Shown here: positions 1 through 43,869 of the stretch, piece by piece
How the letters are laid out: each line of letters begins with the position of its first letter
Position numbering within the stretch: the stretch's first letter is position 1
Virus record (IMG/VR): IMGVR_UViG_3300045988_057526
Location: 1 to 43,869 of that record
Length of the DNA stretch: 43,869 bases
Source of the DNA: a virus
Strand: one strand, 5' to 3'
The notes under the pieces: generated by a model
What the model was told of the DNA's origin: nothing
Databases searched by the model: none
The model's input: only the letters and a program-made list of their open reading frames with translations
Program-made: the position numbers and the translations under genes

Positions 1-79
1 CCACCTCGGTCGGCGTTGGAAGATTGACCTTCATGTGACAATCGTCCATCGCCAGCACATCGTTCAAGCACCCGTAGGG
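1..79. repeat. Terminal overlap: bases 1-79 are identical to 43791-43869. This is circular contig closure, giving a unique length of 43790 bp.
   Basis: Direct comparison of both window ends. The overlap lies inside one uninterrupted minus-strand ORF, so it is an assembly closure rather than a biological terminal repeat. Confidence 0.9.
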
Positions 80-265
80 AAGAACCAGTGTGTCGCCGTC
101 CCATTGGAACAGATACAACTTCTCAGGAGTATTGCCTGTCCAGAAACCCATACGTTTTTTCTTGATGTATTCGGGATTAGAAAGGATGAGCTGCTTCTTG
201 CACCATGTAAGCAACTGCTCAGACGGGTTTTCAATTCGGAGCTGGTTGCCAACAGTTACTTGCAT
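1..265 (-). CDS. SF2 helicase, N-terminal segment (same gene as 42667-43869, wrapping the junction)
   Basis: The minus-strand frame of the helicase stays open across the junction up to ATG 265-263, with an in-frame TGA at 283-281. It reads MQVTVGNQLRIENPSELLTWCKKQLILSNPEYIKKKRMGFWTGNTPEKLYLFQWDGDTLVLPYGC then LNDVLAMDD. The start overlaps the resolvase stop by 10 nt. Confidence 0.8.
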   Translation of the reverse strand, partial: MQVTVGNQLRIENPSEQLLTWCKKQLILSNPEYIKKKRMGFWTGNTPEKLYLFQWDGDTLVLPYGCLNDVLAMDDCHMKVNLPTPTEV

Positions 266-663
266 AGACTCACCCACGCATCAAGGGAAATACACATCAT
301 GCGAATATCCCTTTCGTTGAGTTGCTTAACGCCTTTCGCGGCCAAATTATTGAGTGTATAGAGCGAAATGAAGTATATATCTCCGTCTTTCAGCCTTAGC
401 GCAAACCAGCCGGTGCCGTTACCTGTAGCCTCCCACAGCGTCATTGCAGATCGCTGATTTTCTTCGATTCGACTCAGGCGGAAAATATCATTCTCACACA
501 CCTTGCAATCGATCGGGTGGGTTTCTCGATTACGAGAGGCAAGCACATCAAACGGCTGGCCTTGTGCGTTTTGAGCGAGATTATGCGCCCAGAAGCCCTT
601 ATTGGACAAATATTCGCACAACGATTTTTCAAAACCGTTGCCGACTTTACGGTTGACATTCAT
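256..663 (-). CDS. Holliday junction resolvase, PD-(D/E)XK fold (Hjc/RecU-like)
   Basis: GNGFEKSLCEYLSNKGFW...QPFDVLAS...PIDCKV matches the G-FE...D-(I/V)-A...E/D-x-K layout. AAAGGAG ribosome-binding site upstream of ATG 663. Confidence 0.65.
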   Translation of the reverse strand: MNVNRKVGNGFEKSLCEYLSNKGFWAHNLAQNAQGQPFDVLASRNRETHPIDCKVCENDIFRLSRIEENQRSAMTLWEATGNGTGWFALRLKDGDIYFISLYTLNNLAAKGVKQLNERDIRMMCISLDAWVSLCK

Positions 664-749
664 TTAAATCACTCCTTTACAAGTGAATATTTCCGATATA
701 TAATCGGATTGAGCATTTTCGCTTGCCGTTGATGGAACTGGTACTTCCG

Positions 750-938
750 TCAGCGGCTTTTTCTTTGCTTCGACTCCGAAAGACCGTACAGCTTACCGAA
801 CAAGCCAAAACACACAAGGCTAACCGCCATATGAATTGCGCCAACACCCAGCGTCATCATCTCTTTCTCGATAGAACCGACTACACCCAGAAGGTAGAAA
901 AACGAGAGAAACGCGAGTGCTCCAAAAACCTTTTTCAT
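750..938 (-). CDS. Small membrane protein (62 aa, two hydrophobic helices)
   Basis: MKKVFGALAFLSFFYLLGVVG...AVSLVCFGLFG. The ATG at 938 overlaps the upstream stop (ATGA). Confidence 0.5.
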   Translation of the reverse strand: MKKVFGALAFLSFFYLLGVVGSIEKEMMTLGVGAIHMAVSLVCFGLFGKLYGLSESKQRKSR

Positions 939-1102
939 GAAGTGACCTTCTTCCATATGTACTTCTTGCCGTATCGCTGTTCGTACCACTTTTCAAACTC
1001 GGCTCGGTGAGCTTCGTCCTTGAAATATTCTCGAACGCGCTGAGCGACCAGTAGGCTTAATGCGCTTGCCTGAGCCTGTTTTTCGGGGACGAAAACACTC
1101 AT
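935..1102 (-). CDS. Hypothetical protein (55 aa), below the ORF-track length cutoff
   Basis: Hand translation gives MSVFVPEKQAQASALSLLVAQRVREYFKDEAHRAEFEKWYEQRYGKKYIWKKVTS. There are ATGA overlaps with both neighbours, which suggests translational coupling. Confidence 0.5.
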   Translation of the reverse strand: MSVFVPEKQAQASALSLLVAQRVREYFKDEAHRAEFEKWYEQRYGKKYIWKKVTS

Positions 1103-1350
1103 GACACGATTTTCGCCTCGTACTCGTTCAAAATATCGAGCGAGCGACGCAGGATTTCATCTGCTTTCGGGCCAATACGAGTGCCGGACAGCGTTGCCGA
1201 CATTTCGAATTTGTCCGTAAGCAGCCCCTCGTCCGACAGGCGATGAATAAGCCACGCATAGGTGAGCGTAAAGTGAGAAATCTTATCCCTAATCTGTTCC
1301 GCGTAGGAAGAACGATCTCTCATAGACAACGGACGGGAAGTCTCTGCCAT
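1099..1350 (-). CDS. Cro-like early regulator (83 aa, putative helix-turn-helix)
   Basis: ATG 1350 lies 6 nt after GGAGG. It is the first gene downstream of the lytic promoter and divergent from the repressor. TLTYAWLIHRLSDEGLLTDKFEMSATLSG looks like a helix-turn-helix. The longer track ORF starts at a TTG that is actually the -35 box. Confidence 0.55.
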   Translation of the reverse strand: MAETSRPLSMRDRSSYAEQIRDKISHFTLTYAWLIHRLSDEGLLTDKFEMSATLSGTRIGPKADEILRRSLDILNEYEAKIVS

Positions 1351-1552
1351 CGTGCGACCTCCTTTCATTCGGATTGCAACTTTAGTTGTAAATAATCCTT
1401 GCAATCGGAGGTCGCCTATGCTACAATCAGTTTTGCGAACGACAATAGCATTGGCGATGCCCAGATTATGAAGGAGCCGATTTCCTTTTGCGAGAAGGAA
1501 GTTGACCCCTCGGATTACTGTTGCCTTTATTAACTTTCGTTGTTGTAAGTTG

Positions 1553-1581
1553 AGTATAATCCCGTGGACGGGATTTGTCAA
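1553..1581 (-). promoter_or_regulatory. Early lytic promoter: TTGACA, 17-nt spacer, TATACT
   Basis: Minus strand reads TTGACA (1581-1576), aatcccgtccacgggat (17 nt), TATACT (1558-1553). The spacer is filled by operator O1. Confidence 0.75.
1558..1575. promoter_or_regulatory. Operator O1, an 18-bp palindrome AATCCCGTGGACGGGATT
   Basis: Perfect 8+2+8 dyad located inside the promoter spacer. Confidence 0.7.
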
Positions 1582-1608
1582 TAGGGCGATAGTGATTTTC
1601 TGAAAAAA

Positions 1609-1624
1609 TTCCCGTTGACGGGAA
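1609..1624. promoter_or_regulatory. Operator O2, TTCCCGTTGACGGGAA
   Basis: 7+2+7 dyad with the same TCCCGTnnACGGGA core as O1. Centre-to-centre distance is 50 bp. It sits just upstream of the repressor ribosome-binding site. Confidence 0.65.
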
Positions 1625-1638
1625 CGGAGGAAAACACG

Positions 1639-2268
1639 ATGACTTTCTATGAACGGCTGACCGAACTACGCAGAGAAAAGGGATTAACTCAAAAACAGAT
1701 TGTTGATGAACTCGATCTCGGTAAAAATTCCTTTGGGGATTGGAAGAGAGGGATTATCCCTGTCCGTTCCACTCAGCAACTTCTTGCCAAATATTTCGGA
1801 GTATCGGTTGACTACCTTATGGGAAAAACTAATAACCCCATTCCTAATACGGAAACGGTAGGCACCTACATTCCGTATGAAAAACGGGGTTTGCGTCCAG
1901 TCATCGGTTTAGCTTCGGCAGGAACAGGGGTGATTGCAGAAGAAATGATTGTTGGTTGGGAAACAGTTGATGACGAATACGATAACGACACCTGCTTTTG
2001 GCTCGAAGTATCTGGTAACAGCATGGCTCCAAAAATCGACAACGGAGATCGAGTGCTTATTCAGCGGGACGCCGAAATCGAGAGCGGCTGTATTGCCGTG
2101 GTCGTGGTAGACGGTACAGACGGGTTTTTGAAACAAGTCGAGTTCGGTGAGAACTCCACCTCGCTTCACTCGTTCAATCCGTATTATCCCGACATGGAGT
2201 TTGTAGATGCCGACCAGAAACGTTTGCACTTTGTCGGTCGCGTCCGGGAAATGAAGCGGAGGTTCTGA
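1639..2268 (+). CDS. LexA/CI-like repressor: XRE helix-turn-helix plus S24 self-cleaving peptidase domain
   Basis: GGAGG lies 8 nt upstream of ATG 1639. N-terminus LRREKGLTQKQIVDELDLGKNSFGDWKRG. C-terminus GNSMAP (Ser) and FLKQV (Lys). A candidate Ala-Gly cleavage site is in GLASAGTG. Confidence 0.85.
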   Translation: MTFYERLTELRREKGLTQKQIVDELDLGKNSFGDWKRGIIPVRSTQQLLAKYFGVSVDYLMGKTNNPIPNTETVGTYIPYEKRGLRPVIGLASAGTGVIAEEMIVGWETVDDEYDNDTCFWLEVSGNSMAPKIDNGDRVLIQRDAEIESGCIAVVVVDGTDGFLKQVEFGENSTSLHSFNPYYPDMEFVDADQKRLHFVGRVREMKRRF

Positions 2269-2269
2269 T

Positions 2270-3934
2270 ATGCGCCAGAAGTTTAAGATCGACCTCTCTA
2301 TGCTGACCCCGGAGGAACAGCAGCAGTTTCATGATGACCCTACCACCCTGACCAAAGGTGAAGTTGATGTTGCTTTGTACCTTCGGTTCAGTTCGGAACG
2401 GCAGAAGGAACAGTCCATTGAAGGTCAGCTTCGAGACTGTATTGCGTACTGTAAGCGCAAGAGCTTCCGCATTGTCGCCATTTATGTTGACCGTGCTACT
2501 ACTGCTCGGAAAGATGTAGAGAAGCGAGTCCATTTTCAGGAGATGATTTCCGACAGCGCTCATCATCTCTGGAACTTCGTGGTCGTGTGGAAGCTCGACC
2601 GCTTTGCTAGAAATAGAGAAGACAGCGCCGTGTTCAAAATGCGGCTACGGAAGAATGGAGTTCGGGTCAAATCCGCAACCGAAACAATCTCTGATAACCC
2701 CGAAGGTATCATCTTGGAGTCTGTACTTGAAGGTATTGCCGAATACTATTCCGCCGACCTTAGCCAGAAGATTACCCGTGGTCTAAGAGAGTCAGCCATG
2801 AAGGGTCATTCCGTTGGTGGTCATGTCCCCTTGGGGTACAAAATCGAAGATCATAGACTTGTAATAAATCCGGCAACCGCCCATATCGTCCAAGAAGCAT
2901 TTCAACTCTACGCCAACGGCGAGAGTGTGGCTGAGATTTGCCGTATCTTCAACAGCAAGGGCTACCGTACCGCCAAGAACTCGGAGTTTACCCGAAGCAG
3001 TTTTAAATCCATATTTAAGAATGTGCGGTATATCGGGACATACATCTACAAAGACATAGAGAAAGAAAACGCCATTCCAGCAATTATCGACAAAGACCTC
3101 TTTGAAACGGTGCAACGGCGGCTTTCTTTGGCCGCTGACGCGCCTGCAAGGGGTAAAGCTAAGGTAGATTATCTCCTGTCCGGAAAGCTGTTCTGCGGGC
3201 ATTGTGGAGCCGTTATGCACGGGGAAAGCGGTACGAGTAAAACCGGAGCTATCCACAACTACTATACCTGTTATTCCCGGAAGCGGCGAAAGGGCTGTAA
3301 TAAGAAACCATTGAAAAAGGACTTTATTGAACGTGTTGTAGCCCAAGACGCCATGGCGCTGCTCACCGATGATGTAATTGAAGAACTGGCTGATATGGCT
3401 ATGTCACAGGCGGATAGGGACTTGAAAGAGAACACCCGTATCCCGGAATTGTCTGTTAGACTCACCGAGATCGAACAAGGTATTAACAACATTACTAAGG
3501 TCATTGAGAAAGGAATCGCGTCTGACACTCTCTTGAACCGCCTGACCGAGTTGGAGAAAGAAAAGAAAGACCTGACTTCTCAACTTCGGGAAGAAGAAAA
3601 ATACATCTACCGAATTGATAGAGATCAGGTGGTATTCTGGCTGACGAAGTTCCAAGGAGGCGATATAGAGGACGAGGATTGCAGGCGGCGTATCATCGAC
3701 CTTCTGGTAAATTCCGTGACGGTATGGGATGAACCTGACGGATATAAAATCACCACTGCATACAACCTCACTTCCTGCAAAACCAAGACTTTCCGGGTCA
3801 GCAACAACGCTGACTCTCCTTCTGGCGAGGGGTTCGGATTTGGGGAGCTATCGTCCACCATTGGACGCATATCCGAACCCTACATTGTGTGGGGTACGGT
3901 CTTTGTCCAAACCAGAAGACACTCCTTGTCTTAA
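2270..3934 (+). CDS. int: Large serine recombinase (integrase)
   Basis: VALYLRFSSERQ catalytic Ser region, recombinase domain, zinc ribbon (CGHCG...CYSRKRRKGC) and a coiled-coil stretch. 554 aa. ATG lies 1 nt after the repressor stop. Confidence 0.85.
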   Translation: MRQKFKIDLSMLTPEEQQQFHDDPTTLTKGEVDVALYLRFSSERQKEQSIEGQLRDCIAYCKRKSFRIVAIYVDRATTARKDVEKRVHFQEMISDSAHHLWNFVVVWKLDRFARNREDSAVFKMRLRKNGVRVKSATETISDNPEGIILESVLEGIAEYYSADLSQKITRGLRESAMKGHSVGGHVPLGYKIEDHRLVINPATAHIVQEAFQLYANGESVAEICRIFNSKGYRTAKNSEFTRSSFKSIFKNVRYIGTYIYKDIEKENAIPAIIDKDLFETVQRRLSLAADAPARGKAKVDYLLSGKLFCGHCGAVMHGESGTSKTGAIHNYYTCYSRKRRKGCNKKPLKKDFIERVVAQDAMALLTDDVIEELADMAMSQADRDLKENTRIPELSVRLTEIEQGINNITKVIEKGIASDTLLNRLTELEKEKKDLTSQLREEEKYIYRIDRDQVVFWLTKFQGGDIEDEDCRRRIIDLLVNSVTVWDEPDGYKITTAYNLTSCKTKTFRVSNNADSPSGEGFGFGELSSTIGRISEPYIVWGTVFVQTRRHSLS

Positions 3935-3955
3935 AACAGGGGGTGTCTTTTTTGT
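3917..3955 (+). terminator. Rho-independent terminator of the lysogeny operon
   Basis: AGACACTCC...GGGGTGTCT stem (one G-U pair) followed by TTTTTTG. The int stop codon lies in the loop. Confidence 0.7.
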
Positions 3956-3958
3956 TTA

Positions 3959-4065
3959 GGTGATAAAGGTGAGTAATCGAGCGTTTTTCCTATAAACTCT
4001 CTCTTATACGCGCGTACTAAGAAGAAGTTATAGGGATTTTGACCCGATTACTCACCTTTATCACC
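3959..4065. repeat. Nested palindrome A (107 bp). The inner 46 bp is the attP candidate.
   Basis: Perfect 21-bp arms GGTGATAAAGGTGAGTAATCG / CGATTACTCACCTTTATCACC. Inner imperfect dyad at 3989-4034 (16 of 23 per half) is centred on TACGCGCGTA (4007-4016). It lies between convergent terminators next to int. Confidence 0.6.
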
Positions 4066-4080
4066 TTATACACTTAAATG

Positions 4081-4112
4081 TAAAAATCCCCGGAAGCTGA
4101 AACCTCCGGGGA
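4081..4112 (-). terminator. Rho-independent terminator ending the late operon
   Basis: TCCCCGGA / TCCGGGGA 8-bp stem followed on the minus strand by TTTTT. Confidence 0.7.
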
Positions 4113-4128
4113 TGCTGTTATATGAATA

Positions 4129-4392
4129 TCACTTATCCGTCAGTTGCTTGATCGACTGATTAAGTCCCGTTGCCGCCCAGCCGGAAACGATACCGACAGC
4201 CGCAGCGTCCAGCCAGTTATCGGCTGGGTAACTGGGCACACCCATCACCCATGCAATTACACCGAGCGCCAGCCCGATCACGCCGCAGATAATAGGAATC
4301 CACTTGTCTGCCACATTGGTGGCCTTAACTGCCATGCCTACCAGATACGCGATGGCGGTGATCGCCGCCACAGATGCAATACCAAAATCCAT
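4129..4392 (-). CDS. Holin (87 aa, multiple transmembrane segments)
   Basis: MDFGIASVAAITAIAYLVGMAV...IPIICGVIGLALGVIAWVMG...AAAVGIVSGWAATG. It is the last gene of the lysis cassette. GAAAGGGG ribosome-binding site. Confidence 0.65.
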   Translation of the reverse strand: MDFGIASVAAITAIAYLVGMAVKATNVADKWIPIICGVIGLALGVIAWVMGVPSYPADNWLDAAAVGIVSGWAATGLNQSIKQLTDK

Positions 4393-4405
4393 ATGTATAC
4401 CCCTT

Positions 4406-4721
4406 TCAGTTTTCTGTCGGTAGCTGCAAAAACTTGCTGTGAATATCATCCATCACGCCGTTGACTCCCAGCGCATGATACTGTTTCCAGCAATTCTCGA
4501 AATTTTGTCGGGCATAGATCGGGGCGTAACCCCGATCTATGCCATTTGTTGTAATCTGCGATCATCTGCGCCCGCAGCAAAGCCTGTACGCCCAATTTGG
4601 TCGCCGCAGTGTCCGCGCGGTCATGCTTGATCTGCGTCGCCAGATGCCGGATCATGGCCAGCATCGCCGCGATCAGCAGCGACGGCACACCCAGCAGGCA
4701 TAGCCACTGATATGTAGTCAT
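4406..4721 (-). pseudogene. Lysis-cassette membrane protein interrupted by a +1 frameshift at a G4 run (alternatively recoded, or a homopolymer error)
   Basis: Frame 0 runs from 4721 (MTTYQWLCLLGVPSLLIAAMLAMI...ADYNKWHRSG) to a stop at 4446. The +1 frame from 4531 reads GYAPIYARQNFENCWKQYHALGVNGVMDDIHSKFLQLPTEN and stops at 4406, 13 nt before the holin ATG. Confidence 0.55.
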
Positions 4722-5653
4722 CTGGCAGTGTCCTCCATCATTCGCTGGCACACGGCCAGTGTCCGCAGCATATCCATGGACAAGTTCAGCTTGCCGTCGC
4801 CCACGCCCACAAGCACACCGTCATCGACAAGCTTTTGCACCGTGTCCTGTGCCCATGCCGGCACATCAGTCACCTTGCCATCCACGATGCGCCCATAGCG
4901 CGTATCACGCATATGCCACATGATGTACAGCATCCGCAGCATATCATCGCTCAGGTCGAGTCTGCCGCCGCCCGTACCGGCGATCAGACCTTCGTCCATC
5001 ATCTCTTTGATCGTGCTGCGTGCCCACGTGGGCACTTCTTCGATTGTCCCGTATCTTGTCATATCTTCTTCCTCCTTTTCTGTACCGTGCATTGCTTTAT
5101 ATACATCCTGCCTGAACCCGTGCATCGTCAGGCCGAATGGCTTCCACAAGTGCTCCGGGTCGGCGTGTGCGCTTGCTACACCACGCATACGTCCCTCGGA
5201 ATGGCTGATAATGACGCCGTCAGCCAAGGGGTCAAGGTCAAACTGGGTACAAAGCTGTGCGAACAACTCAACAGCCGCCGCGTATGTGCCCCTAATATGA
5301 GTTTCTGTTGCCTCTGTATCAAGATCGCGCCACTCAGCGCCATAACCGGTGTAGGCGATAGATGCAGGCTCCGTCATCTCGATGCCGATGTGCGTGCCGT
5401 TTGCGCTGCCGCCGCAGTGCCATGCCTGTACAGTCCACGGCAGTGTTTGATATACTTTGCCATCCCGCTGCACAAAAGCATGGACGCATACACTCTGCCC
5501 GTTTGGGCGATATTGATTAAAATTCTGCGCCATCACCGACGCATTGGGCTGCGGGCAGCCAATGCTGTGCAGCATGATGCCGCGCGGGTACAACGGTGTT
5601 GCTGCTTGATAGCACTTATTTTTAGTTGCAAATGATTCGATAATGTTGGTCAT
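4718..5653 (-). CDS. Endolysin: N-acetylmuramoyl-L-alanine amidase (Amidase_2/PGRP-like) with two C-terminal repeats of about 45 aa
   Basis: MLHSIGCPQP...VHAFV...AWHCGGSANGTHIGIEMTEP. Tandem repeats are TWARSTIKEMMDEGLIAGTGGGRLDLSDDMLRML and PAWAQDTVQKLVDDGVLVGVGDGKLNLSMDMLRTL. Confidence 0.8.
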   Translation of the reverse strand: MTNIIESFATKNKCYQAATPLYPRGIMLHSIGCPQPNASVMAQNFNQYRPNGQSVCVHAFVQRDGKVYQTLPWTVQAWHCGGSANGTHIGIEMTEPASIAYTGYGAEWRDLDTEATETHIRGTYAAAVELFAQLCTQFDLDPLADGVIISHSEGRMRGVASAHADPEHLWKPFGLTMHGFRQDVYKAMHGTEKEEEDMTRYGTIEEVPTWARSTIKEMMDEGLIAGTGGGRLDLSDDMLRMLYIMWHMRDTRYGRIVDGKVTDVPAWAQDTVQKLVDDGVLVGVGDGKLNLSMDMLRTLAVCQRMMEDTAR

Positions 5654-5668
5654 ATAGTCACCCCTGTA

Positions 5669-7555
5669 TTACGCCTTTGGCGATATTAGGCATCCACCGA
5701 TGTACTCGCCGAACACCTGCCGCCCATATTCGTTAAGATGTGTGCCGTCTGCCAAAAATGCGGAAGCGTTTGCGGTGTTTATGCCAAGTGCCTTGTAGCC
5801 GTCGATGCAGGGACAGTTGAACTCATCGGCCACACCTGCAAGCGCCGTGCCGAACTCACGCAGCGTCTTACCGTTGCCGTTCGTGTAGCTCTCTGCGCCG
5901 ACGCTGTCCCACTTGCGATAGATTGGCAAGGAAATAAAGACGCGAATTTTTGGATAGGCAGTCTGAATCTTGCGCAGCGCGTATCGCAGCGCCCCGCACA
6001 ACGTTGATGTATCATCGTCATCGGTAGCGTTGTCGATAGCGACATTGCCGGTGAAGTCGTTCGTACCGTAGTGGATGACCACCGTGTCAACACTGCCAAA
6101 GTCAATTCCTTTCAGCACCGCAAGCTGCTGTGCAAAATAATCTGCGCCGCTGGATGCCTGCGCATCCTGTGTGGTGTAAGTGCCCGTGGCCACAGCATCG
6201 GCCAGTGCCCACATAGAAAACGCAGCGTAGCCGCTCGTTGGGTGCACCGCCATCCGGCAGCCACCAAAGCCCACATTGCAAACCTTTGCACCCGTGAATG
6301 CCGCCGCCCATGCGGGGACGGAGGTTGTGTCTCTCGTCATGCCAAATATGCTGTCGCCAAAGCACACAACCGTCTTGCCCGACAGTAGGGGCGATGCTAT
6401 GTCAAAATCGACATTCGCCTTTTTGACCTTCACGCTCGGTTTGAGCACATTCTGCGTAGTCACGGTGTCGGTTATCTCCTCGTTCACAGTGACTATGGCA
6501 TCAGCCGAGTGGGTCGTGACACGAAGCCACGCAAAGTTGTCCCAAAAGTAATAACCGATGCCCGAGGTGTCCCATGTGACGACATTGCCGCTTACAGTCA
6601 CCGTGCCATACAGCGCGCTGCTTTGGATGGCATTAATGGTCTTGCCGCAATTTGCCGTACCGGCTTTGGCTGCCGTCAGTGCCATGACAAGCGTCGTGTC
6701 GATGTTCACCCGTGATGTGTCCTTGATGCGGATGATATCGCCCTTTTTCACGGGAATATACCCAGATGTCACCACGCCGGTGCCGGACAGTTCTTCGCCC
6801 GCGCTGTTCAGATACACGCCGGATTTGTATCCCGTCCCGTTGTAGACCGCCCCATTGGCATCTGCGGAAACCGGAATTTGATTGGTATATGCCGGCGCAG
6901 TAATGGTTTCCGCTACCACGATTTCCGGAAAGTCTACTTCCTGCGCGCTGCTGCCGTCATAAGTAGTGGTAGCGCCGCCCACTTTAAGCGTCAGCGCCTT
7001 CGGGTTCGGCAGGGTTTCCGGCACAGTGGGGATTTGCACAAGGATTCTCTGTGCCGCAACTTGGAATGCGCCGTACTGCACCAAGTCCGTGGTATGGCCC
7101 GGATTATTAAGATTCTCTGCTGTCACCAGCCCCGTGATGCTGTCGATTACCGCCTTGTTCGCGTGCGTGTGCCGCGCGGTGGTGTTGGCGTTGATCTCCG
7201 CAGTCGGGACTACCGGGATATCACCCGGCGCGGCAGGCTTGTACCCAAGCGCACCTGTGATGCTTGCCGCAGTCACGGTCGCGTCACTGCCGTCCTTGCC
7301 GGGAGCGCCGTCCGCTCCCTTGAGGTCTGCCACCGCGATCAAGTTTTCCCACGTGCTGCCGTCCGTGCTGTACTGGATGTAGCCGTCCGCCACGCGCAGG
7401 AATTTGCCGGCTGGCATATCCACCGGCTCCCATGCGGTCGGCACTCCGAGTGCATCCACGGCTGTGATCTTGGCGATCTGGCCGACCGTCGCTCCAGTGA
7501 TGCTTAGAGACTTTGGCTCATTTTTGTCACTGTAATGTTTCGTCCCAATTCCCAT
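5669..7555 (-). CDS. Tail fibre or receptor-binding protein with a C-terminal SGNH/GDSL esterase domain
   Basis: ATG 7555 follows GGAGGTG. Short collagen-like GADGAPGKDGSD. C-terminal blocks VVCFGDSIFG, GGCRM, GTNDF and DGTHLNEYG are typical of SGNH hydrolases. Confidence 0.7.
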   Translation of the reverse strand: MGIGTKHYSDKNEPKSLSITGATVGQIAKITAVDALGVPTAWEPVDMPAGKFLRVADGYIQYSTDGSTWENLIAVADLKGADGAPGKDGSDATVTAASITGALGYKPAAPGDIPVVPTAEINANTTARHTHANKAVIDSITGLVTAENLNNPGHTTDLVQYGAFQVAAQRILVQIPTVPETLPNPKALTLKVGGATTTYDGSSAQEVDFPEIVVAETITAPAYTNQIPVSADANGAVYNGTGYKSGVYLNSAGEELSGTGVVTSGYIPVKKGDIIRIKDTSRVNIDTTLVMALTAAKAGTANCGKTINAIQSSALYGTVTVSGNVVTWDTSGIGYYFWDNFAWLRVTTHSADAIVTVNEEITDTVTTQNVLKPSVKVKKANVDFDIASPLLSGKTVVCFGDSIFGMTRDTTSVPAWAAAFTGAKVCNVGFGGCRMAVHPTSGYAAFSMWALADAVATGTYTTQDAQASSGADYFAQQLAVLKGIDFGSVDTVVIHYGTNDFTGNVAIDNATDDDDTSTLCGALRYALRKIQTAYPKIRVFISLPIYRKWDSVGAESYTNGNGKTLREFGTALAGVADEFNCPCIDGYKALGINTANASAFLADGTHLNEYGRQVFGEYIGGCLISPKA

Positions 7556-7556
7556 A

Positions 7557-7847
7557 TCACACCTCCATCGTGGTGATTGTCCCGCTATCATCGACTGTGA
7601 TCTTGAACTTTTTGGTGCTATTGGGTGTAGTCGATTGCAAAATTGTACTAGCATCGATTTTTGCGCTGAGTTCTGTAATTGCGGATTCCAGCTCAGGAGC
7701 AGAAACAACATCAAATTCTACGCCCATGGATTCATTGGGTGTAACCATGACTACATAATGCGTAAAGTTACGGCTGTACGCAGTAGCCCCAAACATATAC
7801 GTATCTCTTGTAGCAATGACCATTGGGAGCATACGCCCACAATCCAT
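7557..7847 (-). CDS. Hypothetical tail-module protein (96 aa as drawn; start uncertain)
   Basis: Open frame from 7856. LPMVIATRDTYMFGATAYSRNFTHYVVMVTPNE looks protein-like. There is no clear ribosome-binding site, and it overlaps the upstream ORF by 97 nt. Confidence 0.4.
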   Translation of the reverse strand: MDCGRMLPMVIATRDTYMFGATAYSRNFTHYVVMVTPNESMGVEFDVVSAPELESAITELSAKIDASTILQSTTPNSTKKFKITVDDSGTITTMEV

Positions 7848-8437
7848 AGCATCACGTCATACGAAAGATTTTCTGACTCACTGCTATAAATACCATAATG
7901 CTCTTCACCCGCTTCTGCAACTCGAAGTCTGCAAGTAAAAGTCGGCGCATCAATAAGATACTCAGGACGATTCTTAATGTAGTCCTTTGCTTTTGAGTTG
8001 TTTTGTGCCCAGTCCGCACCACCAGACGCAGCCGCTTCGTTGATCGCGGCTACCAGCGTGTCCTTTGCCTCCGTCGTCAGGTCGGCAAGGTCGCCGATTT
8101 CGGCGCGCAGACGATCGAAGCCAGCGTGCTCGGTCGGGGTGTAGACGTAGTCCGACGGCTTAGGACGTGCAAATACGGGAAAATAGACCAGCACCTTGGT
8201 GTAACCGCCGTTAGTATCGGAAACCCAAGCGTATACAATTAGCTTTCCGGGCACTTGCAGTAGTTCATCGGGGATCGCTGCTTTTCCGTTTTTAACCTCG
8301 ACAGTATACGGAATGTTGATTACTTTCTCGGTGCTTGTGAAATGTGCTTGTGAAACTGTATCTTCACCGAACTCGATGATTCTACCGGTATCCCACTGGA
8401 ACAGTTCTCCACGTCCATCTGCGAGTTCAAGTGTCAT
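7751..8437 (-). CDS. Tail fibre or baseplate-associated protein (3' end uncertain)
   Basis: AAGGAGG ribosome-binding site at 8437. MTLELADGRGELFQWDTGRII... The last 33 or so residues (MLWIVGVCSQWSLLQEIRICLGLL...) look non-native. Confidence 0.45.
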   Translation of the reverse strand: MTLELADGRGELFQWDTGRIIEFGEDTVSQAHFTSTEKVINIPYTVEVKNGKAAIPDELLQVPGKLIVYAWVSDTNGGYTKVLVYFPVFARPKPSDYVYTPTEHAGFDRLRAEIGDLADLTTEAKDTLVAAINEAAASGGADWAQNNSKAKDYIKNRPEYLIDAPTFTCRLRVAEAGEEHYGIYSSESENLSYDVMLWIVGVCSQWSLLQEIRICLGLLRTAVTLRIM

Positions 8438-8449
8438 GATATCCCCTCC

Positions 8450-10282
8450 TTATTTGTATTTTCCTACAACGTGGTAGCTAATGCGCGGGTTTAGTATCGT
8501 CGCCGTGGTAGGCCGCGCGAGCGCATACGCTGGCGCGCCGGTAAGCAGATTGTTGCTTGCGCTAAATGTGGATATTAACCAAGCGTCCTTGTCCCCGCCG
8601 CTGTAGGTCGCCGAGACCGACGGCGTAGCGATAAAAGCAAAAGGATACTGCCGTGCTGCGACGTTGCTCGGCAAATCCATCCACGTGCCGTAGTACATAC
8701 TGCCCCACTCGGACGTGATCGCAATCTGATCGACACCGGATACCGCCCACAGCTCCGCGATGCCGCTGCTCCATTTGCGCCACGTCCAAAAGTCATTTGA
8801 TCCCTGCTCGGTGATGTAGTCTGTGCCGATATCGGATTTGAATTCCGCCAGTGTCCGGAAGTATACCCACCCAGACTCATCTAGCACAGCAATCTTACCG
8901 GGTACGCGGCCAAGGTCGGTTGCTTCTGTCGTTTGCAACCACGTGCCCGTGATATACTTGCCGATCAAGTTCCATTTTAATTGCACGGTCTTTTCTTTTT
9001 CGGCGATGCCTCCAAAGCATACGGAGGGCAATGCGAAGTTGATGTTAAGCGGCACTTCTACGGTCGCAACTATGATTTCCTTGGACGTTTTGCTGCCAAA
9101 AGCGTCAGAGACGGCTACTTCCAGCTTCCGCGTGGTATCGGTTCCGATACCTGAAAGGTATAGTGTTTTTGCGCCTGCGCTTTGATTGGTAACTGTCTGC
9201 TTTGCAACACCGTCGAGTGATACTGTAAGATTGGCTCGGTTAGCTGCCAATGCCATCGCCAGCGTAAAAGTGATTTTGATGTCCGCTCCGGCCGGGTTTT
9301 CTGTCCACACGCTATTGGTATAGCTGCCACGAACATACGCCAGATTATTGATAACCGGGGTGGTATATGCGGACACAGGTAGGTTCGTGCTATATGTTGC
9401 AGTACGTTTTCGGGAATCTGTCACGACAACTTTTACAGGGATGTTTCCGCTATCGGGCAGACTGTTTTCCGCGTTAGCGTCAACGACTTTCCCGTTCACG
9501 GTCATCGCGGTGTCAATGATCTTACTCCCCATCACGCCAGCCGCAGTTATACTCGCTTTTACTCGGCTTTTGTTTTGAACCCAACCATAAATGTTTTTAT
9601 ACCCCGCCGCATCCGACAAACTAACGGACACGGTTGGCACTGTATCGGGGGAGACAGTAATTTTCGTCCACACGTCGGTAGACCCAATCAGGGTATCTCC
9701 GTTATAAGTCACGCACCTGAAATGTATCTTGCCCGCCTCCGCGCTGGTAAGCACACTCGCGAGTGATTTGGGGGGTGTCCACTTAATCGAGCGCTCTGCG
9801 GTTTCGGTTGCGATTGTGCCAAACTGTATGCCGAAATAATAAGTAACCGTATGGGTAAAATCATTACTTGCCGGGTTCAGCGTGATTGTGCCTTCTTGCC
9901 CCATTACCAGAGGGGCTATAACGGGTGTCGTTGCGCGTGGGATTGTACTCAGCGTCAATGTTTGAGATTTTTCAACCACGCCTGCGCTGATCCTCGTATC
10001 CATCCACGTGTTTACCGTAATCGTACCGGTGCCGTCGTTCCTGTGGGGGACAGTGATTGTGGTATCAACGATTGTCTTAGTTGTACCTTGTGGGAGGGTA
10101 TAGCTAACACTGTATTGCGTTGCTTGCCCACCGTTGATATATACATCGTAGTACGCGGTTCGGGAATTATCATTGTGGCTTGCGCCGGTCTGCGTAGATT
10201 CCCACAAGATTCTTACCTGAGATGTATTGTTCTGAACATTTTGGCTGATTTGAGATAGTGTTAGGCTTTGATAAACCGCCAT
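8450..10282 (-). CDS. Large tail or baseplate structural protein (N-terminus resembles the siphovirus DUF859 type, from memory)
   Basis: 610 aa, rich in Thr, Ser and Val beta-type sequence, positioned after the Tal-like gene. ATG 10282 overlaps the upstream TGA by 1 nt. Confidence 0.5.
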   Translation of the reverse strand: MAVYQSLTLSQISQNVQNNTSQVRILWESTQTGASHNDNSRTAYYDVYINGGQATQYSVSYTLPQGTTKTIVDTTITVPHRNDGTGTITVNTWMDTRISAGVVEKSQTLTLSTIPRATTPVIAPLVMGQEGTITLNPASNDFTHTVTYYFGIQFGTIATETAERSIKWTPPKSLASVLTSAEAGKIHFRCVTYNGDTLIGSTDVWTKITVSPDTVPTVSVSLSDAAGYKNIYGWVQNKSRVKASITAAGVMGSKIIDTAMTVNGKVVDANAENSLPDSGNIPVKVVVTDSRKRTATYSTNLPVSAYTTPVINNLAYVRGSYTNSVWTENPAGADIKITFTLAMALAANRANLTVSLDGVAKQTVTNQSAGAKTLYLSGIGTDTTRKLEVAVSDAFGSKTSKEIIVATVEVPLNINFALPSVCFGGIAEKEKTVQLKWNLIGKYITGTWLQTTEATDLGRVPGKIAVLDESGWVYFRTLAEFKSDIGTDYITEQGSNDFWTWRKWSSGIAELWAVSGVDQIAITSEWGSMYYGTWMDLPSNVAARQYPFAFIATPSVSATYSGGDKDAWLISTFSASNNLLTGAPAYALARPTTATILNPRISYHVVGKYK

Positions 10283-11868
10283 CAACTCACCCCCACAAAA
10301 CTAACAGATTGGTTCGGCTGTACAACGATGCTCATCGGGCCAAGTCTAAATCTCGACAACTCTACCAGCTCGAAACTGTTATTATTCCAGTAGGCCAAAA
10401 GCATTCCGTTTGCGTCATAGAAGCCAATTTTATCGTTGTATTCTTTGAGCGTAATTTCGGATACCGAAGAGCCGATTCTTAAAACCGGGTGTCCGTCATC
10501 ATCCATCCCGATATCAATAAAATCGGAGAGGGTTTGCCCATTTACAGTAACGCGCTCTGCTGACATTTGACCGGTGGTAATAGCATTTGCATTGATTTGT
10601 CCGTCCATCGTCAACGCCACGCCGCTAATCGTCTTCCCTCCGTCTTTGGAGTATCCAAGCCCGTTGATATTCATCAGCCACAGGCGGGTATTATCCTCGA
10701 TAGTGGGGGTATCACGTACCATCCAGCCAGTAGGATATCCATTTTCATCATAGAGGACTTCCCAATATCCGCCCTTTGCGCCAATGATGCGCTCGGTTGC
10801 GTCCTGCATTGCTTTTGCAAGCCCCGCATACTCGCGTTTAACTTTTTGGATGATGGGGTTCTCGACAGTATAGTTTGAGTCCGGTGTGCCGTAACAAATA
10901 GTGGTAGCACTCATGCCGCCTTTAACTCGCAACTCCTGCGACATAACCAAAACGGGCAGACCGCCTCCGTCAAGGTCTGTACTGTCGATAACGTGTATAA
11001 TGTCGCCAGCTTCAACGGACGGATCTCCACGCCACTTTACTTCCAGCGGCATCAGAGTCAGACTTTTTATCTGTTCGAGCACCGAGGCGGCAACCGCTTC
11101 CGTCATATATGGATTTGTTGCCGAAATGCTAGTTCCCGTCCCGACAGTAATCGGATTATCTTCCGTGCCGGTGACAAGTGCCTGAATTGTGAATCGATCG
11201 TCGGCTGTCTTTTTCAAACCATTCTGATACTGAGCGTCAAGCCCTACGGTAATACCCTCTGAGTATTTATGAAAAACCAACTGACCTGCCGCGTCAAATT
11301 TCGCATTCGCACCGATTAGCCCTGCCAACCATCCCAATTGCTGACGGATTGTACCTGCGTAAGAATTAGAAATTACCATCTCTGGGAAAGCAACTTCCGG
11401 AGCAGTGATGTTTGCCTGTAGACAGATATCGGTCAGCATCGCATTCGGAGTGGCCGGGAAATTGATGGTAGGGGTATATTCATCAGTCAGTGTCGCCATG
11501 CGGTCATAACCGGTAATCGTTAGACACAGGTTGCCGCTATTCTCTACGCCGTCAGAGGGGACGTAAAACACGCCTTTCGGGATGTATACAGTTCCACCAT
11601 CTCCGGGGAGAATGACTCCGACAGAAGGGGCGAAATACGCCCCGTTTAGGGGGAGCGCGGGAGTCTGCTTATAAATCGTCACTTTGCATTGCGAGGAAAA
11701 AGACGCTCCGATCGTTACACCGTCCGATGATCCGCACTGTTCAGTAACAACAATTTCCTGAATTTCAGAAGCGGCAAGCTCGCTGACACCGTTAAATGTG
11801 ATTTTACTAGTAATACTTCTTCCCGGCGATTTACACGCTTCATGGAAAGATTCTGTCACAGTGTACAT
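10282..11868 (-). CDS. Tail-tip protein (Tal position, 528 aa)
   Basis: Synteny: tape measure, then a small protein, then this gene. AAAGGTGA ribosome-binding site. Confidence 0.5.
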   Translation of the reverse strand: MYTVTESFHEACKSPGRSITSKITFNGVSELAASEIQEIVVTEQCGSSDGVTIGASFSSQCKVTIYKQTPALPLNGAYFAPSVGVILPGDGGTVYIPKGVFYVPSDGVENSGNLCLTITGYDRMATLTDEYTPTINFPATPNAMLTDICLQANITAPEVAFPEMVISNSYAGTIRQQLGWLAGLIGANAKFDAAGQLVFHKYSEGITVGLDAQYQNGLKKTADDRFTIQALVTGTEDNPITVGTGTSISATNPYMTEAVAASVLEQIKSLTLMPLEVKWRGDPSVEAGDIIHVIDSTDLDGGGLPVLVMSQELRVKGGMSATTICYGTPDSNYTVENPIIQKVKREYAGLAKAMQDATERIIGAKGGYWEVLYDENGYPTGWMVRDTPTIEDNTRLWLMNINGLGYSKDGGKTISGVALTMDGQINANAITTGQMSAERVTVNGQTLSDFIDIGMDDDGHPVLRIGSSVSEITLKEYNDKIGFYDANGMLLAYWNNNSFELVELSRFRLGPMSIVVQPNQSVSFVGVS

Positions 11869-11874
11869 GGTGCT

Positions 11875-12246
11875 TCACCTTTCAATAAAATTCATGGATA
11901 GACTATTCCACAGATAGACCCCGTTGATGAGACTATACATAGGAGCAGTCCGGTCGCCCACATAAGCAATCATGCTTCGAGTTTCTCCGGTCAGCGCATC
12001 GGGATATGAGACCGTGAAAAAGGTATCCGTGACGGCGTTCAGCAAAGTGGACATATCCGCCGCAGTCATTGGAGGCCACGAGAGAGTTAGTTTCCTCTTT
12101 ATTGCAACCCGGTCTCGGAATAGGTCGCCATTCTGATTTCGACCTGTCCCGTCAGCGTCAATGTCTTGAATGCTCCATGACAACTGCGCGGGGTCAGGCA
12201 GAGGGACAGAAGTCCCGTCTGCCTTTGTGATTGTAAGAATTGCCAT
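11875..12246 (-). CDS. Distal-tail-position protein (123 aa)
   Basis: Lies immediately downstream of the tape measure gene. AAGGAG ribosome-binding site. Confidence 0.45.
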   Translation of the reverse strand: MAILTITKADGTSVPLPDPAQLSWSIQDIDADGTGRNQNGDLFRDRVAIKRKLTLSWPPMTAADMSTLLNAVTDTFFTVSYPDALTGETRSMIAYVGDRTAPMYSLINGVYLWNSLSMNFIER

Positions 12247-12255
12247 AATTTCTCC

Positions 12256-15200
12256 TTACGCCAACAGTGGGCTAAATCCGGTTGCGCGGATGGCGGCATT
12301 GTTTTCGTCAACCATCTGTCTAAACAATTCTTTACCGTTCATCTGCACAATTACAGTGATCGGGCGGCTGTTGCCCGAATTCGTTTCACCGCTTGCCCTC
12401 TGCACTGCCTCGTACACACCTTGCGATACAGATTCAACAATCTGATCGTTGTTTGCTACAGCCGTCTTTCTGCCGATATTACCAACCATTTCGGCACCGG
12501 ATTCACGAGCGATAAAGAGCTGCCCTTCATCCACAAAACCGCCGTCTGCGAAAGTAGGAACGTGGGGAATGTTCACCAACCGGGCGTTAAATGCTGGAAC
12601 GACTTCTTTTCCAAGAACACTCAATCCTCTGAAAGAGATATGAAATACGTTATTGATTGCATCTACAACTCGGTTAATTATTCCGATAATGGAATTCGCC
12701 ATTCTCCGAACAAAATTGGTAATGGGGTTATCATCAAGTGACCATGCCGCGTATGACAGGCCAAGACCAGCCGCTAGCACGGCAAGACCCAATCCAATTC
12801 CAGCACCGCTCAAACAAAGCAGAACACCGAGTACCGTCAGAGCGCCTCCGAGAATACCTGCGATAACAGAAACCACTTTTTTAATGGCGGTCACAACGGT
12901 GTTCCAGTTCAGGGCTACCGCCGATCCGAGACTTAGAGCGCCAGCCGCCATCAGGCCAAGACCGAGAGGAAGGGCGACTCCGCTCAGAGCAAGGATAGCG
13001 CCGACCGCCAAGAGAGCGCCGCCGACAACGATGGTAATTATGTTGATCTTCTTCCGAACATTGTCGGAGAGGTTATTCCAGTTCGGCATAATCGCCGTAC
13101 CCATTGTGACCGCGCCTGCCGCCAACAGAGCCAGAGCCAGCGGGATATTCGTCCCGGAGAACGCCAGTGCCGCACCAATAGCGAGGAACGCCACAGATAC
13201 AACTGCGGTAATAACTGCAATCACATTCTGAATTTCATCGCTCAGGCCATTCCAGTTGAGAGCCATCACGGAAACCAGAGAAGTAGCGCCAACAGCCATC
13301 AGCGCAATACCGAGGGGCATAGACCCGGAGAAAGCGAGGATAGCACCGAGTGCCAAGGTTGCTCCGCTGACCAGCAATCCTACTCTGGACAAGGGAGAAG
13401 CCAGAGCTTTCGATATACTATTCCAGTTCAGAGCTGCGGCAGATACAAGCGTGGCAGCACCAATAGCCATCAGCGCAATACCCAGCCCGATTGCAACCCC
13501 GGTAAAGGCTAACATAGCGCCGACAGCCAGAGAAGCACCTGCCAGAACTCCCGTTAAGGTGGTCAAAGCGTCAGTGAGGTGTTGGTCGCTGTTATGCCAG
13601 TTGATAACAGCGGCAGTTGCAAGGCTTGCTCCACCCAAGGCCATCAACGCGATACCAAGAGGAAGGTTTGCCCCGGAAAACGCCATAATTGCGCCAAGAG
13701 CCAGCAGGAAACCACCGACAACACCCGTAATGAGAGCCAGTGTATTTGCCAATTCGCTACTCATAGCTGTCCAATTCAGCCCCACGGTAGCCGCAAGACC
13801 GACCGCACCAGCAGCCATCAGGCTGACGCCCAGCGGAATATTCACACCGGTTACGACCAGAATTGCACCTACCGCCAGCATAAAGCCGGAAACAATCGTG
13901 GCGATCTCTGCAAGAGTATTTTCAATCATCTTCTGGATTTCACCGATGCGGGTTTCTACCGCATCATCGAGAAAGCCATAGGTGGGAAGATCGAAGTCAA
14001 ATCCACCCCCGCCAGCACCACCAGCGCCCCCGCCCGATCCGGCATTGCTGTTCGAGGGAAGTACATTCAACTCGTCAAATCCGGCAATGTATTTCTTTAG
14101 CTCTTTAGCTGACCCGGCAGCGCTTCCGAGATTATCTGCCACCGCCCCCGTGCCGGATGCGAGTTTCCCAACGCTTGAGTAATCAACATCGGTCAAAGTA
14201 AAACCGAGAAGATTTGCGATAGCGTTTGCAATCTCTCGAATAACTTTAACTACGGCAATCGCATAAGGAAGGATGGCGTTCAGAGCCGGAATGAAGATGT
14301 TACCGATAGCTCGTGCAGCCTGTGTAAGCTGTGCCTGCAAGATACGAAGCTGGTTTGCGGGAGCTTCCAGAGTTCTCGCCATATCGCCTTGAGCGGTCGT
14401 CACCTGAGTCATGACGGCATAATATCTCAGCTCGGCCTTTTCTGCCTGCGTCATGTTCGCAACGCTTTCCTTGATACCAAGGTTCAAAGCGGTCTGTTCC
14501 AATCGTGCCTGCGACAAATCGTAGCCCAAGCGCCGCAGAGGTTCCAGCTCACCGGAAATACCGGACTGTAACTTCTGCATAGCGTCTTCAATGGAAATGT
14601 TGAAGAAAGAAGAAAGGTCATAACCCAACTGCGTCAGGTTTCGGCTCATGAGCTGCGCTCGTTCTGCCGTGTCACCAAAGCCGGTCAGCAGCGTATTGAA
14701 AATGCCCTGATTGCGGAGCCATTGCGCAGGGTCAATACCCATGACATCGGATACCTTTTCCGCATATTCTTTTGCTTCACCCGCATACTCCCCCAAGGCA
14801 ACCGTGAACAGGTTCAGGTCTTCTTGGTACTTATTGGACTCCGTGACCGCCTGTGCAATGAAATTACCGATTTTGCGGAAAGCGACTGCGACAGCAGCAA
14901 CGTTCAACGCTTTCAATCCACCCGTGAACTTCCCGGTAGTGGAGGTTGCCTTACCAACCGAAGCATTGTATTTTTCCGTGCTGGTAATCAGCTTTTGGAT
15001 TTTGGACGGGAACGCCGAAAAACCGTTGGACACCTTCTGCATTTCATCAGCGAAAGGCTTCATGGCGGCGGCAAGAGAGGTCATCTGTTGCGTGAACTTG
15101 TCAATATCTGCCGCTTCCAAGTCTTCAATTACTTTCGGCAATTTCGAAAGTTGAGTCGTGAAAGAGGTTAGATTGGCCTTCCTCATATTGGAGAGGGGAA

Positions 15201-15570
15201 GCAAACCATTAACGAGGGTTGTCACTTTGTCCCCGTCTGTCCATTTAAGACCAGCGATAGCAGTGTTGATGGCCGTAAGCTGATTGGCAATGGATGAAGA
15301 AATCTTCACATTTCCAACCTGACTCAGTGCGCTCATTGCCTTCGTGATCCTGCCAATCTTTTGAGAGGCGTCGCCGCTGTTCAAGCCTTTCAGAGAATTA
15401 GAAAGCTCCCGAATACCATGAGCGGTCTTGCTCAGACCCGTTACGCCGCCGTTGGTGGCGGTTTTTAAACGATTGAGCGTGTTAATCAGGTTTTGAAGCC
15501 CCTTGACCGCCTGCGTACTGTCATTGACGATCTGAAACTCTAACCCCTGAATTTCCACATTATCAGCCAC
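12256..15570 (-). CDS. Tape measure protein (1104 aa)
   Basis: Largest ORF, following the chaperone pair. Long helical N-terminal region, Gly-rich linker and a hydrophobic repeat block. GTG start overlaps the upstream stop. Confidence 0.85.
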   Translation of the reverse strand: MADNVEIQGLEFQIVNDSTQAVKGLQNLINTLNRLKTATNGGVTGLSKTAHGIRELSNSLKGLNSGDASQKIGRITKAMSALSQVGNVKISSSIANQLTAINTAIAGLKWTDGDKVTTLVNGLLPLSNMRKANLTSFTTQLSKLPKVIEDLEAADIDKFTQQMTSLAAAMKPFADEMQKVSNGFSAFPSKIQKLITSTEKYNASVGKATSTTGKFTGGLKALNVAAVAVAFRKIGNFIAQAVTESNKYQEDLNLFTVALGEYAGEAKEYAEKVSDVMGIDPAQWLRNQGIFNTLLTGFGDTAERAQLMSRNLTQLGYDLSSFFNISIEDAMQKLQSGISGELEPLRRLGYDLSQARLEQTALNLGIKESVANMTQAEKAELRYYAVMTQVTTAQGDMARTLEAPANQLRILQAQLTQAARAIGNIFIPALNAILPYAIAVVKVIREIANAIANLLGFTLTDVDYSSVGKLASGTGAVADNLGSAAGSAKELKKYIAGFDELNVLPSNSNAGSGGGAGGAGGGGFDFDLPTYGFLDDAVETRIGEIQKMIENTLAEIATIVSGFMLAVGAILVVTGVNIPLGVSLMAAGAVGLAATVGLNWTAMSSELANTLALITGVVGGFLLALGAIMAFSGANLPLGIALMALGGASLATAAVINWHNSDQHLTDALTTLTGVLAGASLAVGAMLAFTGVAIGLGIALMAIGAATLVSAAALNWNSISKALASPLSRVGLLVSGATLALGAILAFSGSMPLGIALMAVGATSLVSVMALNWNGLSDEIQNVIAVITAVVSVAFLAIGAALAFSGTNIPLALALLAAGAVTMGTAIMPNWNNLSDNVRKKINIITIVVGGALLAVGAILALSGVALPLGLGLMAAGALSLGSAVALNWNTVVTAIKKVVSVIAGILGGALTVLGVLLCLSGAGIGLGLAVLAAGLGLSYAAWSLDDNPITNFVRRMANSIIGIINRVVDAINNVFHISFRGLSVLGKEVVPAFNARLVNIPHVPTFADGGFVDEGQLFIARESGAEMVGNIGRKTAVANNDQIVESVSQGVYEAVQRASGETNSGNSRPITVIVQMNGKELFRQMVDENNAAIRATGFSPLLA
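12736..13917 (-). repeat. Seven tandem repeats of about 174 nt (58 aa) inside the tape measure gene
   Basis: Each unit ends in an LNWN-type motif and contains xxGAxLAxGAILAFSGxNxPLGIALMAxGAxSL, which is two hydrophobic helices per unit. Confidence 0.8.
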
Positions 15571-16024
15571 TTACGCCACCACCTTTCTCTTGAAATTTCT
15601 TATTGACCGACACCATAAAGGCTTCCATGTATGCCTTGGCTTGGTCATCGTGTTTTTCTTGAAGCTGCTTCTGCTGTTTTTTATCCTGCCGAGTGGACAG
15701 TTCATAGGGGCTTTCCCGATATGGTGTGGGTTTGGTTCCCTTCTTGGCAAAAGCACGAAGAATCGGGGCAGCATCAATAAGAGCTTCGTAAAAATAAGCG
15801 CCTTGAAGCCACGCCTCTTGGTTTTGCAAATCTTGCTTAATTTGTGCCGCCCTTCGATAATATTTCACCAAATCACAGTCCTGCTCCCAAAATTGTTCGT
15901 AGGACATACCAATGGCGAGGTAATACGGGAAGACTTCGTAGAATTTTCCTGTGTAAGCAAAAAGGGCGGCTGGGCGTTGATCGCCGCCGCCCCCCTCGTT
16001 ATCGGAAAGGCGGTCGCTTACCAA
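15563..16024 (-). CDS. Tail assembly chaperone, -1 frame extension (gpT-like part of a G-T fusion)
   Basis: Its frame is -1 relative to the upstream chaperone and is open from 16051. No independent ribosome-binding site. Confidence 0.65.
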   Translation of the reverse strand: MVSDRLSDNEGGGGDQRPAALFAYTGKFYEVFPYYLAIGMSYEQFWEQDCDLVKYYRRAAQIKQDLQNQEAWLQGAYFYEALIDAAPILRAFAKKGTKPTPYRESPYELSTRQDKKQQKQLQEKHDDQAKAYMEAFMVSVNKKFQEKGGGVSG

Positions 16025-16362
16025 CCGGCTTTCCAGCTCAGGTTTCCCTCGTTATCCTCCTGCTGCTCAGGGTCACCCAGAAGACTCAGCAGAGGTTCGT
16101 TATACATCTCCACCAAAGCGGAGATCAGCTCATCCTTATGAGTCAGACGAGCATAAATGTTGTCGATCACATCACGCTTCACGAAGCGATGGTGAGCGAG
16201 AAACGCACCGGCAAACAGTGCCGGAAGCATAGTCATCGGTTTGCGCTCCACTTCTTCGGCAACAAAGCCGCTTTTCTCCATCATCTCGACGGACTTGCGG
16301 GTGTATTCCAGCGTATAGGTGACGCCGGTAGTAGGGTCATTGATGGTCAACTGCTTTGCCAT
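16018..16362 (-). CDS. Tail assembly chaperone (gpG-like, 114 aa)
   Basis: Lies between the major tail protein and the tape measure. Acidic C-terminus. AAGGAGG ribosome-binding site. Confidence 0.7.
   Translation of the reverse strand: MAKQLTINDPTTGVTYTLEYTRKSVEMMEKSGFVAEEVERKPMTMLPALFAGAFLAHHRFVKRDVIDNIYARLTHKDELISALVEMYNEPLLSLLGDPEQQEDNEGNLSWKAGW
16042..16048 (-). promoter_or_regulatory. Programmed -1 frameshift heptamer G GGA AAC
   Basis: X XXY YYZ motif in the correct phase of the chaperone zero frame, 7 codons before its stop. Confidence 0.7.
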
Positions 16363-16400
16363 GATAAATCCTCCTTATCAATGCGGTGATTGTTGGTGTC

Positions 16401-16832
16401 TTAGGTTGCGGAGAAAGTGATGGGGGTAGACGGGGCAATGGTGATGTTCATGCCTACCACTTCATTCACGCCACCACCAACGGGGTACACGGACAGCTCA
16501 CCGTCAAAGGAAAACTTGCCGTTGGAGCCATCGGGAGTGACCACACCGGCGCTCTCCGTGCCGCCAAACCAAACTGCATAACTGGCTTTCTTGCCTTCGA
16601 GAGCCTTGAGAGCCTGAAAATCAGACAGCGTGTAGTTGGCGGTGAAGGACAGGCCGTCAAGAGACTGGATACCGGCGATGTAGGTCTGCATATCATCACT
16701 CAGAGTGGTGGTTTCCAGCATTTCAGGCTCACCGCCGAGGTCGGGAAACTCCTTGATGTCGATCAGCTTGCTCCAAGTATCGCCGGTATCACCTTTCTTC
16801 ATCAGAAAGGTTTTATAGGTCGAAATAGCCAT
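16401..16832 (-). CDS. Major tail protein
   Basis: MAISTYKTFLMKKGDTGDTWSKLIDIKEFPDLGGEPEMLETTTLSD... is a typical siphovirus major-tail N-terminus. The second ATG has better AGGAGG spacing. Confidence 0.7.
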   Translation of the reverse strand: MAISTYKTFLMKKGDTGDTWSKLIDIKEFPDLGGEPEMLETTTLSDDMQTYIAGIQSLDGLSFTANYTLSDFQALKALEGKKASYAVWFGGTESAGVVTPDGSNGKFSFDGELSVYPVGGGVNEVVGMNITIAPSTPITFSAT

Positions 16833-16838
16833 TTTCAT

Positions 16839-17240
16839 TTACCTCCTGTAAAGAGTAGTTCCATCTGTTTCGGCTTTGTACCGAGCCACCAGACGGTAGA
16901 TTGTTGCGTTCTCCAAATTGGGAACGGGGGACAGAGAAATACGCCTGAAATTCTTGGCGTACATGAGATCGTCCACAAACCTCATGATCTTTCGGCAAAC
17001 AGATTTCTTACTGCCTGCCTTATCGGAGTAGACATTCACCTCGTACATCAGCGTAGCGAACCGCTCCGTATCTCCGCTGTCCATGTGAGCTTCCGTGGTG
17101 TAGTTATCCTGCTCCACCAAGCTCACATAGGGGAAACGGGTAGGAGCATTGACATACTCGCCGCTGACCAAGATACCGGGAAACTGCGCTCTCAGGGCTT
17201 CCGCAATCGGCGTGTAGATTTGACTCTCCACATCAATCAT
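16839..17240 (-). CDS. Tail completion or terminator protein (133 aa)
   Basis: GAAGGAGG ribosome-binding site, ATGA overlap with the upstream gene, and a position immediately before the major tail gene. Confidence 0.5.
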   Translation of the reverse strand: MIDVESQIYTPIAEALRAQFPGILVSGEYVNAPTRFPYVSLVEQDNYTTEAHMDSGDTERFATLMYEVNVYSDKAGSKKSVCRKIMRFVDDLMYAKNFRRISLSPVPNLENATIYRLVARYKAETDGTTLYRR

Positions 17241-17758
17241 GAAAACACCTCCTTCGCAATTTCCGTGAGCCGGTCTTGCAGCTCCTTTACCGTTTCGTAC
17301 ATCGGCATATTGGCGGGGTTGCCGTGGGTGATGACCACGAACCCACCGTTCTTCTTTTCTTTCAGTACACCGTTCGTACCGGGGTCGCCGTAATAACCCC
17401 AAGAGTGTTGCTTGCCGTGACCCTGACCGTATTCACCACGCTTCATGCCGAGTTCTTCCGCTTCCGGATGATCGTCCGGGTAGGTCACGCCTGCGCCGAA
17501 CTCGATGAATAGGGTAGCCCCGCCTGTCGCTACCACCGCTCGGACATCGTGCCCACGGGATTCTACTGTCACGGAAACATCATTCGTGCCGTCATAAACG
17601 GCCTGCGAGAACTTGGCGGAAGCAACCTCCATACCCTCTTGTGCTACCCGGTCGAGAAATACCGTAGTACGCTCTTGGAGCCAATTTTTCCAGCCCTCGA
17701 CCTCCCGCAACAGGCGGTCGATCTCTCTGCCAGAGAGCGTGATTGAAACCTTTTTCAC
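17237..17758 (-). CDS. Head-tail joining protein (HK97 gp10-like position)
   Basis: Synteny in the neck module. GTGA overlap with the upstream stop. Confidence 0.45.
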   Translation of the reverse strand: MKKVSITLSGREIDRLLREVEGWKNWLQERTTVFLDRVAQEGMEVASAKFSQAVYDGTNDVSVTVESRGHDVRAVVATGGATLFIEFGAGVTYPDDHPEAEELGMKRGEYGQGHGKQHSWGYYGDPGTNGVLKEKKNGGFVVITHGNPANMPMYETVKELQDRLTEIAKEVFS

Positions 17759-18129
17759 GATACCGTCACCTTACTGACCGCATAGGAAATGGAATTGAGG
17801 GACTTGGCGACCCGGCGAACCACGTAATCGTAGAGCGGTTTTCCGTCCTCGTCATACTGGGGCTCCTTGTCGATGAACAGCACGGTATTCTCGTCAATGG
17901 GGCAGCTCAGGTCATCGGTGACGATCACTTTGTCGTACCCAGCGAAATTGCCGAACTGCTCCACCTGAGCGGAGCCTGTCGCCGCCGAGATATTAGCGCT
18001 CATCGCCGCAGCAGGCTTGTAGAACACGATTTCCTCACCGGTCTCGTTACCATACTCATCCTTAGCAGAAACCTTACGGTCGTACAGCAGATACCAGAAG
18101 GGCGATTTGTTGCGGTTCAGCGTCCTCAT
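17755..18129 (-). CDS. Head-tail adaptor or head closure protein
   Basis: Synteny. GGGAGG ribosome-binding site. Confidence 0.5.
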   Translation of the reverse strand: MRTLNRNKSPFWYLLYDRKVSAKDEYGNETGEEIVFYKPAAAMSANISAATGSAQVEQFGNFAGYDKVIVTDDLSCPIDENTVLFIDKEPQYDEDGKPLYDYVVRRVAKSLNSISYAVSKVTVS

Positions 18130-18131
18130 GC

Positions 18132-18458
18132 TTAACCTCCCATTACGGAAGCAAAGGGAACGATGTCCCTCAGCAGCGTAGGCGGTACATCCCCGTCTTC
18201 ATAGGAACGGGAGATGCCATTCTCACTGTGAGCAGTCTGGCCTTCGGCACCCCGTTTGTTCAGCAAATACACAGCAATTTCCACCTGCACAAAGCCGTAC
18301 CGGTAAGGGACAAGCCGCGCATCCGGATCATACGGATATGCCTTACGGCATACCTTGTCACCGGCGATTGAGAGATAGGTGGAAAGAATGCCCTCGTCTG
18401 TCTCGCCAGTCATGGCTTTCACCATTTTCAACTTTTCAGCGTCCGTCACACTTTCCAC
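18132..18458 (-). CDS. Head-tail connector (gp6-like); the true start may be the GTG at 18449
   Basis: TDAEKLKMVKAMTGETDEGILSTYLSIAGDKV resembles gp6-type connector N-termini. Confidence 0.55.
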   Translation of the reverse strand: MESVTDAEKLKMVKAMTGETDEGILSTYLSIAGDKVCRKAYPYDPDARLVPYRYGFVQVEIAVYLLNKRGAEGQTAHSENGISRSYEDGDVPPTLLRDIVPFASVMGG

Positions 18459-18464
18459 CTCCCG

Positions 18465-18728
18465 TCACGCTACCGGTTCCTCGGTTTTCTTACGAGACTT
18501 CTTGATAACCGGAATAGGATTGTTCTCAGACAGATTGAACTTGGTGATGATTTCCTCACGGGTGAGGGCTACGGGGTTGTCGAGGGTATCAACAACCACC
18601 GTACCCATCACAACAGAGGTACTTTCCAGTTCACGCTGAGTAATCACCTTGTCCTTTGCGGTAAAGCCTACATTACGGAAGCGATCTCCCTCCCGTACAT
18701 ACACTTTCCCGTCAGAAACATAGAACAT
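18465..18728 (-). CDS. Hypothetical head-module protein (87 aa)
   Basis: AAGGAGG ribosome-binding site. Lies directly downstream of the capsid gene. Confidence 0.5.
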   Translation of the reverse strand: MFYVSDGKVYVREGDRFRNVGFTAKDKVITQRELESTSVVMGTVVVDTLDNPVALTREEIITKFNLSENNPIPVIKKSRKKTEEPVA

Positions 18729-18739
18729 GGTGAACCTCC

Positions 18740-19768
18740 TTATCCGTTGGTGATGATCTTCGCCAGCGCAATCGTCTTGGGGTCAGCCACGATAGACCAG
18801 TTGTCGGAAGCCGCAAGCTGAGCGTCCGTGGGAGAAGCGGTGTAGCCGGAACTGGGCTTGGTAAAGCTGAAACCGTTGGGGTGCATGGTTTCGCGGATAC
18901 GAGTCACCAGAGCGTCATAGCCTCCGCCTTTGAGCGCGTCACGGGTCAGCTCGGAAGGAACCTTCACCGGAGCAGGAGCATACTGGATAGCACCCAGACC
19001 CAGAACGTAGGTGGTATAGGTCGCTGCCTTGGAAGTATCCGCTGCGGTGGTGGGGCAGCCATCGTCCACGATCACGGTCATGCCATTCACCGTGCCGATA
19101 CGCAGGGGGCGCTCCACGCCGTTTGCGTCCGTATACTTGAGGAAGTCCAGCAGTTTCAGACCAGCCATGTTAGTGGCGACCTTGCTGTGCATAAACACAA
19201 GCTGGAAAGCGTCCTGATTGTCGCCCACGGCCTTCTGGATAGCGTCACCGATAGTGGTTGCACCCATCTTGTTGGCGTCAGCAACGGTGGTAGAAGCGGA
19301 AGACAGGTCGGTGATGTGGTTCGCCCAACCAGCAAACTCACCGCTACCGGTCACACCAAAGACCGCATTGAGGATTTTCAGCATGATGGACTGGCGCTGC
19401 TTCTGCCAATATTTGGACACCTGAGACACGATTTGCTGCATGGGGTCTGCACCGCTGTTGTAGTCAACGATGAAGTCCTTCTCCTTCCAGCCATGCGCAC
19501 GACCGAACACAATGCCGTTCTGAGCGCCGCCAGCGGGGTCGGTCAGGGTGATGTCGGTTGTACCATCGTAGTTCTCAGGAGTGCCGCCGATGATCTTGTA
19601 GAAGGGCAGGGTGTAGAAGTCAGAGCCGTTGGCGATCAGCCGCGCCAGTTCTGCATTCGGGGCGACAGCGCCACTCTCAAACATGGCGGTCAGGGTGGGG
19701 TCTTTTGCGTTTGCCCAGTTGTAATTAAACAGCTCAGGGTCAAACGGGAAGCCGAGATAAGAAGCCAT
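18740..19768 (-). CDS. Major capsid protein (342 aa)
   Basis: Position after the scaffold gene, size, and a strong ribosome-binding site (TGGAGG). Confidence 0.75.
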   Translation of the reverse strand: MASYLGFPFDPELFNYNWANAKDPTLTAMFESGAVAPNAELARLIANGSDFYTLPFYKIIGGTPENYDGTTDITLTDPAGGAQNGIVFGRAHGWKEKDFIVDYNSGADPMQQIVSQVSKYWQKQRQSIMLKILNAVFGVTGSGEFAGWANHITDLSSASTTVADANKMGATTIGDAIQKAVGDNQDAFQLVFMHSKVATNMAGLKLLDFLKYTDANGVERPLRIGTVNGMTVIVDDGCPTTAADTSKAATYTTYVLGLGAIQYAPAPVKVPSELTRDALKGGGYDALVTRIRETMHPNGFSFTKPSSGYTASPTDAQLAASDNWSIVADPKTIALAKIITNG

Positions 19769-19786
19769 AGTGTTATACCTCCATAA

Positions 19787-20347
19787 TTACTTCAAAATTG
19801 TCTGCCAGTCAGAATGTTCCTCGATGAACTCCAACTGGGCTTTAGTGTCGAGTTTCAGAAAAGCAGCCTTGGTCATCTCACCACCCTTACCGCCAGCAGG
19901 GGGCTTGGGGGTATCTTTCAGAACCTTGGCTTTTACATCTTTCTCATACTGTTCCAGAAACTTCTTCTGTGCGGCAAAGACCTTATCCATTTCACCATTT
20001 GCCATAGCGGTAGCGGCTTCGGTTGCCAGCGACTCAGGATAACCCTGTGCGGCGAAACTCGCCTTGTAACTGGAAACGGTCTTCTCCTTTTCCAACCCCG
20101 CCAGCTTGTTCTTCATTTCCTCGAACATCTGCTCATTTTCCAGCTTCTTGCGTTCGTCCTCGGAAAGCAGCTCATTGTGCTTCTTCTTCCAAGACGCAAG
20201 CTCGGAAGCAGTCTTGTCAAAGACATCTTTCTTCACATAGCCGGTATAATCAGGGTCGGGAAAGTCATAGTTTGCGAGGGCTTCCGCTTTCTGCTCTGCG
20301 GTCATATTCGCAAAGCCTTCAATGGTGGAAACATCAATCTTTGCCAT
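19787..20347 (-). CDS. Scaffolding protein (186 aa)
   Basis: Highly charged helical sequence (MAKIDVSTIEGFANMTAEQKAEALANYDFPDPDY...KKKHNELLSEDERKKLENEQMFEEMKNKLAGLEKEK). Lies between the portal and capsid genes. Confidence 0.7.
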   Translation of the reverse strand: MAKIDVSTIEGFANMTAEQKAEALANYDFPDPDYTGYVKKDVFDKTASELASWKKKHNELLSEDERKKLENEQMFEEMKNKLAGLEKEKTVSSYKASFAAQGYPESLATEAATAMANGEMDKVFAAQKKFLEQYEKDVKAKVLKDTPKPPAGGKGGEMTKAAFLKLDTKAQLEFIEEHSDWQTILK

Positions 20348-20464
20348 ACAATCGTTCCTTTCTGCGCTTTTTAGAGTGCATCTCCGCACTATGCCTTTGT
20401 GTTTACGGTTCTCTCCGTTTTGTGATTTAAGGCTTCTCTGCCTATTCAACGCCTTACGGCGATT

Positions 20465-20511
20465 AAACCAAAAGAAAAGGGCTACCAATACCTTTTCGGT
20501 ATCAGTAGCCC
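20465..20511 (-). terminator. Rho-independent terminator inside the late operon (after the portal gene)
   Basis: GGGCTACTGATACC / GGTATTGGTAGCCC stem followed by TTTTCTTTTGG on the minus strand. Confidence 0.65.
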
Positions 20512-20531
20512 GTAATGGCTGTCCCTATCGC

Positions 20532-20684
20532 CTATGCGATAGGCTGTTCATATTTCTTTTTGCTGCTGACCGCCCACACAACCACTTTCTCGTTCCGCTG
20601 CGCGATCTCAACGGTCTTTCCCGTAGTCAAGATTTCTTCAATCTTTCTGACCGCCGCCGGGGTCAGGCGGATTTCCTTCTCCAT
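20532..20684 (-). CDS. Small protein (50 aa) overlapping the portal 3' end, below the track cutoff
   Basis: AAGGAGG lies 9 nt upstream of ATG 20684. Reads MEKEIRLTPAAVRKIEEILTTGKTVEIAQRNEKVVVWAVSSKKKYEQPIA. The stop lies inside an 8-bp hairpin (20524-20543). Confidence 0.5.
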   Translation of the reverse strand: MEKEIRLTPAAVRKIEEILTTGKTVEIAQRNEKVVVWAVSSKKKYEQPIA

Positions 20685-22065
20685 CAGGATTAACCTCCTT
20701 CTGCTTGGTTGTGAGTTCAGCAGCCTTTTTCTCCTGTTCCTCAGCGTAATCCATACTCATACGGTACGCGAGCTGCGGGTCGCTGAACATACCCGAATGT
20801 GTAAAGGCCAGAACAGGGGCAATCTTCGGATTGGCAAGCATAGTAGTCAATACTGTTGCTTTCTGAGCGATATTCTCATAATTGCGGCGAGTAAAGCGAA
20901 CCTCTACGTTCGATAGCTTCAATTCCAGATCACTCAGATCGGAACAGATGTGCAGAACCAGCTTCAAGAACTCTTTTTCGGAGAGCTTGAACATCAACTC
21001 GGAGTCTTTCGCTCTGGCTTCCGCCGCCGACCAACCGTCACGCATGATGACCGCAGAGCCGGTATCGCTGGTGGAAGTACCACCATTACGGTTCGGCATA
21101 CCGCAGATCGTCAGTACCGTGTTATAGAGGTGATCGACCAGCGTTTGTGTCTGGCTCTGGTTCAGTTCGGAGGTCAGATACTTGATCTCCGCTTTATACT
21201 GCGGGTCAATGTCCTTGAACTTAATCGCACCCTCGTCCCGCAGCTTGGAGAAATCATTGCCGGAAATATCAACATTGTGAAACAGCATGAGCGCCTGAAC
21301 AAACTGTTCTACACCGTCAAGACGGTTGCTGTCCACCGTATTGATAGCGTCCAGCAAGGGAAGGACGATCTCGAAAGCACCCAACCGGGCGTTATTCGCC
21401 GGGTATTCGATAATGGGAATACCGAGCGACTGAGCTTCTTCCCGGACGATCATGCTCTGGTTTTCAACCTCGAAATAGCGGTCTTTCGTATAAATGCTGT
21501 AAATCACCGCACCGTCCGACCGCTTAATATACTTCACACCCATTACGGGCGGTTCACCGATGGAATTGGCATACACCACGAAAGCAAACCGAGGGTCGAG
21601 GGTGTAAATTTCGAAAGGAGCTTCATCGCTTTCCTTCTCAAACACGCTGTCTGGAAGCACCATGCGGTATGCCGTGCCGCAGATGTGAAACCAATCTGCC
21701 AGTTCTTTATCCTTTGCTGCCTTATCCTCGGAAAGACAGTAACCGTTCAGAGTGGTGATCTTGTCGGCAACTATCTTATCATCGCTTCGACTGACATACT
21801 GAATAGGTTCACCCATCAGATAGCCAACTTTGAAGGACACGATCTCATTGGCACGGTTCTCGACCACCGTATTTTTAATTTCCGGGCGAACTTCCTTCTT
21901 GCGCTTCAGCACCGGCTGCCTACCCTTGTAGTAAGCGTAGAGGTACTCCATATCCGCCTTATTCGACCAATGCGTGATAAGTGCCTTTCTCAACACTTCC
22001 AGAACATTGTCCCGTGTGATCTCTGTCACATCAGTAAAGATTTTCTTACGACCGAAATGACCCAA
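20638..22065 (-). CDS. Portal protein (SPP1 gp6-like)
   Basis: 475 aa. ADMEYLYAYYKGRQPVLKRKKEVRPEIKNTVVENRANEIVSFKVGYLMGEPIQYV. TTG start lies 9 nt after GGGGAGG. Confidence 0.85.
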   Translation of the reverse strand: MGHFGRKKIFTDVTEITRDNVLEVLRKALITHWSNKADMEYLYAYYKGRQPVLKRKKEVRPEIKNTVVENRANEIVSFKVGYLMGEPIQYVSRSDDKIVADKITTLNGYCLSEDKAAKDKELADWFHICGTAYRMVLPDSVFEKESDEAPFEIYTLDPRFAFVVYANSIGEPPVMGVKYIKRSDGAVIYSIYTKDRYFEVENQSMIVREEAQSLGIPIIEYPANNARLGAFEIVLPLLDAINTVDSNRLDGVEQFVQALMLFHNVDISGNDFSKLRDEGAIKFKDIDPQYKAEIKYLTSELNQSQTQTLVDHLYNTVLTICGMPNRNGGTSTSDTGSAVIMRDGWSAAEARAKDSELMFKLSEKEFLKLVLHICSDLSDLELKLSNVEVRFTRRNYENIAQKATVLTTMLANPKIAPVLAFTHSGMFSDPQLAYRMSMDYAEEQEKKAAELTTKQKEVNPDGEGNPPDPGGGQKD

Positions 22066-22103
22066 GGCAGAATACCTCCCCTCTACCCATTTTCTCTCTT
22101 ATC

Positions 22104-22132
22104 ATTGTATCAAACTCTCCAATGCTTGTCAA
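22104..22132 (-). promoter_or_regulatory. Sigma-70-like promoter upstream of the portal gene: TTGACA, 17-nt spacer, TACAAT
   Basis: Minus strand reads TTGACA (22132-22127), agcattggagagtttga (17 nt), TACAAT (22109-22104), in the terL-portal intergenic gap. Confidence 0.6.
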
Positions 22133-22178
22133 TAGTAAACTTTTAATTATACCATTCGCCACAACGAAAGTAAAGAAC

Positions 22179-23825
22179 TCAGATAGGCCGTTTGAAAACC
22201 TCCACCTTGCCCCCGGACAGCATACGGATTTCGTTCTCCAACAGGGAGAGGGAATCGGGAGCGTCATCGTGCGGAACCTTACCGGAGCGGGTGTATGTGG
22301 TCACTTCCTTCATGAAATTCCAATATTGACTGCCTCGCTTGTAGGTAGAAGGGTGCTTGAAGTAGAAGTTCTTCTTGATATTGTCCGAAGCAAACTCGAT
22401 ACGGGTCTGCTTATTGGAGATCGTGCGCTTCGTGCGGATACCCACGGAATACCCACGCTCACGAATGATCTGGTCAACATCTCTGGCATAATACTGACCG
22501 GCGTTGTTGGACTCAAAAACAGCAGAAGCAACTTTATTTTCAATCAGGCACTTGGCGCATTCCGGCTTCGTCACCTCAGCGGGAGAGTCATCAAAGACCA
22601 CATCGACGATATACACATCGCTGCCGTAAATCTTCGCTACCGGCATGGAGGTCGAATCTGAGCCGCTTTCCGCCGTATCGCCAACGGCGATGATGGTATC
22701 CGGGTCACGGTCTTTCGGCAGCTCGAAGAAATAGTTCAGCTCTTCCTTGTTGAACAGCAGACCCTTCGCCTCAAAGGGCTGTTGCTGAAACTCGCTTTCA
22801 AACTGCTCTGCGCTCAGAAGCTCCCGCTGCTCCCGGAAGTAGGCGGTGGTGAAAACCTTTTTACCCTCCCGCTCGTATTCATAATTGCTCTCGTCCGTCA
22901 CAAGATCGAGGGCGGGTATCTCAATCGCTCTCCAAGCCCAGCCCTCCCGCTGAGCGTGTTCCTGCACACGACCGATGGGGTCATACAGGGAATAGCGAGT
23001 GCCGGTAAAGACCATCGGCGTACCTTCAATGGCACGACCCATGATATCGCCAGAGATCACTTCCCACTTGTCATCAAGCCGCTGGCGGTTCTTCGCTTCC
23101 TCACGACCTTCCACGCAGTCATCAAGGTAGAGGACATTGGTGGCCTCGGACAAGCCCACCTGTCGAGCGTCAATGGAACGGCACATGATCGTGGGGAAAC
23201 GGGACTTGCTTTTCAGGTTCACCGTCTTAGTGTCGGCGTTGGTCTGCACCAACCGTGCATCCGGGAATACATCGTAGAACAGGTACTCGTTGGGAACGGT
23301 CAGGTATTCCAGACAGCCGTTGTAGAAGCTCTTTACAAGGTCATCGCCTGTCCCTTCCATCAGGGTCGAGCGGTCAGGGAACTTCCCAGAGAGCATATTC
23401 ACAAAATTGATACCCGTTTGAGACTTTCCCGCTCGCTTTGGCATGGAGATCGTCAAAAGGCGCAACTTCCCGTCCAAAACATCTTGAAACCCCTGCACCA
23501 TCGGCCTGAGATAGTGCTTACGGGGGGCATAGAACCGCTTTTCTGGCTTGCGGTCGAGTTCGATGTAGGTCATGAAAGAGTCAAAATCATGGGGCGCTTC
23601 AAAGAGAAGACACCGCCGCCACTGTTCATAGAACTTCGCTCCGCCACCACGGACTACCTGATCTGCGGAAAGCGCCAGCAGCTCCTTGTTTACCTTATGT
23701 GCCGCCGAGAAATCCTCAGTTTCCCACTCCCGGCACAGAGAAAAGAGGTCGCTGTACGCTCCGTTATCTCCCGGTCTGCGGTCGATCACGGCTCGGATAG
23801 AGCCGGAGAGTTTTTCATAATTCAT
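22179..23825 (-). CDS. terL: Terminase large subunit
   Basis: 548 aa. Walker A-like MPKRAGKSQTG. Later acidic nuclease-type blocks (IIAVGDTAESGSDS). Lies directly upstream of the portal gene. Confidence 0.85.
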   Translation of the reverse strand: MNYEKLSGSIRAVIDRRPGDNGAYSDLFSLCREWETEDFSAAHKVNKELLALSADQVVRGGGAKFYEQWRRCLLFEAPHDFDSFMTYIELDRKPEKRFYAPRKHYLRPMVQGFQDVLDGKLRLLTISMPKRAGKSQTGINFVNMLSGKFPDRSTLMEGTGDDLVKSFYNGCLEYLTVPNEYLFYDVFPDARLVQTNADTKTVNLKSKSRFPTIMCRSIDARQVGLSEATNVLYLDDCVEGREEAKNRQRLDDKWEVISGDIMGRAIEGTPMVFTGTRYSLYDPIGRVQEHAQREGWAWRAIEIPALDLVTDESNYEYEREGKKVFTTAYFREQRELLSAEQFESEFQQQPFEAKGLLFNKEELNYFFELPKDRDPDTIIAVGDTAESGSDSTSMPVAKIYGSDVYIVDVVFDDSPAEVTKPECAKCLIENKVASAVFESNNAGQYYARDVDQIIRERGYSVGIRTKRTISNKQTRIEFASDNIKKNFYFKHPSTYKRGSQYWNFMKEVTTYTRSGKVPHDDAPDSLSLLENEIRMLSGGKVEVFKRPI

Positions 23826-23918
23826 GTGCATTTCCTTTCCAACAAAGAAACGAGCTACCCGTGTATTTCTACACAGATAGCCCGTCATGGCTGTCACTCC
23901 TGCCCCCGCAGAAGCCAA

Positions 23919-24560
23919 TTATCTGGATTTTGCCATCAGCTCGGCAAACTCCCGGCTGTTTTTCTTAACCGTTCTTTCAATCAATCTCCCATTGCTATAA
24001 AGCACTCGGAAAAGAACAGTAGCAGAGAAAATGTTTCTGGATTGGCTCATGGTCTTCTTTGTACCACTCAAACCACCCACCACGGCACCGGCGCTACCAA
24101 ACATCAAACCGCCAACCGCCGCTCTACCGAGAGATACATTTTTGCCTCGGCTGATTGATTCCTGCCCCATGCCATTATCGCAAGGCTCAGCGGCGACCGG
24201 AACAGGCTTACCAACTTGCAAGGGGAAGGCGGGATATTCCTTTCGGAAATCCTCAATGAGATCGCTCCATTCTTTGTCCGGCAAATCCCAAATGTTTTCC
24301 GGCTTATTTCCGTTCATCGCCACTAAAGCCCCCGTGAGCGTTGCGTTATCCGAGCTGACCATGATTTCAGTTCCGTCTTCCAGTTCCCTCAGATAAAACA
24401 CAAATGGGAGAGAACCTTTCCCCATGCGGAACCTTGTTCGTACCTCAATGCTCTCATTCGGGCAGTCCTGTTTGATGGCGCAAGACCGTTCACAGACTGT
24501 CTTGATAAGCTGATAGCTTTCGCTGGTAGTCATGGGTAATGAAAACTGATAGTACGCCAT
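23919..24560 (-). CDS. Hypothetical protein with a glycine-zipper segment (213 aa)
   Basis: GRAAVGGLMFGSAGAVVGGLSG (aa 145-166) has a small residue every fourth position. Its ATG directly abuts the recombinase TAA stop. Confidence 0.6.
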   Translation of the reverse strand: MAYYQFSLPMTTSESYQLIKTVCERSCAIKQDCPNESIEVRTRFRMGKGSLPFVFYLRELEDGTEIMVSSDNATLTGALVAMNGNKPENIWDLPDKEWSDLIEDFRKEYPAFPLQVGKPVPVAAEPCDNGMGQESISRGKNVSLGRAAVGGLMFGSAGAVVGGLSGTKKTMSQSRNIFSATVLFRVLYSNGRLIERTVKKNSREFAELMAKSR

Positions 24561-25331
24561 TTACACTTCTACCCCTTTCAAAATCGGCTCGTGAACGCCC
24601 TTGACCCAATTCATATTCCCGTATTTATACATACCCTCGTACAGAGGACGGTTGCCGAGAATACTTTTGATGGTAGACACCTGAAACCGCTTGCCGGAAC
24701 GGGTCTGGTATCCCGCCTTTTCCAGCAGCTCCGTGATACCCAGCATGGAAACGCCGTCCTCGTGCTTCTCGAAGATGAACTTCACGATAGGAGCTTCCTG
24801 CTCGTCAATGGTGAGAACACCATCAACTACCTTATAGCCGTAAGGACGGCGACCACCGCTGTACCCGCCGCAGGAAGCCTTGATGGAACGACCCTTGCCG
24901 GTTCGCAAAGCGATGTTCTTTCTCTCCTGCTCTGCCACGAATTGAAGCAGCGCACGGTAGATGTTGGCAAACTCGCTGCCCTCTGTGAAGCTCTCCTGCG
25001 TACTCAGAAGTTTGATGTTCTTCTTTTCCAGCACATACAGGTAGTAGAAGTACAGCTTGGTATCACGAGCCACACGGTCATTCTTGAATACGATCACCGC
25101 TTCATAGGGAGGATTGCTTACATCGTCCCCATAAAGGATTTCGTTCAGACCGGGACGATCATCTTTCGCACCGCTGATTTCATCGACCTTCCAGTCTACG
25201 ATGTTGTAGCCGTTGTCATTGGCGTAGAGAAGAATGGCCTGCTTCTGAACTTCGATGCCGTATTTGTCATCATCGGCCTGTCGCTCGGTGGAGACTCGGA
25301 TATAGCCGATTGCGTTTTTGAATGTCATCAT
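24561..25331 (-). CDS. Short serine recombinase (about 256 aa): catalytic and recombinase domains, no zinc ribbon or coiled coil
   Basis: AIGYIRVSTERQ catalytic Ser. GGRRPYGYKVVDGVLTIDEQEAPIVKFIF...STIKSILGNRPLYEG recombinase domain. Ends shortly after VHEPIL. Confidence 0.8.
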   Translation of the reverse strand: MMTFKNAIGYIRVSTERQADDDKYGIEVQKQAILLYANDNGYNIVDWKVDEISGAKDDRPGLNEILYGDDVSNPPYEAVIVFKNDRVARDTKLYFYYLYVLEKKNIKLLSTQESFTEGSEFANIYRALLQFVAEQERKNIALRTGKGRSIKASCGGYSGGRRPYGYKVVDGVLTIDEQEAPIVKFIFEKHEDGVSMLGITELLEKAGYQTRSGKRFQVSTIKSILGNRPLYEGMYKYGNMNWVKGVHEPILKGVEV

Positions 25332-25350
25332 AAGATCACCTCTTGCATAT

Positions 25351-25379
25351 AAGATAGCATAGGTAAATGTAATTGTCAA
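25351..25379 (-). promoter_or_regulatory. Promoter P2: TTGACA, 17-nt spacer, TATCTT, upstream of the recombinase
   Basis: Minus strand reads TTGACA (25379-25374), attacatttacctatgc (17 nt), TATCTT (25356-25351), then AGAGGTGAT ribosome-binding site and ATG. Confidence 0.6.
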
Positions 25380-25504
25380 TAGGTAAGTGTAAATAAGCCT
25401 TTTTATTTTTTTGCGGATATTTTTCAGCTTACCCCACCCTCGCTGCCGCTGGCATATCCCCCGCCCCCGTCACCCATTCACGTTGCCCCGATTAGGCCGA
25501 AAAA

Positions 25505-25542
25505 GCGCAAAAAATAACCGCCCCGGAATAGCACCGGGGCGG
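25505..25542 (-). terminator. Rho-independent terminator closing the four-gene cassette
   Basis: CCGCCCCGG / CCGGGGCGG 9-bp stem followed on the minus strand by TTATTTTTTG. Confidence 0.75.
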
Positions 25543-25545
25543 CGT

Positions 25546-25818
25546 TCACTTATTCAATTTCAATATTTCAATCAAGATTTGCACCGGCAGCAAAAGCAAC
25601 AAAAGAATTAAATACACGCTTTCACCGCCTTTCAACCCACGCACACCCAAACAAAAGCGGGGGTTGTATTTCCGGCCTTTATATGGCTTTACCGTGATAT
25701 TACAAAAGCAATTTGCAACCCCTTGCACCCATGTTTCATAGCGTATAAACGCTTGTACTGTGTCAGGGGATACAAGATAGCAGCTTGCGCCGCCGTGCTT
25801 TTTCCTTGCGTATATCAT
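25546..25818 (-). CDS. Hypothetical protein (90 aa) with a Leu-rich hydrophobic C-terminus; coding status uncertain
   Basis: ORF runs from a G-rich ribosome-binding site to just before the terminator. It contains a 13-mer also found in promoter P1. Confidence 0.35.
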   Translation of the reverse strand: MIYARKKHGGASCYLVSPDTVQAFIRYETWVQGVANCFCNITVKPYKGRKYNPRFCLGVRGLKGGESVYLILLLLLLPVQILIEILKLNK

Positions 25819-25832
25819 GCCCCACACCCCCG

Positions 25833-26180
25833 TTAAAATACCGTATCAACAACGGTTAGAATTGTTACCCACAGATCAATATACTGTGTGCTATATCCGG
25901 TATAATCGCCCTTGTCAAACTCTGTTTTGCCCGTGATAACATAACCAACTTGTTTTGCGCCCCCGTCTGGTAGATCAACGAACATTTCCGACTTGTTTTT
26001 AATGGCATTTTTGGAAATGATGATGCAATGCTTTTCTTCTACCCGTTCCCGGTAAATTTCAAGCGCATTTTTCACGCTATCCGCATTTATACGCATATCC
26101 GAAATAATACCGCCGTCAATGTACCATTTTTTATTGTTGTATTCTTTCATTGTTGCCGTTGTTTTGAAAATGTAATTCAT
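25833..26180 (-). CDS. Hypothetical protein (115 aa), low-GC cassette
   Basis: MNYIFKTTATMKEYNNKKWYIDGG... No motif I can assign. Confidence 0.55.
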   Translation of the reverse strand: MNYIFKTTATMKEYNNKKWYIDGGIISDMRINADSVKNALEIYRERVEEKHCIIISKNAIKNKSEMFVDLPDGGAKQVGYVITGKTEFDKGDYTGYSTQYIDLWVTILTVVDTVF

Positions 26181-26182
26181 AA

Positions 26183-26440
26183 TTAAACCCCCATTCTGAT
26201 ACATTCATCAAGCGGGATTTTATACCCGTCAACCCTAAAAAATGCGCTATCTTTCCCGTTTGTGGGGTAGTAGATTTTACAACGGTGGAAACGCTGCGCC
26301 GCTTTCCCGCCATACCAACAACCAGAGACGCAATAAACATAATCGTCAATGCCATATTCAATGCCTTTGATTTCAAGCCCATTCAAGCCGCTATAATAGG
26401 CGATACTTTCCCGGCTTTCACAATACTGTCTTTTGTTCAT
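26183..26440 (-). CDS. Hypothetical protein (85 aa), low-GC cassette
   Basis: MNKRQYCESRESIAYYSGLNGLEIKGIEYGIDDYVY... AAAGGGG ribosome-binding site. Confidence 0.55.
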   Translation of the reverse strand: MNKRQYCESRESIAYYSGLNGLEIKGIEYGIDDYVYCVSGCWYGGKAAQRFHRCKIYYPTNGKDSAFFRVDGYKIPLDECIRMGV

Positions 26441-26454
26441 CGTTCTAACCCCTT

Positions 26455-26883
26455 TCAAAATGGCACGGTATAGGAAATAGCCCCGGATTTTTCAAGCGTT
26501 CTAATGTGGCGGCAAATTCTATTTGCGGCCTGATATAACGCCCTTGCTTGCACATCTAACCATTCTTCCCGGCTATTGGGGCGGCGTTCCCCGTTGCGGG
26601 TTTTCTTCAATTCTGACGGGCAGCAAAGCCTTTCTGCTATATCGCCGTCATAAATCAAAGAACAACCGCCCCAACTGTATTGACTCCAATTTGCCGCCCC
26701 ATTCAGCAGCGCCGCCCGGACTTTTTTAGGCTCTGTTAAATCCAATTCTTCAAAATAGCCGCCGTTAATTTGTTCACCCAACTGTCCCACCATTTCAAGG
26801 GCGTATTGTGTTACCCCTTTATCCCATGCGGAACGCTGCTTTTCGCCTTCAATGCTTTGATACAGCTTTTCAATATTCGTCAT
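26455..26883 (-). CDS. Hypothetical protein (142 aa), first gene of the low-GC cassette
   Basis: MTNIEKLYQSIEGEKQRSAWDKGVTQYALEMV...NWSQYSWGGCSLIYDGDIAERL... Lies downstream of promoter P1. Confidence 0.6.
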   Translation of the reverse strand: MTNIEKLYQSIEGEKQRSAWDKGVTQYALEMVGQLGEQINGGYFEELDLTEPKKVRAALLNGAANWSQYSWGGCSLIYDGDIAERLCCPSELKKTRNGERRPNSREEWLDVQARALYQAANRICRHIRTLEKSGAISYTVPF

Positions 26884-27035
26884 ATAGCAATCAGCCTTTC
26901 ATAATATATATTCCGTTCCGTTTTCCCATTTTCGGCCTTGATACGCTGAAAGCCTATTTCACCGGCCTACATGGGGAAATGTACGGGGATTTAATTTTCA
27001 AGGTACATTTGCATTTACTGCCTTTCGGTAAATAC

Positions 27036-27064
27036 AAGATAGCATATTTACATTTACTTGTCAA
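27036..27064 (-). promoter_or_regulatory. Promoter P1: TTGACA, 17-nt spacer, TATCTT, upstream of the cassette
   Basis: Minus strand reads TTGACA (27064-27059), agtaaatgtaaatatgc (17 nt), TATCTT (27041-27036). Same architecture as P2. Confidence 0.6.
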
Positions 27065-27138
27065 GCGTAAATATAAAAGAAAATCAAGATTTTTCGCAAA
27101 TGTGGCCGCTATACATTATAAAGGGCAAAAAAACGCGG

Positions 27139-27214
27139 CCCCGATCAAGCCGGGACACCGACAACGCCCACGCAGCCCCAATCAAGCCGGAACCCGCCGC
27201 CGATCAGCCGGGGA
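27139..27214. repeat. Three 16-17-bp repeats of the form CC(G/A)ATCA(A)GCCGG(G/A)A
   Basis: Copies at 27139-27155, 27176-27192 and 27199-27214. Confidence 0.6.
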
Positions 27215-27259
27215 AAGGAAAAGCCGCCGACCCCGTGAAGAGATCGGCAGCTCTGTCAA

Positions 27260-27403
27260 AGTCGCAGACCCTCGCCGTAAAGTCGCAAAGTCGTTCGGGC
27301 GAAAGTCGTAAAAGTCGTGGGAAAATCGCAAAGTCGCTCGGCATAGTCGTAAGCTATAGTCGCAAAAGTCGTGAAAGTCGCTCAGTCCTCTGAGTCATAG
27401 TCG
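27260..27403. repeat. Array of 11 AGTCG pentamers (CGACT on the minus strand) plus one AATCG variant, irregular 8-23 bp spacing
   Basis: AGTCG begins at 27260, 27281, 27289, 27304, 27313, 27332, 27345, 27358, 27367, 27376 and 27399. Eight copies are AAAGTCG. One further AAAGTCG sits at 27969-27975, just upstream of terS. Confidence 0.8.
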
Positions 27404-27951
27404 CCGGACGCACCAACCACATCTTCGAGGTACTTCTTTTCCAAGTCCTCAGCGGGAACCTGATCTCCGAGCTGCTGGTTGGGTGTCAACACGACCTCCT
27501 GCTTGTCCGCATAGCCCATGTTGTTCTTCATCAAGAAGATACCGGCGACCGGATTGATCTTCCCGTTCTGCATATAATTTTCCATCTGAGCGTTCAAAAA
27601 TTGATACGCCTTTTTTAGCGAGTCCCTGCTTTCAGAGGGGATATAGGCACTATCAATACCATTTACCCACTTCCACAGAGTTCTTCTATCAATACCGAAC
27701 GCCAATGCCATACCTGCAACAGAGGGTTTCATGTCATCTTCGGCACAAATCCGAAAGTAATTCCCAATACGCTCAGTCACAGCTTCCGGCTTGGTCATAT
27801 CAACAGCAGGCCAGCCCCACATTCTCAAATCGTGTTCGAGAAACTTCCGATTATCTCCCGGTTGAAGCTGTGCCGTACTATCAGGCCGTTTATTACCGCC
27901 AGTACCTTTTGGTCTGCCACGACCACGCTTTTCCGCAATTTCATCTGCCAT
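27382..27951 (-). CDS. terS: Terminase small subunit
   Basis: N-terminus GRGRPKGTGGNKRP, central helix-turn-helix-like GMALAFGIDRRTLWKWV, C-terminus AGIFLMKNNMGYADKQE. GAAAGGAG ribosome-binding site. Confidence 0.75.
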   Translation of the reverse strand: MADEIAEKRGRGRPKGTGGNKRPDSTAQLQPGDNRKFLEHDLRMWGWPAVDMTKPEAVTERIGNYFRICAEDDMKPSVAGMALAFGIDRRTLWKWVNGIDSAYIPSESRDSLKKAYQFLNAQMENYMQNGKINPVAGIFLMKNNMGYADKQEVVLTPNQQLGDQVPAEDLEKKYLEDVVGASGDYDSED

Positions 27952-27979
27952 AGTCGTTTTCTCCTTTCAAAGTCGCCAA

Positions 27980-28086
27980 GGTGATAAAGGTGAGTAATCG
28001 GGTGCATTTCCCTATAACTATTTCTATATACGCGCGTATAAGAGAGAGTTATAGGCATTTATGCCCGATTACTCACCTAACTCACC
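27980..28086. repeat. Nested palindrome B (107 bp), a paralogue of element A
   Basis: Left arm is identical to A. Right arm matches 18 of 21. The inner dyad at 28011-28055 has the same TACGCGCGTA centre. Its right half is the reverse complement of the A left half (22 of 22 with one 1-nt indel). Confidence 0.8.
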
Positions 28087-28146
28087 TAAAATACGAAAAA
28101 CAATTTTTCAAAACACGCCAATTTGAAAAAAGTCTTTGCAAAAACA

Positions 28147-28174
28147 CTCACCTTTATCACCTTTATCACCTAAC
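28147..28174 (-). repeat. Iterons GGTGATAAA GGTGATAAA GGTGAG overlapping the stop of the upstream gene
   Basis: Minus strand reads TAG TTAGGTGATAAAGGTGATAAAGGTGAG. The 18-mer TCACCTTTATCACCTAAC recurs exactly at 28515-28532. Confidence 0.75.
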
Positions 28175-28503
28175 TACCAATTAGCGTTGATAACCACCTT
28201 GTTCCCATGAGCGAGTGCTTCCGTCACAATCCACACCACACCGTCCCAGTTGTAGACCTTTTTCTTCACGGCGTAGTCTACAAGCTGCTTTGCCTGCTCG
28301 CTGTCAAGAACCATGTCCTTACCATACCAGTCGTTCTCCTTGGTTCGCTTCTCGTAAGGAACATAGTAGCCGAGCTTTTCCAGAAAGTCGTACCAAAGTC
28401 GACCACTGCTGTCAATGCTGGCTATATCCGTATGCCCAACAGGGACACCGCAGTTGGGACAGCGATACTCCTTACGCTCTGAGATCGTAATATCAAGACC
28501 CAT
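28174..28503 (-). CDS. Hypothetical protein (109 aa) immediately upstream of the late region
   Basis: MGLDITISERKEYRCPNCGVPVGH... Its ribosome-binding site is embedded in the repeated 15-mer. Confidence 0.6.
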   Translation of the reverse strand: MGLDITISERKEYRCPNCGVPVGHTDIASIDSSGRLWYDFLEKLGYYVPYEKRTKENDWYGKDMVLDSEQAKQLVDYAVKKKVYNWDGVVWIVTEALAHGNKVVINANW

Positions 28504-28527
28504 ACTATTTCACCTCACCTTTATCAC

Positions 28528-28731
28528 CTAACGGCGGCGTCCGATGTATTCGTCAATACTAATCCGCAATGCATCCGCAAGCAGAGCGATTGTATCAATT
28601 CGCCCATTTTTCGTCGTGCCACATTCCAGCGCGCAGATCGTGGATATGGGCACACCTGAAATCCGCGACAGTTGTGCCGCTGACAACTTAGCCCTATTAC
28701 GTGCTTTACGCATACTCTCGCCCTTTGTCAT
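28528..28731 (-). CDS. XRE-family helix-turn-helix protein (67 aa)
   Basis: RKARNRAKLSAAQLSRISGVPISTICALECGTTKNGRIDTIALLADAL. Confidence 0.7.
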   Translation of the reverse strand: MTKGESMRKARNRAKLSAAQLSRISGVPISTICALECGTTKNGRIDTIALLADALRISIDEYIGRRR

Positions 28732-29033
28732 TCTGCTTTATCCTTTCGCTCGCCGAGATAGCAGAAAGCGTGCGGCGGCATTTCGCAATGCAGCGCCTTG
28801 CACCACCCCCAGCTTTCGCATTCATTCTCTCCGAGTTCCCAAAACCGGCAGTCTTCGCGCCTCATGTATGTCCGGTAATGCTTGCAATCCCTACACCGCA
28901 CCACCGGCACAACGTCGGCGGCTGGCATATCCGCAAGCATCCGCTTCGCGTCTGCCATTGTTGCGCTTGGCTTTGTGACCTCCAATGCGGTTAGTTTGGC
29001 AATCGCCGTCGCCCGCTGGATGTATTCAGCCAT
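28728..29033 (-). CDS. Cys-rich protein (101 aa)
   Basis: GGGAGG ribosome-binding site upstream of ATG 29033. C-terminus VRCRDCKHYRTYMRREDCRFWELGENECESWGWCKALHCEMPPHAFC. Confidence 0.55.
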   Translation of the reverse strand: MAEYIQRATAIAKLTALEVTKPSATMADAKRMLADMPAADVVPVVRCRDCKHYRTYMRREDCRFWELGENECESWGWCKALHCEMPPHAFCYLGERKDKAE

Positions 29034-29160
29034 TGTCAGCACCTCCCTTTTCACAAGCTGGTTGATAGCAGTTAAACAACACATCGTCAGTGTCACACAC
29101 GCAGCACGGTTTACCGTCGCAAGCGCTTGGTGGGTAAAATACACAGGTATCACAACCCAT
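29026..29160 (-). CDS. Cys-rich micro-protein (44 aa, 9 Cys), below the track cutoff
   Basis: MGCDTCVFYPPSACDGKPCCVCDTDDVLFNCYQPACEKGGADNG. TAATG and ATGGCTGA overlaps with its neighbours. Confidence 0.4.
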   Translation of the reverse strand: MGCDTCVFYPPSACDGKPCCVCDTDDVLFNCYQPACEKGGADNG

Positions 29161-29480
29161 TACTCCACCTCCAGCATCGCCTGCTGCATAAACGACAACT
29201 GCTGGCGCAGGTCGTCGATTATCTTATCTTTACGCACGAGCATCTCTTCGCAAATTGCGCAGTTCGCAATCAGTTCCAAAGAATTGGATTCAAATTTAAG
29301 GTGCCGGAAGTGTTCTTCGCGCGCATATTTCAATAGCATCTGCACCGCATACCGAGCAGCCGGTGAAAAATCAGTACAAGAGTGCGGTCGATCCAAAAGC
29401 TCCTGTACGTTTTTGATTTCTTCCGCGTCGTGCCCCAAGGTGAATTCTTGTGTGTAGTTTCCCCATTTCTTGTTACCCAT
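29160..29480 (-). CDS. Hypothetical protein (106 aa)
   Basis: GAAAGGAAGGAAAGG lies upstream of ATG 29480. Confidence 0.5.
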   Translation of the reverse strand: MGNKKWGNYTQEFTLGHDAEEIKNVQELLDRPHSCTDFSPAARYAVQMLLKYAREEHFRHLKFESNSLELIANCAICEEMLVRKDKIIDDLRQQLSFMQQAMLEVE

Positions 29481-29658
29481 GGTGCCTTTCCTTCCTTTCA
29501 AAGTTGTGGAGGGAGATCATCTTTTCACGGGTGAGCTTGTCAACCACTCGACCGATCTCCGAGTAGCCGCAGACCGCCGCCAGCCGTTCAAGGTTGCCCT
29601 TGGTCTGTGCCGTGACTACGATGGAAATACGGCGGAGGTTCTTTTTCTCAGTTTTCAT
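29473..29658 (-). CDS. Ribbon-helix-helix (CopG/Arc-like) protein (61 aa)
   Basis: MKTEKKNLRRISIVVTAQTKGNLERLAAVCGYSEIGRVVDKL. AAGGAGG ribosome-binding site. Confidence 0.55.
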   Translation of the reverse strand: MKTEKKNLRRISIVVTAQTKGNLERLAAVCGYSEIGRVVDKLTREKMISLHNFERKERHHG

Positions 29659-29827
29659 CACTTTCCTCCTTGTTGCCGTGAATGGAAGCAGAGATGAACG
29701 ACTGCAACAGCACAAAGGCTTCTTCTTTGGTCGCACCAGCATTGAGTAAAGCCCTGTAAAAATTCAGAGACATTTCAGCTAAAGCACCAACGGCGTTCAG
29801 CAACTCTCTCACAGCGTCATTATTCAT
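29648..29827 (-). CDS. Hypothetical helical protein (59 aa), below the track cutoff
   Basis: MNNDAVRELLNAVGALAEMSLNFYRALLNAGATKEEAFVLLQSFISASIHGNKEESDEN. Overlaps both neighbours. Confidence 0.45.
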   Translation of the reverse strand: MNNDAVRELLNAVGALAEMSLNFYRALLNAGATKEEAFVLLQSFISASIHGNKEESDEN

Positions 29828-30179
29828 CGTTGTTCACCTCTGTAAATGCTCTTGCGAGATCGTCAATCATCTGGTGCATGACTCTATCGCCAACATCATC
29901 TTCGTTCTGACACCAGAAGGAGAATTTCAGATGTAGCAGTTCATGTACCAGCGTCTTTTCAAAGTCGAACGGCACAATGCGGTCGCCGTAGCAGGCAGGG
30001 TCGATGATCTCAATACGAGCGGTCTTAATTGCTTCTGACCACTCGGTACAGCCTGCGGCATCACTCATCGTCATTTCTTCGGGGTGTAGGTGAGTCAACA
30101 GCTTTATCCGCCACTCCTGCAAGCAGAGTTTTCGCTTCCACTTTTCCAGCAGGGCGAGTTCTTCATTGGTTGCTGTCAT
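29820..30179 (-). CDS. Putative zinc metallopeptidase (HExxH)
   Basis: TLVHELLHLKF contains HELLH. GGAGGG ribosome-binding site before ATG 30179. Confidence 0.5.
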   Translation of the reverse strand: MTATNEELALLEKWKRKLCLQEWRIKLLTHLHPEEMTMSDAAGCTEWSEAIKTARIEIIDPACYGDRIVPFDFEKTLVHELLHLKFSFWCQNEDDVGDRVMHQMIDDLARAFTEVNNDE

Positions 30180-30357
30180 TGTTAGCCCTCCTGTTCCAAA
30201 ATTCGATTGCCTTTCCCTTACCGTCGCCTTGCTCATAATAGTCAGGGAAAGCCTTCCCAAGCGTTTTGCATTTTGGGCATTTCACGACGCTCATTTGATA
30301 GACGTATATCAGCCTCGCCTTTCCGCCGCAAAAGGGGCAGGGTTTCAATTCAGGCAT
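30163..30357 (-). CDS. Lar-family-like restriction alleviation protein (64 aa)
   Basis: LKPCPFCGGKARL...KCPKCKTLG zinc-ribbon pattern and size match my memory of the Lar family. Confidence 0.5.
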   Translation of the reverse strand: MPELKPCPFCGGKARLIYVYQMSVVKCPKCKTLGKAFPDYYEQGDGKGKAIEFWNRRANNDSNQ

Positions 30358-30358
30358 A

Positions 30359-31867
30359 TCAAGACGCTCCTTTCAGTCTGAGATTCTTGTAGACGGGGTA
30401 GCCCTGATACACGACCTTGCCGCCGTGCCACTCAGGGTGTGTTTCCATGTCGGCGTTGAACCGCTTGGCAGAACAGGCAAAGTACCCGTTGGACTTGCAC
30501 CAAATCTTGTAAGCGTCAAATAGGGACTTCGAGCGGATATTGACTCCCTCGGCCTGCTCGCAACGCTCTTCGAGAAATTGCAGGCACAGGTCGTTGTCAC
30601 GCTCGTACTGATTGACCACCTTCCGCATAGCGGGAGACATTTTTAGACCGAAACGCTTGTACTTGAAGTACCCGGCGACCAGCCAAGCGAAAATGCCCTG
30701 CATAGCCTCCTGCGTCTGAAACTCATTTTTTAGATTCTTGTCCTGCTCCGCTTCGGTGAAATGGCGGTTGAACTCAATGACCCGTACACGGTCGGAAGCG
30801 AACAGGGACTTATCGCTGACGGTGGGAAGATCGTTACAGGAGAGCCAAAGGGTGAACTGCGGCAGGAAGGTCGTGGCAGTCTCATAGAGGTTCCGAGCCT
30901 TGATTTCCTCGCCGCCTGTGAGCTGCTTGATCGTTTCTTCGTCCAGCTTGCCATACTGGTTGCTCTCTGCCATTGTGACAAACCGTTTGCCTTTCAGGGA
31001 AGCCAGCATGGGGTTCGCTGCTTCGGCGTTCTTCGAGCGTTCTGCCTTGCAGATGATCGACACGGGGGACACGGAAGCATAGTCACCGAGAAGGTGGTGA
31101 ATTGCCGAGAGCATGGTGGATTTGCCGTTGCGAGTGGTCTTGCCGTGGAGAATGAACATACATTCCTCATTTGCTACACCCAACATAGAGTACCCCAGCG
31201 CCTTTTGCAGATAGTCAGCTTTGTCTTCGTCATTGCACGTGACCTCCGCAATAAACTTTTCCCAGCGGCGGCACCGTGCGTCCTGCAAGGTGTAGTTGAA
31301 GTTGGTCTGCATGGTCAGAAAGTCGTGCCAGTCATGCTCCCGAAACTCCATCTTTTCGAGGTCGAAAGTGCCGTTCTTGCAGTTGATAAGGTAGGGATTT
31401 GCGTCAAACTCCGCCGAAGCGATGGGAAGCACACTGGCAGCGTCCTTCATCAGCCGGTCACGGAAGCGCCGGTCGCCCATCTTCACGATGAACTTCATGT
31501 ACTCGGTGCGGCGTTCTTCGTTGGCGATCTCGCCACAGTAGAGAGCCATCAGGCGGCAGAACTCCTTGATCTTCTCCGCTACCAGCAGAGAACCCGTGTC
31601 TTTGCGCCATGCACCATCTTTGTAAGTAAACCAGCTTTTCGCTTCGGGGCAGTAGCGGGTATCATTCTTGTAGCACTCGGAGAACAGCTCCGCCATGCCG
31701 GACTCGTCCCACGAATATCCCGTTCCGCTGATCGGGTGGCTATGCTCAGGCTGTGCTTCCTTAATCTGAAACATCACTCTGGACTGAGCTTCGTCCATGA
31801 TGTAGCGACCGTTGGAGAGCTGGAAAAGCTCCTGTTCTTCGGGGACGGTTGTGATTTCATCAGCCAT
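30359..31867 (-). CDS. D5/P4-type primase-helicase (SF3 NTPase)
   Basis: 502 aa. Walker A GKTTRNGKST. D5_N-like N-terminal part. Confidence 0.75.
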   Translation of the reverse strand: MADEITTVPEEQELFQLSNGRYIMDEAQSRVMFQIKEAQPEHSHPISGTGYSWDESGMAELFSECYKNDTRYCPEAKSWFTYKDGAWRKDTGSLLVAEKIKEFCRLMALYCGEIANEERRTEYMKFIVKMGDRRFRDRLMKDAASVLPIASAEFDANPYLINCKNGTFDLEKMEFREHDWHDFLTMQTNFNYTLQDARCRRWEKFIAEVTCNDEDKADYLQKALGYSMLGVANEECMFILHGKTTRNGKSTMLSAIHHLLGDYASVSPVSIICKAERSKNAEAANPMLASLKGKRFVTMAESNQYGKLDEETIKQLTGGEEIKARNLYETATTFLPQFTLWLSCNDLPTVSDKSLFASDRVRVIEFNRHFTEAEQDKNLKNEFQTQEAMQGIFAWLVAGYFKYKRFGLKMSPAMRKVVNQYERDNDLCLQFLEERCEQAEGVNIRSKSLFDAYKIWCKSNGYFACSAKRFNADMETHPEWHGGKVVYQGYPVYKNLRLKGAS

Positions 31868-31871
31868 ATTC

Positions 31872-32021
31872 TCACTTCCTTTTCTTAATCGCTCTTACCA
31901 GCGCTACAGCGAGGCAAGCCTGCGAGTCGGCGTCCCACCATGCGCATTTCTCGCCAGAACATAGCAAGGCTTGATCTTCGCTCGGATTGAGCGGACAATA
32001 TTTGTCAAGCGCGTTTTCCAT
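31872..32021 (-). CDS. Cys-containing micro-protein (49 aa), below the track cutoff
   Basis: GGAGGTAAGC lies upstream of ATG 32021. Reads MENALDKYCPLNPSEDQALLCSGEKCAWWDADSQACLAVALVRAIKKRK. Confidence 0.45.
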   Translation of the reverse strand: MENALDKYCPLNPSEDQALLCSGEKCAWWDADSQACLAVALVRAIKKRK

Positions 32022-32023
32022 GC

Positions 32024-32203
32024 TTACCTCCAATAATTAAAGCGGTCAAAGATATCAAGATCACGTATTTTCTTCCGCCGATTATTTTCGATTTCCTTAC
32101 GGCGCAAGTAGTCCGCGTGTTCTTTTTGATACCGTTCACACTTGACGTGACAACCCGGATGCCTGTCCGGGCATTTGTAACAGCATTGGATACCAGTAGT
32201 CAT
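32024..32203 (-). CDS. Cys-rich micro-protein (59 aa), below the track cutoff
   Basis: ATGA overlap with the prim-pol stop. Reads MTTGIQCCYKCPDRHPGCHVKCERYQKEHADYLRRKEIENNRRKKIRDLDIFDRFNYWR. Confidence 0.45.
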   Translation of the reverse strand: MTTGIQCCYKCPDRHPGCHVKCERYQKEHADYLRRKEIENNRRKKIRDLDIFDRFNYWR

Positions 32204-32982
32204 CTTTTATACCTCGTCACTGAATTTACAATTAGTTCGACCTCGGACTGCGGGAGAGGGGGCTTGCAGGCTTGGGAGTTGGCATACAACAGCTCTTTGT
32301 AAATCTCTGCTTTGGTGTATCCTTGGTTATGGAGCTGACCCGCCAGAGAAGTCAGGCTGAGGTTCCGACTTCCCGGTGTGATAGGCGGGTATTCGGGCTT
32401 TAACCTCAGCTTGCCGTTTTCAGGGCGGCGGTAGATGGGAGAATAGATACGCTGAGGGGCAACCGTACCTGAGCTACTTTCCTTCGGTGTGTCGGGAAAA
32501 TACTTCTCGATCACATAATCAATCGCTGACTGATTTTCAACGATCTCGGAGAAGATCAAAACCTTGCCGGTCATGATGAAGTACCGATTGCTCTTGTAAA
32601 TCTCCACGGCGGCACGGTTGTTCTTGCCCTTAAAAGGCAGCTCACCACGAACGAGAATATGAACCCCTCTACCGCTTCTGGACTTTTCCGTGTAGGAGTG
32701 GCAACGACCGATAATGTCAGCCGCCAGCGGGTTCAGAAGCCCGTCAGTAAAGCCATCGTCAATGTCGATACCGATTATCCCGTTGTCATGAAATACATAG
32801 CCAAGACCATCATAGTAGCCATGCTGGACATTGTGTTCAGCGTCAATGTAATTTGACCATGTATCAGGATTAGAGGAAGAAGCTGCTTTTCTGACGGTGG
32901 CCTGCATGGGAACTTTCGATCCGTTCCACACATTGACCCATGCCTTTTCCGCTCGAAGTTCAGCGGGTATATTCTCATACAT
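32200..32982 (-). CDS. Archaeo-eukaryotic-type primase-polymerase (prim-pol) domain protein
   Basis: GAGGTGG ribosome-binding site before ATG 32982. MYENIPAELRAEKAWVNVW, GIDIDD, SRSGRGVHILV and AVEIYKSNRYFIMTG. Confidence 0.7.
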   Translation of the reverse strand: MYENIPAELRAEKAWVNVWNGSKVPMQATVRKAASSSNPDTWSNYIDAEHNVQHGYYDGLGYVFHDNGIIGIDIDDGFTDGLLNPLAADIIGRCHSYTEKSRSGRGVHILVRGELPFKGKNNRAAVEIYKSNRYFIMTGKVLIFSEIVENQSAIDYVIEKYFPDTPKESSSGTVAPQRIYSPIYRRPENGKLRLKPEYPPITPGSRNLSLTSLAGQLHNQGYTKAEIYKELLYANSQACKPPLPQSEVELIVNSVTRYKR

Positions 32983-32992
32983 TGTTGCCACC

Positions 32993-33538
32993 TCAGCTTT
33001 CATACGGGCTGGGCAAAGACCAGTCCCATCTATCACCGCCACGGTAGGCGTTGCGGAAGTGGTTTCTCTCGCCATCGCCAGAGAACCATAAGTAATCCGC
33101 AGGGAGGACACGACCAACCTCAACCTGACCTTCTCTCTCTGCATACCAGCGGGATAACACATCTATACAGAGAGTAATCAAATCGTCATCGATCGGATTT
33201 TTCGCATTGTACCCTACGAATTGTCTGGGTGCAGTCACGACCGTTATAATATCGCCGTAGCCATGATCGACACGGTTGAGCACACACCACACACAAGCAG
33301 CTTTCTCAGCGTCAGAGTTGACCCCTCTGGCTTCTCCCCATAGCATTCTCGCCAGTACAATCACTTCCTCGTCTGTCCACCGCTGAGGCGTCACCTCCGG
33401 CTTTGACTCCGGGGTGACTACCTCTACCACCTCGACAACGGGAGAAGGTTCTTCAACCTCAACCGTGGGCATTTTCCAACAGAGAACGGTGACAATGATG
33501 ACGAACCATAGGGAGATTGTAATGGTTAGCTCTCGCAA
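32993..33538 (-). CDS. SleB-like cell wall hydrolase with an N-terminal membrane anchor
   Basis: ITISLWFVIIVTVLCW anchor, Pro/Glu/Val linker, then LARMLWGEARGVNSDAEKAACVWCVLNRV...APRQFVGY. TTG start is uncertain. Confidence 0.6.
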   Translation of the reverse strand: MRELTITISLWFVIIVTVLCWKMPTVEVEEPSPVVEVVEVVTPESKPEVTPQRWTDEEVIVLARMLWGEARGVNSDAEKAACVWCVLNRVDHGYGDIITVVTAPRQFVGYNAKNPIDDDLITLCIDVLSRWYAEREGQVEVGRVLPADYLWFSGDGERNHFRNAYRGGDRWDWSLPSPYES

Positions 33539-33756
33539 GGAGTCTTAGCCTTGCTGGACTTGGGCTTTGTCGAGGTTCCAGCAAAATAGAACTTGTCATC
33601 TACGCAGATGGGGAAATCGGGAAAGAGCTTGCTGGCAGTCTGAGTTTCACGAGAGCAAATCTGCTCTGCCGCCGCCAGCGACATTTCATCTTTCACGAAG
33701 TCCTTTCCGGCAGCCATGATATACGGCACTTTGCCGTCAATGCTTTTCAGTTTCAT
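33526..33756 (-). CDS. Hypothetical protein (76 aa)
   Basis: AAAGGAGAG ribosome-binding site before ATG 33756. Confidence 0.5.
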   Translation of the reverse strand: MKLKSIDGKVPYIMAAGKDFVKDEMSLAAAEQICSRETQTASKLFPDFPICVDDKFYFAGTSTKPKSSKAKTPCES

Positions 33757-34087
33757 TAGGTTCTCTCCTTTCACGGTTCCATGCTTCAACATCAACGCCG
33801 ATACGCTTCAACATTTCTTTGCAGAGCCATGTGTAATCGTTCGGCATCTGATAATACTGAATAAGGCGGTCATGCTCGGCGGAGAAAGCGTCATAGAATT
33901 CCCGCAGGCGCTTCTTGCCGAAACCAAGGTGAACATGGAGGGTGTAAAGCACCATAGCGTCAATGTCATCGGCGTACCGTCTGTCGGCTTCCACGACCTG
34001 ACGATTGATTTCCATTTCCATTGCTTTCTTCTCGGCGGCAGTTAAGACCGCACCAAACACCTTGCCGCCAGCTTTCTTAATCCTCAT
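33737..34087 (-). CDS. Hypothetical protein (116 aa)
   Basis: ATGA overlap with the thyX stop. Confidence 0.5.
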   Translation of the reverse strand: MRIKKAGGKVFGAVLTAAEKKAMEMEINRQVVEADRRYADDIDAMVLYTLHVHLGFGKKRLREFYDAFSAEHDRLIQYYQMPNDYTWLCKEMLKRIGVDVEAWNRERREPNETEKH

Positions 34088-34707
34088 ACTTCAATGTCCT
34101 CGAAGAAGACGGGATAGGTCTGTTTCAACAGGGTCAGGAGCATATTTGCAACGACCCGCATATCGGGGTGAGCCACTGCGGGGCAACGCATACGGCAGAA
34201 ATGCCGCCATTCTCTGATATCGGCGGTCATGACCACCTCGGTTTTTAGGCTGTTCGGAAGGACAGATCGAGCTTCCTGCGGGCTGCAACCCTCGTTCAGC
34301 AGATCGAAGTAGGCAACCTCGGCGTTCTTGCACGACCGCTTCCAGATACGGTAGGGGGAGTCGGTGTCGGCAAAAGTGCAAGGACGAACGACGGTGATCT
34401 CGCCACCGAAGCCCGCTTTACCATAATTGCAGTACCGAGTGGACTCCTGACAGAACGCAGCCAGACGGTGACGGACGATCTCGTGGCTCACGCCCCGGTC
34501 ACAGATAAAGCGGACGGTGAGAGAGCCATGCTCAATGACCGCTTCATGACCCCGGTTGATAATGCCCCGGACGAACTTCTCCGCGCTTCCGTCCGTGATT
34601 TTGTCCTCGGACTTGTAGCAAGTACGCCCAGCAGCTTCGATGGTGGTCAGAAGGGTCTTATAATCGGGAGCGTTGATAAGCTCCACAGAAGGTTCGATGA
34701 TTTTCAT
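34084..34707 (-). CDS. thyX: FAD-dependent thymidylate synthase ThyX
   Basis: SHEIVRHRLAAFCQESTRY fits the RHR-x7-S ThyX motif. 207 aa. Confidence 0.85.
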   Translation of the reverse strand: MKIIEPSVELINAPDYKTLLTTIEAAGRTCYKSEDKITDGSAEKFVRGIINRGHEAVIEHGSLTVRFICDRGVSHEIVRHRLAAFCQESTRYCNYGKAGFGGEITVVRPCTFADTDSPYRIWKRSCKNAEVAYFDLLNEGCSPQEARSVLPNSLKTEVVMTADIREWRHFCRMRCPAVAHPDMRVVANMLLTLLKQTYPVFFEDIEV

Positions 34708-35497
34708 ACTCTTGCTCCTTTTCTTCGAGTTTTTTTAACCACTTGGTTTTGATGATATTTTCCAAGTAATCAGCATTGTACTTCGGATTGGAAGAAATTA
34801 CAGAGAATGGTCTACCAAGCTCACATTCTCTCCACTTCTCGGTTTCCCGCATTTTCTCGATCATGTACTGGAAATGGTCGGGATAATATTTATAGAGATA
34901 GGCATAATTGAGATACGAGGAAATAGGGCAGTACATACACCCGCAACGCTTATTGGTTTCGTAGAAGTGGTTGAAAATCGGCTGTGTTTTCGCCCACTCC
35001 CATATTCCGTCCTCGGTAATACCGTTTTCCGCAAGAGGGTATCTTTCTACTTTTTGAGCGGTAAGGCGCTTGTTAAAACGGCGTTCTTCGTCCGCACAGT
35101 AGCCGATGTAATGCACAACATAGAACCCAATGGAGTTCAACCACTTCGAGAGCTGCCGCTTTGCGTCTAACTTGTAGGCGCTGTTGCACCACCTCGCAGT
35201 CCGTGTCGGGAAACCGTAGTAGCGTCCCGTTTTCGGGCTTATATTGTAGAACCATTCCTCCCATGTCCTTCGGGGTTTAATCCGTACAAAGCGGATACCA
35301 AACCTCTTGCACTCAGACTCCATGTAGTCAATCACATCATGGATAAACGGGTAGTCAATTTCGAGTTCAAAATGGACTACCCCGTCCAGCGGGTAGCGGT
35401 CGAGATTGTGAAGAATGTAGTTCAGCATATACAGGCTGTCCTTACCGCCAGAAACACTCGCCCAATACGAAGGGCGTAAAGCAATCTCACCGCTCAT
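34658..35497 (-). CDS. PAPS-reductase-family (PP-loop ATP pyrophosphatase) protein
   Basis: SVSGGKDS PP-loop motif. 279 aa. C-terminal Cys pair CGCMYCP. Confidence 0.7.
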   Translation of the reverse strand: MSGEIALRPSYWASVSGGKDSLYMLNYILHNLDRYPLDGVVHFELEIDYPFIHDVIDYMESECKRFGIRFVRIKPRRTWEEWFYNISPKTGRYYGFPTRTARWCNSAYKLDAKRQLSKWLNSIGFYVVHYIGYCADEERRFNKRLTAQKVERYPLAENGITEDGIWEWAKTQPIFNHFYETNKRCGCMYCPISSYLNYAYLYKYYPDHFQYMIEKMRETEKWRECELGRPFSVISSNPKYNADYLENIIKTKWLKKLEEKEQEYENHRTFCGAYQRSRL

Positions 35498-35499
35498 AT

Positions 35500-36084
35500 T
35501 CAGACACCCGCAACATGGCTTGCCAGCATATCGGCTTGGTGTGTCCACAGCACATTCGGGTAATTGCGAACTGCACGGGTGTAGTCATTCCACTCGTCCT
35601 TATCGGTGAAAGCGCCCATGTGATAGCGGATACACATGATTTCTTCATCAGTCAGTGTGTAGAACTGAGAGAGAAGCATGACGGACTTATCGCCGTGACC
35701 TTTCAGGAGGGTGTTGGGGTTGTACTCCCATTTGAATGAGTCCATGACAGTCATACCGTCTACAGTCAAGCAACTTGCCGGGTGACGGTACTGGTCGATC
35801 TTGCACAGGTCATGGAACATACCCACGATGTAAGGAGAGCGAGGATTCTTCCATGTCAGGTGATTGTCCTCGGTGAGTTGGACAAGGAACTTCGCTACTG
35901 CAAAGGAATGGTCAAACAAGCCACCTTCATAATTCCCGTGATATTTTGTAGATGCCGGGGCAGTAAAGAAGTGGTTTAATGAAAGATACTTCAACATATC
36001 AGGTGAAACCAAATCTTCATCGCCAGAAGATGCCATGAAATCTACGAAGTCGGGGACAGTGTTTCCCCATTTGTTGTCAGGCAT
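35500..36084 (-). CDS. HD-domain phosphohydrolase
   Basis: YHGNYEGGLFDHS, MFHDLCK and GHGDKS. Confidence 0.7.
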   Translation of the reverse strand: MPDNKWGNTVPDFVDFMASSGDEDLVSPDMLKYLSLNHFFTAPASTKYHGNYEGGLFDHSFAVAKFLVQLTEDNHLTWKNPRSPYIVGMFHDLCKIDQYRHPASCLTVDGMTVMDSFKWEYNPNTLLKGHGDKSVMLLSQFYTLTDEEIMCIRYHMGAFTDKDEWNDYTRAVRNYPNVLWTHQADMLASHVAGV

Positions 36085-36415
36085 TTTCGTATTCCTTTCT
36101 GTGGATACTCTTTTCGCTGTCGAACCCGTCAGGGTAACGCTCTTTGAGCTTATTGATGTTGTACTGTGCAACAACATCTAAGCCCACATCTAAGCCGGTT
36201 GCCAACTGTGCGGCGTACCAGAGAACATCACCCAGCTCGTCAATGAGCTTTTCACGGTCAAGGTCGTGACCCTGAAACAAGGATTTTTTCACGAGGTCGA
36301 TACACTCACCCGCTTCGCCACATAGACCCATGACCCCATTTTCGATAAGACCCTGATTGGTCAGCTCATGGTTGGTCGTTCGATAGGCGAGTACCTGATA
36401 TTCATTCAGTGTCAT
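36077..36415 (-). CDS. MazG-like nucleoside triphosphate pyrophosphohydrolase
   Basis: GLCGEAGECIDLVKK...DELGDVLWYAAQLA. Confidence 0.75.
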   Translation of the reverse strand: MTLNEYQVLAYRTTNHELTNQGLIENGVMGLCGEAGECIDLVKKSLFQGHDLDREKLIDELGDVLWYAAQLATGLDVGLDVVAQYNINKLKERYPDGFDSEKSIHRKEYENA

Positions 36416-36707
36416 CAGTGACCTCCATTTCCAGCACAGTCATAATGGCGTAATTGGCGAGATCAATCAGGGTGTCTCGGATAGACTCGTCATTGACCTT
36501 CTGCCCGCCGCCACGGGAGAGGGTCTTAAAGCGGCTGAACTTATCTCCCAACCGAATACGAGCCATCGCCATTCCTTCTTCTACAAAGGTCTGGTGGAAG
36601 CTGTCACCGTAGTCATGGTTCTTACGCTCGTAAAGATCGTTGATTTCCTTGCAGATTTCAGCGTGGCGCTGAACCTTGGAGAGCGAACAAATATAGGCTT
36701 CTGCCAT
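36402..36707 (-). CDS. DUF1599-like protein (nucleotide-modification-associated helical domain, from memory)
   Basis: LYERKNHDYGDSF...ARIRLGDKFSRFKTL...DTLIDLANYAIM. Confidence 0.5.
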   Translation of the reverse strand: MAEAYICSLSKVQRHAEICKEINDLYERKNHDYGDSFHQTFVEEGMAMARIRLGDKFSRFKTLSRGGGQKVNDESIRDTLIDLANYAIMTVLEMEVTDDTE

Positions 36708-36751
36708 TGTAGCTTATCCTCACTTTCAACATAGTTTTCAACATACCATTG

Positions 36752-36786
36752 GCGAGGGAGAGCGTTTTATTTTAGCCCTCCCTCGC
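36752..36786. other. 9-bp perfect inverted repeat GCGAGGGAG / CTCCCTCGC with a 17-nt loop, intergenic
   Basis: Seen directly. There is no T-run on either strand. Confidence 0.5.
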
Positions 36787-36794
36787 ACTCGCTA

Positions 36795-37277
36795 TTAGCC
36801 AAGGAGAGCTGTCAAATCCATCGGAGTCTTAGGAGCGGCCTGAGAAGCCGCAGGAGCGGTTTCAACAGCAGTGGCGGCAACCGTATTGCCGGAGCCGCTC
36901 CATCCCTCAGAGGGGCGTTTATCAGCCAGACGGACGAAGGTAATGCTCTGTCCGGGCTTCCTCTTGTTCTCCTGAACATCATGTTCCACATCGCACTCGA
37001 TGAAGTGACCAATCAGGTCGGTGTGGTCGATCTCGGTCAGGTCGAAATTGTTGAGGGCGGTCTTGGCGAAGTAGCTGAAAGCGTTGTATGCACCCTCGTT
37101 GGGAGAGCCATCAGATTTCAGCAGCGAGAAACGCTCGATGTGCTTACTGCCGGTCTGCGTCTGCATATAAACTTCCAACTTGCCGAAGTCTTCCTTGTAC
37201 TTCACATCGGTAATCTGGAAGACATGAGTACCTTCAGGAATGAGGGTAAAACCCTCGGTGAGTCCGATTTTAGCCAT
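36795..37277 (-). CDS. DUF669-like putative ssDNA-binding protein
   Basis: MAKIGLTEGFTLIPEGTHVFQITDVKY... Disordered tail rich in Ala, Thr and Pro. Lies next to the ERF and exonuclease genes. Confidence 0.5.
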   Translation of the reverse strand: MAKIGLTEGFTLIPEGTHVFQITDVKYKEDFGKLEVYMQTQTGSKHIERFSLLKSDGSPNEGAYNAFSYFAKTALNNFDLTEIDHTDLIGHFIECDVEHDVQENKRKPGQSITFVRLADKRPSEGWSGSGNTVAATAVETAPAASQAAPKTPMDLTALLG

Positions 37278-37785
37278 TGTTTTTGTCCTCCTTCATGGTG
37301 TAGAAATTGAGCTGTTCTGTGTACTCGCAGGGGAAGATGATGCCAACCAACTGATCTTCGTCATCGGGGTACTCGGCGTACTGCTTGACCAGCAGGGCTT
37401 TCGGTACGCTCTTATCGCTTTCCAGATCGTAAGCATACAAAATTTCGCAGAAGTCAGACTTCTCGATCAGCGACCAGTCATCGTTGGTGATGGGAAGGGT
37501 CATGGCACTATCCTGCGTAGCGAAGATACGGACACAATCCTTGATTGCGCCGTCCGGCTCAGGCATGATTGCCTTGACCAGCTCGGCATACTCGGTGCAA
37601 CCGACCTGAGAGATCAGGCGACCAATGCCGTCAGGCATTTTCTCGTTGCTGTACCCGGTCACGCTGCGGATACCACCGGGAATGAGCATAAGTACGGACG
37701 GGGAAGCAAGCCAGCGTTCGCCCATGTACTCGTAGATAGCGCCACCATCAGGGGCGAGGGACTTCACGAACTTGGAAAATTTCAT
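37270..37785 (-). CDS. Hypothetical protein (171 aa)
   Basis: GAAGGAGG ribosome-binding site before ATG 37785. Confidence 0.5.
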   Translation of the reverse strand: MKFSKFVKSLAPDGGAIYEYMGERWLASPSVLMLIPGGIRSVTGYSNEKMPDGIGRLISQVGCTEYAELVKAIMPEPDGAIKDCVRIFATQDSAMTLPITNDDWSLIEKSDFCEILYAYDLESDKSVPKALLVKQYAEYPDDEDQLVGIIFPCEYTEQLNFYTMKEDKNNG

Positions 37786-37787
37786 AA

Positions 37788-37985
37788 TTAAACCTCCTTC
37801 AAGGCTTGATTTAATCGTAAGCAAATGCCTACATGATAGGCAATGCACTTTTCACCCACGCACGGATAGAACTCCTGCGTGGTGCAATCATTTGAACCAA
37901 CCACCATGCCCTTATGTTCTTCCGCGAAAATGCGATAAGGGCAAAGTTTGAAATTACTTTTTTCATCAAGGCAATTTGCGTTCAC
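37788..37985 (-). CDS. Cys-rich small protein (65 aa, GTG start)
   Basis: Cys residues in NANCLDE, FKLCPY, SNDCTTQEFYPCVGEKCIAYHVGIC. Confidence 0.4.
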   Translation of the reverse strand: MNANCLDEKSNFKLCPYRIFAEEHKGMVVGSNDCTTQEFYPCVGEKCIAYHVGICLRLNQALKEV

Positions 37986-38138
37986 GAGTCAATCCTTCTT
38001 TTAGGCATAGCCTTTATCCATTTTTTAATTTTCCAAAAGGTCAGAACTGAAGGGCAAGTGGCAACCCATCGTTCAAATTCGGCGGCAAATTCCAAGCGCT
38101 CATTTAACCGTTTCCGGTGTTCCCGTTTCTCACTCAAA

Positions 38139-39185
38139 TCAATCACCAACTTTCAGCGCTTTCGGGGAAATGCGGTAGCTGTCCTCGGTGGTCGTGTACT
38201 TCGCCAGAATGCCGTCCGTTTTCATAGCGTCCTTGTCGATCTTCGTGGTGGAAGTACGGCTGACTTCCCAATTATAGGCGGAGCCAGCGATAGATACCTT
38301 CTTGTCGCCGTCGCGGAACTGAGCGATTGCGGCTTTCTTAATCATGTCGGCCAAGACCTTGTACCGCTTCTCGTCCTCGGCCACCTCAGCGGCGTGAGCA
38401 TCCAGCTTGGCTTTCAGGTCTTCGGCTTCCTTGACCAGTGCTGCCATGTCCGTTTCGGGGGACAGATTGTTGGTGCGGAGGGCTTTCAGGATTTCAGCGT
38501 CCTTGCGCTCGTCAAAGGCGGGGGAAATGCCGCTCTCAACGAAGTCCTTCCACCATTTCAGGGCAGGCTTTACATACTTCTTCTCGAAGTCAGGATACCG
38601 CTCAGACACCTTAAAGGGACGGGTGATGGTATTCTCACCGCTGCACACGAACTTCTCAGGATTGTCGTAATCCTTGGGTTCAAGGAAGGAAGCGACCATG
38701 ATGACCTCGTCCACGCCGAGAAGGTAAGCGTACAACGCCGCCTGCAAAGCGTAATACTCAGGAATATCGTCCTTCCAGTCCTCGACACGCTTGGAAGTCT
38801 TCATTTCGAGGACGGTGGTGGGCTTGCCATCTTTGCCATAGAGCAAGTAGTCCCACATACCGCCGAGAACGGGGCTTTCCTTAAAGAAGTCACCGTAGGT
38901 CTGACGGAAGTAGTCTTTGCCCCAAATGTCGGTCGGTGTGACCAGATTGCTCATGAAGTAGGTCTGCTTCATGTACTCGGCCTGCTTAGGCTCGATGGTC
39001 TTACCAGCGATGGTGTAGATCGTGTCCTCGAACGGCTTCTGATAGGTGCGAGTTACTTCGCACCAAATCTCGAACGGCGTAGACCACGGGTTCAGACCAA
39101 GGATAGTGGCAAAGCGAGTACCAGTCAGCTTCTTAGGACGCTTGGGAGGGATAATCTGGATTTTGTTGCCGTCAAGCCATTCCAT
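38139..39185 (-). CDS. YqaJ/lambda-Exo-like recombination exonuclease (PD-(D/E)XK)
   Basis: KKLTGTRFATILGLNPWSTPFEIW...MWDYLLYG...VLEMKTSK. ATG 39185 has better spacing from GGAG than GTG 39191. Confidence 0.7.
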   Translation of the reverse strand: MEWLDGNKIQIIPPKRPKKLTGTRFATILGLNPWSTPFEIWCEVTRTYQKPFEDTIYTIAGKTIEPKQAEYMKQTYFMSNLVTPTDIWGKDYFRQTYGDFFKESPVLGGMWDYLLYGKDGKPTTVLEMKTSKRVEDWKDDIPEYYALQAALYAYLLGVDEVIMVASFLEPKDYDNPEKFVCSGENTITRPFKVSERYPDFEKKYVKPALKWWKDFVESGISPAFDERKDAEILKALRTNNLSPETDMAALVKEAEDLKAKLDAHAAEVAEDEKRYKVLADMIKKAAIAQFRDGDKKVSIAGSAYNWEVSRTSTTKIDKDAMKTDGILAKYTTTEDSYRISPKALKVGD

Positions 39186-39456
39186 TTTCACTTTCTCCTT
39201 TCTGCCAACTGATTTGCAGTTGGGTTTTCATTGAATTTGAATAGGGACGGAGGATTTCACAAACCTGTTGGGCAGTTCTTAAATCTCCGCACATGACCAT
39301 GAACGGGAGATCAAAACAATGCCACTTTCCCGGCTGAATGTTCTGTGCATCATCTTGTCGCATGGAGCTGAGAGTATCCCGTTCCTTCTCTTTCAGGGTA
39401 ATACCCAATCTCGCTTCAATGCTTGACATATTGAGGTTCCCAAGCATGATTGCCAT
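39172..39456 (-). CDS. Hypothetical protein (94 aa)
   Basis: AAAGGAGGGG ribosome-binding site. Confidence 0.5.
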   Translation of the reverse strand: MAIMLGNLNMSSIEARLGITLKEKERDTLSSMRQDDAQNIQPGKWHCFDLPFMVMCGDLRTAQQVCEILRPYSNSMKTQLQISWQKGESENGMA

Positions 39457-39458
39457 GA

Positions 39459-40211
39459 TTACCCCTCCTTTGTCGCTTTCATTTCGTAGCCAGCCAGCAT
39501 ATCGTTCACGCCCTCGATCAGAGCGTCACACTTGTCGGCTTCGATCTTGGAGAAGCCCTCGGTCTTCATGGCGATGGTCTGCACGAACTGTTCCTGCTCC
39601 GCATCGATATCCATGAGCTTTTTCAGCAGACTTTTCAGCGTACTGACCTGTTCCTTGGTAGCCGCACCAGCAGGAGCGCCGGTCAGTTCCTTCTTGATCT
39701 CCTGACGCCGTTCAGTGGTCACAGGGAGCTTCTTGGTGGCGGGAGCGGGTGCGGGAGTTGTGTCAAACTCGCCGCTGTCGATACTGTCATGCTCCACAAT
39801 GTCAAGAACGAGCTGCCACAGGTAGCGGCGAATGTAGGTGATGGAGCTGCCGGTCGCCTGCATTTCGTTTGTGACCTGATTGCCAGCATTGGACACGATG
39901 GGAGCGATGGGCGTGTACGGTGCAACGAAATCAATGAAGTCCTCACGGTCATTGACATTGTAGACACGAGCGGTCGCCTTGTCGCCATACATGGACGGAA
40001 CCATCATCAGACCGATTTCAAGGAAAATCTGCTCGGCCTTGGGAACAATGTCCGCCAGCTCGAAATACTTATATTCGAGCTTCATGTGCTTGCCGCTCTT
40101 GTCCACGCCAGCTTCGAGGAAGCGCACACGGGCAAGCTGCAACTTCTGGAACACATTCATGGTGGAATAGTCCACCGCCGCAGTCTCAGCGGCTTTCTTG
40201 GTAGTAGCCAT
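39459..40211 (-). CDS. ERF-family single-strand annealing protein
   Basis: AAAGGAGG ribosome-binding site before ATG 40211. NVFQKLQLARVRFLEAGVDKSGKHMKLEYKYFELADIVP...SSITYIRRYLW. Confidence 0.65.
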   Translation of the reverse strand: MATTKKAAETAAVDYSTMNVFQKLQLARVRFLEAGVDKSGKHMKLEYKYFELADIVPKAEQIFLEIGLMMVPSMYGDKATARVYNVNDREDFIDFVAPYTPIAPIVSNAGNQVTNEMQATGSSITYIRRYLWQLVLDIVEHDSIDSGEFDTTPAPAPATKKLPVTTERRQEIKKELTGAPAGAATKEQVSTLKSLLKKLMDIDAEQEQFVQTIAMKTEGFSKIEADKCDALIEGVNDMLAGYEMKATKEG

Positions 40212-40228
40212 AGTTAATAATCCTCCTT

Positions 40229-40830
40229 TTAATTGAACCACTTGATTGTGGTATTTCCGGTGAAACCTTTTTCCCAAATGTACCAAGCGTAAGCAAGCGC
40301 ACTTCCACCGCCATCACGCATCTTCTGAAACTCAGCGTTTTTCGCACACAACAGACGAGAGCTGGATACATAAATTACTTTGGGTGGACATTTCGTAAAA
40401 AGCTCTTTTCGCTTTCGACCTTCCATGAAAGTGAGCTTCAAGAACATCGCCACATGATTTCCTTCTTTTACAAGAGAGAGAGCGCTTTTTCAACGAATTG
40501 TTGTGCATACTTGTAGGGAGGATTGGTGACAATATCTCCGGGAAATGGCTCGTTGCATTGGAGAAAATCAATACCACTTTCCCCGTAACCACGATCAATC
40601 AAGTCCGTAGATTTGACCAAGTATCCGTGCTTCTCAAAAACTTCGGATAAATGCCCCTCTCCACAAGCACACTCCCAAATGTAAGGTGAAAAGCGGAATA
40701 TATCGCATAGCAGCTCCGCCGCTTTTGGCTCGGTTGCATAGAAATCATGGGTTTCACGCTCTTTTTCAGTATGATTGGACGCACCAATAGTTTTGAATGT
40801 CGATGTTCCCGTACCTGTCCAATCTTTCAT
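40229..40830 (-). pseudogene. N6-adenine DNA methyltransferase (NPPY) split by a frameshift at an (AG)5/(CT)5 repeat
   Basis: The N-terminal part (40468-40830) ends IVTNPPYKYAQQFVEKALSLL then stop. The -1 frame continues ALSLVKEGNHVAMFLKLTFMEGRKRKELF...AYAWYIWEKG to 40229. The repeat is at 40473-40482. Confidence 0.7.
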
Positions 40831-42677
40831 CAATTCACCTCCAACATTTCTAATAATTTTTTCTTGATGGAATTAACTCTGCGAGTATTTCGCTTGGGTG
40901 GCTTCTCTCCAAGAAAATCTCGGACATAACGCCGTGCCAGCCGGATATACCAGTCACGGTCAACCACATCAATCGTCAGGTGATTGTCGTTGTCTACGAC
41001 ACATTTTGCGGGGAGTCCAGCAATCTTGACGGGATTGCCAGTACCGAGGTGGATTTTGTAGAGGGTTCCGTACCGATGATCTTCCGTGGCATATACCCGG
41101 TTGACTTTCTGTACGACCTCCATCTGACCGTCTACTTCATGGAGAGCGTCACCGTATTTGCTCCCGGCCTTGGCGACCAACTGGAAGTCCAGCAGACGGT
41201 CACAGCTCATGATGGTATCTTCGACCGGAACACCATAGGCCAGATAATCTTTGACGGCCTTGGCAACCACGCAGGCGTTGTTGTTGATGTTGAACGCTCC
41301 TGCTGGGGCAATTCCACGAACGAGAACGCCGCCCTTGATTTTGGGGTCGCCCTCAAAGGGAACTTCGACATAATTGTTTACATCTTTCTGACAGATCATC
41401 TTGATAAGGTCTTCCTCTAACTCAAAGCCGGTTCTGTCCTGCCACTCCTGCGTGATTTCCTGATACATAGGAACATCGCAGTCATCAAGGCTGACCATGA
41501 TGCCATCGGTGTTGAGCTGAATGATCTTCAAGGTGGGGCAGTCCTGAACAAGATGTTCCGCCATTTCGAGCAACTGCAACTGGCCTGAGATACAGACCGA
41601 GCGCCCCATAAGCGGGTCATACAGGTCGTTGTAGCGGTTCAACATGGCGCCGTAGGTGGTGTTCAGCACCAGCTTCAAAGCGTTCGCCGTAGCCTTGTCC
41701 CCGGCTCTCTTTGCTTTGACTCGCCGCTCAATGGTAGCGGCATACACATCGGGAGAGGGAATGTTTCTGCTACAATAACCGTTCAAGGTCATCTGGTGTG
41801 GATAGTAACTTGCAACATCTTTGTTGCGGATAGAGCGGGTTTCTGTGGCTTCCTCTCGGTAACATGGGATAGCTCCGTGAATACCACCGTAGGCAATGGT
41901 GCAAGGACAGCCACCTACCATCAAATCGAGCTTTTCCTTGAACACCACTTCGTCAGGAATACTCTTATCCTTCAACCGTTCAAAGAAGTCGAACACTTCC
42001 TGCGGAATGTACTGACGAAGCAACTTCGGCGGATACTGATATTCCCGCTCGTCATAGTGCGGCTTTTGCTCTGCGTCAAGGTAAGCAGCGGTCAGCTTGG
42101 CGTTGGTCATGTAGAGGGCTTTTGCGGGATACAGCCCCTTTTCACGACCCAGCGTGAGCTTACTGGACAGGTAGCCTTGACGAAGATCGTCCAGCCTGTC
42201 GGTTGCATCAACATCATGACGGCAGTAGAACTCGACCTCTCGCTTCTCGTCCTCAGTCAGAGGGCGGTCGATGTTAAATGGAACGGTGGTTTCACGAATG
42301 TCCATTCCGAGGTGCGCTTCGATTGCTTTCAAGGACAACCCCATCTGGCAATCGTCCATCAGGTCATATTGATCGAAGAAAATCCCGCAGTCACGGAGAG
42401 GGGCGTACTCCCAGCCCTCGTGACCACCGACGATAATAAAATCGTTGACCGCCTTGATTTCCTCCGGCATGAAACCTGAGAGAACCGCTTTTAAAATGAA
42501 TTGGTCATAGTGCTTATTGTTGAACCCTGCCAATAGGGGTTCTTGGGTCATGAATTGTTCAACCGCTTCATTGTCATTCCAAATCTCGGTGTATTCCCCC
42601 GTGACCTTGTTTTTGAAGACAAAAAGCCAATCGTAGGCAAACACCTCGCAGTCGAAAATGAAAGGTTCAAGGTTCAA
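40830..42677 (-). CDS. Family B DNA polymerase with 3'-5' exonuclease
   Basis: Exonuclease motifs FDCEV, NNKHYDQFIL and YCRHDVDAT. Polymerase motifs DVASYYPH, KLVLNTTYGAM and LNTDGIMV. Confidence 0.75.
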   Translation of the reverse strand: MNLEPFIFDCEVFAYDWLFVFKNKVTGEYTEIWNDNEAVEQFMTQEPLLAGFNNKHYDQFILKAVLSGFMPEEIKAVNDFIIVGGHEGWEYAPLRDCGIFFDQYDLMDDCQMGLSLKAIEAHLGMDIRETTVPFNIDRPLTEDEKREVEFYCRHDVDATDRLDDLRQGYLSSKLTLGREKGLYPAKALYMTNAKLTAAYLDAEQKPHYDEREYQYPPKLLRQYIPQEVFDFFERLKDKSIPDEVVFKEKLDLMVGGCPCTIAYGGIHGAIPCYREEATETRSIRNKDVASYYPHQMTLNGYCSRNIPSPDVYAATIERRVKAKRAGDKATANALKLVLNTTYGAMLNRYNDLYDPLMGRSVCISGQLQLLEMAEHLVQDCPTLKIIQLNTDGIMVSLDDCDVPMYQEITQEWQDRTGFELEEDLIKMICQKDVNNYVEVPFEGDPKIKGGVLVRGIAPAGAFNINNNACVVAKAVKDYLAYGVPVEDTIMSCDRLLDFQLVAKAGSKYGDALHEVDGQMEVVQKVNRVYATEDHRYGTLYKIHLGTGNPVKIAGLPAKCVVDNDNHLTIDVVDRDWYIRLARRYVRDFLGEKPPKRNTRRVNSIKKKLLEMLEVN

Positions 42678-43869
42678 GGAACTTGCACCCCGCTTTCCGG
42701 TAGGTGGTACACCGCTTCTTGTAACTTCTCACGAGGTACTGGATACCATCGTCCACATAATCATAGGCGATAGGTTCTCCCTTTCCCTCGAAGGTACGAG
42801 CGATACGACCAATGCTCTGAGTTATCACAGCGTAGTCTTTCTGCGGCGTAGTCAGGTACAAGCGGTCGAGCCGGGGAATGTCAAGTCCTTCCTTTGCCAG
42901 TGAATAGGTGGCAAACAGATACCGCTTGCGTCCCTGCCGCATTTCCTCAATAGCCTGTTCTCGGAGAGCCTTGGCCTTCTTCGTGGTCATCTTTCCATCA
43001 ATCATGACCGCCTGTTTTCTCAGGTCGGACGGAAGATGGTTCATCAAATACTCCAAATGACCAAGCCTGTCTGATAGAATTAGGTTGAAATGCTGATCGT
43101 TCTGTATAAGATCGCCAACAATCTGACCGTTACGGCGAAAATCTTCGACAAGATAATTCACCAGTTTTGCATAAATGATTGTGCCGTCCGTATCAAGAAA
43201 TTCACGGTCTAAACCGATGTGAGTGGCACGGGGTAGAACGCTGACGGTCATGATCTTGTCTTTCACCGCTTCCTCCGGCACCCGATAGGCAATCCCGCCC
43301 AGCAAGGCGTAGGTGGCGGCAATCATACCGTCTGCCCTGTGAACCGTGGCGGACAGACCGTACTTGTGTCGAGCTGCCAGAGCGTTCAGCACCTTTGAGA
43401 ACTGCGTCATGGCGGTCGGAGTTCCGGCTACACGGTGACACTCGTCCACGATGATACAATCCCAAACATCACGGTATTGACTCAGATCGAGGTTGCACAT
43501 GGTCTGTACCGTTGCGAAGGTGATTGCCTTGCCGATTTGAACCCTACCTTCGGTGATTGTGCCAGTCAAAGAAGGACTCATATACTGCTCCGCTCGGCTT
43601 TTGCTCTGTACGAGCAAATCCCGTGTATGGGTCAGCCAGAGTGTCCTTCGACCTGTATCTGCCGCAACAGCAATTCCGATCTGCGTCTTACCGCATCCCG
43701 CAGGGGCTTGAAGAATACCGTAGTAGGCAGTTATCAGGGCTTCCTTGGCTTCCACTTGGTAGTCATAGAGCGGAATGGTGCAACCGAAGTCCACCTCGGT
43801 CGGCGTTGGAAGATTGACCTTCATGTGACAATCGTCCATCGCCAGCACATCGTTCAAGCACCCGTAGGG
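42667..43869 (-). CDS. SF2 (DEAD/DEAH-type) helicase, main body; continues at 80-265 across the circular junction (462 aa in total)
   Basis: LQAPAGCGKT (Walker A), IIVDECHRV (motif II), SAT and a C-terminal RecA-like domain. The TTG at 43857 is only an artefact of the window edge. Confidence 0.8.
   Translation of the reverse strand, partial: PYGCLNDVLAMDDCHMKVNLPTPTEVDFGCTIPLYDYQVEAKEALITAYYGILQAPAGCGKTQIGIAVAADTGRRTLWLTHTRDLLVQSKSRAEQYMSPSLTGTITEGRVQIGKAITFATVQTMCNLDLSQYRDVWDCIIVDECHRVAGTPTAMTQFSKVLNALAARHKYGLSATVHRADGMIAATYALLGGIAYRVPEEAVKDKIMTVSVLPRATHIGLDREFLDTDGTIIYAKLVNYLVEDFRRNGQIVGDLIQNDQHFNLILSDRLGHLEYLMNHLPSDLRKQAVMIDGKMTTKKAKALREQAIEEMRQGRKRYLFATYSLAKEGLDIPRLDRLYLTTPQKDYAVITQSIGRIARTFEGKGEPIAYDYVDDGIQYLVRSYKKRCTTYRKAGCKFLEP
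43791..43869. repeat. Second copy of the 79-bp closure overlap
   Basis: Identical to bases 1-79. Confidence 0.9.

Follow-up and report, generated by a model that had tools for sequence, protein, structure and literature searches.

The terS-terL interval of a temperate gut Clostridia phage as a probable copy of a conserved, two-slot accessory-gene locus

The window analysed here is the whole of a viral DNA stretch of 43,869 nucleotides (IMG/VR record IMGVR_UViG_3300045988_057526). In it the genes of the small and large terminase subunits, terS and terL, are parted by 3,556 nt, and two promoter-to-terminator units lie in the gap (Table 1). The separation of about 3.5 kb reported in the initial annotation is hereby borne out, as is its division of the interval into two self-contained units, and all of the elements it named were found in place on the minus strand. 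TerL has a T7-type RNaseH-like nuclease domain and 509 relatives in IMG/VR, and its gene is followed by that of the portal. The G+C content amounts to 0.43-0.46 at 25000-27000 and to about 0.49-0.53 in the bins on either side. Three conserved non-coding anchors (L, M and R) delimit two cassette slots (A and B); the anchors are kept in nearly all loci, while the slot content is variable.

Table 1. Features in and around the terS-terL interval (window coordinates)
Feature	Position	Strand	Description
terS (small terminase subunit)	27382-27951	-	Pfam GP3_package 3.8e-11; phrog_606 8e-11; upstream locus boundary
CGACTTT array, 8 copies and CGACTAT	27258-27381	-	Directly 3' of terS stop; 5' part of anchor L
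G-rich GGCYTGATCGGGGC repeats (family D1)	27122-27215	-	Terminator-like hairpin and T run; 3' part of anchor L
S1, exact 11-mer AAATCTTGATT	27082-27092	-	Palindrome AAATC-TT-GATT; upstream of P1
Predicted promoter P1	27036-27064	-	TTGACA, 17-nt spacer, TG-extended TATCTT; head of slot A
Two putative operator 12-mers at P1	27007-27057	-	GTAAATGTAAAT at 27046-27057 in P1 spacer; GTAAATGCAAAT at 27007-27018, about +25
g142, slot A gene 1	26455-26883	-	Small cytoplasmic protein
g91, slot A gene 2	26183-26440	-	Probable start ATG 26440; phrog_17101 (unknown function) 7.6e-11
g123, slot A gene 3	25833-26180	-	115 aa from ATG 26180
g93, slot A gene 4	25546-25818	-	3' part overlaps anchor M
Anchor M, conserved non-coding spacer	25400-25640	-	S2, slot A terminator, G-rich stretch, A-tract (UP-like) ahead of P2
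S2	25570-25580	-	Second exact copy of S1, within anchor M
Slot A terminator	25517-25543	-	10-bp GC-rich stem and U run; -22.9 kcal/mol, z -2.9
Two putative operator 12-mers at P2	25363-25374, 25383-25394	-	20 nt apart; over -35 hexamer and spacer
Predicted promoter P2	25351-25379	-	5' of recombinase gene
Short serine recombinase, 256 aa	24561-25331	-	Pfam Resolvase 4e-25 and Recombinase 5e-10; first gene after P2
gz213, glycine-zipper protein	23919-24560	-	Terminal slot B cargo; start codon abuts recombinase stop codon
Perfect 17-bp hairpin, then UUUCUUUGUU	23849-23886	-	Anchor R; just 5' of terL ribosome-binding site
terL (large terminase subunit)	22179-23825	-	phrog_38 2.1e-45; Pfam Terminase-T7_RNaseH-like; downstream locus boundary
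SPP1-type portal	20638-22065		Next after terL

Close relatives were represented by about 70 IMG/VR contigs with terL at least 98% identical, and distant ones by about 15 loci. Oscillospiraceae, Lachnospiraceae and Butyricicoccus contributed prophages or MAGs, and among isolates Dysosmobacter segnis has the nearest prophage. Adjacent terS and terL were found in none of these loci, down to about 66% terL identity. The gap measures 2.9-4.9 kb in all of the approximately 70 close loci carrying both genes and 2.9-7.6 kb over all split relatives, close and distant, and the two genes are still split at 66-86% terL identity, as well as in HTH-only relatives without any recombinase. At 52% terL identity (locus L103) terS lies off the locus and the recombinase directly abuts terL. 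About 40 architectures were counted for slot A and 20 for slot B; slot A was never absent, its smallest form being 820 bp.

The earlier description of the interval as accessory holds: within the packaging region it is the part that changes fast, its content differing where terL is at least 98% identical. The initial annotation also regarded it as a recent foreign insertion of 3.5 kb, consisting of two independent morons, between ancestrally adjacent and co-translated terS and terL. The low G+C content, the units' own promoters and terminators and the differing gene content of near-identical phages would suit such an origin; however, terS and terL are split in every relative in which both are visible, anchors and regulatory logic are conserved across the whole interval, and recombinase and terL identities diverge roughly in step (72%/81%, 50%/67% and 42%/52%), which points to long residence of the recombinase at the locus. 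Insertion into an otherwise adjacent pair is refuted by this split, and the scenario of recent acquisition is regarded as highly improbable. The arrangement is indeed common to the relatives, which the annotation had linked to a conserved morphogenesis module with genes essential for packaging, but the slot genes are exchanged for non-homologous ones and therefore cannot be packaging essentials. More probably, the interval is one instance of an accessory-gene locus that is conserved and scaffolded in a large lineage of temperate gut Clostridia phages.

The scaffold begins directly behind terS. Eight of the 16 CGACTTT copies in the window, all on the minus strand, lie within 27258-27380 (6.1 expected in the whole window; 16 was reached in 0 of 100 shuffles). 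The array is conserved in all close relatives and in loci L087 and L104, and in more distant relatives CAGAAG-type repeats replace it at the same position. It may be a pac-like array recognised by TerS. Further on, the 3' part of anchor L is present in 58-65 loci and contains a terminator-like scan match (27156-27138), the fold of which is no better than that of shuffled sequences (z -0.15). Anchor M occurs in about 70 of 81 loci irrespective of the neighbouring genes, and in distant relatives, as in one chromosomal copy, its G-rich/A-tract part also lies 5' of the recombinase gene. S2 repeats S1 on the same strand; among close relatives the upstream copy, S1, is confined to recombinase-type loci, and S1 is also found in L089 and L104 and, inverted, in L107. 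It is a candidate crossover site or UP-element. The anchor R hairpin (-29.3 kcal/mol, z -6.7; 0 of 200 shuffles equally stable) is conserved in 76-80 loci and probably closes the P2 unit. This hairpin does not figure among the elements of the initial annotation. The proposal made there of terL being served by P2 should be revised, because the conserved hairpin with its U-rich tail separates gz213 from terL; given this and the two further terminator-like sites, behind terS and slot A, terL more probably relies on terminator-resistant late transcription starting upstream of terS. Such transcription would read through the terminators by antitermination and link terS to terL.

Slot A contains small ORFans. 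For g142 no match was found in Pfam, PHROG, PADLOC or NCBIfam, and it occurs in just 2-3 close loci. It has 6,075 homologues (1,116 clusters at 50% identity); these are often C-terminal domains within longer proteins, of which some carry DUF3849. The g91 gene is present in about 43 close loci (71-93% identity) and g123, for which profile searches gave no family match, in about 38 loci (88-97%). The g93 reading frame is doubtful beyond residue 65 or so, because its 3' part falls within the conserved anchor M; the version in relatives has 61-67 aa, and the 3' 28 codons of g93 recur in clusters C15 and C49, attached there to ORFs that are not related to it.

Slot B in the window comprises the short recombinase and gz213. 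The recombinase consists of a catalytic domain and the "recombinase" domain of large serine recombinases (LSR); neither a zinc ribbon nor a coiled coil is present. Its identity with the N-terminal half of the 554-aa integrase of the same phage is 29%, and in the PDB it matches the catalytic domain of TP901-1 and the recombinase domain of A118. It was considered whether the "short" protein is a truncated remnant, and this was rejected: among 1,833 homologues, the best 120 are nearly all of 251-262 aa, and over an identity range of 42-100% both the catalytic motifs and the natural C-terminus are retained. The family of about 255 aa is thus large, intact, widespread and LSR-like without the zinc-ribbon domain. 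In recombinase-type loci the P2 operon includes the recombinase and an envelope cargo with no HTH gene; some add a 62-aa protein (C23), and L002 and L017 have a short ORF 5' of the recombinase. In all 6 recombinase-by-cargo combinations the recombinase stop abuts or overlaps the cargo start, which indicates one operon.

With regard to gz213, 40 homologues were found, and its residues 134-174 give weak matches to PHROGs of unknown function. The AF2 model (pLDDT 75.5) has two alpha/beta lobes and a disordered Gly zipper, with weak fold matches (TM about 0.3). The gene just before terL codes for an envelope-type protein in all close loci, and in relatives nearly always for a lipoprotein or small membrane protein; gz213 alleles include lipoprotein C13 and the membrane protein C20, which matches phrog_8545 "superinfection exclusion Sie-like" (2e-14). 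Superinfection exclusion or another surface modification is therefore the most plausible task of the terminal slot B cargo, and the position and regulation of slot A proteins would fit host-takeover or anti-defence roles. Against cargo of this kind it should be said that a scan of ten slot proteins gave no match to PADLOC defence models, that no slot protein matches annotated anti-defence families and that the gz213 sequence has no signal peptide.

P1 and P2 are the sole matches to TTGACA-N14-TGCTATCTT in 43.9 kb (0.13 expected) and are embedded in a 33-nt direct repeat, 82% identical. Near-consensus sigma-70 promoters stand at both positions in every regulator variant, although their sequences are non-homologous, and P1 and P2 are predicted to be active as promoters. 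The 12-mers at P2 are inverted relative to those at P1. In the window 5 matches to the 12-mer were found against 0.43 expected; 4 of them are at P1 or P2, and the fifth, with one mismatch, is at 16831, none being in the immunity region.

The P1 operators, the P2 operators and the first gene after P2 match in 68 of 68 loci, where four specificities occur, one with a 255-aa serine recombinase and three with different HTH proteins. The short recombinase is accompanied by GTAAATGYAAAT (28/28 loci), HTH variant 1 by AATAAAAYRCTTGA (29/29) and HTH variant 2 by CAAGTTAAAACTT (9/9), and in the 2 loci where a different HTH gene comes first none of the three motifs is present. Within about 20 kb, each motif recurs at P1 and at P2, with hardly any copies outside these two promoters. 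The slot A cargo C4-C6-C0 was met with all three main regulators, and the P1 operator tracks the regulator 1-2 kb off, not the adjacent cargo, which makes the coupling more than simple linkage. As P1 goes with the regulator in every case, the locus apparently carries a regulator gene of its own. In this window the regulator is probably the short serine recombinase, the sole local candidate. Specificity also seems to shift within the recombinase family. In L104 (recombinase 63% identical) TTTCGCAAAAA occupies the same positions of both promoters, and an HTH gene comes next after the recombinase, so a fifth specificity is ambiguous. Upstream of diverse members of the recombinase family 11 GTAAAT/ATTTAC hexamers were counted against 1.1 expected; in C2-type loci the figure is 1 in 42.

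It could be supposed that the operators are read by a phage or host regulator encoded elsewhere, such as the CI-like repressor (1615-2268), and that the recombinase is only cargo. The phage has other HTH genes, tandem-hexamer operators resemble the sites of HTH proteins more, and the recombinase-operator pairing is read from covariation. This supposition is nevertheless improbable, as operator type follows the first gene after P2 in every one of these mosaic genomes, the motif is practically confined to the locus, and a 75%-identical recombinase in a chromosomal, non-phage context keeps the same operator.

According to another reading, compatible with autoregulation, the main activity of the recombinase is site-specific recombination, with the repeated slot-border sites as its substrates, either the mutually inverted 12-mers in P1 and P2 or the direct-repeat palindromes S1 and S2. 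Slot A would serve as a cassette platform that the enzyme inverts, excises or exchanges, or else the enzyme would act in a Cre-lox-like manner, circularising terminally redundant DNA or resolving multimers; a recombinase beside a pac-like array would then recall Cre-lox near the packaging site of phage P1. The conserved catalytic motifs, the adjoining array and the presence of a serine recombinase of some type in all of the approximately 70 close loci with resolved slot B and in many distant ones agree with this. The exact 11-mer palindromes, with their central dinucleotide, bracket P1 plus slot A and accompany recombinases at least 63% identical, including an inverted copy in a chromosomal locus, and slot A homologues are on the opposite strand in L109 and Lachnospiraceae relatives. 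On the other hand, no inverted or deleted arrangement occurs in 80 close loci; the predicted P1xP2 inversion and deletion junctions gave 0 matches in IMG/VR, and one inversion junction 0 in JGI metagenomes, versus intact P2 in 30 + 21 contigs (51). Moreover, cargo junctions lie at stop and start codons and have no core in common between the two recombinase types, the 12-mers have no dyad symmetry, slot A is always there and HTH-only relatives keep the split locus. Such a primary role is considered possible, yet rather unlikely.

The reading of the locus as a self-regulated, two-slot swap site with the recombinase as regulator is regarded as reasonably probable, judging from sequence comparison. 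In the manner of a moron, each slot would have a sigma-70-type promoter and a terminator to itself, and cassettes would be exchanged between phages through recombination at anchors and gene boundaries. P1 and P2 would form one small regulon with common repeats over the -35 hexamer, spacer or early transcribed region, read by the protein encoded first behind P2, and this regulator-plus-operator set would be interchangeable, with at least four specificities. With the ATTTACAYTTAC repeats as binding sites, the recombinase may repress P1 as well as P2, the promoter of its own gene, similarly to Tn3/gamma-delta resolvase at res or to Aca proteins at anti-CRISPR promoters; incoming or derepressed DNA would then give a burst of slot A and slot B expression, which would later be turned down to a low but lasting level. 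Serine-recombinase dimers are expected to use sites with a dyad, and the operators, tandem hexamers in direct orientation at P2, lack it. Regulation alone also leaves unexplained why a small serine recombinase (C1) is always present in HTH-type loci, and the retained catalytic residues argue against a purely regulatory role and for an enzyme still recombining DNA somewhere. Whatever the part of the recombinase, the split of terS and terL can be seen as a family-wide feature of the phage lineage, not a one-off insertion.

The phage genome is complete and circularly closed (43,790 bp), bases 1-79 being an exact direct repeat of bases 43791-43869, and it belongs to a temperate phage with a full-length large serine integrase. 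The terminase genes terS and terL are set 3,556 nt apart. Read from terS to terL, the interval is composed of a CGACTTT repeat field (123 nt next to terS hold 8 of the 16 copies in the window), the predicted promoter P1 with four small ORFs (g142, g91, g123 and g93), a strong terminator, the predicted promoter P2 with a short serine recombinase and the glycine-zipper protein gz213, and finally a hairpin. The initial annotation had described this layout and it is borne out, with the hairpin as an element absent from the original list. Both promoters reached a consensus score of 10/12 in a promoter scan and have a TG extension. The terminator behind the four ORFs folds at -22.9 kcal/mol (z -2.9 in relation to shuffled sequence), and the hairpin, a perfect 17-bp stem with a U-rich tail located directly ahead of the terL ribosome-binding site, at -29.3 kcal/mol (z -6.7). 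Judged from the sequence, the interval possesses the promoter and the terminator of its own by which an autonomous unit is recognised. Its G+C content is 0.43-0.46 over positions 25000-27000, in comparison to about 0.49-0.53 in the flanking bins. An Rfam search of positions 23000-28600 returned sub-threshold chance matches alone.

Positions of the features discussed, in the window and in loci of relatives (L-numbers)
Feature	Position	Strand	Remarks
CI/LexA-type repressor	1615-2268		
Large serine integrase	2270-3934		Resolvase, Recombinase, Zn-ribbon domains
Palindrome of ~115 nt, first copy	3952-4070		just 3' of integrase gene
ORF of 1,104 aa	12256-15570		probably tape-measure protein
66-nt unit, four copies	12901-13485		within the 1,104-aa ORF
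SPP1-type portal	20638-22065	minus	
terL	22179-23825	minus	phrog_38
Anchor R	23920-23826		conserved, non-coding
gz213	23919-24560		213 aa, glycine zipper
Short serine recombinase			256 aa, first gene behind P2
Anchor M	25640-25400		conserved, non-coding
Anchor M, 5' part	25545-25640		
11-mer palindrome, copy S2	25570-25580		
5' UTR module of P1 operon	26886-27007		~120 nt
11-mer palindrome, copy S1	27082-27092		
Anchor L	27400-27120		conserved, non-coding
terS	27382-27951	minus	GP3_package, phrog_606
Palindrome of ~115 nt, second copy	27975-28092		just upstream of terS
Endonuclease-like ORF	L023 ~5160-5460		directly 3' of terS
ORF of ~243 aa	L090 7272-8000	opposite to late genes	
ORF of ~243 aa	L091 4215-4946	opposite to late genes	
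ORF of ~243 aa	L092 7205-7939	opposite to late genes	
ORF of ~243 aa	L094 7508-8242	opposite to late genes	
ORF of ~243 aa	L095 6957-7685	opposite to late genes	
ORF of ~243 aa	L106 959-1744	opposite to late genes	
Chromosomal recombinase region	L107 5738-9300		ENA Hadza gut contig, 174 kb

The separation of the terminase genes was initially taken for an insertion into an adjacent pair, and this explanation does not hold. For terL, 509 relatives were found in IMG/VR, the best 80 of which, all at least 98% identical, make up the set of close relatives. Every close relative that also has terS exhibits a terS-terL gap of 2.9-4.9 kb, and no adjacent pair was found in about 70 loci of close and about 15 of distant relatives. 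A coverage map of the interval revealed three conserved non-coding anchors (L, M and R) with two variable slots between them: slot A (820-2,078 bp), headed by P1, and slot B (1,400-2,846 bp), headed by P2. Clustering of the slot ORFs gave about 40 architectures of slot A and about 20 of slot B, and the combination present in the window was seen again in just one other contig (L045). It had been stated in advance that an arrangement shared by all close relatives, with genes essential for packaging, would speak against an accessory island; the arrangement is indeed shared, the genes are replaceable and hence not essential. The feature is real and more organised than the initial annotation supposed.

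The phage is assigned to Oscillospiraceae hosts on the basis of a scan of species-representative genomes, where a contig of Dysosmobacter segnis BX15 contains a 99% identical terL. At terL identities of 66-86% the same split recurs, in Oscillospiraceae, Lachnospiraceae (Moryella, Oribacterium), Butyricicoccus and other MAGs, and another phage (L109) has an 81%-identical recombinase between terS and terL. The search for cultured relatives gave none above about 28% terL identity, 76% being reached by uncultured records alone. In the isolate genome of D. segnis BX15 (L084) the interval is unbroken within a 53.5-kb contig, a hint that the locus may not be the site of phage integration.

Several further elements were observed in and around the interval. 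The module in the 5' UTR of the P1 operon occurs in only about 13 relatives, with differing regulators, and also in L087 (80% identity); it was rejected as a structured leader, as it is optional among relatives, no more stable than shuffled sequences (z -1.1) and devoid of an Rfam match. The 5' part of anchor M is kept in nearly all relatives, holds the second AAATCTTGATT copy and reads in frame as the C-terminus of unrelated upstream ORFs (g93 in the window, cluster C49 elsewhere); it may code for protein, function as an RNA element or serve as a linker in recombination. The two near-perfect palindromes of about 115 nt are about 80% alike, flank the entire late operon and, folded as RNA, reach -57.2 kcal/mol (z -11.4) for the integrase-proximal and -53.9 kcal/mol (z -8.8) for the terS-proximal copy, the latter being kept in 64 relatives. 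They could act in termination or antitermination, be related to att sites, or be mobile palindromes. The 66-nt units are 61-76% identical to the reference copy and 171-174 nt apart. In one relative (L023) an ORF resembling, by eye, a NUMOD4/HNH homing endonuclease precedes the point where the CGACTTT array resumes. The interval of more distant relatives contains a conserved ORF of about 243 aa with a P-loop motif (LLIAGATGSGKS...IDPKRVEL), FtsK/HerA-like by eye.

The first gene of slot B encodes a DNA-binding protein in all loci, and a serine recombinase is always present there in close relatives. In 28 loci the first gene is a 255-aa recombinase of the window type (cluster C9) and in 40 loci an HTH protein, which is C2 save in two loci with C26 and behind which a Bro-N antirepressor-like protein and another HTH protein stand in some loci; the last of these genes is always C1, a 206-aa small serine recombinase with a Resolvase domain and a weak HTH_7. 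Behind the recombinase lies one of three envelope-type genes: gz213, the lipoprotein C13 with a lipobox, sometimes preceded by a 62-aa protein, or C20, a membrane-anchored OB-fold protein matching phrog_8545 "superinfection exclusion Sie-like" (2e-14). All six recombinase-cargo combinations occur, the cargo start touching or overlapping the stop codon of the recombinase every time, so recombinase and cargo form one operon. In more distant relatives, too, the last gene before terL encodes, with few exceptions, a small membrane protein or a lipoprotein.

The identity of this first gene is coupled to the repeats in both promoters. In the window the 12-mer GTAAATGYAAAT is found twice at P1 (in the spacer and at +25) and twice at P2 (in the -35 hexamer and in the spacer), the P2 copies being inverted relative to those of P1. 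Among relatives the operator at both P1 and P2 matches the first gene after P2 in 68 of 68 loci, with four specificities: GTAAATGYAAAT accompanies the short recombinase (28/28 loci), AATAAAAYRCTTGA the first variant of the C2 HTH protein (29/29) and CAAGTTAAAACTT the second (9/9), and none of the three is present where C26 stands first (2/2). These motifs are essentially missing from the remaining 20 kb or so of each locus. Each of the three main regulators is found with the slot-A cargo C4-C6-C0, and the P1 operator invariably tracks the regulator located 1-2 kb away and never the adjacent cargo; the coupling is therefore selected rather than a matter of mere linkage. No other DNA-binding gene was found in the P2 operon of recombinase-type loci. 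Upstream of diverse members of the recombinase family GTAAAT/ATTTAC hexamers were counted 11 times against 1.1 expected (1/42 in control loci). Specificity probably varies inside the recombinase family as well: in L104, where the recombinase is 63% identical, TTTCGCAAAAA occupies the same positions of both promoters, although this case is ambiguous due to an HTH gene downstream. As the operator covaries with the first gene after P2, we propose that the short recombinase is a repressor which would bind the promoter repeats and repress both P2, as autoregulation, and P1. Such repression would be analogous to that by Tn3/gamma-delta resolvase at res and by Aca proteins at acr promoters (PMC6765145, PMC9410906).

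The putative regulator belongs to a protein family in its own right. It exhibits Pfam matches to Resolvase (4e-25) and to the recombinase domain RD (PF07508, 5e-10), 29% identity to the N-terminal half of the integrase encoded by the same phage, and structural matches to the catalytic domain of TP901-1 and to the recombinase domain of A118, the latter over residues 7-108 of a C-terminal fragment of the A118 integrase. With large serine recombinases it has in common the catalytic domain and RD, but the zinc ribbon and coiled-coil motif are missing, in contrast to the integrase of the same phage. Small serine resolvases and invertases (Tn3, Hin/Gin), of about 185-200 aa, have a C-terminal HTH_7 where the short recombinase has RD. 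Many loci match residues 1-252 only, and a truncated integrase with its C-terminal half replaced by gz213 was considered; it was rejected, as the family is uniformly about 255 aa long with a conserved natural C-terminus. A database search gave 1,833 homologues, nearly all of the best 120 being 251-262 aa; the family measures 251-272 aa and has one common end directly after RD. In 10 members of 42-100% identity the catalytic serine motif YIRVSTERQ, the DR..R motif DRVARD and the E-helix are invariant, and the C-terminus is WVKG.HEPI(L) (WVKGVHEPIL in the window). The divergence of the short recombinase runs parallel to that of terL, and in L103 and L109 its gene lies directly in front of terL.

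A 75%-identical recombinase with the same promoter/operator layout was found in a non-phage chromosomal context. In this contig (L107) its promoter is of the G-rich/A-tract/operator type and it is not located beside terminase genes; two small ORFs, a polysaccharide deacetylase and a 115-aa ORF follow downstream, and an inverted AAATCTTGATT copy lies across the divergent promoter in front of a rhamnosidase gene. The recombinase module may act more generally as a local regulator, or may be a small mobile unit.

It has to be considered whether the short recombinase also, or instead, recombines DNA. The conservation of its catalytic residues and the constant presence of some serine recombinase at the locus suggest that it does, and candidate sites exist, namely the mutually inverted 12-mers of P1 and P2 and an exact 11-mer palindrome (AAATC-TT-GATT) which flanks P1 and slot A and accompanies recombinases of at least 63% identity. 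The palindrome copies are a candidate for the paired dyad-symmetric sites with a central dinucleotide that small serine resolvases and invertases use. In L109 and in Lachnospiraceae relatives the slot-A homologues are encoded by the other strand, which indicates inversion on an evolutionary time scale only. However, none of the 80 loci is inverted, and minus-strand matches among them were limited to the palindrome upstream of terS. Predicted inversion and deletion junctions were recovered 0 times in IMG/VR, where 30 contigs contain intact P2, and the single inversion junction tested in JGI metagenomes also 0 times, next to 21 contigs with intact P2. An invertible segment was rejected on this count: all told, 51 contigs showed the intact form, no predicted junction was recovered, and the loci compared contained no inversion. 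An integron-like platform with recombinase-mediated cassette junctions was rejected too, as the borders between recombinase and cargo lie at stop and start codons and no core is shared between variants; the swap points are gene boundaries and not a common recombination core. Recombination, as a rival or an additional function to regulation, is accordingly regarded as unlikely. Still less probable is a combined function, in which the zinc-ribbon-less recombinase would be the exchangeable specificity determinant of the accessory regulon and would still recombine via AAATC-TT-GATT or the promoter 12-mers, loading, flipping and unloading slot-A cassettes, or would circularise DNA beside the pac-like array. 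If it were true, the locus would be a serine-recombinase counterpart of the integron or of a Cre-lox module, joining gene capture with its own immunity-like control.

The cargo governed by the proposed repressor is hard to annotate. For g142, g91, g123 and g93 no informative match was obtained in Pfam, PHROGs, PADLOC or NCBIfam. The protein g142 is a very widespread domain that makes up 1,116 clusters at 50% identity and in many fusions follows other domains, DUF3849 included; its structure model, built from homologues at least 91% identical alone, is unusable (pLDDT 40). The model of gz213 (pLDDT 75.5) comprises two alpha/beta lobes broken up by a glycine zipper that is disordered, with weak fold matches to KA1, BamC-N and SRPBCC (TM about 0.3). 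The protein has no N-terminal signal and its PHROG matches are of unknown function alone. Homologues of gz213 carry the precomputed Pfam accession PF27000.1. Because its position is allelic with the Sie-like protein C20 and the lipoprotein C13, a role in the envelope or in superinfection exclusion is our best guess, a tentative one that we hold at somewhat less than even. PADLOC models gave 0 matches for 10 slot proteins, all six from the window included, and slot proteins showed no similarity to annotated anti-defence families.

The architecture also bears on late transcription. A late transcript starting at terS meets in turn a terminator-like element 3' of terS, to which folding lends no support (z -0.15), the strong terminator after slot A and the 17-bp hairpin after slot B. 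The suggestion that terL is fed from P2 becomes less probable given this hairpin between slot B and terL. If TerS and TerL were expressed from one late transcript, RNA polymerase would have to pass these terminators, and because of this crossing we infer antitermination. The CGACTTT array directly 3' of terS is kept down to 79% terL identity, and in more distant relatives, where terS is divergent, a different short repeat takes its position. Such a pattern of sequence conservation would fit a TerS recognition (pac) array.

Among known systems the lambdoid morons (HK97/HK022-type), promoter-gene-terminator units inside the late operon, come close. The common features are units that sit in the late packaging/morphogenesis region and are autonomous through a promoter and a terminator of their own, a G+C content below the surroundings, variation between close relatives, and tolerance provided that late transcription is terminator-resistant. 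Morons, however, are scattered single insertions, whereas the terS-terL locus is a permanent two-slot scaffold with conserved anchors, its flanking genes are adjacent in no relative examined, and its two units would share one dedicated regulator. Superinfection-exclusion genes are known beside recombinase genes in phages of Gram-positive bacteria (ltp of TP-J34, sie2009 of lactococcal P335 phages). Here likewise a recombinase gene and a lipoprotein or membrane-protein gene are predicted to be transcribed together from a promoter active in the prophage, and one allele (C20) has the Sie-like PHROG match; the locus, though, belongs to the packaging and not the lysogeny module, a separate full-length integrase exists and gz213 itself has no Sie annotation. 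Tn3/gamma-delta resolvase autoregulates at res, where its own binding sites overlap its promoter. The proposal made here has in common with it a serine recombinase directly behind a promoter overlapped by its sites, which would repress its own and the neighbouring promoter; the differences are that an LSR-type recombinase domain replaces the C-terminal HTH, sites in the form of tandem hexamers without the res sub-site layout, and no detected recombination products.

With the P2/P4 prophage hotspots of antiviral systems (PMC9122126) the locus shares a fixed position between conserved core genes and the swapping of unrelated cassettes between otherwise similar phages, but its cargo consists of small genes without a known-defence match, and it splits the terminase genes and has its own regulatory circuit. 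Aca-controlled anti-CRISPR operons (PMC6765145, PMC9410906, PMC13551039) resemble it in the strong constitutive-type promoter with operator repeats over -35/-10, the regulator in the same locus, regulator-operator specificity pairs, the siting in structural-gene regions of temperate phages and the small, fast-changing ORFan cargo. In contrast to them, the proposed regulator would govern two promoters, is the first rather than the last gene of its operon and in the window is a serine recombinase instead of a small HTH protein (which stands in that position in 40 other loci); no terS-terL cargo resembles a known Acr. The 2026 Aca survey nowhere mentions a recombinase, and no paper was found that treats a hotspot between terS and terL, Aca-like regulation by a recombinase, or DUF3849. 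It can be said that the locus groups with morons, prophage hotspots and Aca-controlled accessory operons and is set apart as a permanent two-slot site splitting the terminase genes, with a two-promoter regulon of swappable specificity, whose regulator in the window is probably the zinc-ribbon-less serine recombinase.

For phages of gut Clostridia this gives a sharply bounded and very abundant locus to be mined for exclusion, defence and anti-defence genes, functions of which, to our knowledge, almost none have been described in these phages. The operator-regulator covariation is in itself a regulatory signature by which such loci can be found, much as searches by aca paved the way for the discovery of anti-CRISPRs. 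The architecture also implies that the terminase genes are linked by terminator-resistant late transcription, and we know of no characterised mechanism for it in this phage group. Should the short recombinase indeed act as the regulator, a function could be assigned to a widespread protein whose annotation goes no further than "DNA invertase Pin-like", and resolvase-style autoregulation would extend to LSR-derived proteins.

Follow-up and report, generated by a model that had tools for sequence, protein, structure and literature searches.

Layout of the Region Upstream of terS

The window analyzed in this work is the whole viral stretch of 43,869 nt (IMG/VR record IMGVR_UViG_3300045988_057526), a circular assembly with a 79-bp overlap. 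The late module starts with terS, and the DNA upstream of this gene carries the following features.

27382..27951, minus strand: terS (GP3_package family), first gene of the late module that the block would serve
27940..27979, minus strand: leader containing the RBS GAAAGGAGAAAACGACT and running into terS for its first 12 nt; the conserved block has its right edge here
27980..28086, no strand assigned: palindrome B, 107 bp, imperfect, directly upstream of terS
28087..28143, minus strand: AT-rich spacer of 57 bp between the upstream boxes and B, 98-99.7% conserved
28144..28173, minus strand: three direct 9-bp boxes (GGTGATAAA GGTGATAAA GGTGAGTGT) with TTA before them
28174..28503, minus strand: 109-aa gene, an optional cassette found in 48 of 53 loci
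28514..28532, minus strand: isolated copy of the motif, between the helix-turn-helix and 109-aa genes

Palindrome B opens with two 9-bp boxes, TAATCGGG, an A-rich segment and CCTATAAC, passes through the center TATACGCGCGTATA, and continues with GTTATAGG, another A-rich segment, CCCGATTA and two inverted boxes. The center, between CCTATAAC and GTTATAGG, is alternating purine-pyrimidine sequence, and a candidate -10-like CTATAA lies inside the palindrome. The 107-mer was found in 55 identical copies, and in all paired copies (91/91) the distance covered by the arms GGTGAGTAATCG and CGATTACTCACC is exactly 89 bp. The end of B is 28 nt from the start codon of terS, and the leader in between carries one GCGACTTT and one ACGACTAT box in addition to the RBS. 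At the left edge of the conserved block, the segment 28144..28173 abuts the stop of whichever gene lies upstream, and the three boxes proper (28144-28170) begin at that stop in four different contexts. The spacer can form a weak hairpin only (-10.5 kcal/mol, z = -1.6). An AT-rich stretch had been noted here by the first-pass annotation, and the 80-bp window 28087-28166 does have 28% GC, the fourth lowest value in the genome. The same annotation saw no sigma-70 consensus promoter upstream of terS; our consensus scan of 27952-28600 agrees, as it detected no sigma-70-like promoter. A terminator is located 3' of terS at 27136-27156.

The Repeated 15-mer and Its 9-bp Unit

The 15-mer GGTGATAAAGGTGAG has five exact copies, at 3959-3973 (plus strand), 4051-4065 (minus), 27980-27994 (plus), 28147-28161 (minus) and 28514-28528 (minus), and one further tandem copy at 28156-28170 (minus) that overlaps its neighbor and has one mismatch. 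In the genome-wide count these 6 matches compare with 0.01 expected, and 6 or more were reached in 0 of 100 shuffles. The previously reported recurrence of at least five copies is thus borne out and far above chance, but the pair near 28161 and 28170, described as exact tandem copies, is exact at 28147-28161 only. Degenerate copies, said to sit in the right arm of B, were located as TTAGGTGAGTTAGGTGAG at 28071-28088 (minus strand). The repeat unit is a 9-bp box, GGTGA(T/G)WWA, and the 15-mer is two such boxes in tandem. The earlier description did not include this unit, or the fact that the copies at 3959 and 4065 are the arms of a second palindrome. About 11 boxes in total are grouped in three clusters, and within the genome GGTGA boxes are confined to 3959-4065, 27980-28170 and 28514-28528. 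A literature search for the motif found nothing.

Positions 28157-28174 and 28515-28532 carry the identical 18-mer TCACCTTTATCACCTAAC. It overlaps the stop codons of both the 109-aa gene and the helix-turn-helix gene, as had been claimed, but in different registers: the helix-turn-helix gene stops at the TAG within GTTAGG of the 18-mer, and the 109-aa gene has its TAG two bases further upstream and shares only the G with the 18-mer. The overlap with stop codons follows from the sharp edge of the conserved block. The view that the motif is simply a preferred ribosome-binding-site context does not hold, because the only copy preceding a start codon is 28514-28528, which is a recombination junction.

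Conservation of the Block and Co-variation of the Boxes

The lineage scan covered at least 120 viral stretches. The block at 27940-28175 (236 bp) is 97-100% identical in about 90 related gut-phage contigs or loci (host Dysosmobacter), and the identity of the coding DNA beside it goes down to 60-80% within 10-20 bp. At least four different sets of upstream genes and four downstream arrangements occur with the block intact, and the conservation of the spacer (99%) is as uniform as that of the boxes. Anatomy, conservation and box co-evolution are direct observations. The two alternative outer boxes, GATAAA and GAGTTA, combine freely and the pairing of the arms is not preserved in most variants; they behave therefore as boxes and not as a stem. 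Six distant homologues (L131, L132, L134, L138, L141, and L148) keep the layout of tandem boxes, a CTATAA...TATAGG core and inverted tandem boxes, followed by the RBS and the first late gene, and in these every box reads GGTGCA, including the unpaired upstream copies. Since the boxes have changed in all copies of the distant relatives, recognition by a protein is indicated. The spacing from box to putative -10 element is 16 to 21 bp and varies between families.

The isolated copy at 28514..28532 is a junction duplicate at the place where the 109-aa cassette sits; the helix-turn-helix gene takes its stop codon from this copy, and the 109-aa gene part of its RBS. In L071 and seven other loci, 28175-28514 is missing and the helix-turn-helix stop is joined straight to the block. 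Homology breakpoints pile up at the block edges, at 28171-28177 (many loci) and at 27940-27958. The edge insertions comprise the 109-aa cassette, small coiled-coil ORFs and an HNH gene, with duplicated joints of 18-20 nt; in L075, L086, and L105, duplicated copies of the terS-leader RBS flank small inserted genes. The analysis thereby accounts for the gain and loss of small accessory genes at the edges of the block.

A Second Palindrome at the Far End of the Late Genes

The other box-bearing palindrome lies next to the integrase gene, with these features around it.

3830..3880, no strand assigned: probable attP site for the large serine integrase, an imperfect palindrome of 51 bp, GGGTTCGGATTTG(N25)CATATCCGAACCC
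3914..3951, plus strand: intrinsic terminator of the integrase gene (-23.8 kcal/mol, z = -5.0), ending 7 bp before A
3959..4065, no strand assigned: palindrome A, 107 bp, paralogous to B, with the exact 15-mer as each outer arm
4086..4113, minus strand: intrinsic terminator of the late/lysis operon (-23.3 kcal/mol, z = -5.8), about 20 bp from A on its other side

Palindromes A and B lie 24 kb apart and bracket the virion-gene block; both are present in at least 15 contigs or genomes. Their ungapped identity is 85/107 (79%) in the inverted and 74/107 in the direct alignment. Each is near-palindromic in itself, and A and B do not differ in the polarity of their A-rich internal segments, although the inverted alignment gives the higher overall identity. 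Copies of A occur solely at the distal end of the late module. In the window, A sits after the lysis genes between two convergent terminators, with no downstream gene to regulate, and L121 has the same arrangement of A and terminators. The terminators on both sides place A in a transcriptionally insulated gap, which indicates a role at the DNA level. In type-ii relatives, A is found directly before the RBS of a putative holin gene, 26 nt from the gene, the same distance as from B to terS, and lysis cassettes occur on either side of A depending on the phage.

Several other identities of the palindromes were rejected. A is not attP: it stays intact about 100 bp inside the prophage end by tRNA-Arg, tRNA-Ala, and tmRNA (L003, L097, L112, L121, L125), and no half-elements of the kind left by an attL/attR split were seen among more than 120 matches. 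In lysogens the tRNA/tmRNA 3' end abuts window position ~3858. A CI operator, or a set of immunity-repressor sites, is excluded because the switch region uses a different palindrome, TCCCGTNNACGGGA; this region (1351-1638) carries TCCCGTGGACGGGA and TCCCGTTGACGGGA, not GGTGA boxes. Inversion of a late segment, by a Hin/Gin-type system or between A and B, is excluded by the absence of chimeric flanks in 123 copies (0/123), and only about one third of the loci have the serine recombinase at 24561-25379. A MITE-like mobile palindrome does not agree with the finding that all 90 B copies with readable flanks have the same flanks (90/90). The center TTATACGCGCGTATA resembles that of N15 telO; a protelomerase site was rejected, as the genome codes for no such enzyme. 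The ORF of 554 aa encodes a large serine recombinase, and the one of 615 aa hits a PHROGs family of DNA polymerases (phrog_1252).

Candidate Reader Proteins

Pfam and PHROGs scans gave no homologue of RinA, ArpU, LtrC, or Alt, and among the ORFs at 28174-30260 they gave no member of the RinA, ArpU, or DUF1492 families. Three encoded proteins were considered as readers of the boxes and set aside. The 109-aa protein is acidic (pI 5.6) and optional, has a predicted DapD N-domain-like fold and is not recognizably DNA-binding, which does not suit an activator. The conserved 61-aa basic protein (29473-29658) has a CopG-like sequence pattern, an hhalign probability of only 16% and an AlphaFold model of two helices; near-identical proteins occur in phages without boxes, and it was rejected as a ribbon-helix-helix reader. 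The C-terminus of the D5 helicase, a candidate iteron reader, does not co-vary with the boxes.

Proposed Late Control and Comparison With Known Systems

We concluded that the 15-mer most likely marks protein-binding control DNA for the late genes, and not a replication origin or an integration site. The reading we favor, with a probability of about 0.45, is a late control region that depends on an activator or regulator and has the layout of the RinA/ArpU/LtrC promoters of terS; protein binding, the promoter and the direction of regulation are what we infer here. A pair of GGTGA(T/G)WWA boxes would be the recognition site of a putative sequence-specific DNA-binding protein, and together the boxes would make up a control region of the late module with its packaging, virion, and lysis genes. 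A late regulator on the boxes may activate or gate transcription into terS from a promoter without a -35 element, analogous to RinA/ArpU/LtrC or Alt on direct repeats upstream of terS. Because a terminator follows terS, a single late promoter would need read-through. Palindrome A would mark where the late module ends distally. In the relatives that have a putative holin gene behind A, it may drive or gate a lysis cassette; in the window, its position after the lysis genes and between convergent terminators leaves it a function at the DNA level only, such as that of a bound boundary or a roadblock, or it may be a relic promoter. The distribution of the element, which tracks the late module and not the replication module, favors late control. 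The first-pass annotation had offered three options for this layout. A late promoter is the best supported of them, since direct repeats at a stop codon, a spacer and terS without a sigma-70 promoter make up the published Ltr layout; an origin is disfavored, and a pac/cos site is weakened by the second copy, by L105 and by separate iterons.

The Alt-dependent Plate promoter of the lactococcal phage TP901-1 is a related known system. Ltr (RinA, ArpU, LtrC)-dependent late promoters of terS are found in phages of Gram-positive bacteria, and like them the present region has three short direct repeats just distal to the last early gene and upstream of the terS that heads the late operon, a weak or absent sigma-70 signal, and a portable block whose downstream DNA may differ (Quiles-Puchalt et al., 2013; PMC3753634). 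Unlike in the Ltr promoters, the boxes are 9 bp long instead of 7 and recur as inverted pairs in a 107-bp palindrome, and the late module has a second palindrome at its far end; the genome encodes neither an Ltr nor an Alt homologue, and the repeats stay constant next to a varying upstream gene. Several observations speak against late control: the scans gave no reader homologue, and neither the 109-aa nor the 61-aa protein suits that role; the gene upstream of the identical boxes may be HTH_3, HTH_30, the 109-aa gene or others, unlike in Ltr systems; the distance between box and putative -10 element differs from family to family; the spacer is conserved more than a simple operator array requires; A lacks a downstream gene in the window; and the terminator behind terS calls for read-through.

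Stoperators of cluster A mycobacteriophages (L5 gp71) are also short, asymmetric intergenic motifs that overlap stop codons and are oriented with transcription, and by this likeness a roadblock role for A is possible (PMC9283540; PMC6550527). They number 20-30 sites genome-wide, in contrast to about 11 boxes in three clusters here, and the switch region of the window uses another palindrome. The mobile regulatory cassettes of T4-type phages called PeSL, reportedly described by Arbiol et al. in 2010, and the boundary/linker sequences of lambdoid phages resemble the block in having conserved regulatory repeats that edge optional genes and in forming joints for modular shuffling. PeSL cassettes, each a promoter plus stem-loop, come in dozens, whereas the genomes studied here have one or two large elements in fixed positions.

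Alternative Explanations

The main rival to late control, which we consider unlikely, is that the B block is a pac/cos recognition region in which TerS sits on boxes flanking a two-fold symmetric cleavage center, with A non-functional or accessory. The models are SPP1 pacL/pacC/pacR and lambda cosB/cosN, where box repeats and AT-rich, possibly bent DNA surround a symmetric center by terS; packaging regions of this type are strongly conserved among phages of the same packaging specificity. B fits in lying immediately upstream of terS with repeats around a symmetric center, its block combines direct and inverted repeats with AT-rich DNA and that center, uniform conservation is expected of a cos-like region, and the block travels with the late module. 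The box type also follows the TerS family: GGTGAG with the window-type, GGTGCA with the L131-type (41% identical), and none with the L126-type. Against a packaging site, at least 15 genomes have another near-complete copy at a distance of 24 kb, A-type copies precede putative holin genes in relatives, and the block of L105 is 99% identical beside a TerS with a replaced N-terminal DNA-binding half. A denser, family-specific iteron array immediately 3' of terS (12 copies of RCGACTTT here, four of TTTTGACCGC in L131/L141) is a separate pac candidate. Two copies, boxes unchanged next to a TerS with a swapped N-terminal domain, and a separate iteron array flanking terS all set the region apart from SPP1 pac and lambda cos. 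It is rather unlikely that A and B form a matched pair of module boundaries, with one protein of phage or host origin that recognizes the 9-bp boxes at both ends and bridges or insulates the 24-kb virion block, with the late block silenced in the lysogen and switched on as a unit, and with promoter, packaging and recombination-joint functions combined in one 236-bp cassette.

Action at the RNA level appears quite improbable. The palindromes would then be mRNA hairpins of about 107 nt, serving as RNase III processing or stabilizer sites (T7/SP82-like) or in put-like antitermination past the terminator after terS, whose presence is in keeping with the latter. Both fold strongly (-52 to -55 kcal/mol), a z of -5.8 was obtained for the 239-nt leader, the A-rich internal loops have the same polarity to late transcription in A and B, relatives have several G.U pairs that appear on one strand only, and the whole block is uniformly conserved. 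The variants point the other way: 38 of them, very similar to one another, show single transitions only and no compensatory changes, common ones put A.C mismatches into the sense strand of B, the outer boxes are mismatched in most, and unpaired upstream boxes co-evolve with paired ones. The better-folding strand is not the same in A and B, little transcription should reach A between its two convergent terminators, and no Rfam family matched at the gathering threshold, with only generic hairpins (miRNA precursors) far below it. We give a small probability to a recombination linker at module boundaries that has little function of its own, is homogenized by frequent homologous exchange, and acts as a joint for the early, late and lysis modules and the cassettes. 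Breakpoints are concentrated exactly at the block edges, where small genes are inserted with duplicated joints, L117 has an A/B hybrid, and the side of A on which lysis cassettes are found differs between phages. Yet a linker leaves unexplained the fixed internal architecture, which persists with changed boxes in distant relatives, and the constant position ~27 nt before the first gene of the module, and chimeric A/B flanks were found in 0 of 123 copies. A replication origin has a very small chance of being correct. It would consist of two iteron sets around an AT-rich unwinding element, SaPI/P4-like and bound by the D5-type primase-helicase, with A as a second cis site like P4 crr or SPP1 oriR. 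The iterons do flank AT-rich DNA (the fourth most AT-rich 80-bp window in the genome), the element occurs twice, and a D5-like helicase is encoded, the best solved relative of which is a 797-aa 'DNA primase' chain (7ola). However, L126 and L129, which have this replication module (D5 68% identical, same gene order), are free of boxes over a locus of 19-20 kb in which the late operon begins, whereas L131, with a D5 only 49% identical, retains the element beside terS. The block is also 2.2 kb from the helicase gene, with variable genes between. The element thus tracks the late module and not the replication module, which disfavors an origin.

Implications

Temperate phages of this lineage are very common in metagenomes of the human gut, and the clusters of the 109-aa protein hold thousands of member sequences. 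A non-coding block of 236 bp that is ~99% identical, against 80% for the neighboring genes, is a strong functional signal. If A and B are a matched pair, they would represent a previously undescribed control of a whole late module in abundant phages of gut Oscillospiraceae. If the block is a packaging site, it would predict the start of host-DNA transduction. If, as late control would have it, the block is a late-gene switch, it would define the binding site of the regulator, serve as a precise marker for this phage group, and provide a candidate inducible promoter for the Dysosmobacter/Oscillospiraceae host group, for which there are almost no genetic tools.

Motif structure and genome organization

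The 15-mer GGTGATAAAGGTGAG was found as exact copies at 3959(+), 4051-4065(-), 27980(+), 28147-28161(-) and 28514-28528(-), with a tandem overlapping copy carrying one mismatch at 28156-28170(-); the genome-wide count is 6 matches vs. 0.01 expected. All coordinates reported for the motif in the first-pass annotation were verified, and the 18-mer common to 28157-28174 and 28515-28532, the AT-rich stretch, and the lack of a sigma-70 consensus upstream of terS (consensus scan) were as it had described them. The 15-mer consists of two 9-bp boxes, GGTGA(T/G)WWA, in tandem. The motif pairs 3959/4065 and 27980/28086 form the outer arms of two imperfect palindromes of 107 bp that are homologous to each other, A and B, respectively. 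The first half of each palindrome contains, in order, two boxes, TAATCGGG, an A-rich 8-nt segment and CCTATAAC; the centre is alternating purine-pyrimidine (TATACGCGCGTATA); and the second half contains GTTATAGG, an A-rich segment, CCCGATTA and two inverted boxes. Without gaps, A and B match at 85/107 positions when aligned inverted and at 74/107 when aligned directly. Being nearly palindromic, the elements have an ambiguous relative orientation; the A-rich internal segments have equal polarity relative to late transcription in both. Upstream of B lie a 57-bp AT-rich spacer and three further direct boxes (28144-28170), and 28 nt separate the last box of B from the terS start codon.

The window ends share an exact 79-bp repeat (1-79 and 43791-43869), and the window is therefore a circularly assembled complete genome of ~43,790 bp. 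It is a complete temperate siphophage genome (~43.8 kb) with the following features:

1639-2268, plus strand, CI/LexA-like repressor
2270-3934, plus strand, large serine integrase
3914-3951, plus strand, intrinsic terminator on one side of A
3959-4065, palindrome A
4086-4113, minus strand, intrinsic terminator on the other side of A
4129-4449, minus strand, holin
27382-27951, minus strand, terS, followed by accessory genes
27980-28086, palindrome B
29473-29658, minus strand, 61-aa basic protein (pI 10.2, strong RBS)

The minus-strand early replication genes (helicase, DNA polymerase-like protein (phrog_1252), ERF, ThyX, primase, D5-type helicase) are followed by small regulators, also on the minus strand. 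After terS and the accessory genes come TerL, an SPP1-type portal, head and tail genes and then an amidase and the holin, all on the minus strand. The late module of ~24 kb is bracketed entirely by A and B.

A 272-aa serine recombinase (Resolvase domain and partial Recombinase domain) is encoded between terS and terL, with an unrelated 213-aa ORF directly after its stop codon (23919-25379, -, for the two together); a small resolvase directly precedes terL in the related contig L131, too. Two 33-nt direct repeats, 82% identical (25347-25379 and 27032-27064), bracket 142-aa and 123-aa ORFs, and each contains a sigma-70-like promoter (TTGACA, 17 nt, TATCTT). A near-consensus sigma-70-like promoter (22104-22132, -; TTGACA, 17 nt, TACAAT; upstream TG, 11/12 matches) is located between terL and the portal gene, within the expected late operon.

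Conservation of the terS-proximal block

The 21-mer GGTGATAAAGGTGAGTAATCG matches at least 120 stretches of IMG/VR human-gut viral contigs and five bacterial contigs, Dysosmobacter segnis BX15 among them. Among the matches listed, the inner-arm span is exactly 89 bp in 91/91 paired copies, the 107-mer is identical in 55 copies, and the block 27940-28175, comprising the upstream boxes, the spacer, B, the ribosome-binding site and 12 nt at the start of terS, is 97-100% identical over ~90 loci. Outside the block identity falls to 60-80% within 10-20 bp on both sides. The block is unchanged with varied upstream genes (109-aa plus HTH_30, 109-aa plus HTH_3, HTH_3 alone, or a 65-aa ORF) and varied downstream sequence (two terS alleles, one or two inserted coiled-coil ORFs, or an HNH endonuclease and then a terS with replaced N-terminal half).

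The left edge of the block is GTTAGGTGATAAAGG, and the upstream gene, whichever it is, ends within or directly against it, which accounts for the overlap of the motif with stop codons. Among the matches listed, 28175-28514 is wholly absent from eight loci, in which the helix-turn-helix stop codon is joined directly to the block and the 18-mer is single; the 109-aa gene is therefore an optional cassette. The motif copy at 28514-28528 is the duplicated joint of this cassette and also supplies part of the 109-aa gene's SD-like RBS. Between B and terS, inserted genes are likewise bracketed by duplicated RBS copies, GAAAGGAGAAAACGACTATG. In the related locus L105, a NUMOD4/HNH_3 homing endonuclease gene (7426-7941) lies right after the conserved four codons that normally open terS (ATGGCAGATGAA), and the terS with replaced N-terminal half follows it.

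Evidence for a probable DNA-level role

A sits between two convergent intrinsic terminators, as in the related contig L121; little transcription is therefore expected at A, which points to a role at the DNA level. The outer-box alleles GATAAA and GAGTTA are freely combined, leaving three mismatches in most variants, single stem substitutions are uncompensated, and the better-folding strand is not the same in A and B. Distant relatives provide the strongest argument. L131, L132 and L141 form one set and L134, L138 and L148 another; in both, a B-like layout is found directly upstream of the first late gene (tandem boxes, CTATAA...TATAGG core, inverted tandem boxes), and CTATAAnnnTCTCTTATA is common to L134 and B. 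All boxes in these six relatives, unpaired upstream copies included, carry GGTGCA in place of GGTGAG. Such concerted change of boxes that are not base-paired is the outcome that would be expected from co-evolution with a protein. Given the insulation of A, the uncompensated stems and the concerted boxes, a structured RNA is improbable.

Dense TGCACCC/GGTGCA box arrays also occur in unrelated metagenome contigs (L136 ~1-250, L139 ~220-470, L135 1-100), and in L136 ~100 bp of AT-rich sequence separate three direct boxes from two inverted ones; the GGTGCA box type is thus used in other iteron-like regions.

Other identities and sites

The element was rejected as attP: in lysogens a tRNA/tmRNA end abuts ~3858, and the integrase terminator, intact A and lysis genes come after. 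The 3' CCA of tRNA-Arg(acg), tRNA-Arg(ccg), tRNA-Ala(cgc) or tmRNA abuts the homologue of ~3858 at lysogen ends, and no half-elements were found among the matches listed. The loci concerned are L003 12-88, L097 125-201, L112 482-557, L125 5609-5684 and L121 435-781. What fits a serine-integrase attP is a 51-bp imperfect palindrome (3830-3880); this probable attP is located at the 3' end of the integrase ORF and has a left arm resembling a tRNA T-arm. One prophage end abutting four different genes suggests a large serine integrase lineage that targets the 3' ends of several tRNA-like genes.

A CI operator was rejected, as the switch region has TCCCGTNNACGGGA palindromes instead. The divergent region that separates the CI-like repressor from the leftward early genes contains two 14-bp palindromes, TCCCGTGGACGGGA (1560-1573) and TCCCGTTGACGGGA (1610-1623), which probably serve as immunity operators; nearby, at ~1400-1428, is a strong promoter-like site, TTGCAA(N17)TACAAT. 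Also rejected were a known RNA family (no match above the gathering threshold in an Rfam search), an invertible segment (chimeric flanks in 0/123 copies among the matches listed), a dispersed mobile element (the positions are fixed) and, despite an N15-like palindrome centre, a protelomerase site (no protelomerase among the window's encoded proteins).

TerS residues 8-16 form an AT-hook-like motif, KRGRGRPKG (~27904-27930, -), which some terS alleles have (window, L086, L075) and the commonest (L001) lacks. In relatives with an A-type palindrome ahead of the lysis cassette (L124 5167-6973, also L030, L052, L069, L088, L094), the genes just upstream encode a reverse transcriptase (RVT_1, 382-388 aa) and a 222-aa protein that ends with CBM_5_12 repeats; they may represent a diversity-generating retroelement with a tail protein as its target.

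Late control, packaging or replication

We concluded that a protein-bound control region for the late module is the most likely reading, with a probability of about 0.45. Among the functions proposed in the first-pass annotation, the late promoter leads, cosB/pac is its main rival and the origin is disfavoured. In published Ltr-dependent promoters, the binding sites of RinA, ArpU or LtrC are three direct repeats that lie upstream of terS, directly beyond the preceding gene (PMC3753634). The layout of the window element is like that of Ltr-type terS promoters; it differs from them in its palindromic second tier, its partner element at the distal boundary and its lack of a known activator. The D. 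segnis-type relatives have a putative holin gene, encoding a membrane protein without Pfam match, whose start codon is 26 nt downstream of an A-type palindrome, a distance similar to that from B to terS. Together, the A-type palindrome before the putative holin and B before terS fit a control element for late transcription units.

The replication module of the related loci L126 and L129 is as in the window (D5 helicase 68% identical, same gene order, nearly identical 61-aa protein), and no boxes are present in their 19-20 kb loci, although the late operon begins within them. The L131 helicase is far more diverged, at 49% identity, yet the architecture next to terS is retained there. It follows that the element is inherited together with the packaging and late module, which makes a replication origin very improbable. 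A pac/cos signal would account for a box type that tracks the TerS family, and a cos-like region would be this uniformly conserved; we nevertheless consider it unlikely, since there are two copies per genome, the L105 block is unchanged beside a TerS with replaced N-terminal half, and directly 3' of terS there is another iteron array, which is denser and specific to the family. This RCGACTTT/RCGACTAT array has 12 same-strand copies (27258-27404, -) beginning at the terS stop codon, with two more boxes in the terS leader (27969-27976, 27953-27960), and is kept in L001, L075, L086, L105 and L122. In its place L131 and L141 have TTTTGACCGC four times directly after terS; GCGACTAY occurs three times before terS in L126. 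Such family-specific arrays are candidate TerS/pac sites. That the element is a mere recombination joint is a good deal less probable than pac/cos.

Candidate readers of the boxes

Four candidates for the protein that recognises the boxes were examined: the 109-aa protein, the 67-aa helix-turn-helix protein, the 61-aa basic protein and the D5 helicase. The 109-aa gene is just upstream of the boxes in 48/53 loci; its product was rejected as acidic (pI 5.6), optional and, in its confident structural model (pLDDT 89), only weakly matched, to the DapD N-terminal domain. The 67-aa protein is found in just 7/53 loci. The 61-aa protein, of a narrow family of 261 proteins (phrog_22389), is present in 50/53 related loci and 93% conserved, even where all neighbours vary; its CopG-like sequence pattern reached an hhalign probability of just 16%, its predicted model is a two-helix hairpin, and it also occurs in phages without boxes, for which reasons it was rejected. 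The D5 helicase does not co-vary with the boxes. No RinA, ArpU, LtrC or Alt family member is detectable with Pfam and PHROGs. Possible readers are TerS, a host factor or a small protein that was not recognised as such. The element is noteworthy mainly for how extremely conserved the block is among gut phages of a group that is abundant yet experimentally untouched.

Follow-up and report, generated by a model that had tools for sequence, protein, structure and literature searches.

The boundary between the early and late genes of the phage genome analysed here carries a 109-bp quasi-palindrome, element B (27979 to 28087), which we consider, with a probability of roughly 0.62, to be the core of a replication origin read by the P4-family helicase of the phage, with a second copy, element A (3958 to 4066), serving as a further site for the same protein. 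Behind this reading stand the anatomy of the elements, the homology that the helicase shows, the association of repeat types with helicase types, and the same layout in the annotated origin of Lactobacillus phage A2, which carries a homologous helicase. It supplies a candidate origin, a candidate initiator and a specificity code, made up of eight pairs of helicase and repeat, for temperate phages that form a common family in the Dysosmobacter/Oscillospiraceae of the human gut, and we know of no study of how these phages replicate.

The window, meaning the whole stretch of 43,869 nt that was analysed, is a phage genome assembled as a circle, and the same contig is held in ENA (ERZ27260803 k119_71903). 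Bases 1-79 recur exactly at 43791-43869; this 79-nt terminal direct repeat is an assembly overlap, and the genome is a circular or terminally redundant molecule of 43,790 bp. Relatives of the phage originate from human faeces, and relatives of its integrase are located in Dysosmobacter genomes. Almost all genes lie on the minus strand, where early replication genes (DEAD helicase, DNA polymerase, Erf, RecE-like exonuclease, primase and P4-family helicase) are followed by terS, terL, structural and lysis genes, while the plus strand carries a CI-like repressor and a large serine integrase (2270 to 3934). The GC skew of the window tracks the direction of transcription and is therefore uninformative about an origin.

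Anatomy of the two elements

The initial annotation had described a 107-bp element upstream of terS together with a second copy, and both are real, with extents of 109 bp each. Aligned on both strands as had been proposed, A and B are 84% alike overall, matching at 95/113 positions in the direct and 93/111 in the inverted orientation. The two copies share the left arm AGGTGATAAAGGTGAGTAATCG without a difference, agree at 18/21 in the right arm and have the same centre TACGCGCGTA, at 28029-28038 in B and at 4007-4016 in A. These matches are as first reported; the right half of B likewise proved to be the reverse complement of the left half of A (22/23, one indel). The claim that the inner core of B lies in the opposite orientation did not hold. 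Between CCTATAA and TTATAGG the two cores match at 41/48 directly and 42/47 inverted, and their halves disagree, one favouring inversion (22/23 vs 20/24) and the other the direct orientation (21/24 vs 20/24); the orientation is irresolvable because both copies are quasi-palindromes. Placement at the early/late boundary, 28 nt before the terS start, agrees with our measurement, B ending 27-28 nt ahead of the terS ATG. The terS gene (27382 to 27951, minus strand; Pfam GP3_package and PHROG terS) is the first late gene, and it adjoins element B without being its partner.

Each copy has two GGTGA repeats per side, spaced 9 bp apart and facing inward, which flank a 65-bp AT-rich centre. In B, which folds as a DNA hairpin with z = -9.9, the left arm (27979 to 28000, plus strand) consists of two iterons 9 bp apart (AGGTGATAA, AGGTGAGTA) and ATCG, identical to the left arm of A, and the right arm (28066 to 28087, minus strand) of two minus-strand iterons (AGGTGAGTT, AGGTGAGTA) pointing at the left arm. 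Nested inverted repeats, CCTATAAC/GTTATAGG, and a palindrome, TATACGCGCGTATA, lie in the centre between them (28001 to 28065), which has a GC content of 38.5% vs 50.6% for the genome and is at the 5th percentile among 65-nt windows. Element A has perfect 22-bp inverted arms and lies between two convergent terminators, that of int on the plus strand (3914-3951) and that of the holin gene on the minus strand (4086-4113).

Five extra GGTGA repeats are found just upstream of B only, giving nine at 27979-28532 and four in A. Three are tandem iterons (TTAGGTGATAAAGGTGATAAAGGTGAG on the minus strand; 28147 to 28173) directly after the stop codon of the ORF at 28174-28503, and two further tandem iterons (28514 to 28532, minus strand) lie between that ORF and an HTH gene (28528-28731). 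The 59-nt spacer between the iteron sets (28088 to 28146) is kept in relatives, with similar iteron-flanked sequence in L191, L201 and L304. The repeat pair GGTGAKNNNGGTGA occurs 7 times vs 0.06 expected, only in A, B, 28147-28173 and 28514-28532, and TATACGCGCGTA is matched 3 times, at two sites, vs 0.13 expected when one mismatch is tolerated.

Since there are two iterons per side and they face inward, one hexamer per side could load. We propose that the SF3 helicase (30359-31867) would bind the GGTGA iterons through its predicted C-terminal winged-helix domain, that one hexamer would be loaded on each side of the 65-bp centre and melt it, and that the primase (32200 to 33162, minus strand; PHROG DNA primase families, Pfam PriCT_1 C-terminal domain) and the phage DNA polymerase (40830 to 42677, minus strand; phrog_1252, E = 1.6e-141) would then start synthesis. 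The five further iterons and the 59-nt spacer would extend the origin toward the early genes. A is a minimal second copy, presumably read by the same protein, that may be either a second origin or a cis partner in the manner of P4 crr or SPP1 oriR.

The helicase, its repeats and known origins

The putative initiator is a P4-family SF3 helicase (30359 to 31867, minus strand; D5_N, DUF5906 and Pox_D5) with a winged-helix-like C-terminal domain. Its best sequence match in the PDB is SaPI5 PriRep (7OLA, E = 3.7e-13), the alignment extending into the C-terminal domain of 7OLA, and its Foldseek matches are D5-family primase-helicases (ASFV C962R, 7OLA and MPXV E5). The AF2 model has a pLDDT of 74.5 overall and of 82-90 in the C-terminal domain, where the order helix, strand, helix, helix, strand, strand is winged-helix-like.

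Relatives with a diverged terS keep the architecture of tandem repeats, spacer, palindrome of about 110 bp with 2+2 inverted repeats, and next gene, and in diverged relatives the repeat motif switches in concert at all positions. Eight helicase variants correspond to eight repeat types of this same architecture: AGGTGA in the window, GGTGAC in L222, AGTGA in L201 and L190/L298, GGGGGT in L299, GGGTG in L300, TGTAGAG in L303, GTAGAYGA in L304 and GATACG in L137, the helicase of which (D5_N/DUF5906) is very different from that of the window. The centres of the other variants have 20-36% GC. Among the fetched loci of the GGTGA type, all that encode the helicase have it at 99-100% protein identity, and the genes between helicase and element are variable in presence and sequence in these loci. 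Variation among the helicases is highest in the columns of residues 1-50, 437-446 and 476-502, the last two of which lie in the C-terminal domain (about residues 412-502). The element begins 10-50 nt past the helicase stop codon in L137, L299, L300 and L303, and in the window B lies 2.27 kb downstream of the helicase gene, a distance that counts against the origin reading.

The repeat motif follows the helicase and not TerS, because L137 and L147 combine almost the same TerS protein with unlike repeats (GATACG vs GGTGA), and TerS was accordingly rejected as the repeat-binding protein. A helix in the helicase, SAKRFNADM, was considered as the determinant of GTGA specificity and also rejected, as L304 retains SAKRFNADM yet has GTAGA repeats. 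Physical linkage confounds the association between helicase and repeats, and another DNA-binding protein of the early region could track the repeats equally well. The suggestion of the initial annotation that one protein acts at both copies survives these comparisons in part: the shared binder stands, but the helicase is a likelier candidate for it than the recombinase then named.

Among known systems, SaPI origins lie downstream of rep and consist of short iterons, with at least two opposed iterons on each side of an AT-rich centre; the iterons are read by a C-terminal winged helix, and one hexamer is thought to load per side (PMC9371898). A and B share exactly this layout of iterons and AT-rich centre, and the window helicase matches SaPI5 PriRep (7OLA). 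They differ in that SaPI has a single origin immediately after rep, whereas the window has two copies and its primase is a separate protein.

A closer phage parallel is offered by Lactobacillus phage A2, like the window phage a temperate siphophage of the Firmicutes; its P4-family primase/helicase is a homologue of the window helicase (32% identity, E = 3e-60), and iterons lie downstream of the gene. The annotated rep_origin of A2 (32208-32717 in AJ251789.2), which is the subject of a paper by Moscoso and Suarez (2000, Virology 273:101), starts at the 3' end of the helicase homologue, and its sequence contains inward-facing ACGGGAGGAT iterons around an AT-rich stretch of about 65 bp. In contrast to the window, A2 has an iteron spacing of about 12 bp, another motif and a centre that is not a nested palindrome, and the proposed origin of the window is next to terS, at a distance of 2.27 kb from the helicase gene. 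A second iteron cluster was not found in the A2 genome, which has one cluster only, and the second copy in the window is therefore left unexplained by the A2 precedent.

Two-site systems offer a partial parallel here. In the alpha protein of P4 a winged helix follows the SF3 domain (PMC2777425). The window helicase belongs to the same family and has a winged-helix-like C-terminal domain. P4 needs both ori and crr, each bound by alpha, and SPP1 has an oriL and an oriR; like A and B, these are separated cis sites with the same initiator-binding repeats. However, P4 crr consists of direct 120-bp repeats and is not a palindrome, and the SPP1 initiator G38P is unrelated to the window helicase.

The telRL site of N15 and the pal site of PY54, which are protelomerase targets, share a central 10 nt equal to TACGCGCGTA (PMC3540006). 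The centre of A and B is identical to this core, and the longer TATACGCGCGTA(TA), which holds it, is present in the window at 28027-28040 and 4005-4016 and in L303, with other iterons, at 6035-6048. Element B further shares 15 nt (TATACGCGCGTATAA) with what we take to be the telO sequence. Unlike such targets, the window has two copies and the phage integrates through a serine integrase, and no protelomerase gene was found among the window ORFs scanned. A protelomerase target was rejected on the missing enzyme gene, the two copies and the replacement of the centre in other repeat types (TATAGAG-type); the match to the telRL/pal core is likely a consequence of an easily melted alternating sequence.

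Integration site and copies in relatives

Element A had been taken for the putative attP, and this assignment is corrected by integrated prophages, which were reached through close integrase homologues with altered C-termini. Homology between these prophages and the window stops at 3852-3858 (TCCACCA), within the 3' end of int. On the int side, in L206-L210, it stops after ...GTCCACCA, and on the lysis side it ends at the same TCCACCA, the 3' CCA end of an RNA gene. The lysis-side junction abuts tRNA-Ala(cgc) near dnaX in L212 and L213; L215, L216 and L218-L220 have a common second junction, beside smpB where the flank is long enough, and Rfam finds a tmRNA at the L215 junction (143 bits). In all of these loci, L212, L213, L215, L216 and L218-L220, element A is unbroken and lies about 100 bp inside the prophage; with the break at 3852-3858 and A uncut, A is rejected as attP. 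The true attP (3831 to 3880, plus strand) consists of a 10-bp inverted repeat, GGGTTCGGAT/ATCCGAACCC, around the core TCCACCA, and is a typical serine-integrase attP of about 50 bp inside the int 3' end, which is why the C-terminus of the integrase is altered on integration. The target of the serine integrase is thus the 3' end of tRNA-Ala or tmRNA, and the attP lies inside the integrase gene itself; the CCA end of an RNA gene is a class of attB associated more with tyrosine integrases. The central crossover dinucleotide of a serine-integrase attP is as a rule not palindromic; in the centre of A and B, TACGC/GCGTA, the central dinucleotide is CG, which is palindromic. A search of genome contigs with the integrase gave only two loci, both from Dysosmobacter and both without the element. 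Where conserved palindromes stand beside int or terS, prophage junctions should be checked before att or cos is called.

The exact 21-mer arm matched at least 120 viral-contig stretches, and 199 element copies were counted in the fetched loci, some contigs having been fetched twice. The main flank pairs are early side and terS side (161 copies), the upstream side of the lysis cassette (17, here called C-type) and holin and int (15). Wherever both parts of a contig were fetched, each holds B and one second copy. The initial annotation had wished to see the copy number in related phages checked; relatives keep two copies in constant places, the early/late boundary for one and the neighbourhood of the lysis/integrase modules for the other, and its remark that a copy stands in a functionally loaded position is borne out by a conserved element at both. 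No part of the window is covered by more of the fetched loci than the B region, which has about 96% nucleotide identity vs 69-75% for the adjoining 5' part of terS, and of all non-coding stretches in these loci the element region is the one shared most widely.

Two copies with matching arms recur in three lineages. A phage of the GGTGACCC type has both on one contig (L221 and L222), the second directly before the holin gene, and their arms are specific to that phage and common to both copies while the inner part has diverged. In L303 two copies 2.9 kb apart have identical arms and a diverged inner part, and in L304 the palindrome is followed by a second arm pair. As the arms are matched though the inner parts have diverged, selection acts on the arms at both sites, and, given the recurrence of an arm-matched second copy, the use of two cis sites may be frequent among P4-family helicases. 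Searches with GATACG-type arms, GGGGGT-type arms and an AGTGA-type 15-mer gave chance or unrelated matches only, and the L305 locus is too short to reach the element.

Within the copies, inner segments do flip. Among phages that are otherwise near-identical, L212 and L218 carry the inner 65 bp of the int-side copy in the opposite orientation to L213, L215 and the window, with identical flanks, and in L119 a core of about 47 bp between CCTATAA and TTATAGG is inverted vs the B copy of the same genome, L107, with the spacers direct. The orientation of B is the same in 160 B-type copies. These flips probably come from template switching or from recombination between the nested inverted repeats.

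In some relatives (L125, L127, L129, L139, L145, L154 and L179) one or two additional small ORFs separate B from terS. A near-copy of the ribosome-binding-site block GAAAGGAGAAAACGACTATG accompanies each of these ORFs, a pattern that looks like cassette insertion through recombination at the block. In C-type relatives, genes for a reverse transcriptase (RVT_1) and a CBM_5_12 protein come shortly before the second element copy (L033, 4194-6003), and this locus may be a diversity-generating retroelement.

Competing readings and minor features

The main rival to the origin is a late operator or promoter, because B and the C-type copies abut late and lysis ribosome-binding sites. Here an early-encoded activator or repressor would act on the GGTGA repeats of B to control the late genes, and the second copy would do the same at the lysis cassette, with late transcription turned on or insulated as the outcome; we regard this as unlikely, while counting it against the origin reading that B, the C-type copies and L221 stand directly before the ribosome-binding sites of late or lysis genes. 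B keeps its place right before the first late gene and its ribosome-binding site, also where additional small ORFs precede terS, the C-type copies and L221/L224 are just ahead of lysis or holin ribosome-binding sites, there is no terminator between the early and late genes, and the repeat type belongs to the early module. However, a promoter and terminator scan found no sigma-70-like promoter in or near B, copy A is enclosed by two terminators with no downstream gene, and B and C face the downstream gene with opposite arms. The element of L299 and L303 comes after the helicase gene, and next to it stand small ORFs or a reversed cassette rather than terS; in L304, terS begins about 280 nt further downstream, beyond a distinct promoter-like site of the TTGACA type. 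No regulator gene is common to all eight repeat types, whereas the helicase is. A further reading, in which the two helicase-bound palindromes would be more than origins and would also be hairpin or cruciform processing sites that might couple replication to late expression or genome maturation, is improbable. Behind it are the bracketing of the late operon by the palindromes in window-type phages, the strength of the fold (z = -9.9), the flip/flop of inner segments, and a centre that equals the core of a telomere-resolvase target in two repeat types; a Hjc/RecU-like resolvase or the conserved truncated serine recombinase would be the candidate enzyme, and the flip-flop mechanism would be one not described for integrating tailed phages.

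Readings of the element as a recombination site, a pac or cos site, a MITE or an RNA hairpin each fail a direct test. A reading in which the integrase or the short serine recombinase (24561-25379) would pair A with B, inverting or deleting the 24-kb late region, or in which one of them is a decoy attP, is suggested by two similar copies per genome with a symmetric CG centre, by the 99-100% conservation of the truncated recombinase in relatives and by the A-type inner segment occurring in both orientations. Yet the real attP is elsewhere and A is uncut on integration, B has a single orientation in 160 B-type copies, and it is the arms that are conserved across repeat types and not the centre; moreover, two sites that flank a flipped segment of 65 bp are probably too close together to synapse. 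Hybrid A/B flank pairs are absent among the 199 copies, which have the parental pairs only, and the inversion partner put forward in the initial annotation falls with them, making this whole line highly improbable. The same low standing belongs to a pac or cos site at which TerS would bind the repeats and TerL cut the symmetric centre. The position just upstream of terS, the repeats around a symmetric centre and the A/T tracts do recall SPP1 pac and lambda cos, but near-identical TerS proteins occur with unrelated repeat motifs, the same N-terminal domain being found with GATACG and with GGTGA, the element stays with the helicase where helicase and terS are separated (L299, L303), and the second copy is far from terS; without co-variation of TerS and repeats, the earlier idea of a cos-like terminase site is abandoned. 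Strong folding (DNA z = -9.9; RNA with flanks z = -5.0) could point to a long transcript hairpin acting as terminator, attenuator or processing site, a very improbable reading against which stand the lack of a U-tract and of any Rfam family match beyond spurious miRNA-hairpin matches, the non-pairing A/T tracts that make up the spacers, repeat linkers that differ between the arms (TAA vs GTT) while the GGTGA cores are retained, and the presence of the same motif as direct repeats outside the hairpin. Least probable of all is a MITE-like element inserted at tolerated intergenic sites, which the initial annotation had also raised. Terminal inverted repeats (perfect over 22 bp in A), a length of about 107-109 bp, at least eight flank contexts, and TTA triplets flanking A and some further copies would fit one, but all contexts fall into two functional, fixed positions, the arms co-vary with a phage gene and arm-type repeats also occur outside the palindrome. 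No clean empty site was found among 80 terS loci. The TTA flanks noted for A are real, but in relatives the flanks are simply T/A-rich, and the three-base flanks agree in only about half of the contexts.

Several further features of the window were recorded beside the proposed origin. A 135-aa protein (256-663, minus strand) has weak matches to Hjc/RecU-type Holliday-junction resolvases (E = 4e-4 and 2e-3) and could act on cruciforms formed by the palindromes. Between terS and terL lie a 272-aa serine recombinase (24561-25379, minus strand), which has Resolvase and Recombinase domains, is without a zinc ribbon and ends at an in-frame TAA, and, directly after it, a 213-aa ORF (23919-24560, minus strand). 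Relatives with a TerS of only about 75% identity retain this short recombinase at 99-100% identity, and L298-L300 have a similar gene. A pair of 33-nt direct repeats with 82% identity (25347-25379 and 27032-27064) reads on the minus strand as TTGACA, 17 nt and TATCTT, and these promoter-like repeats flank small ORFs between terS and the short recombinase. Four 66-nt repeats with a spacing of 171-174 nt and 61-76% identity (12901-13485) lie inside an ORF of 1104 aa (12256-15570), which is probably the tape-measure gene.
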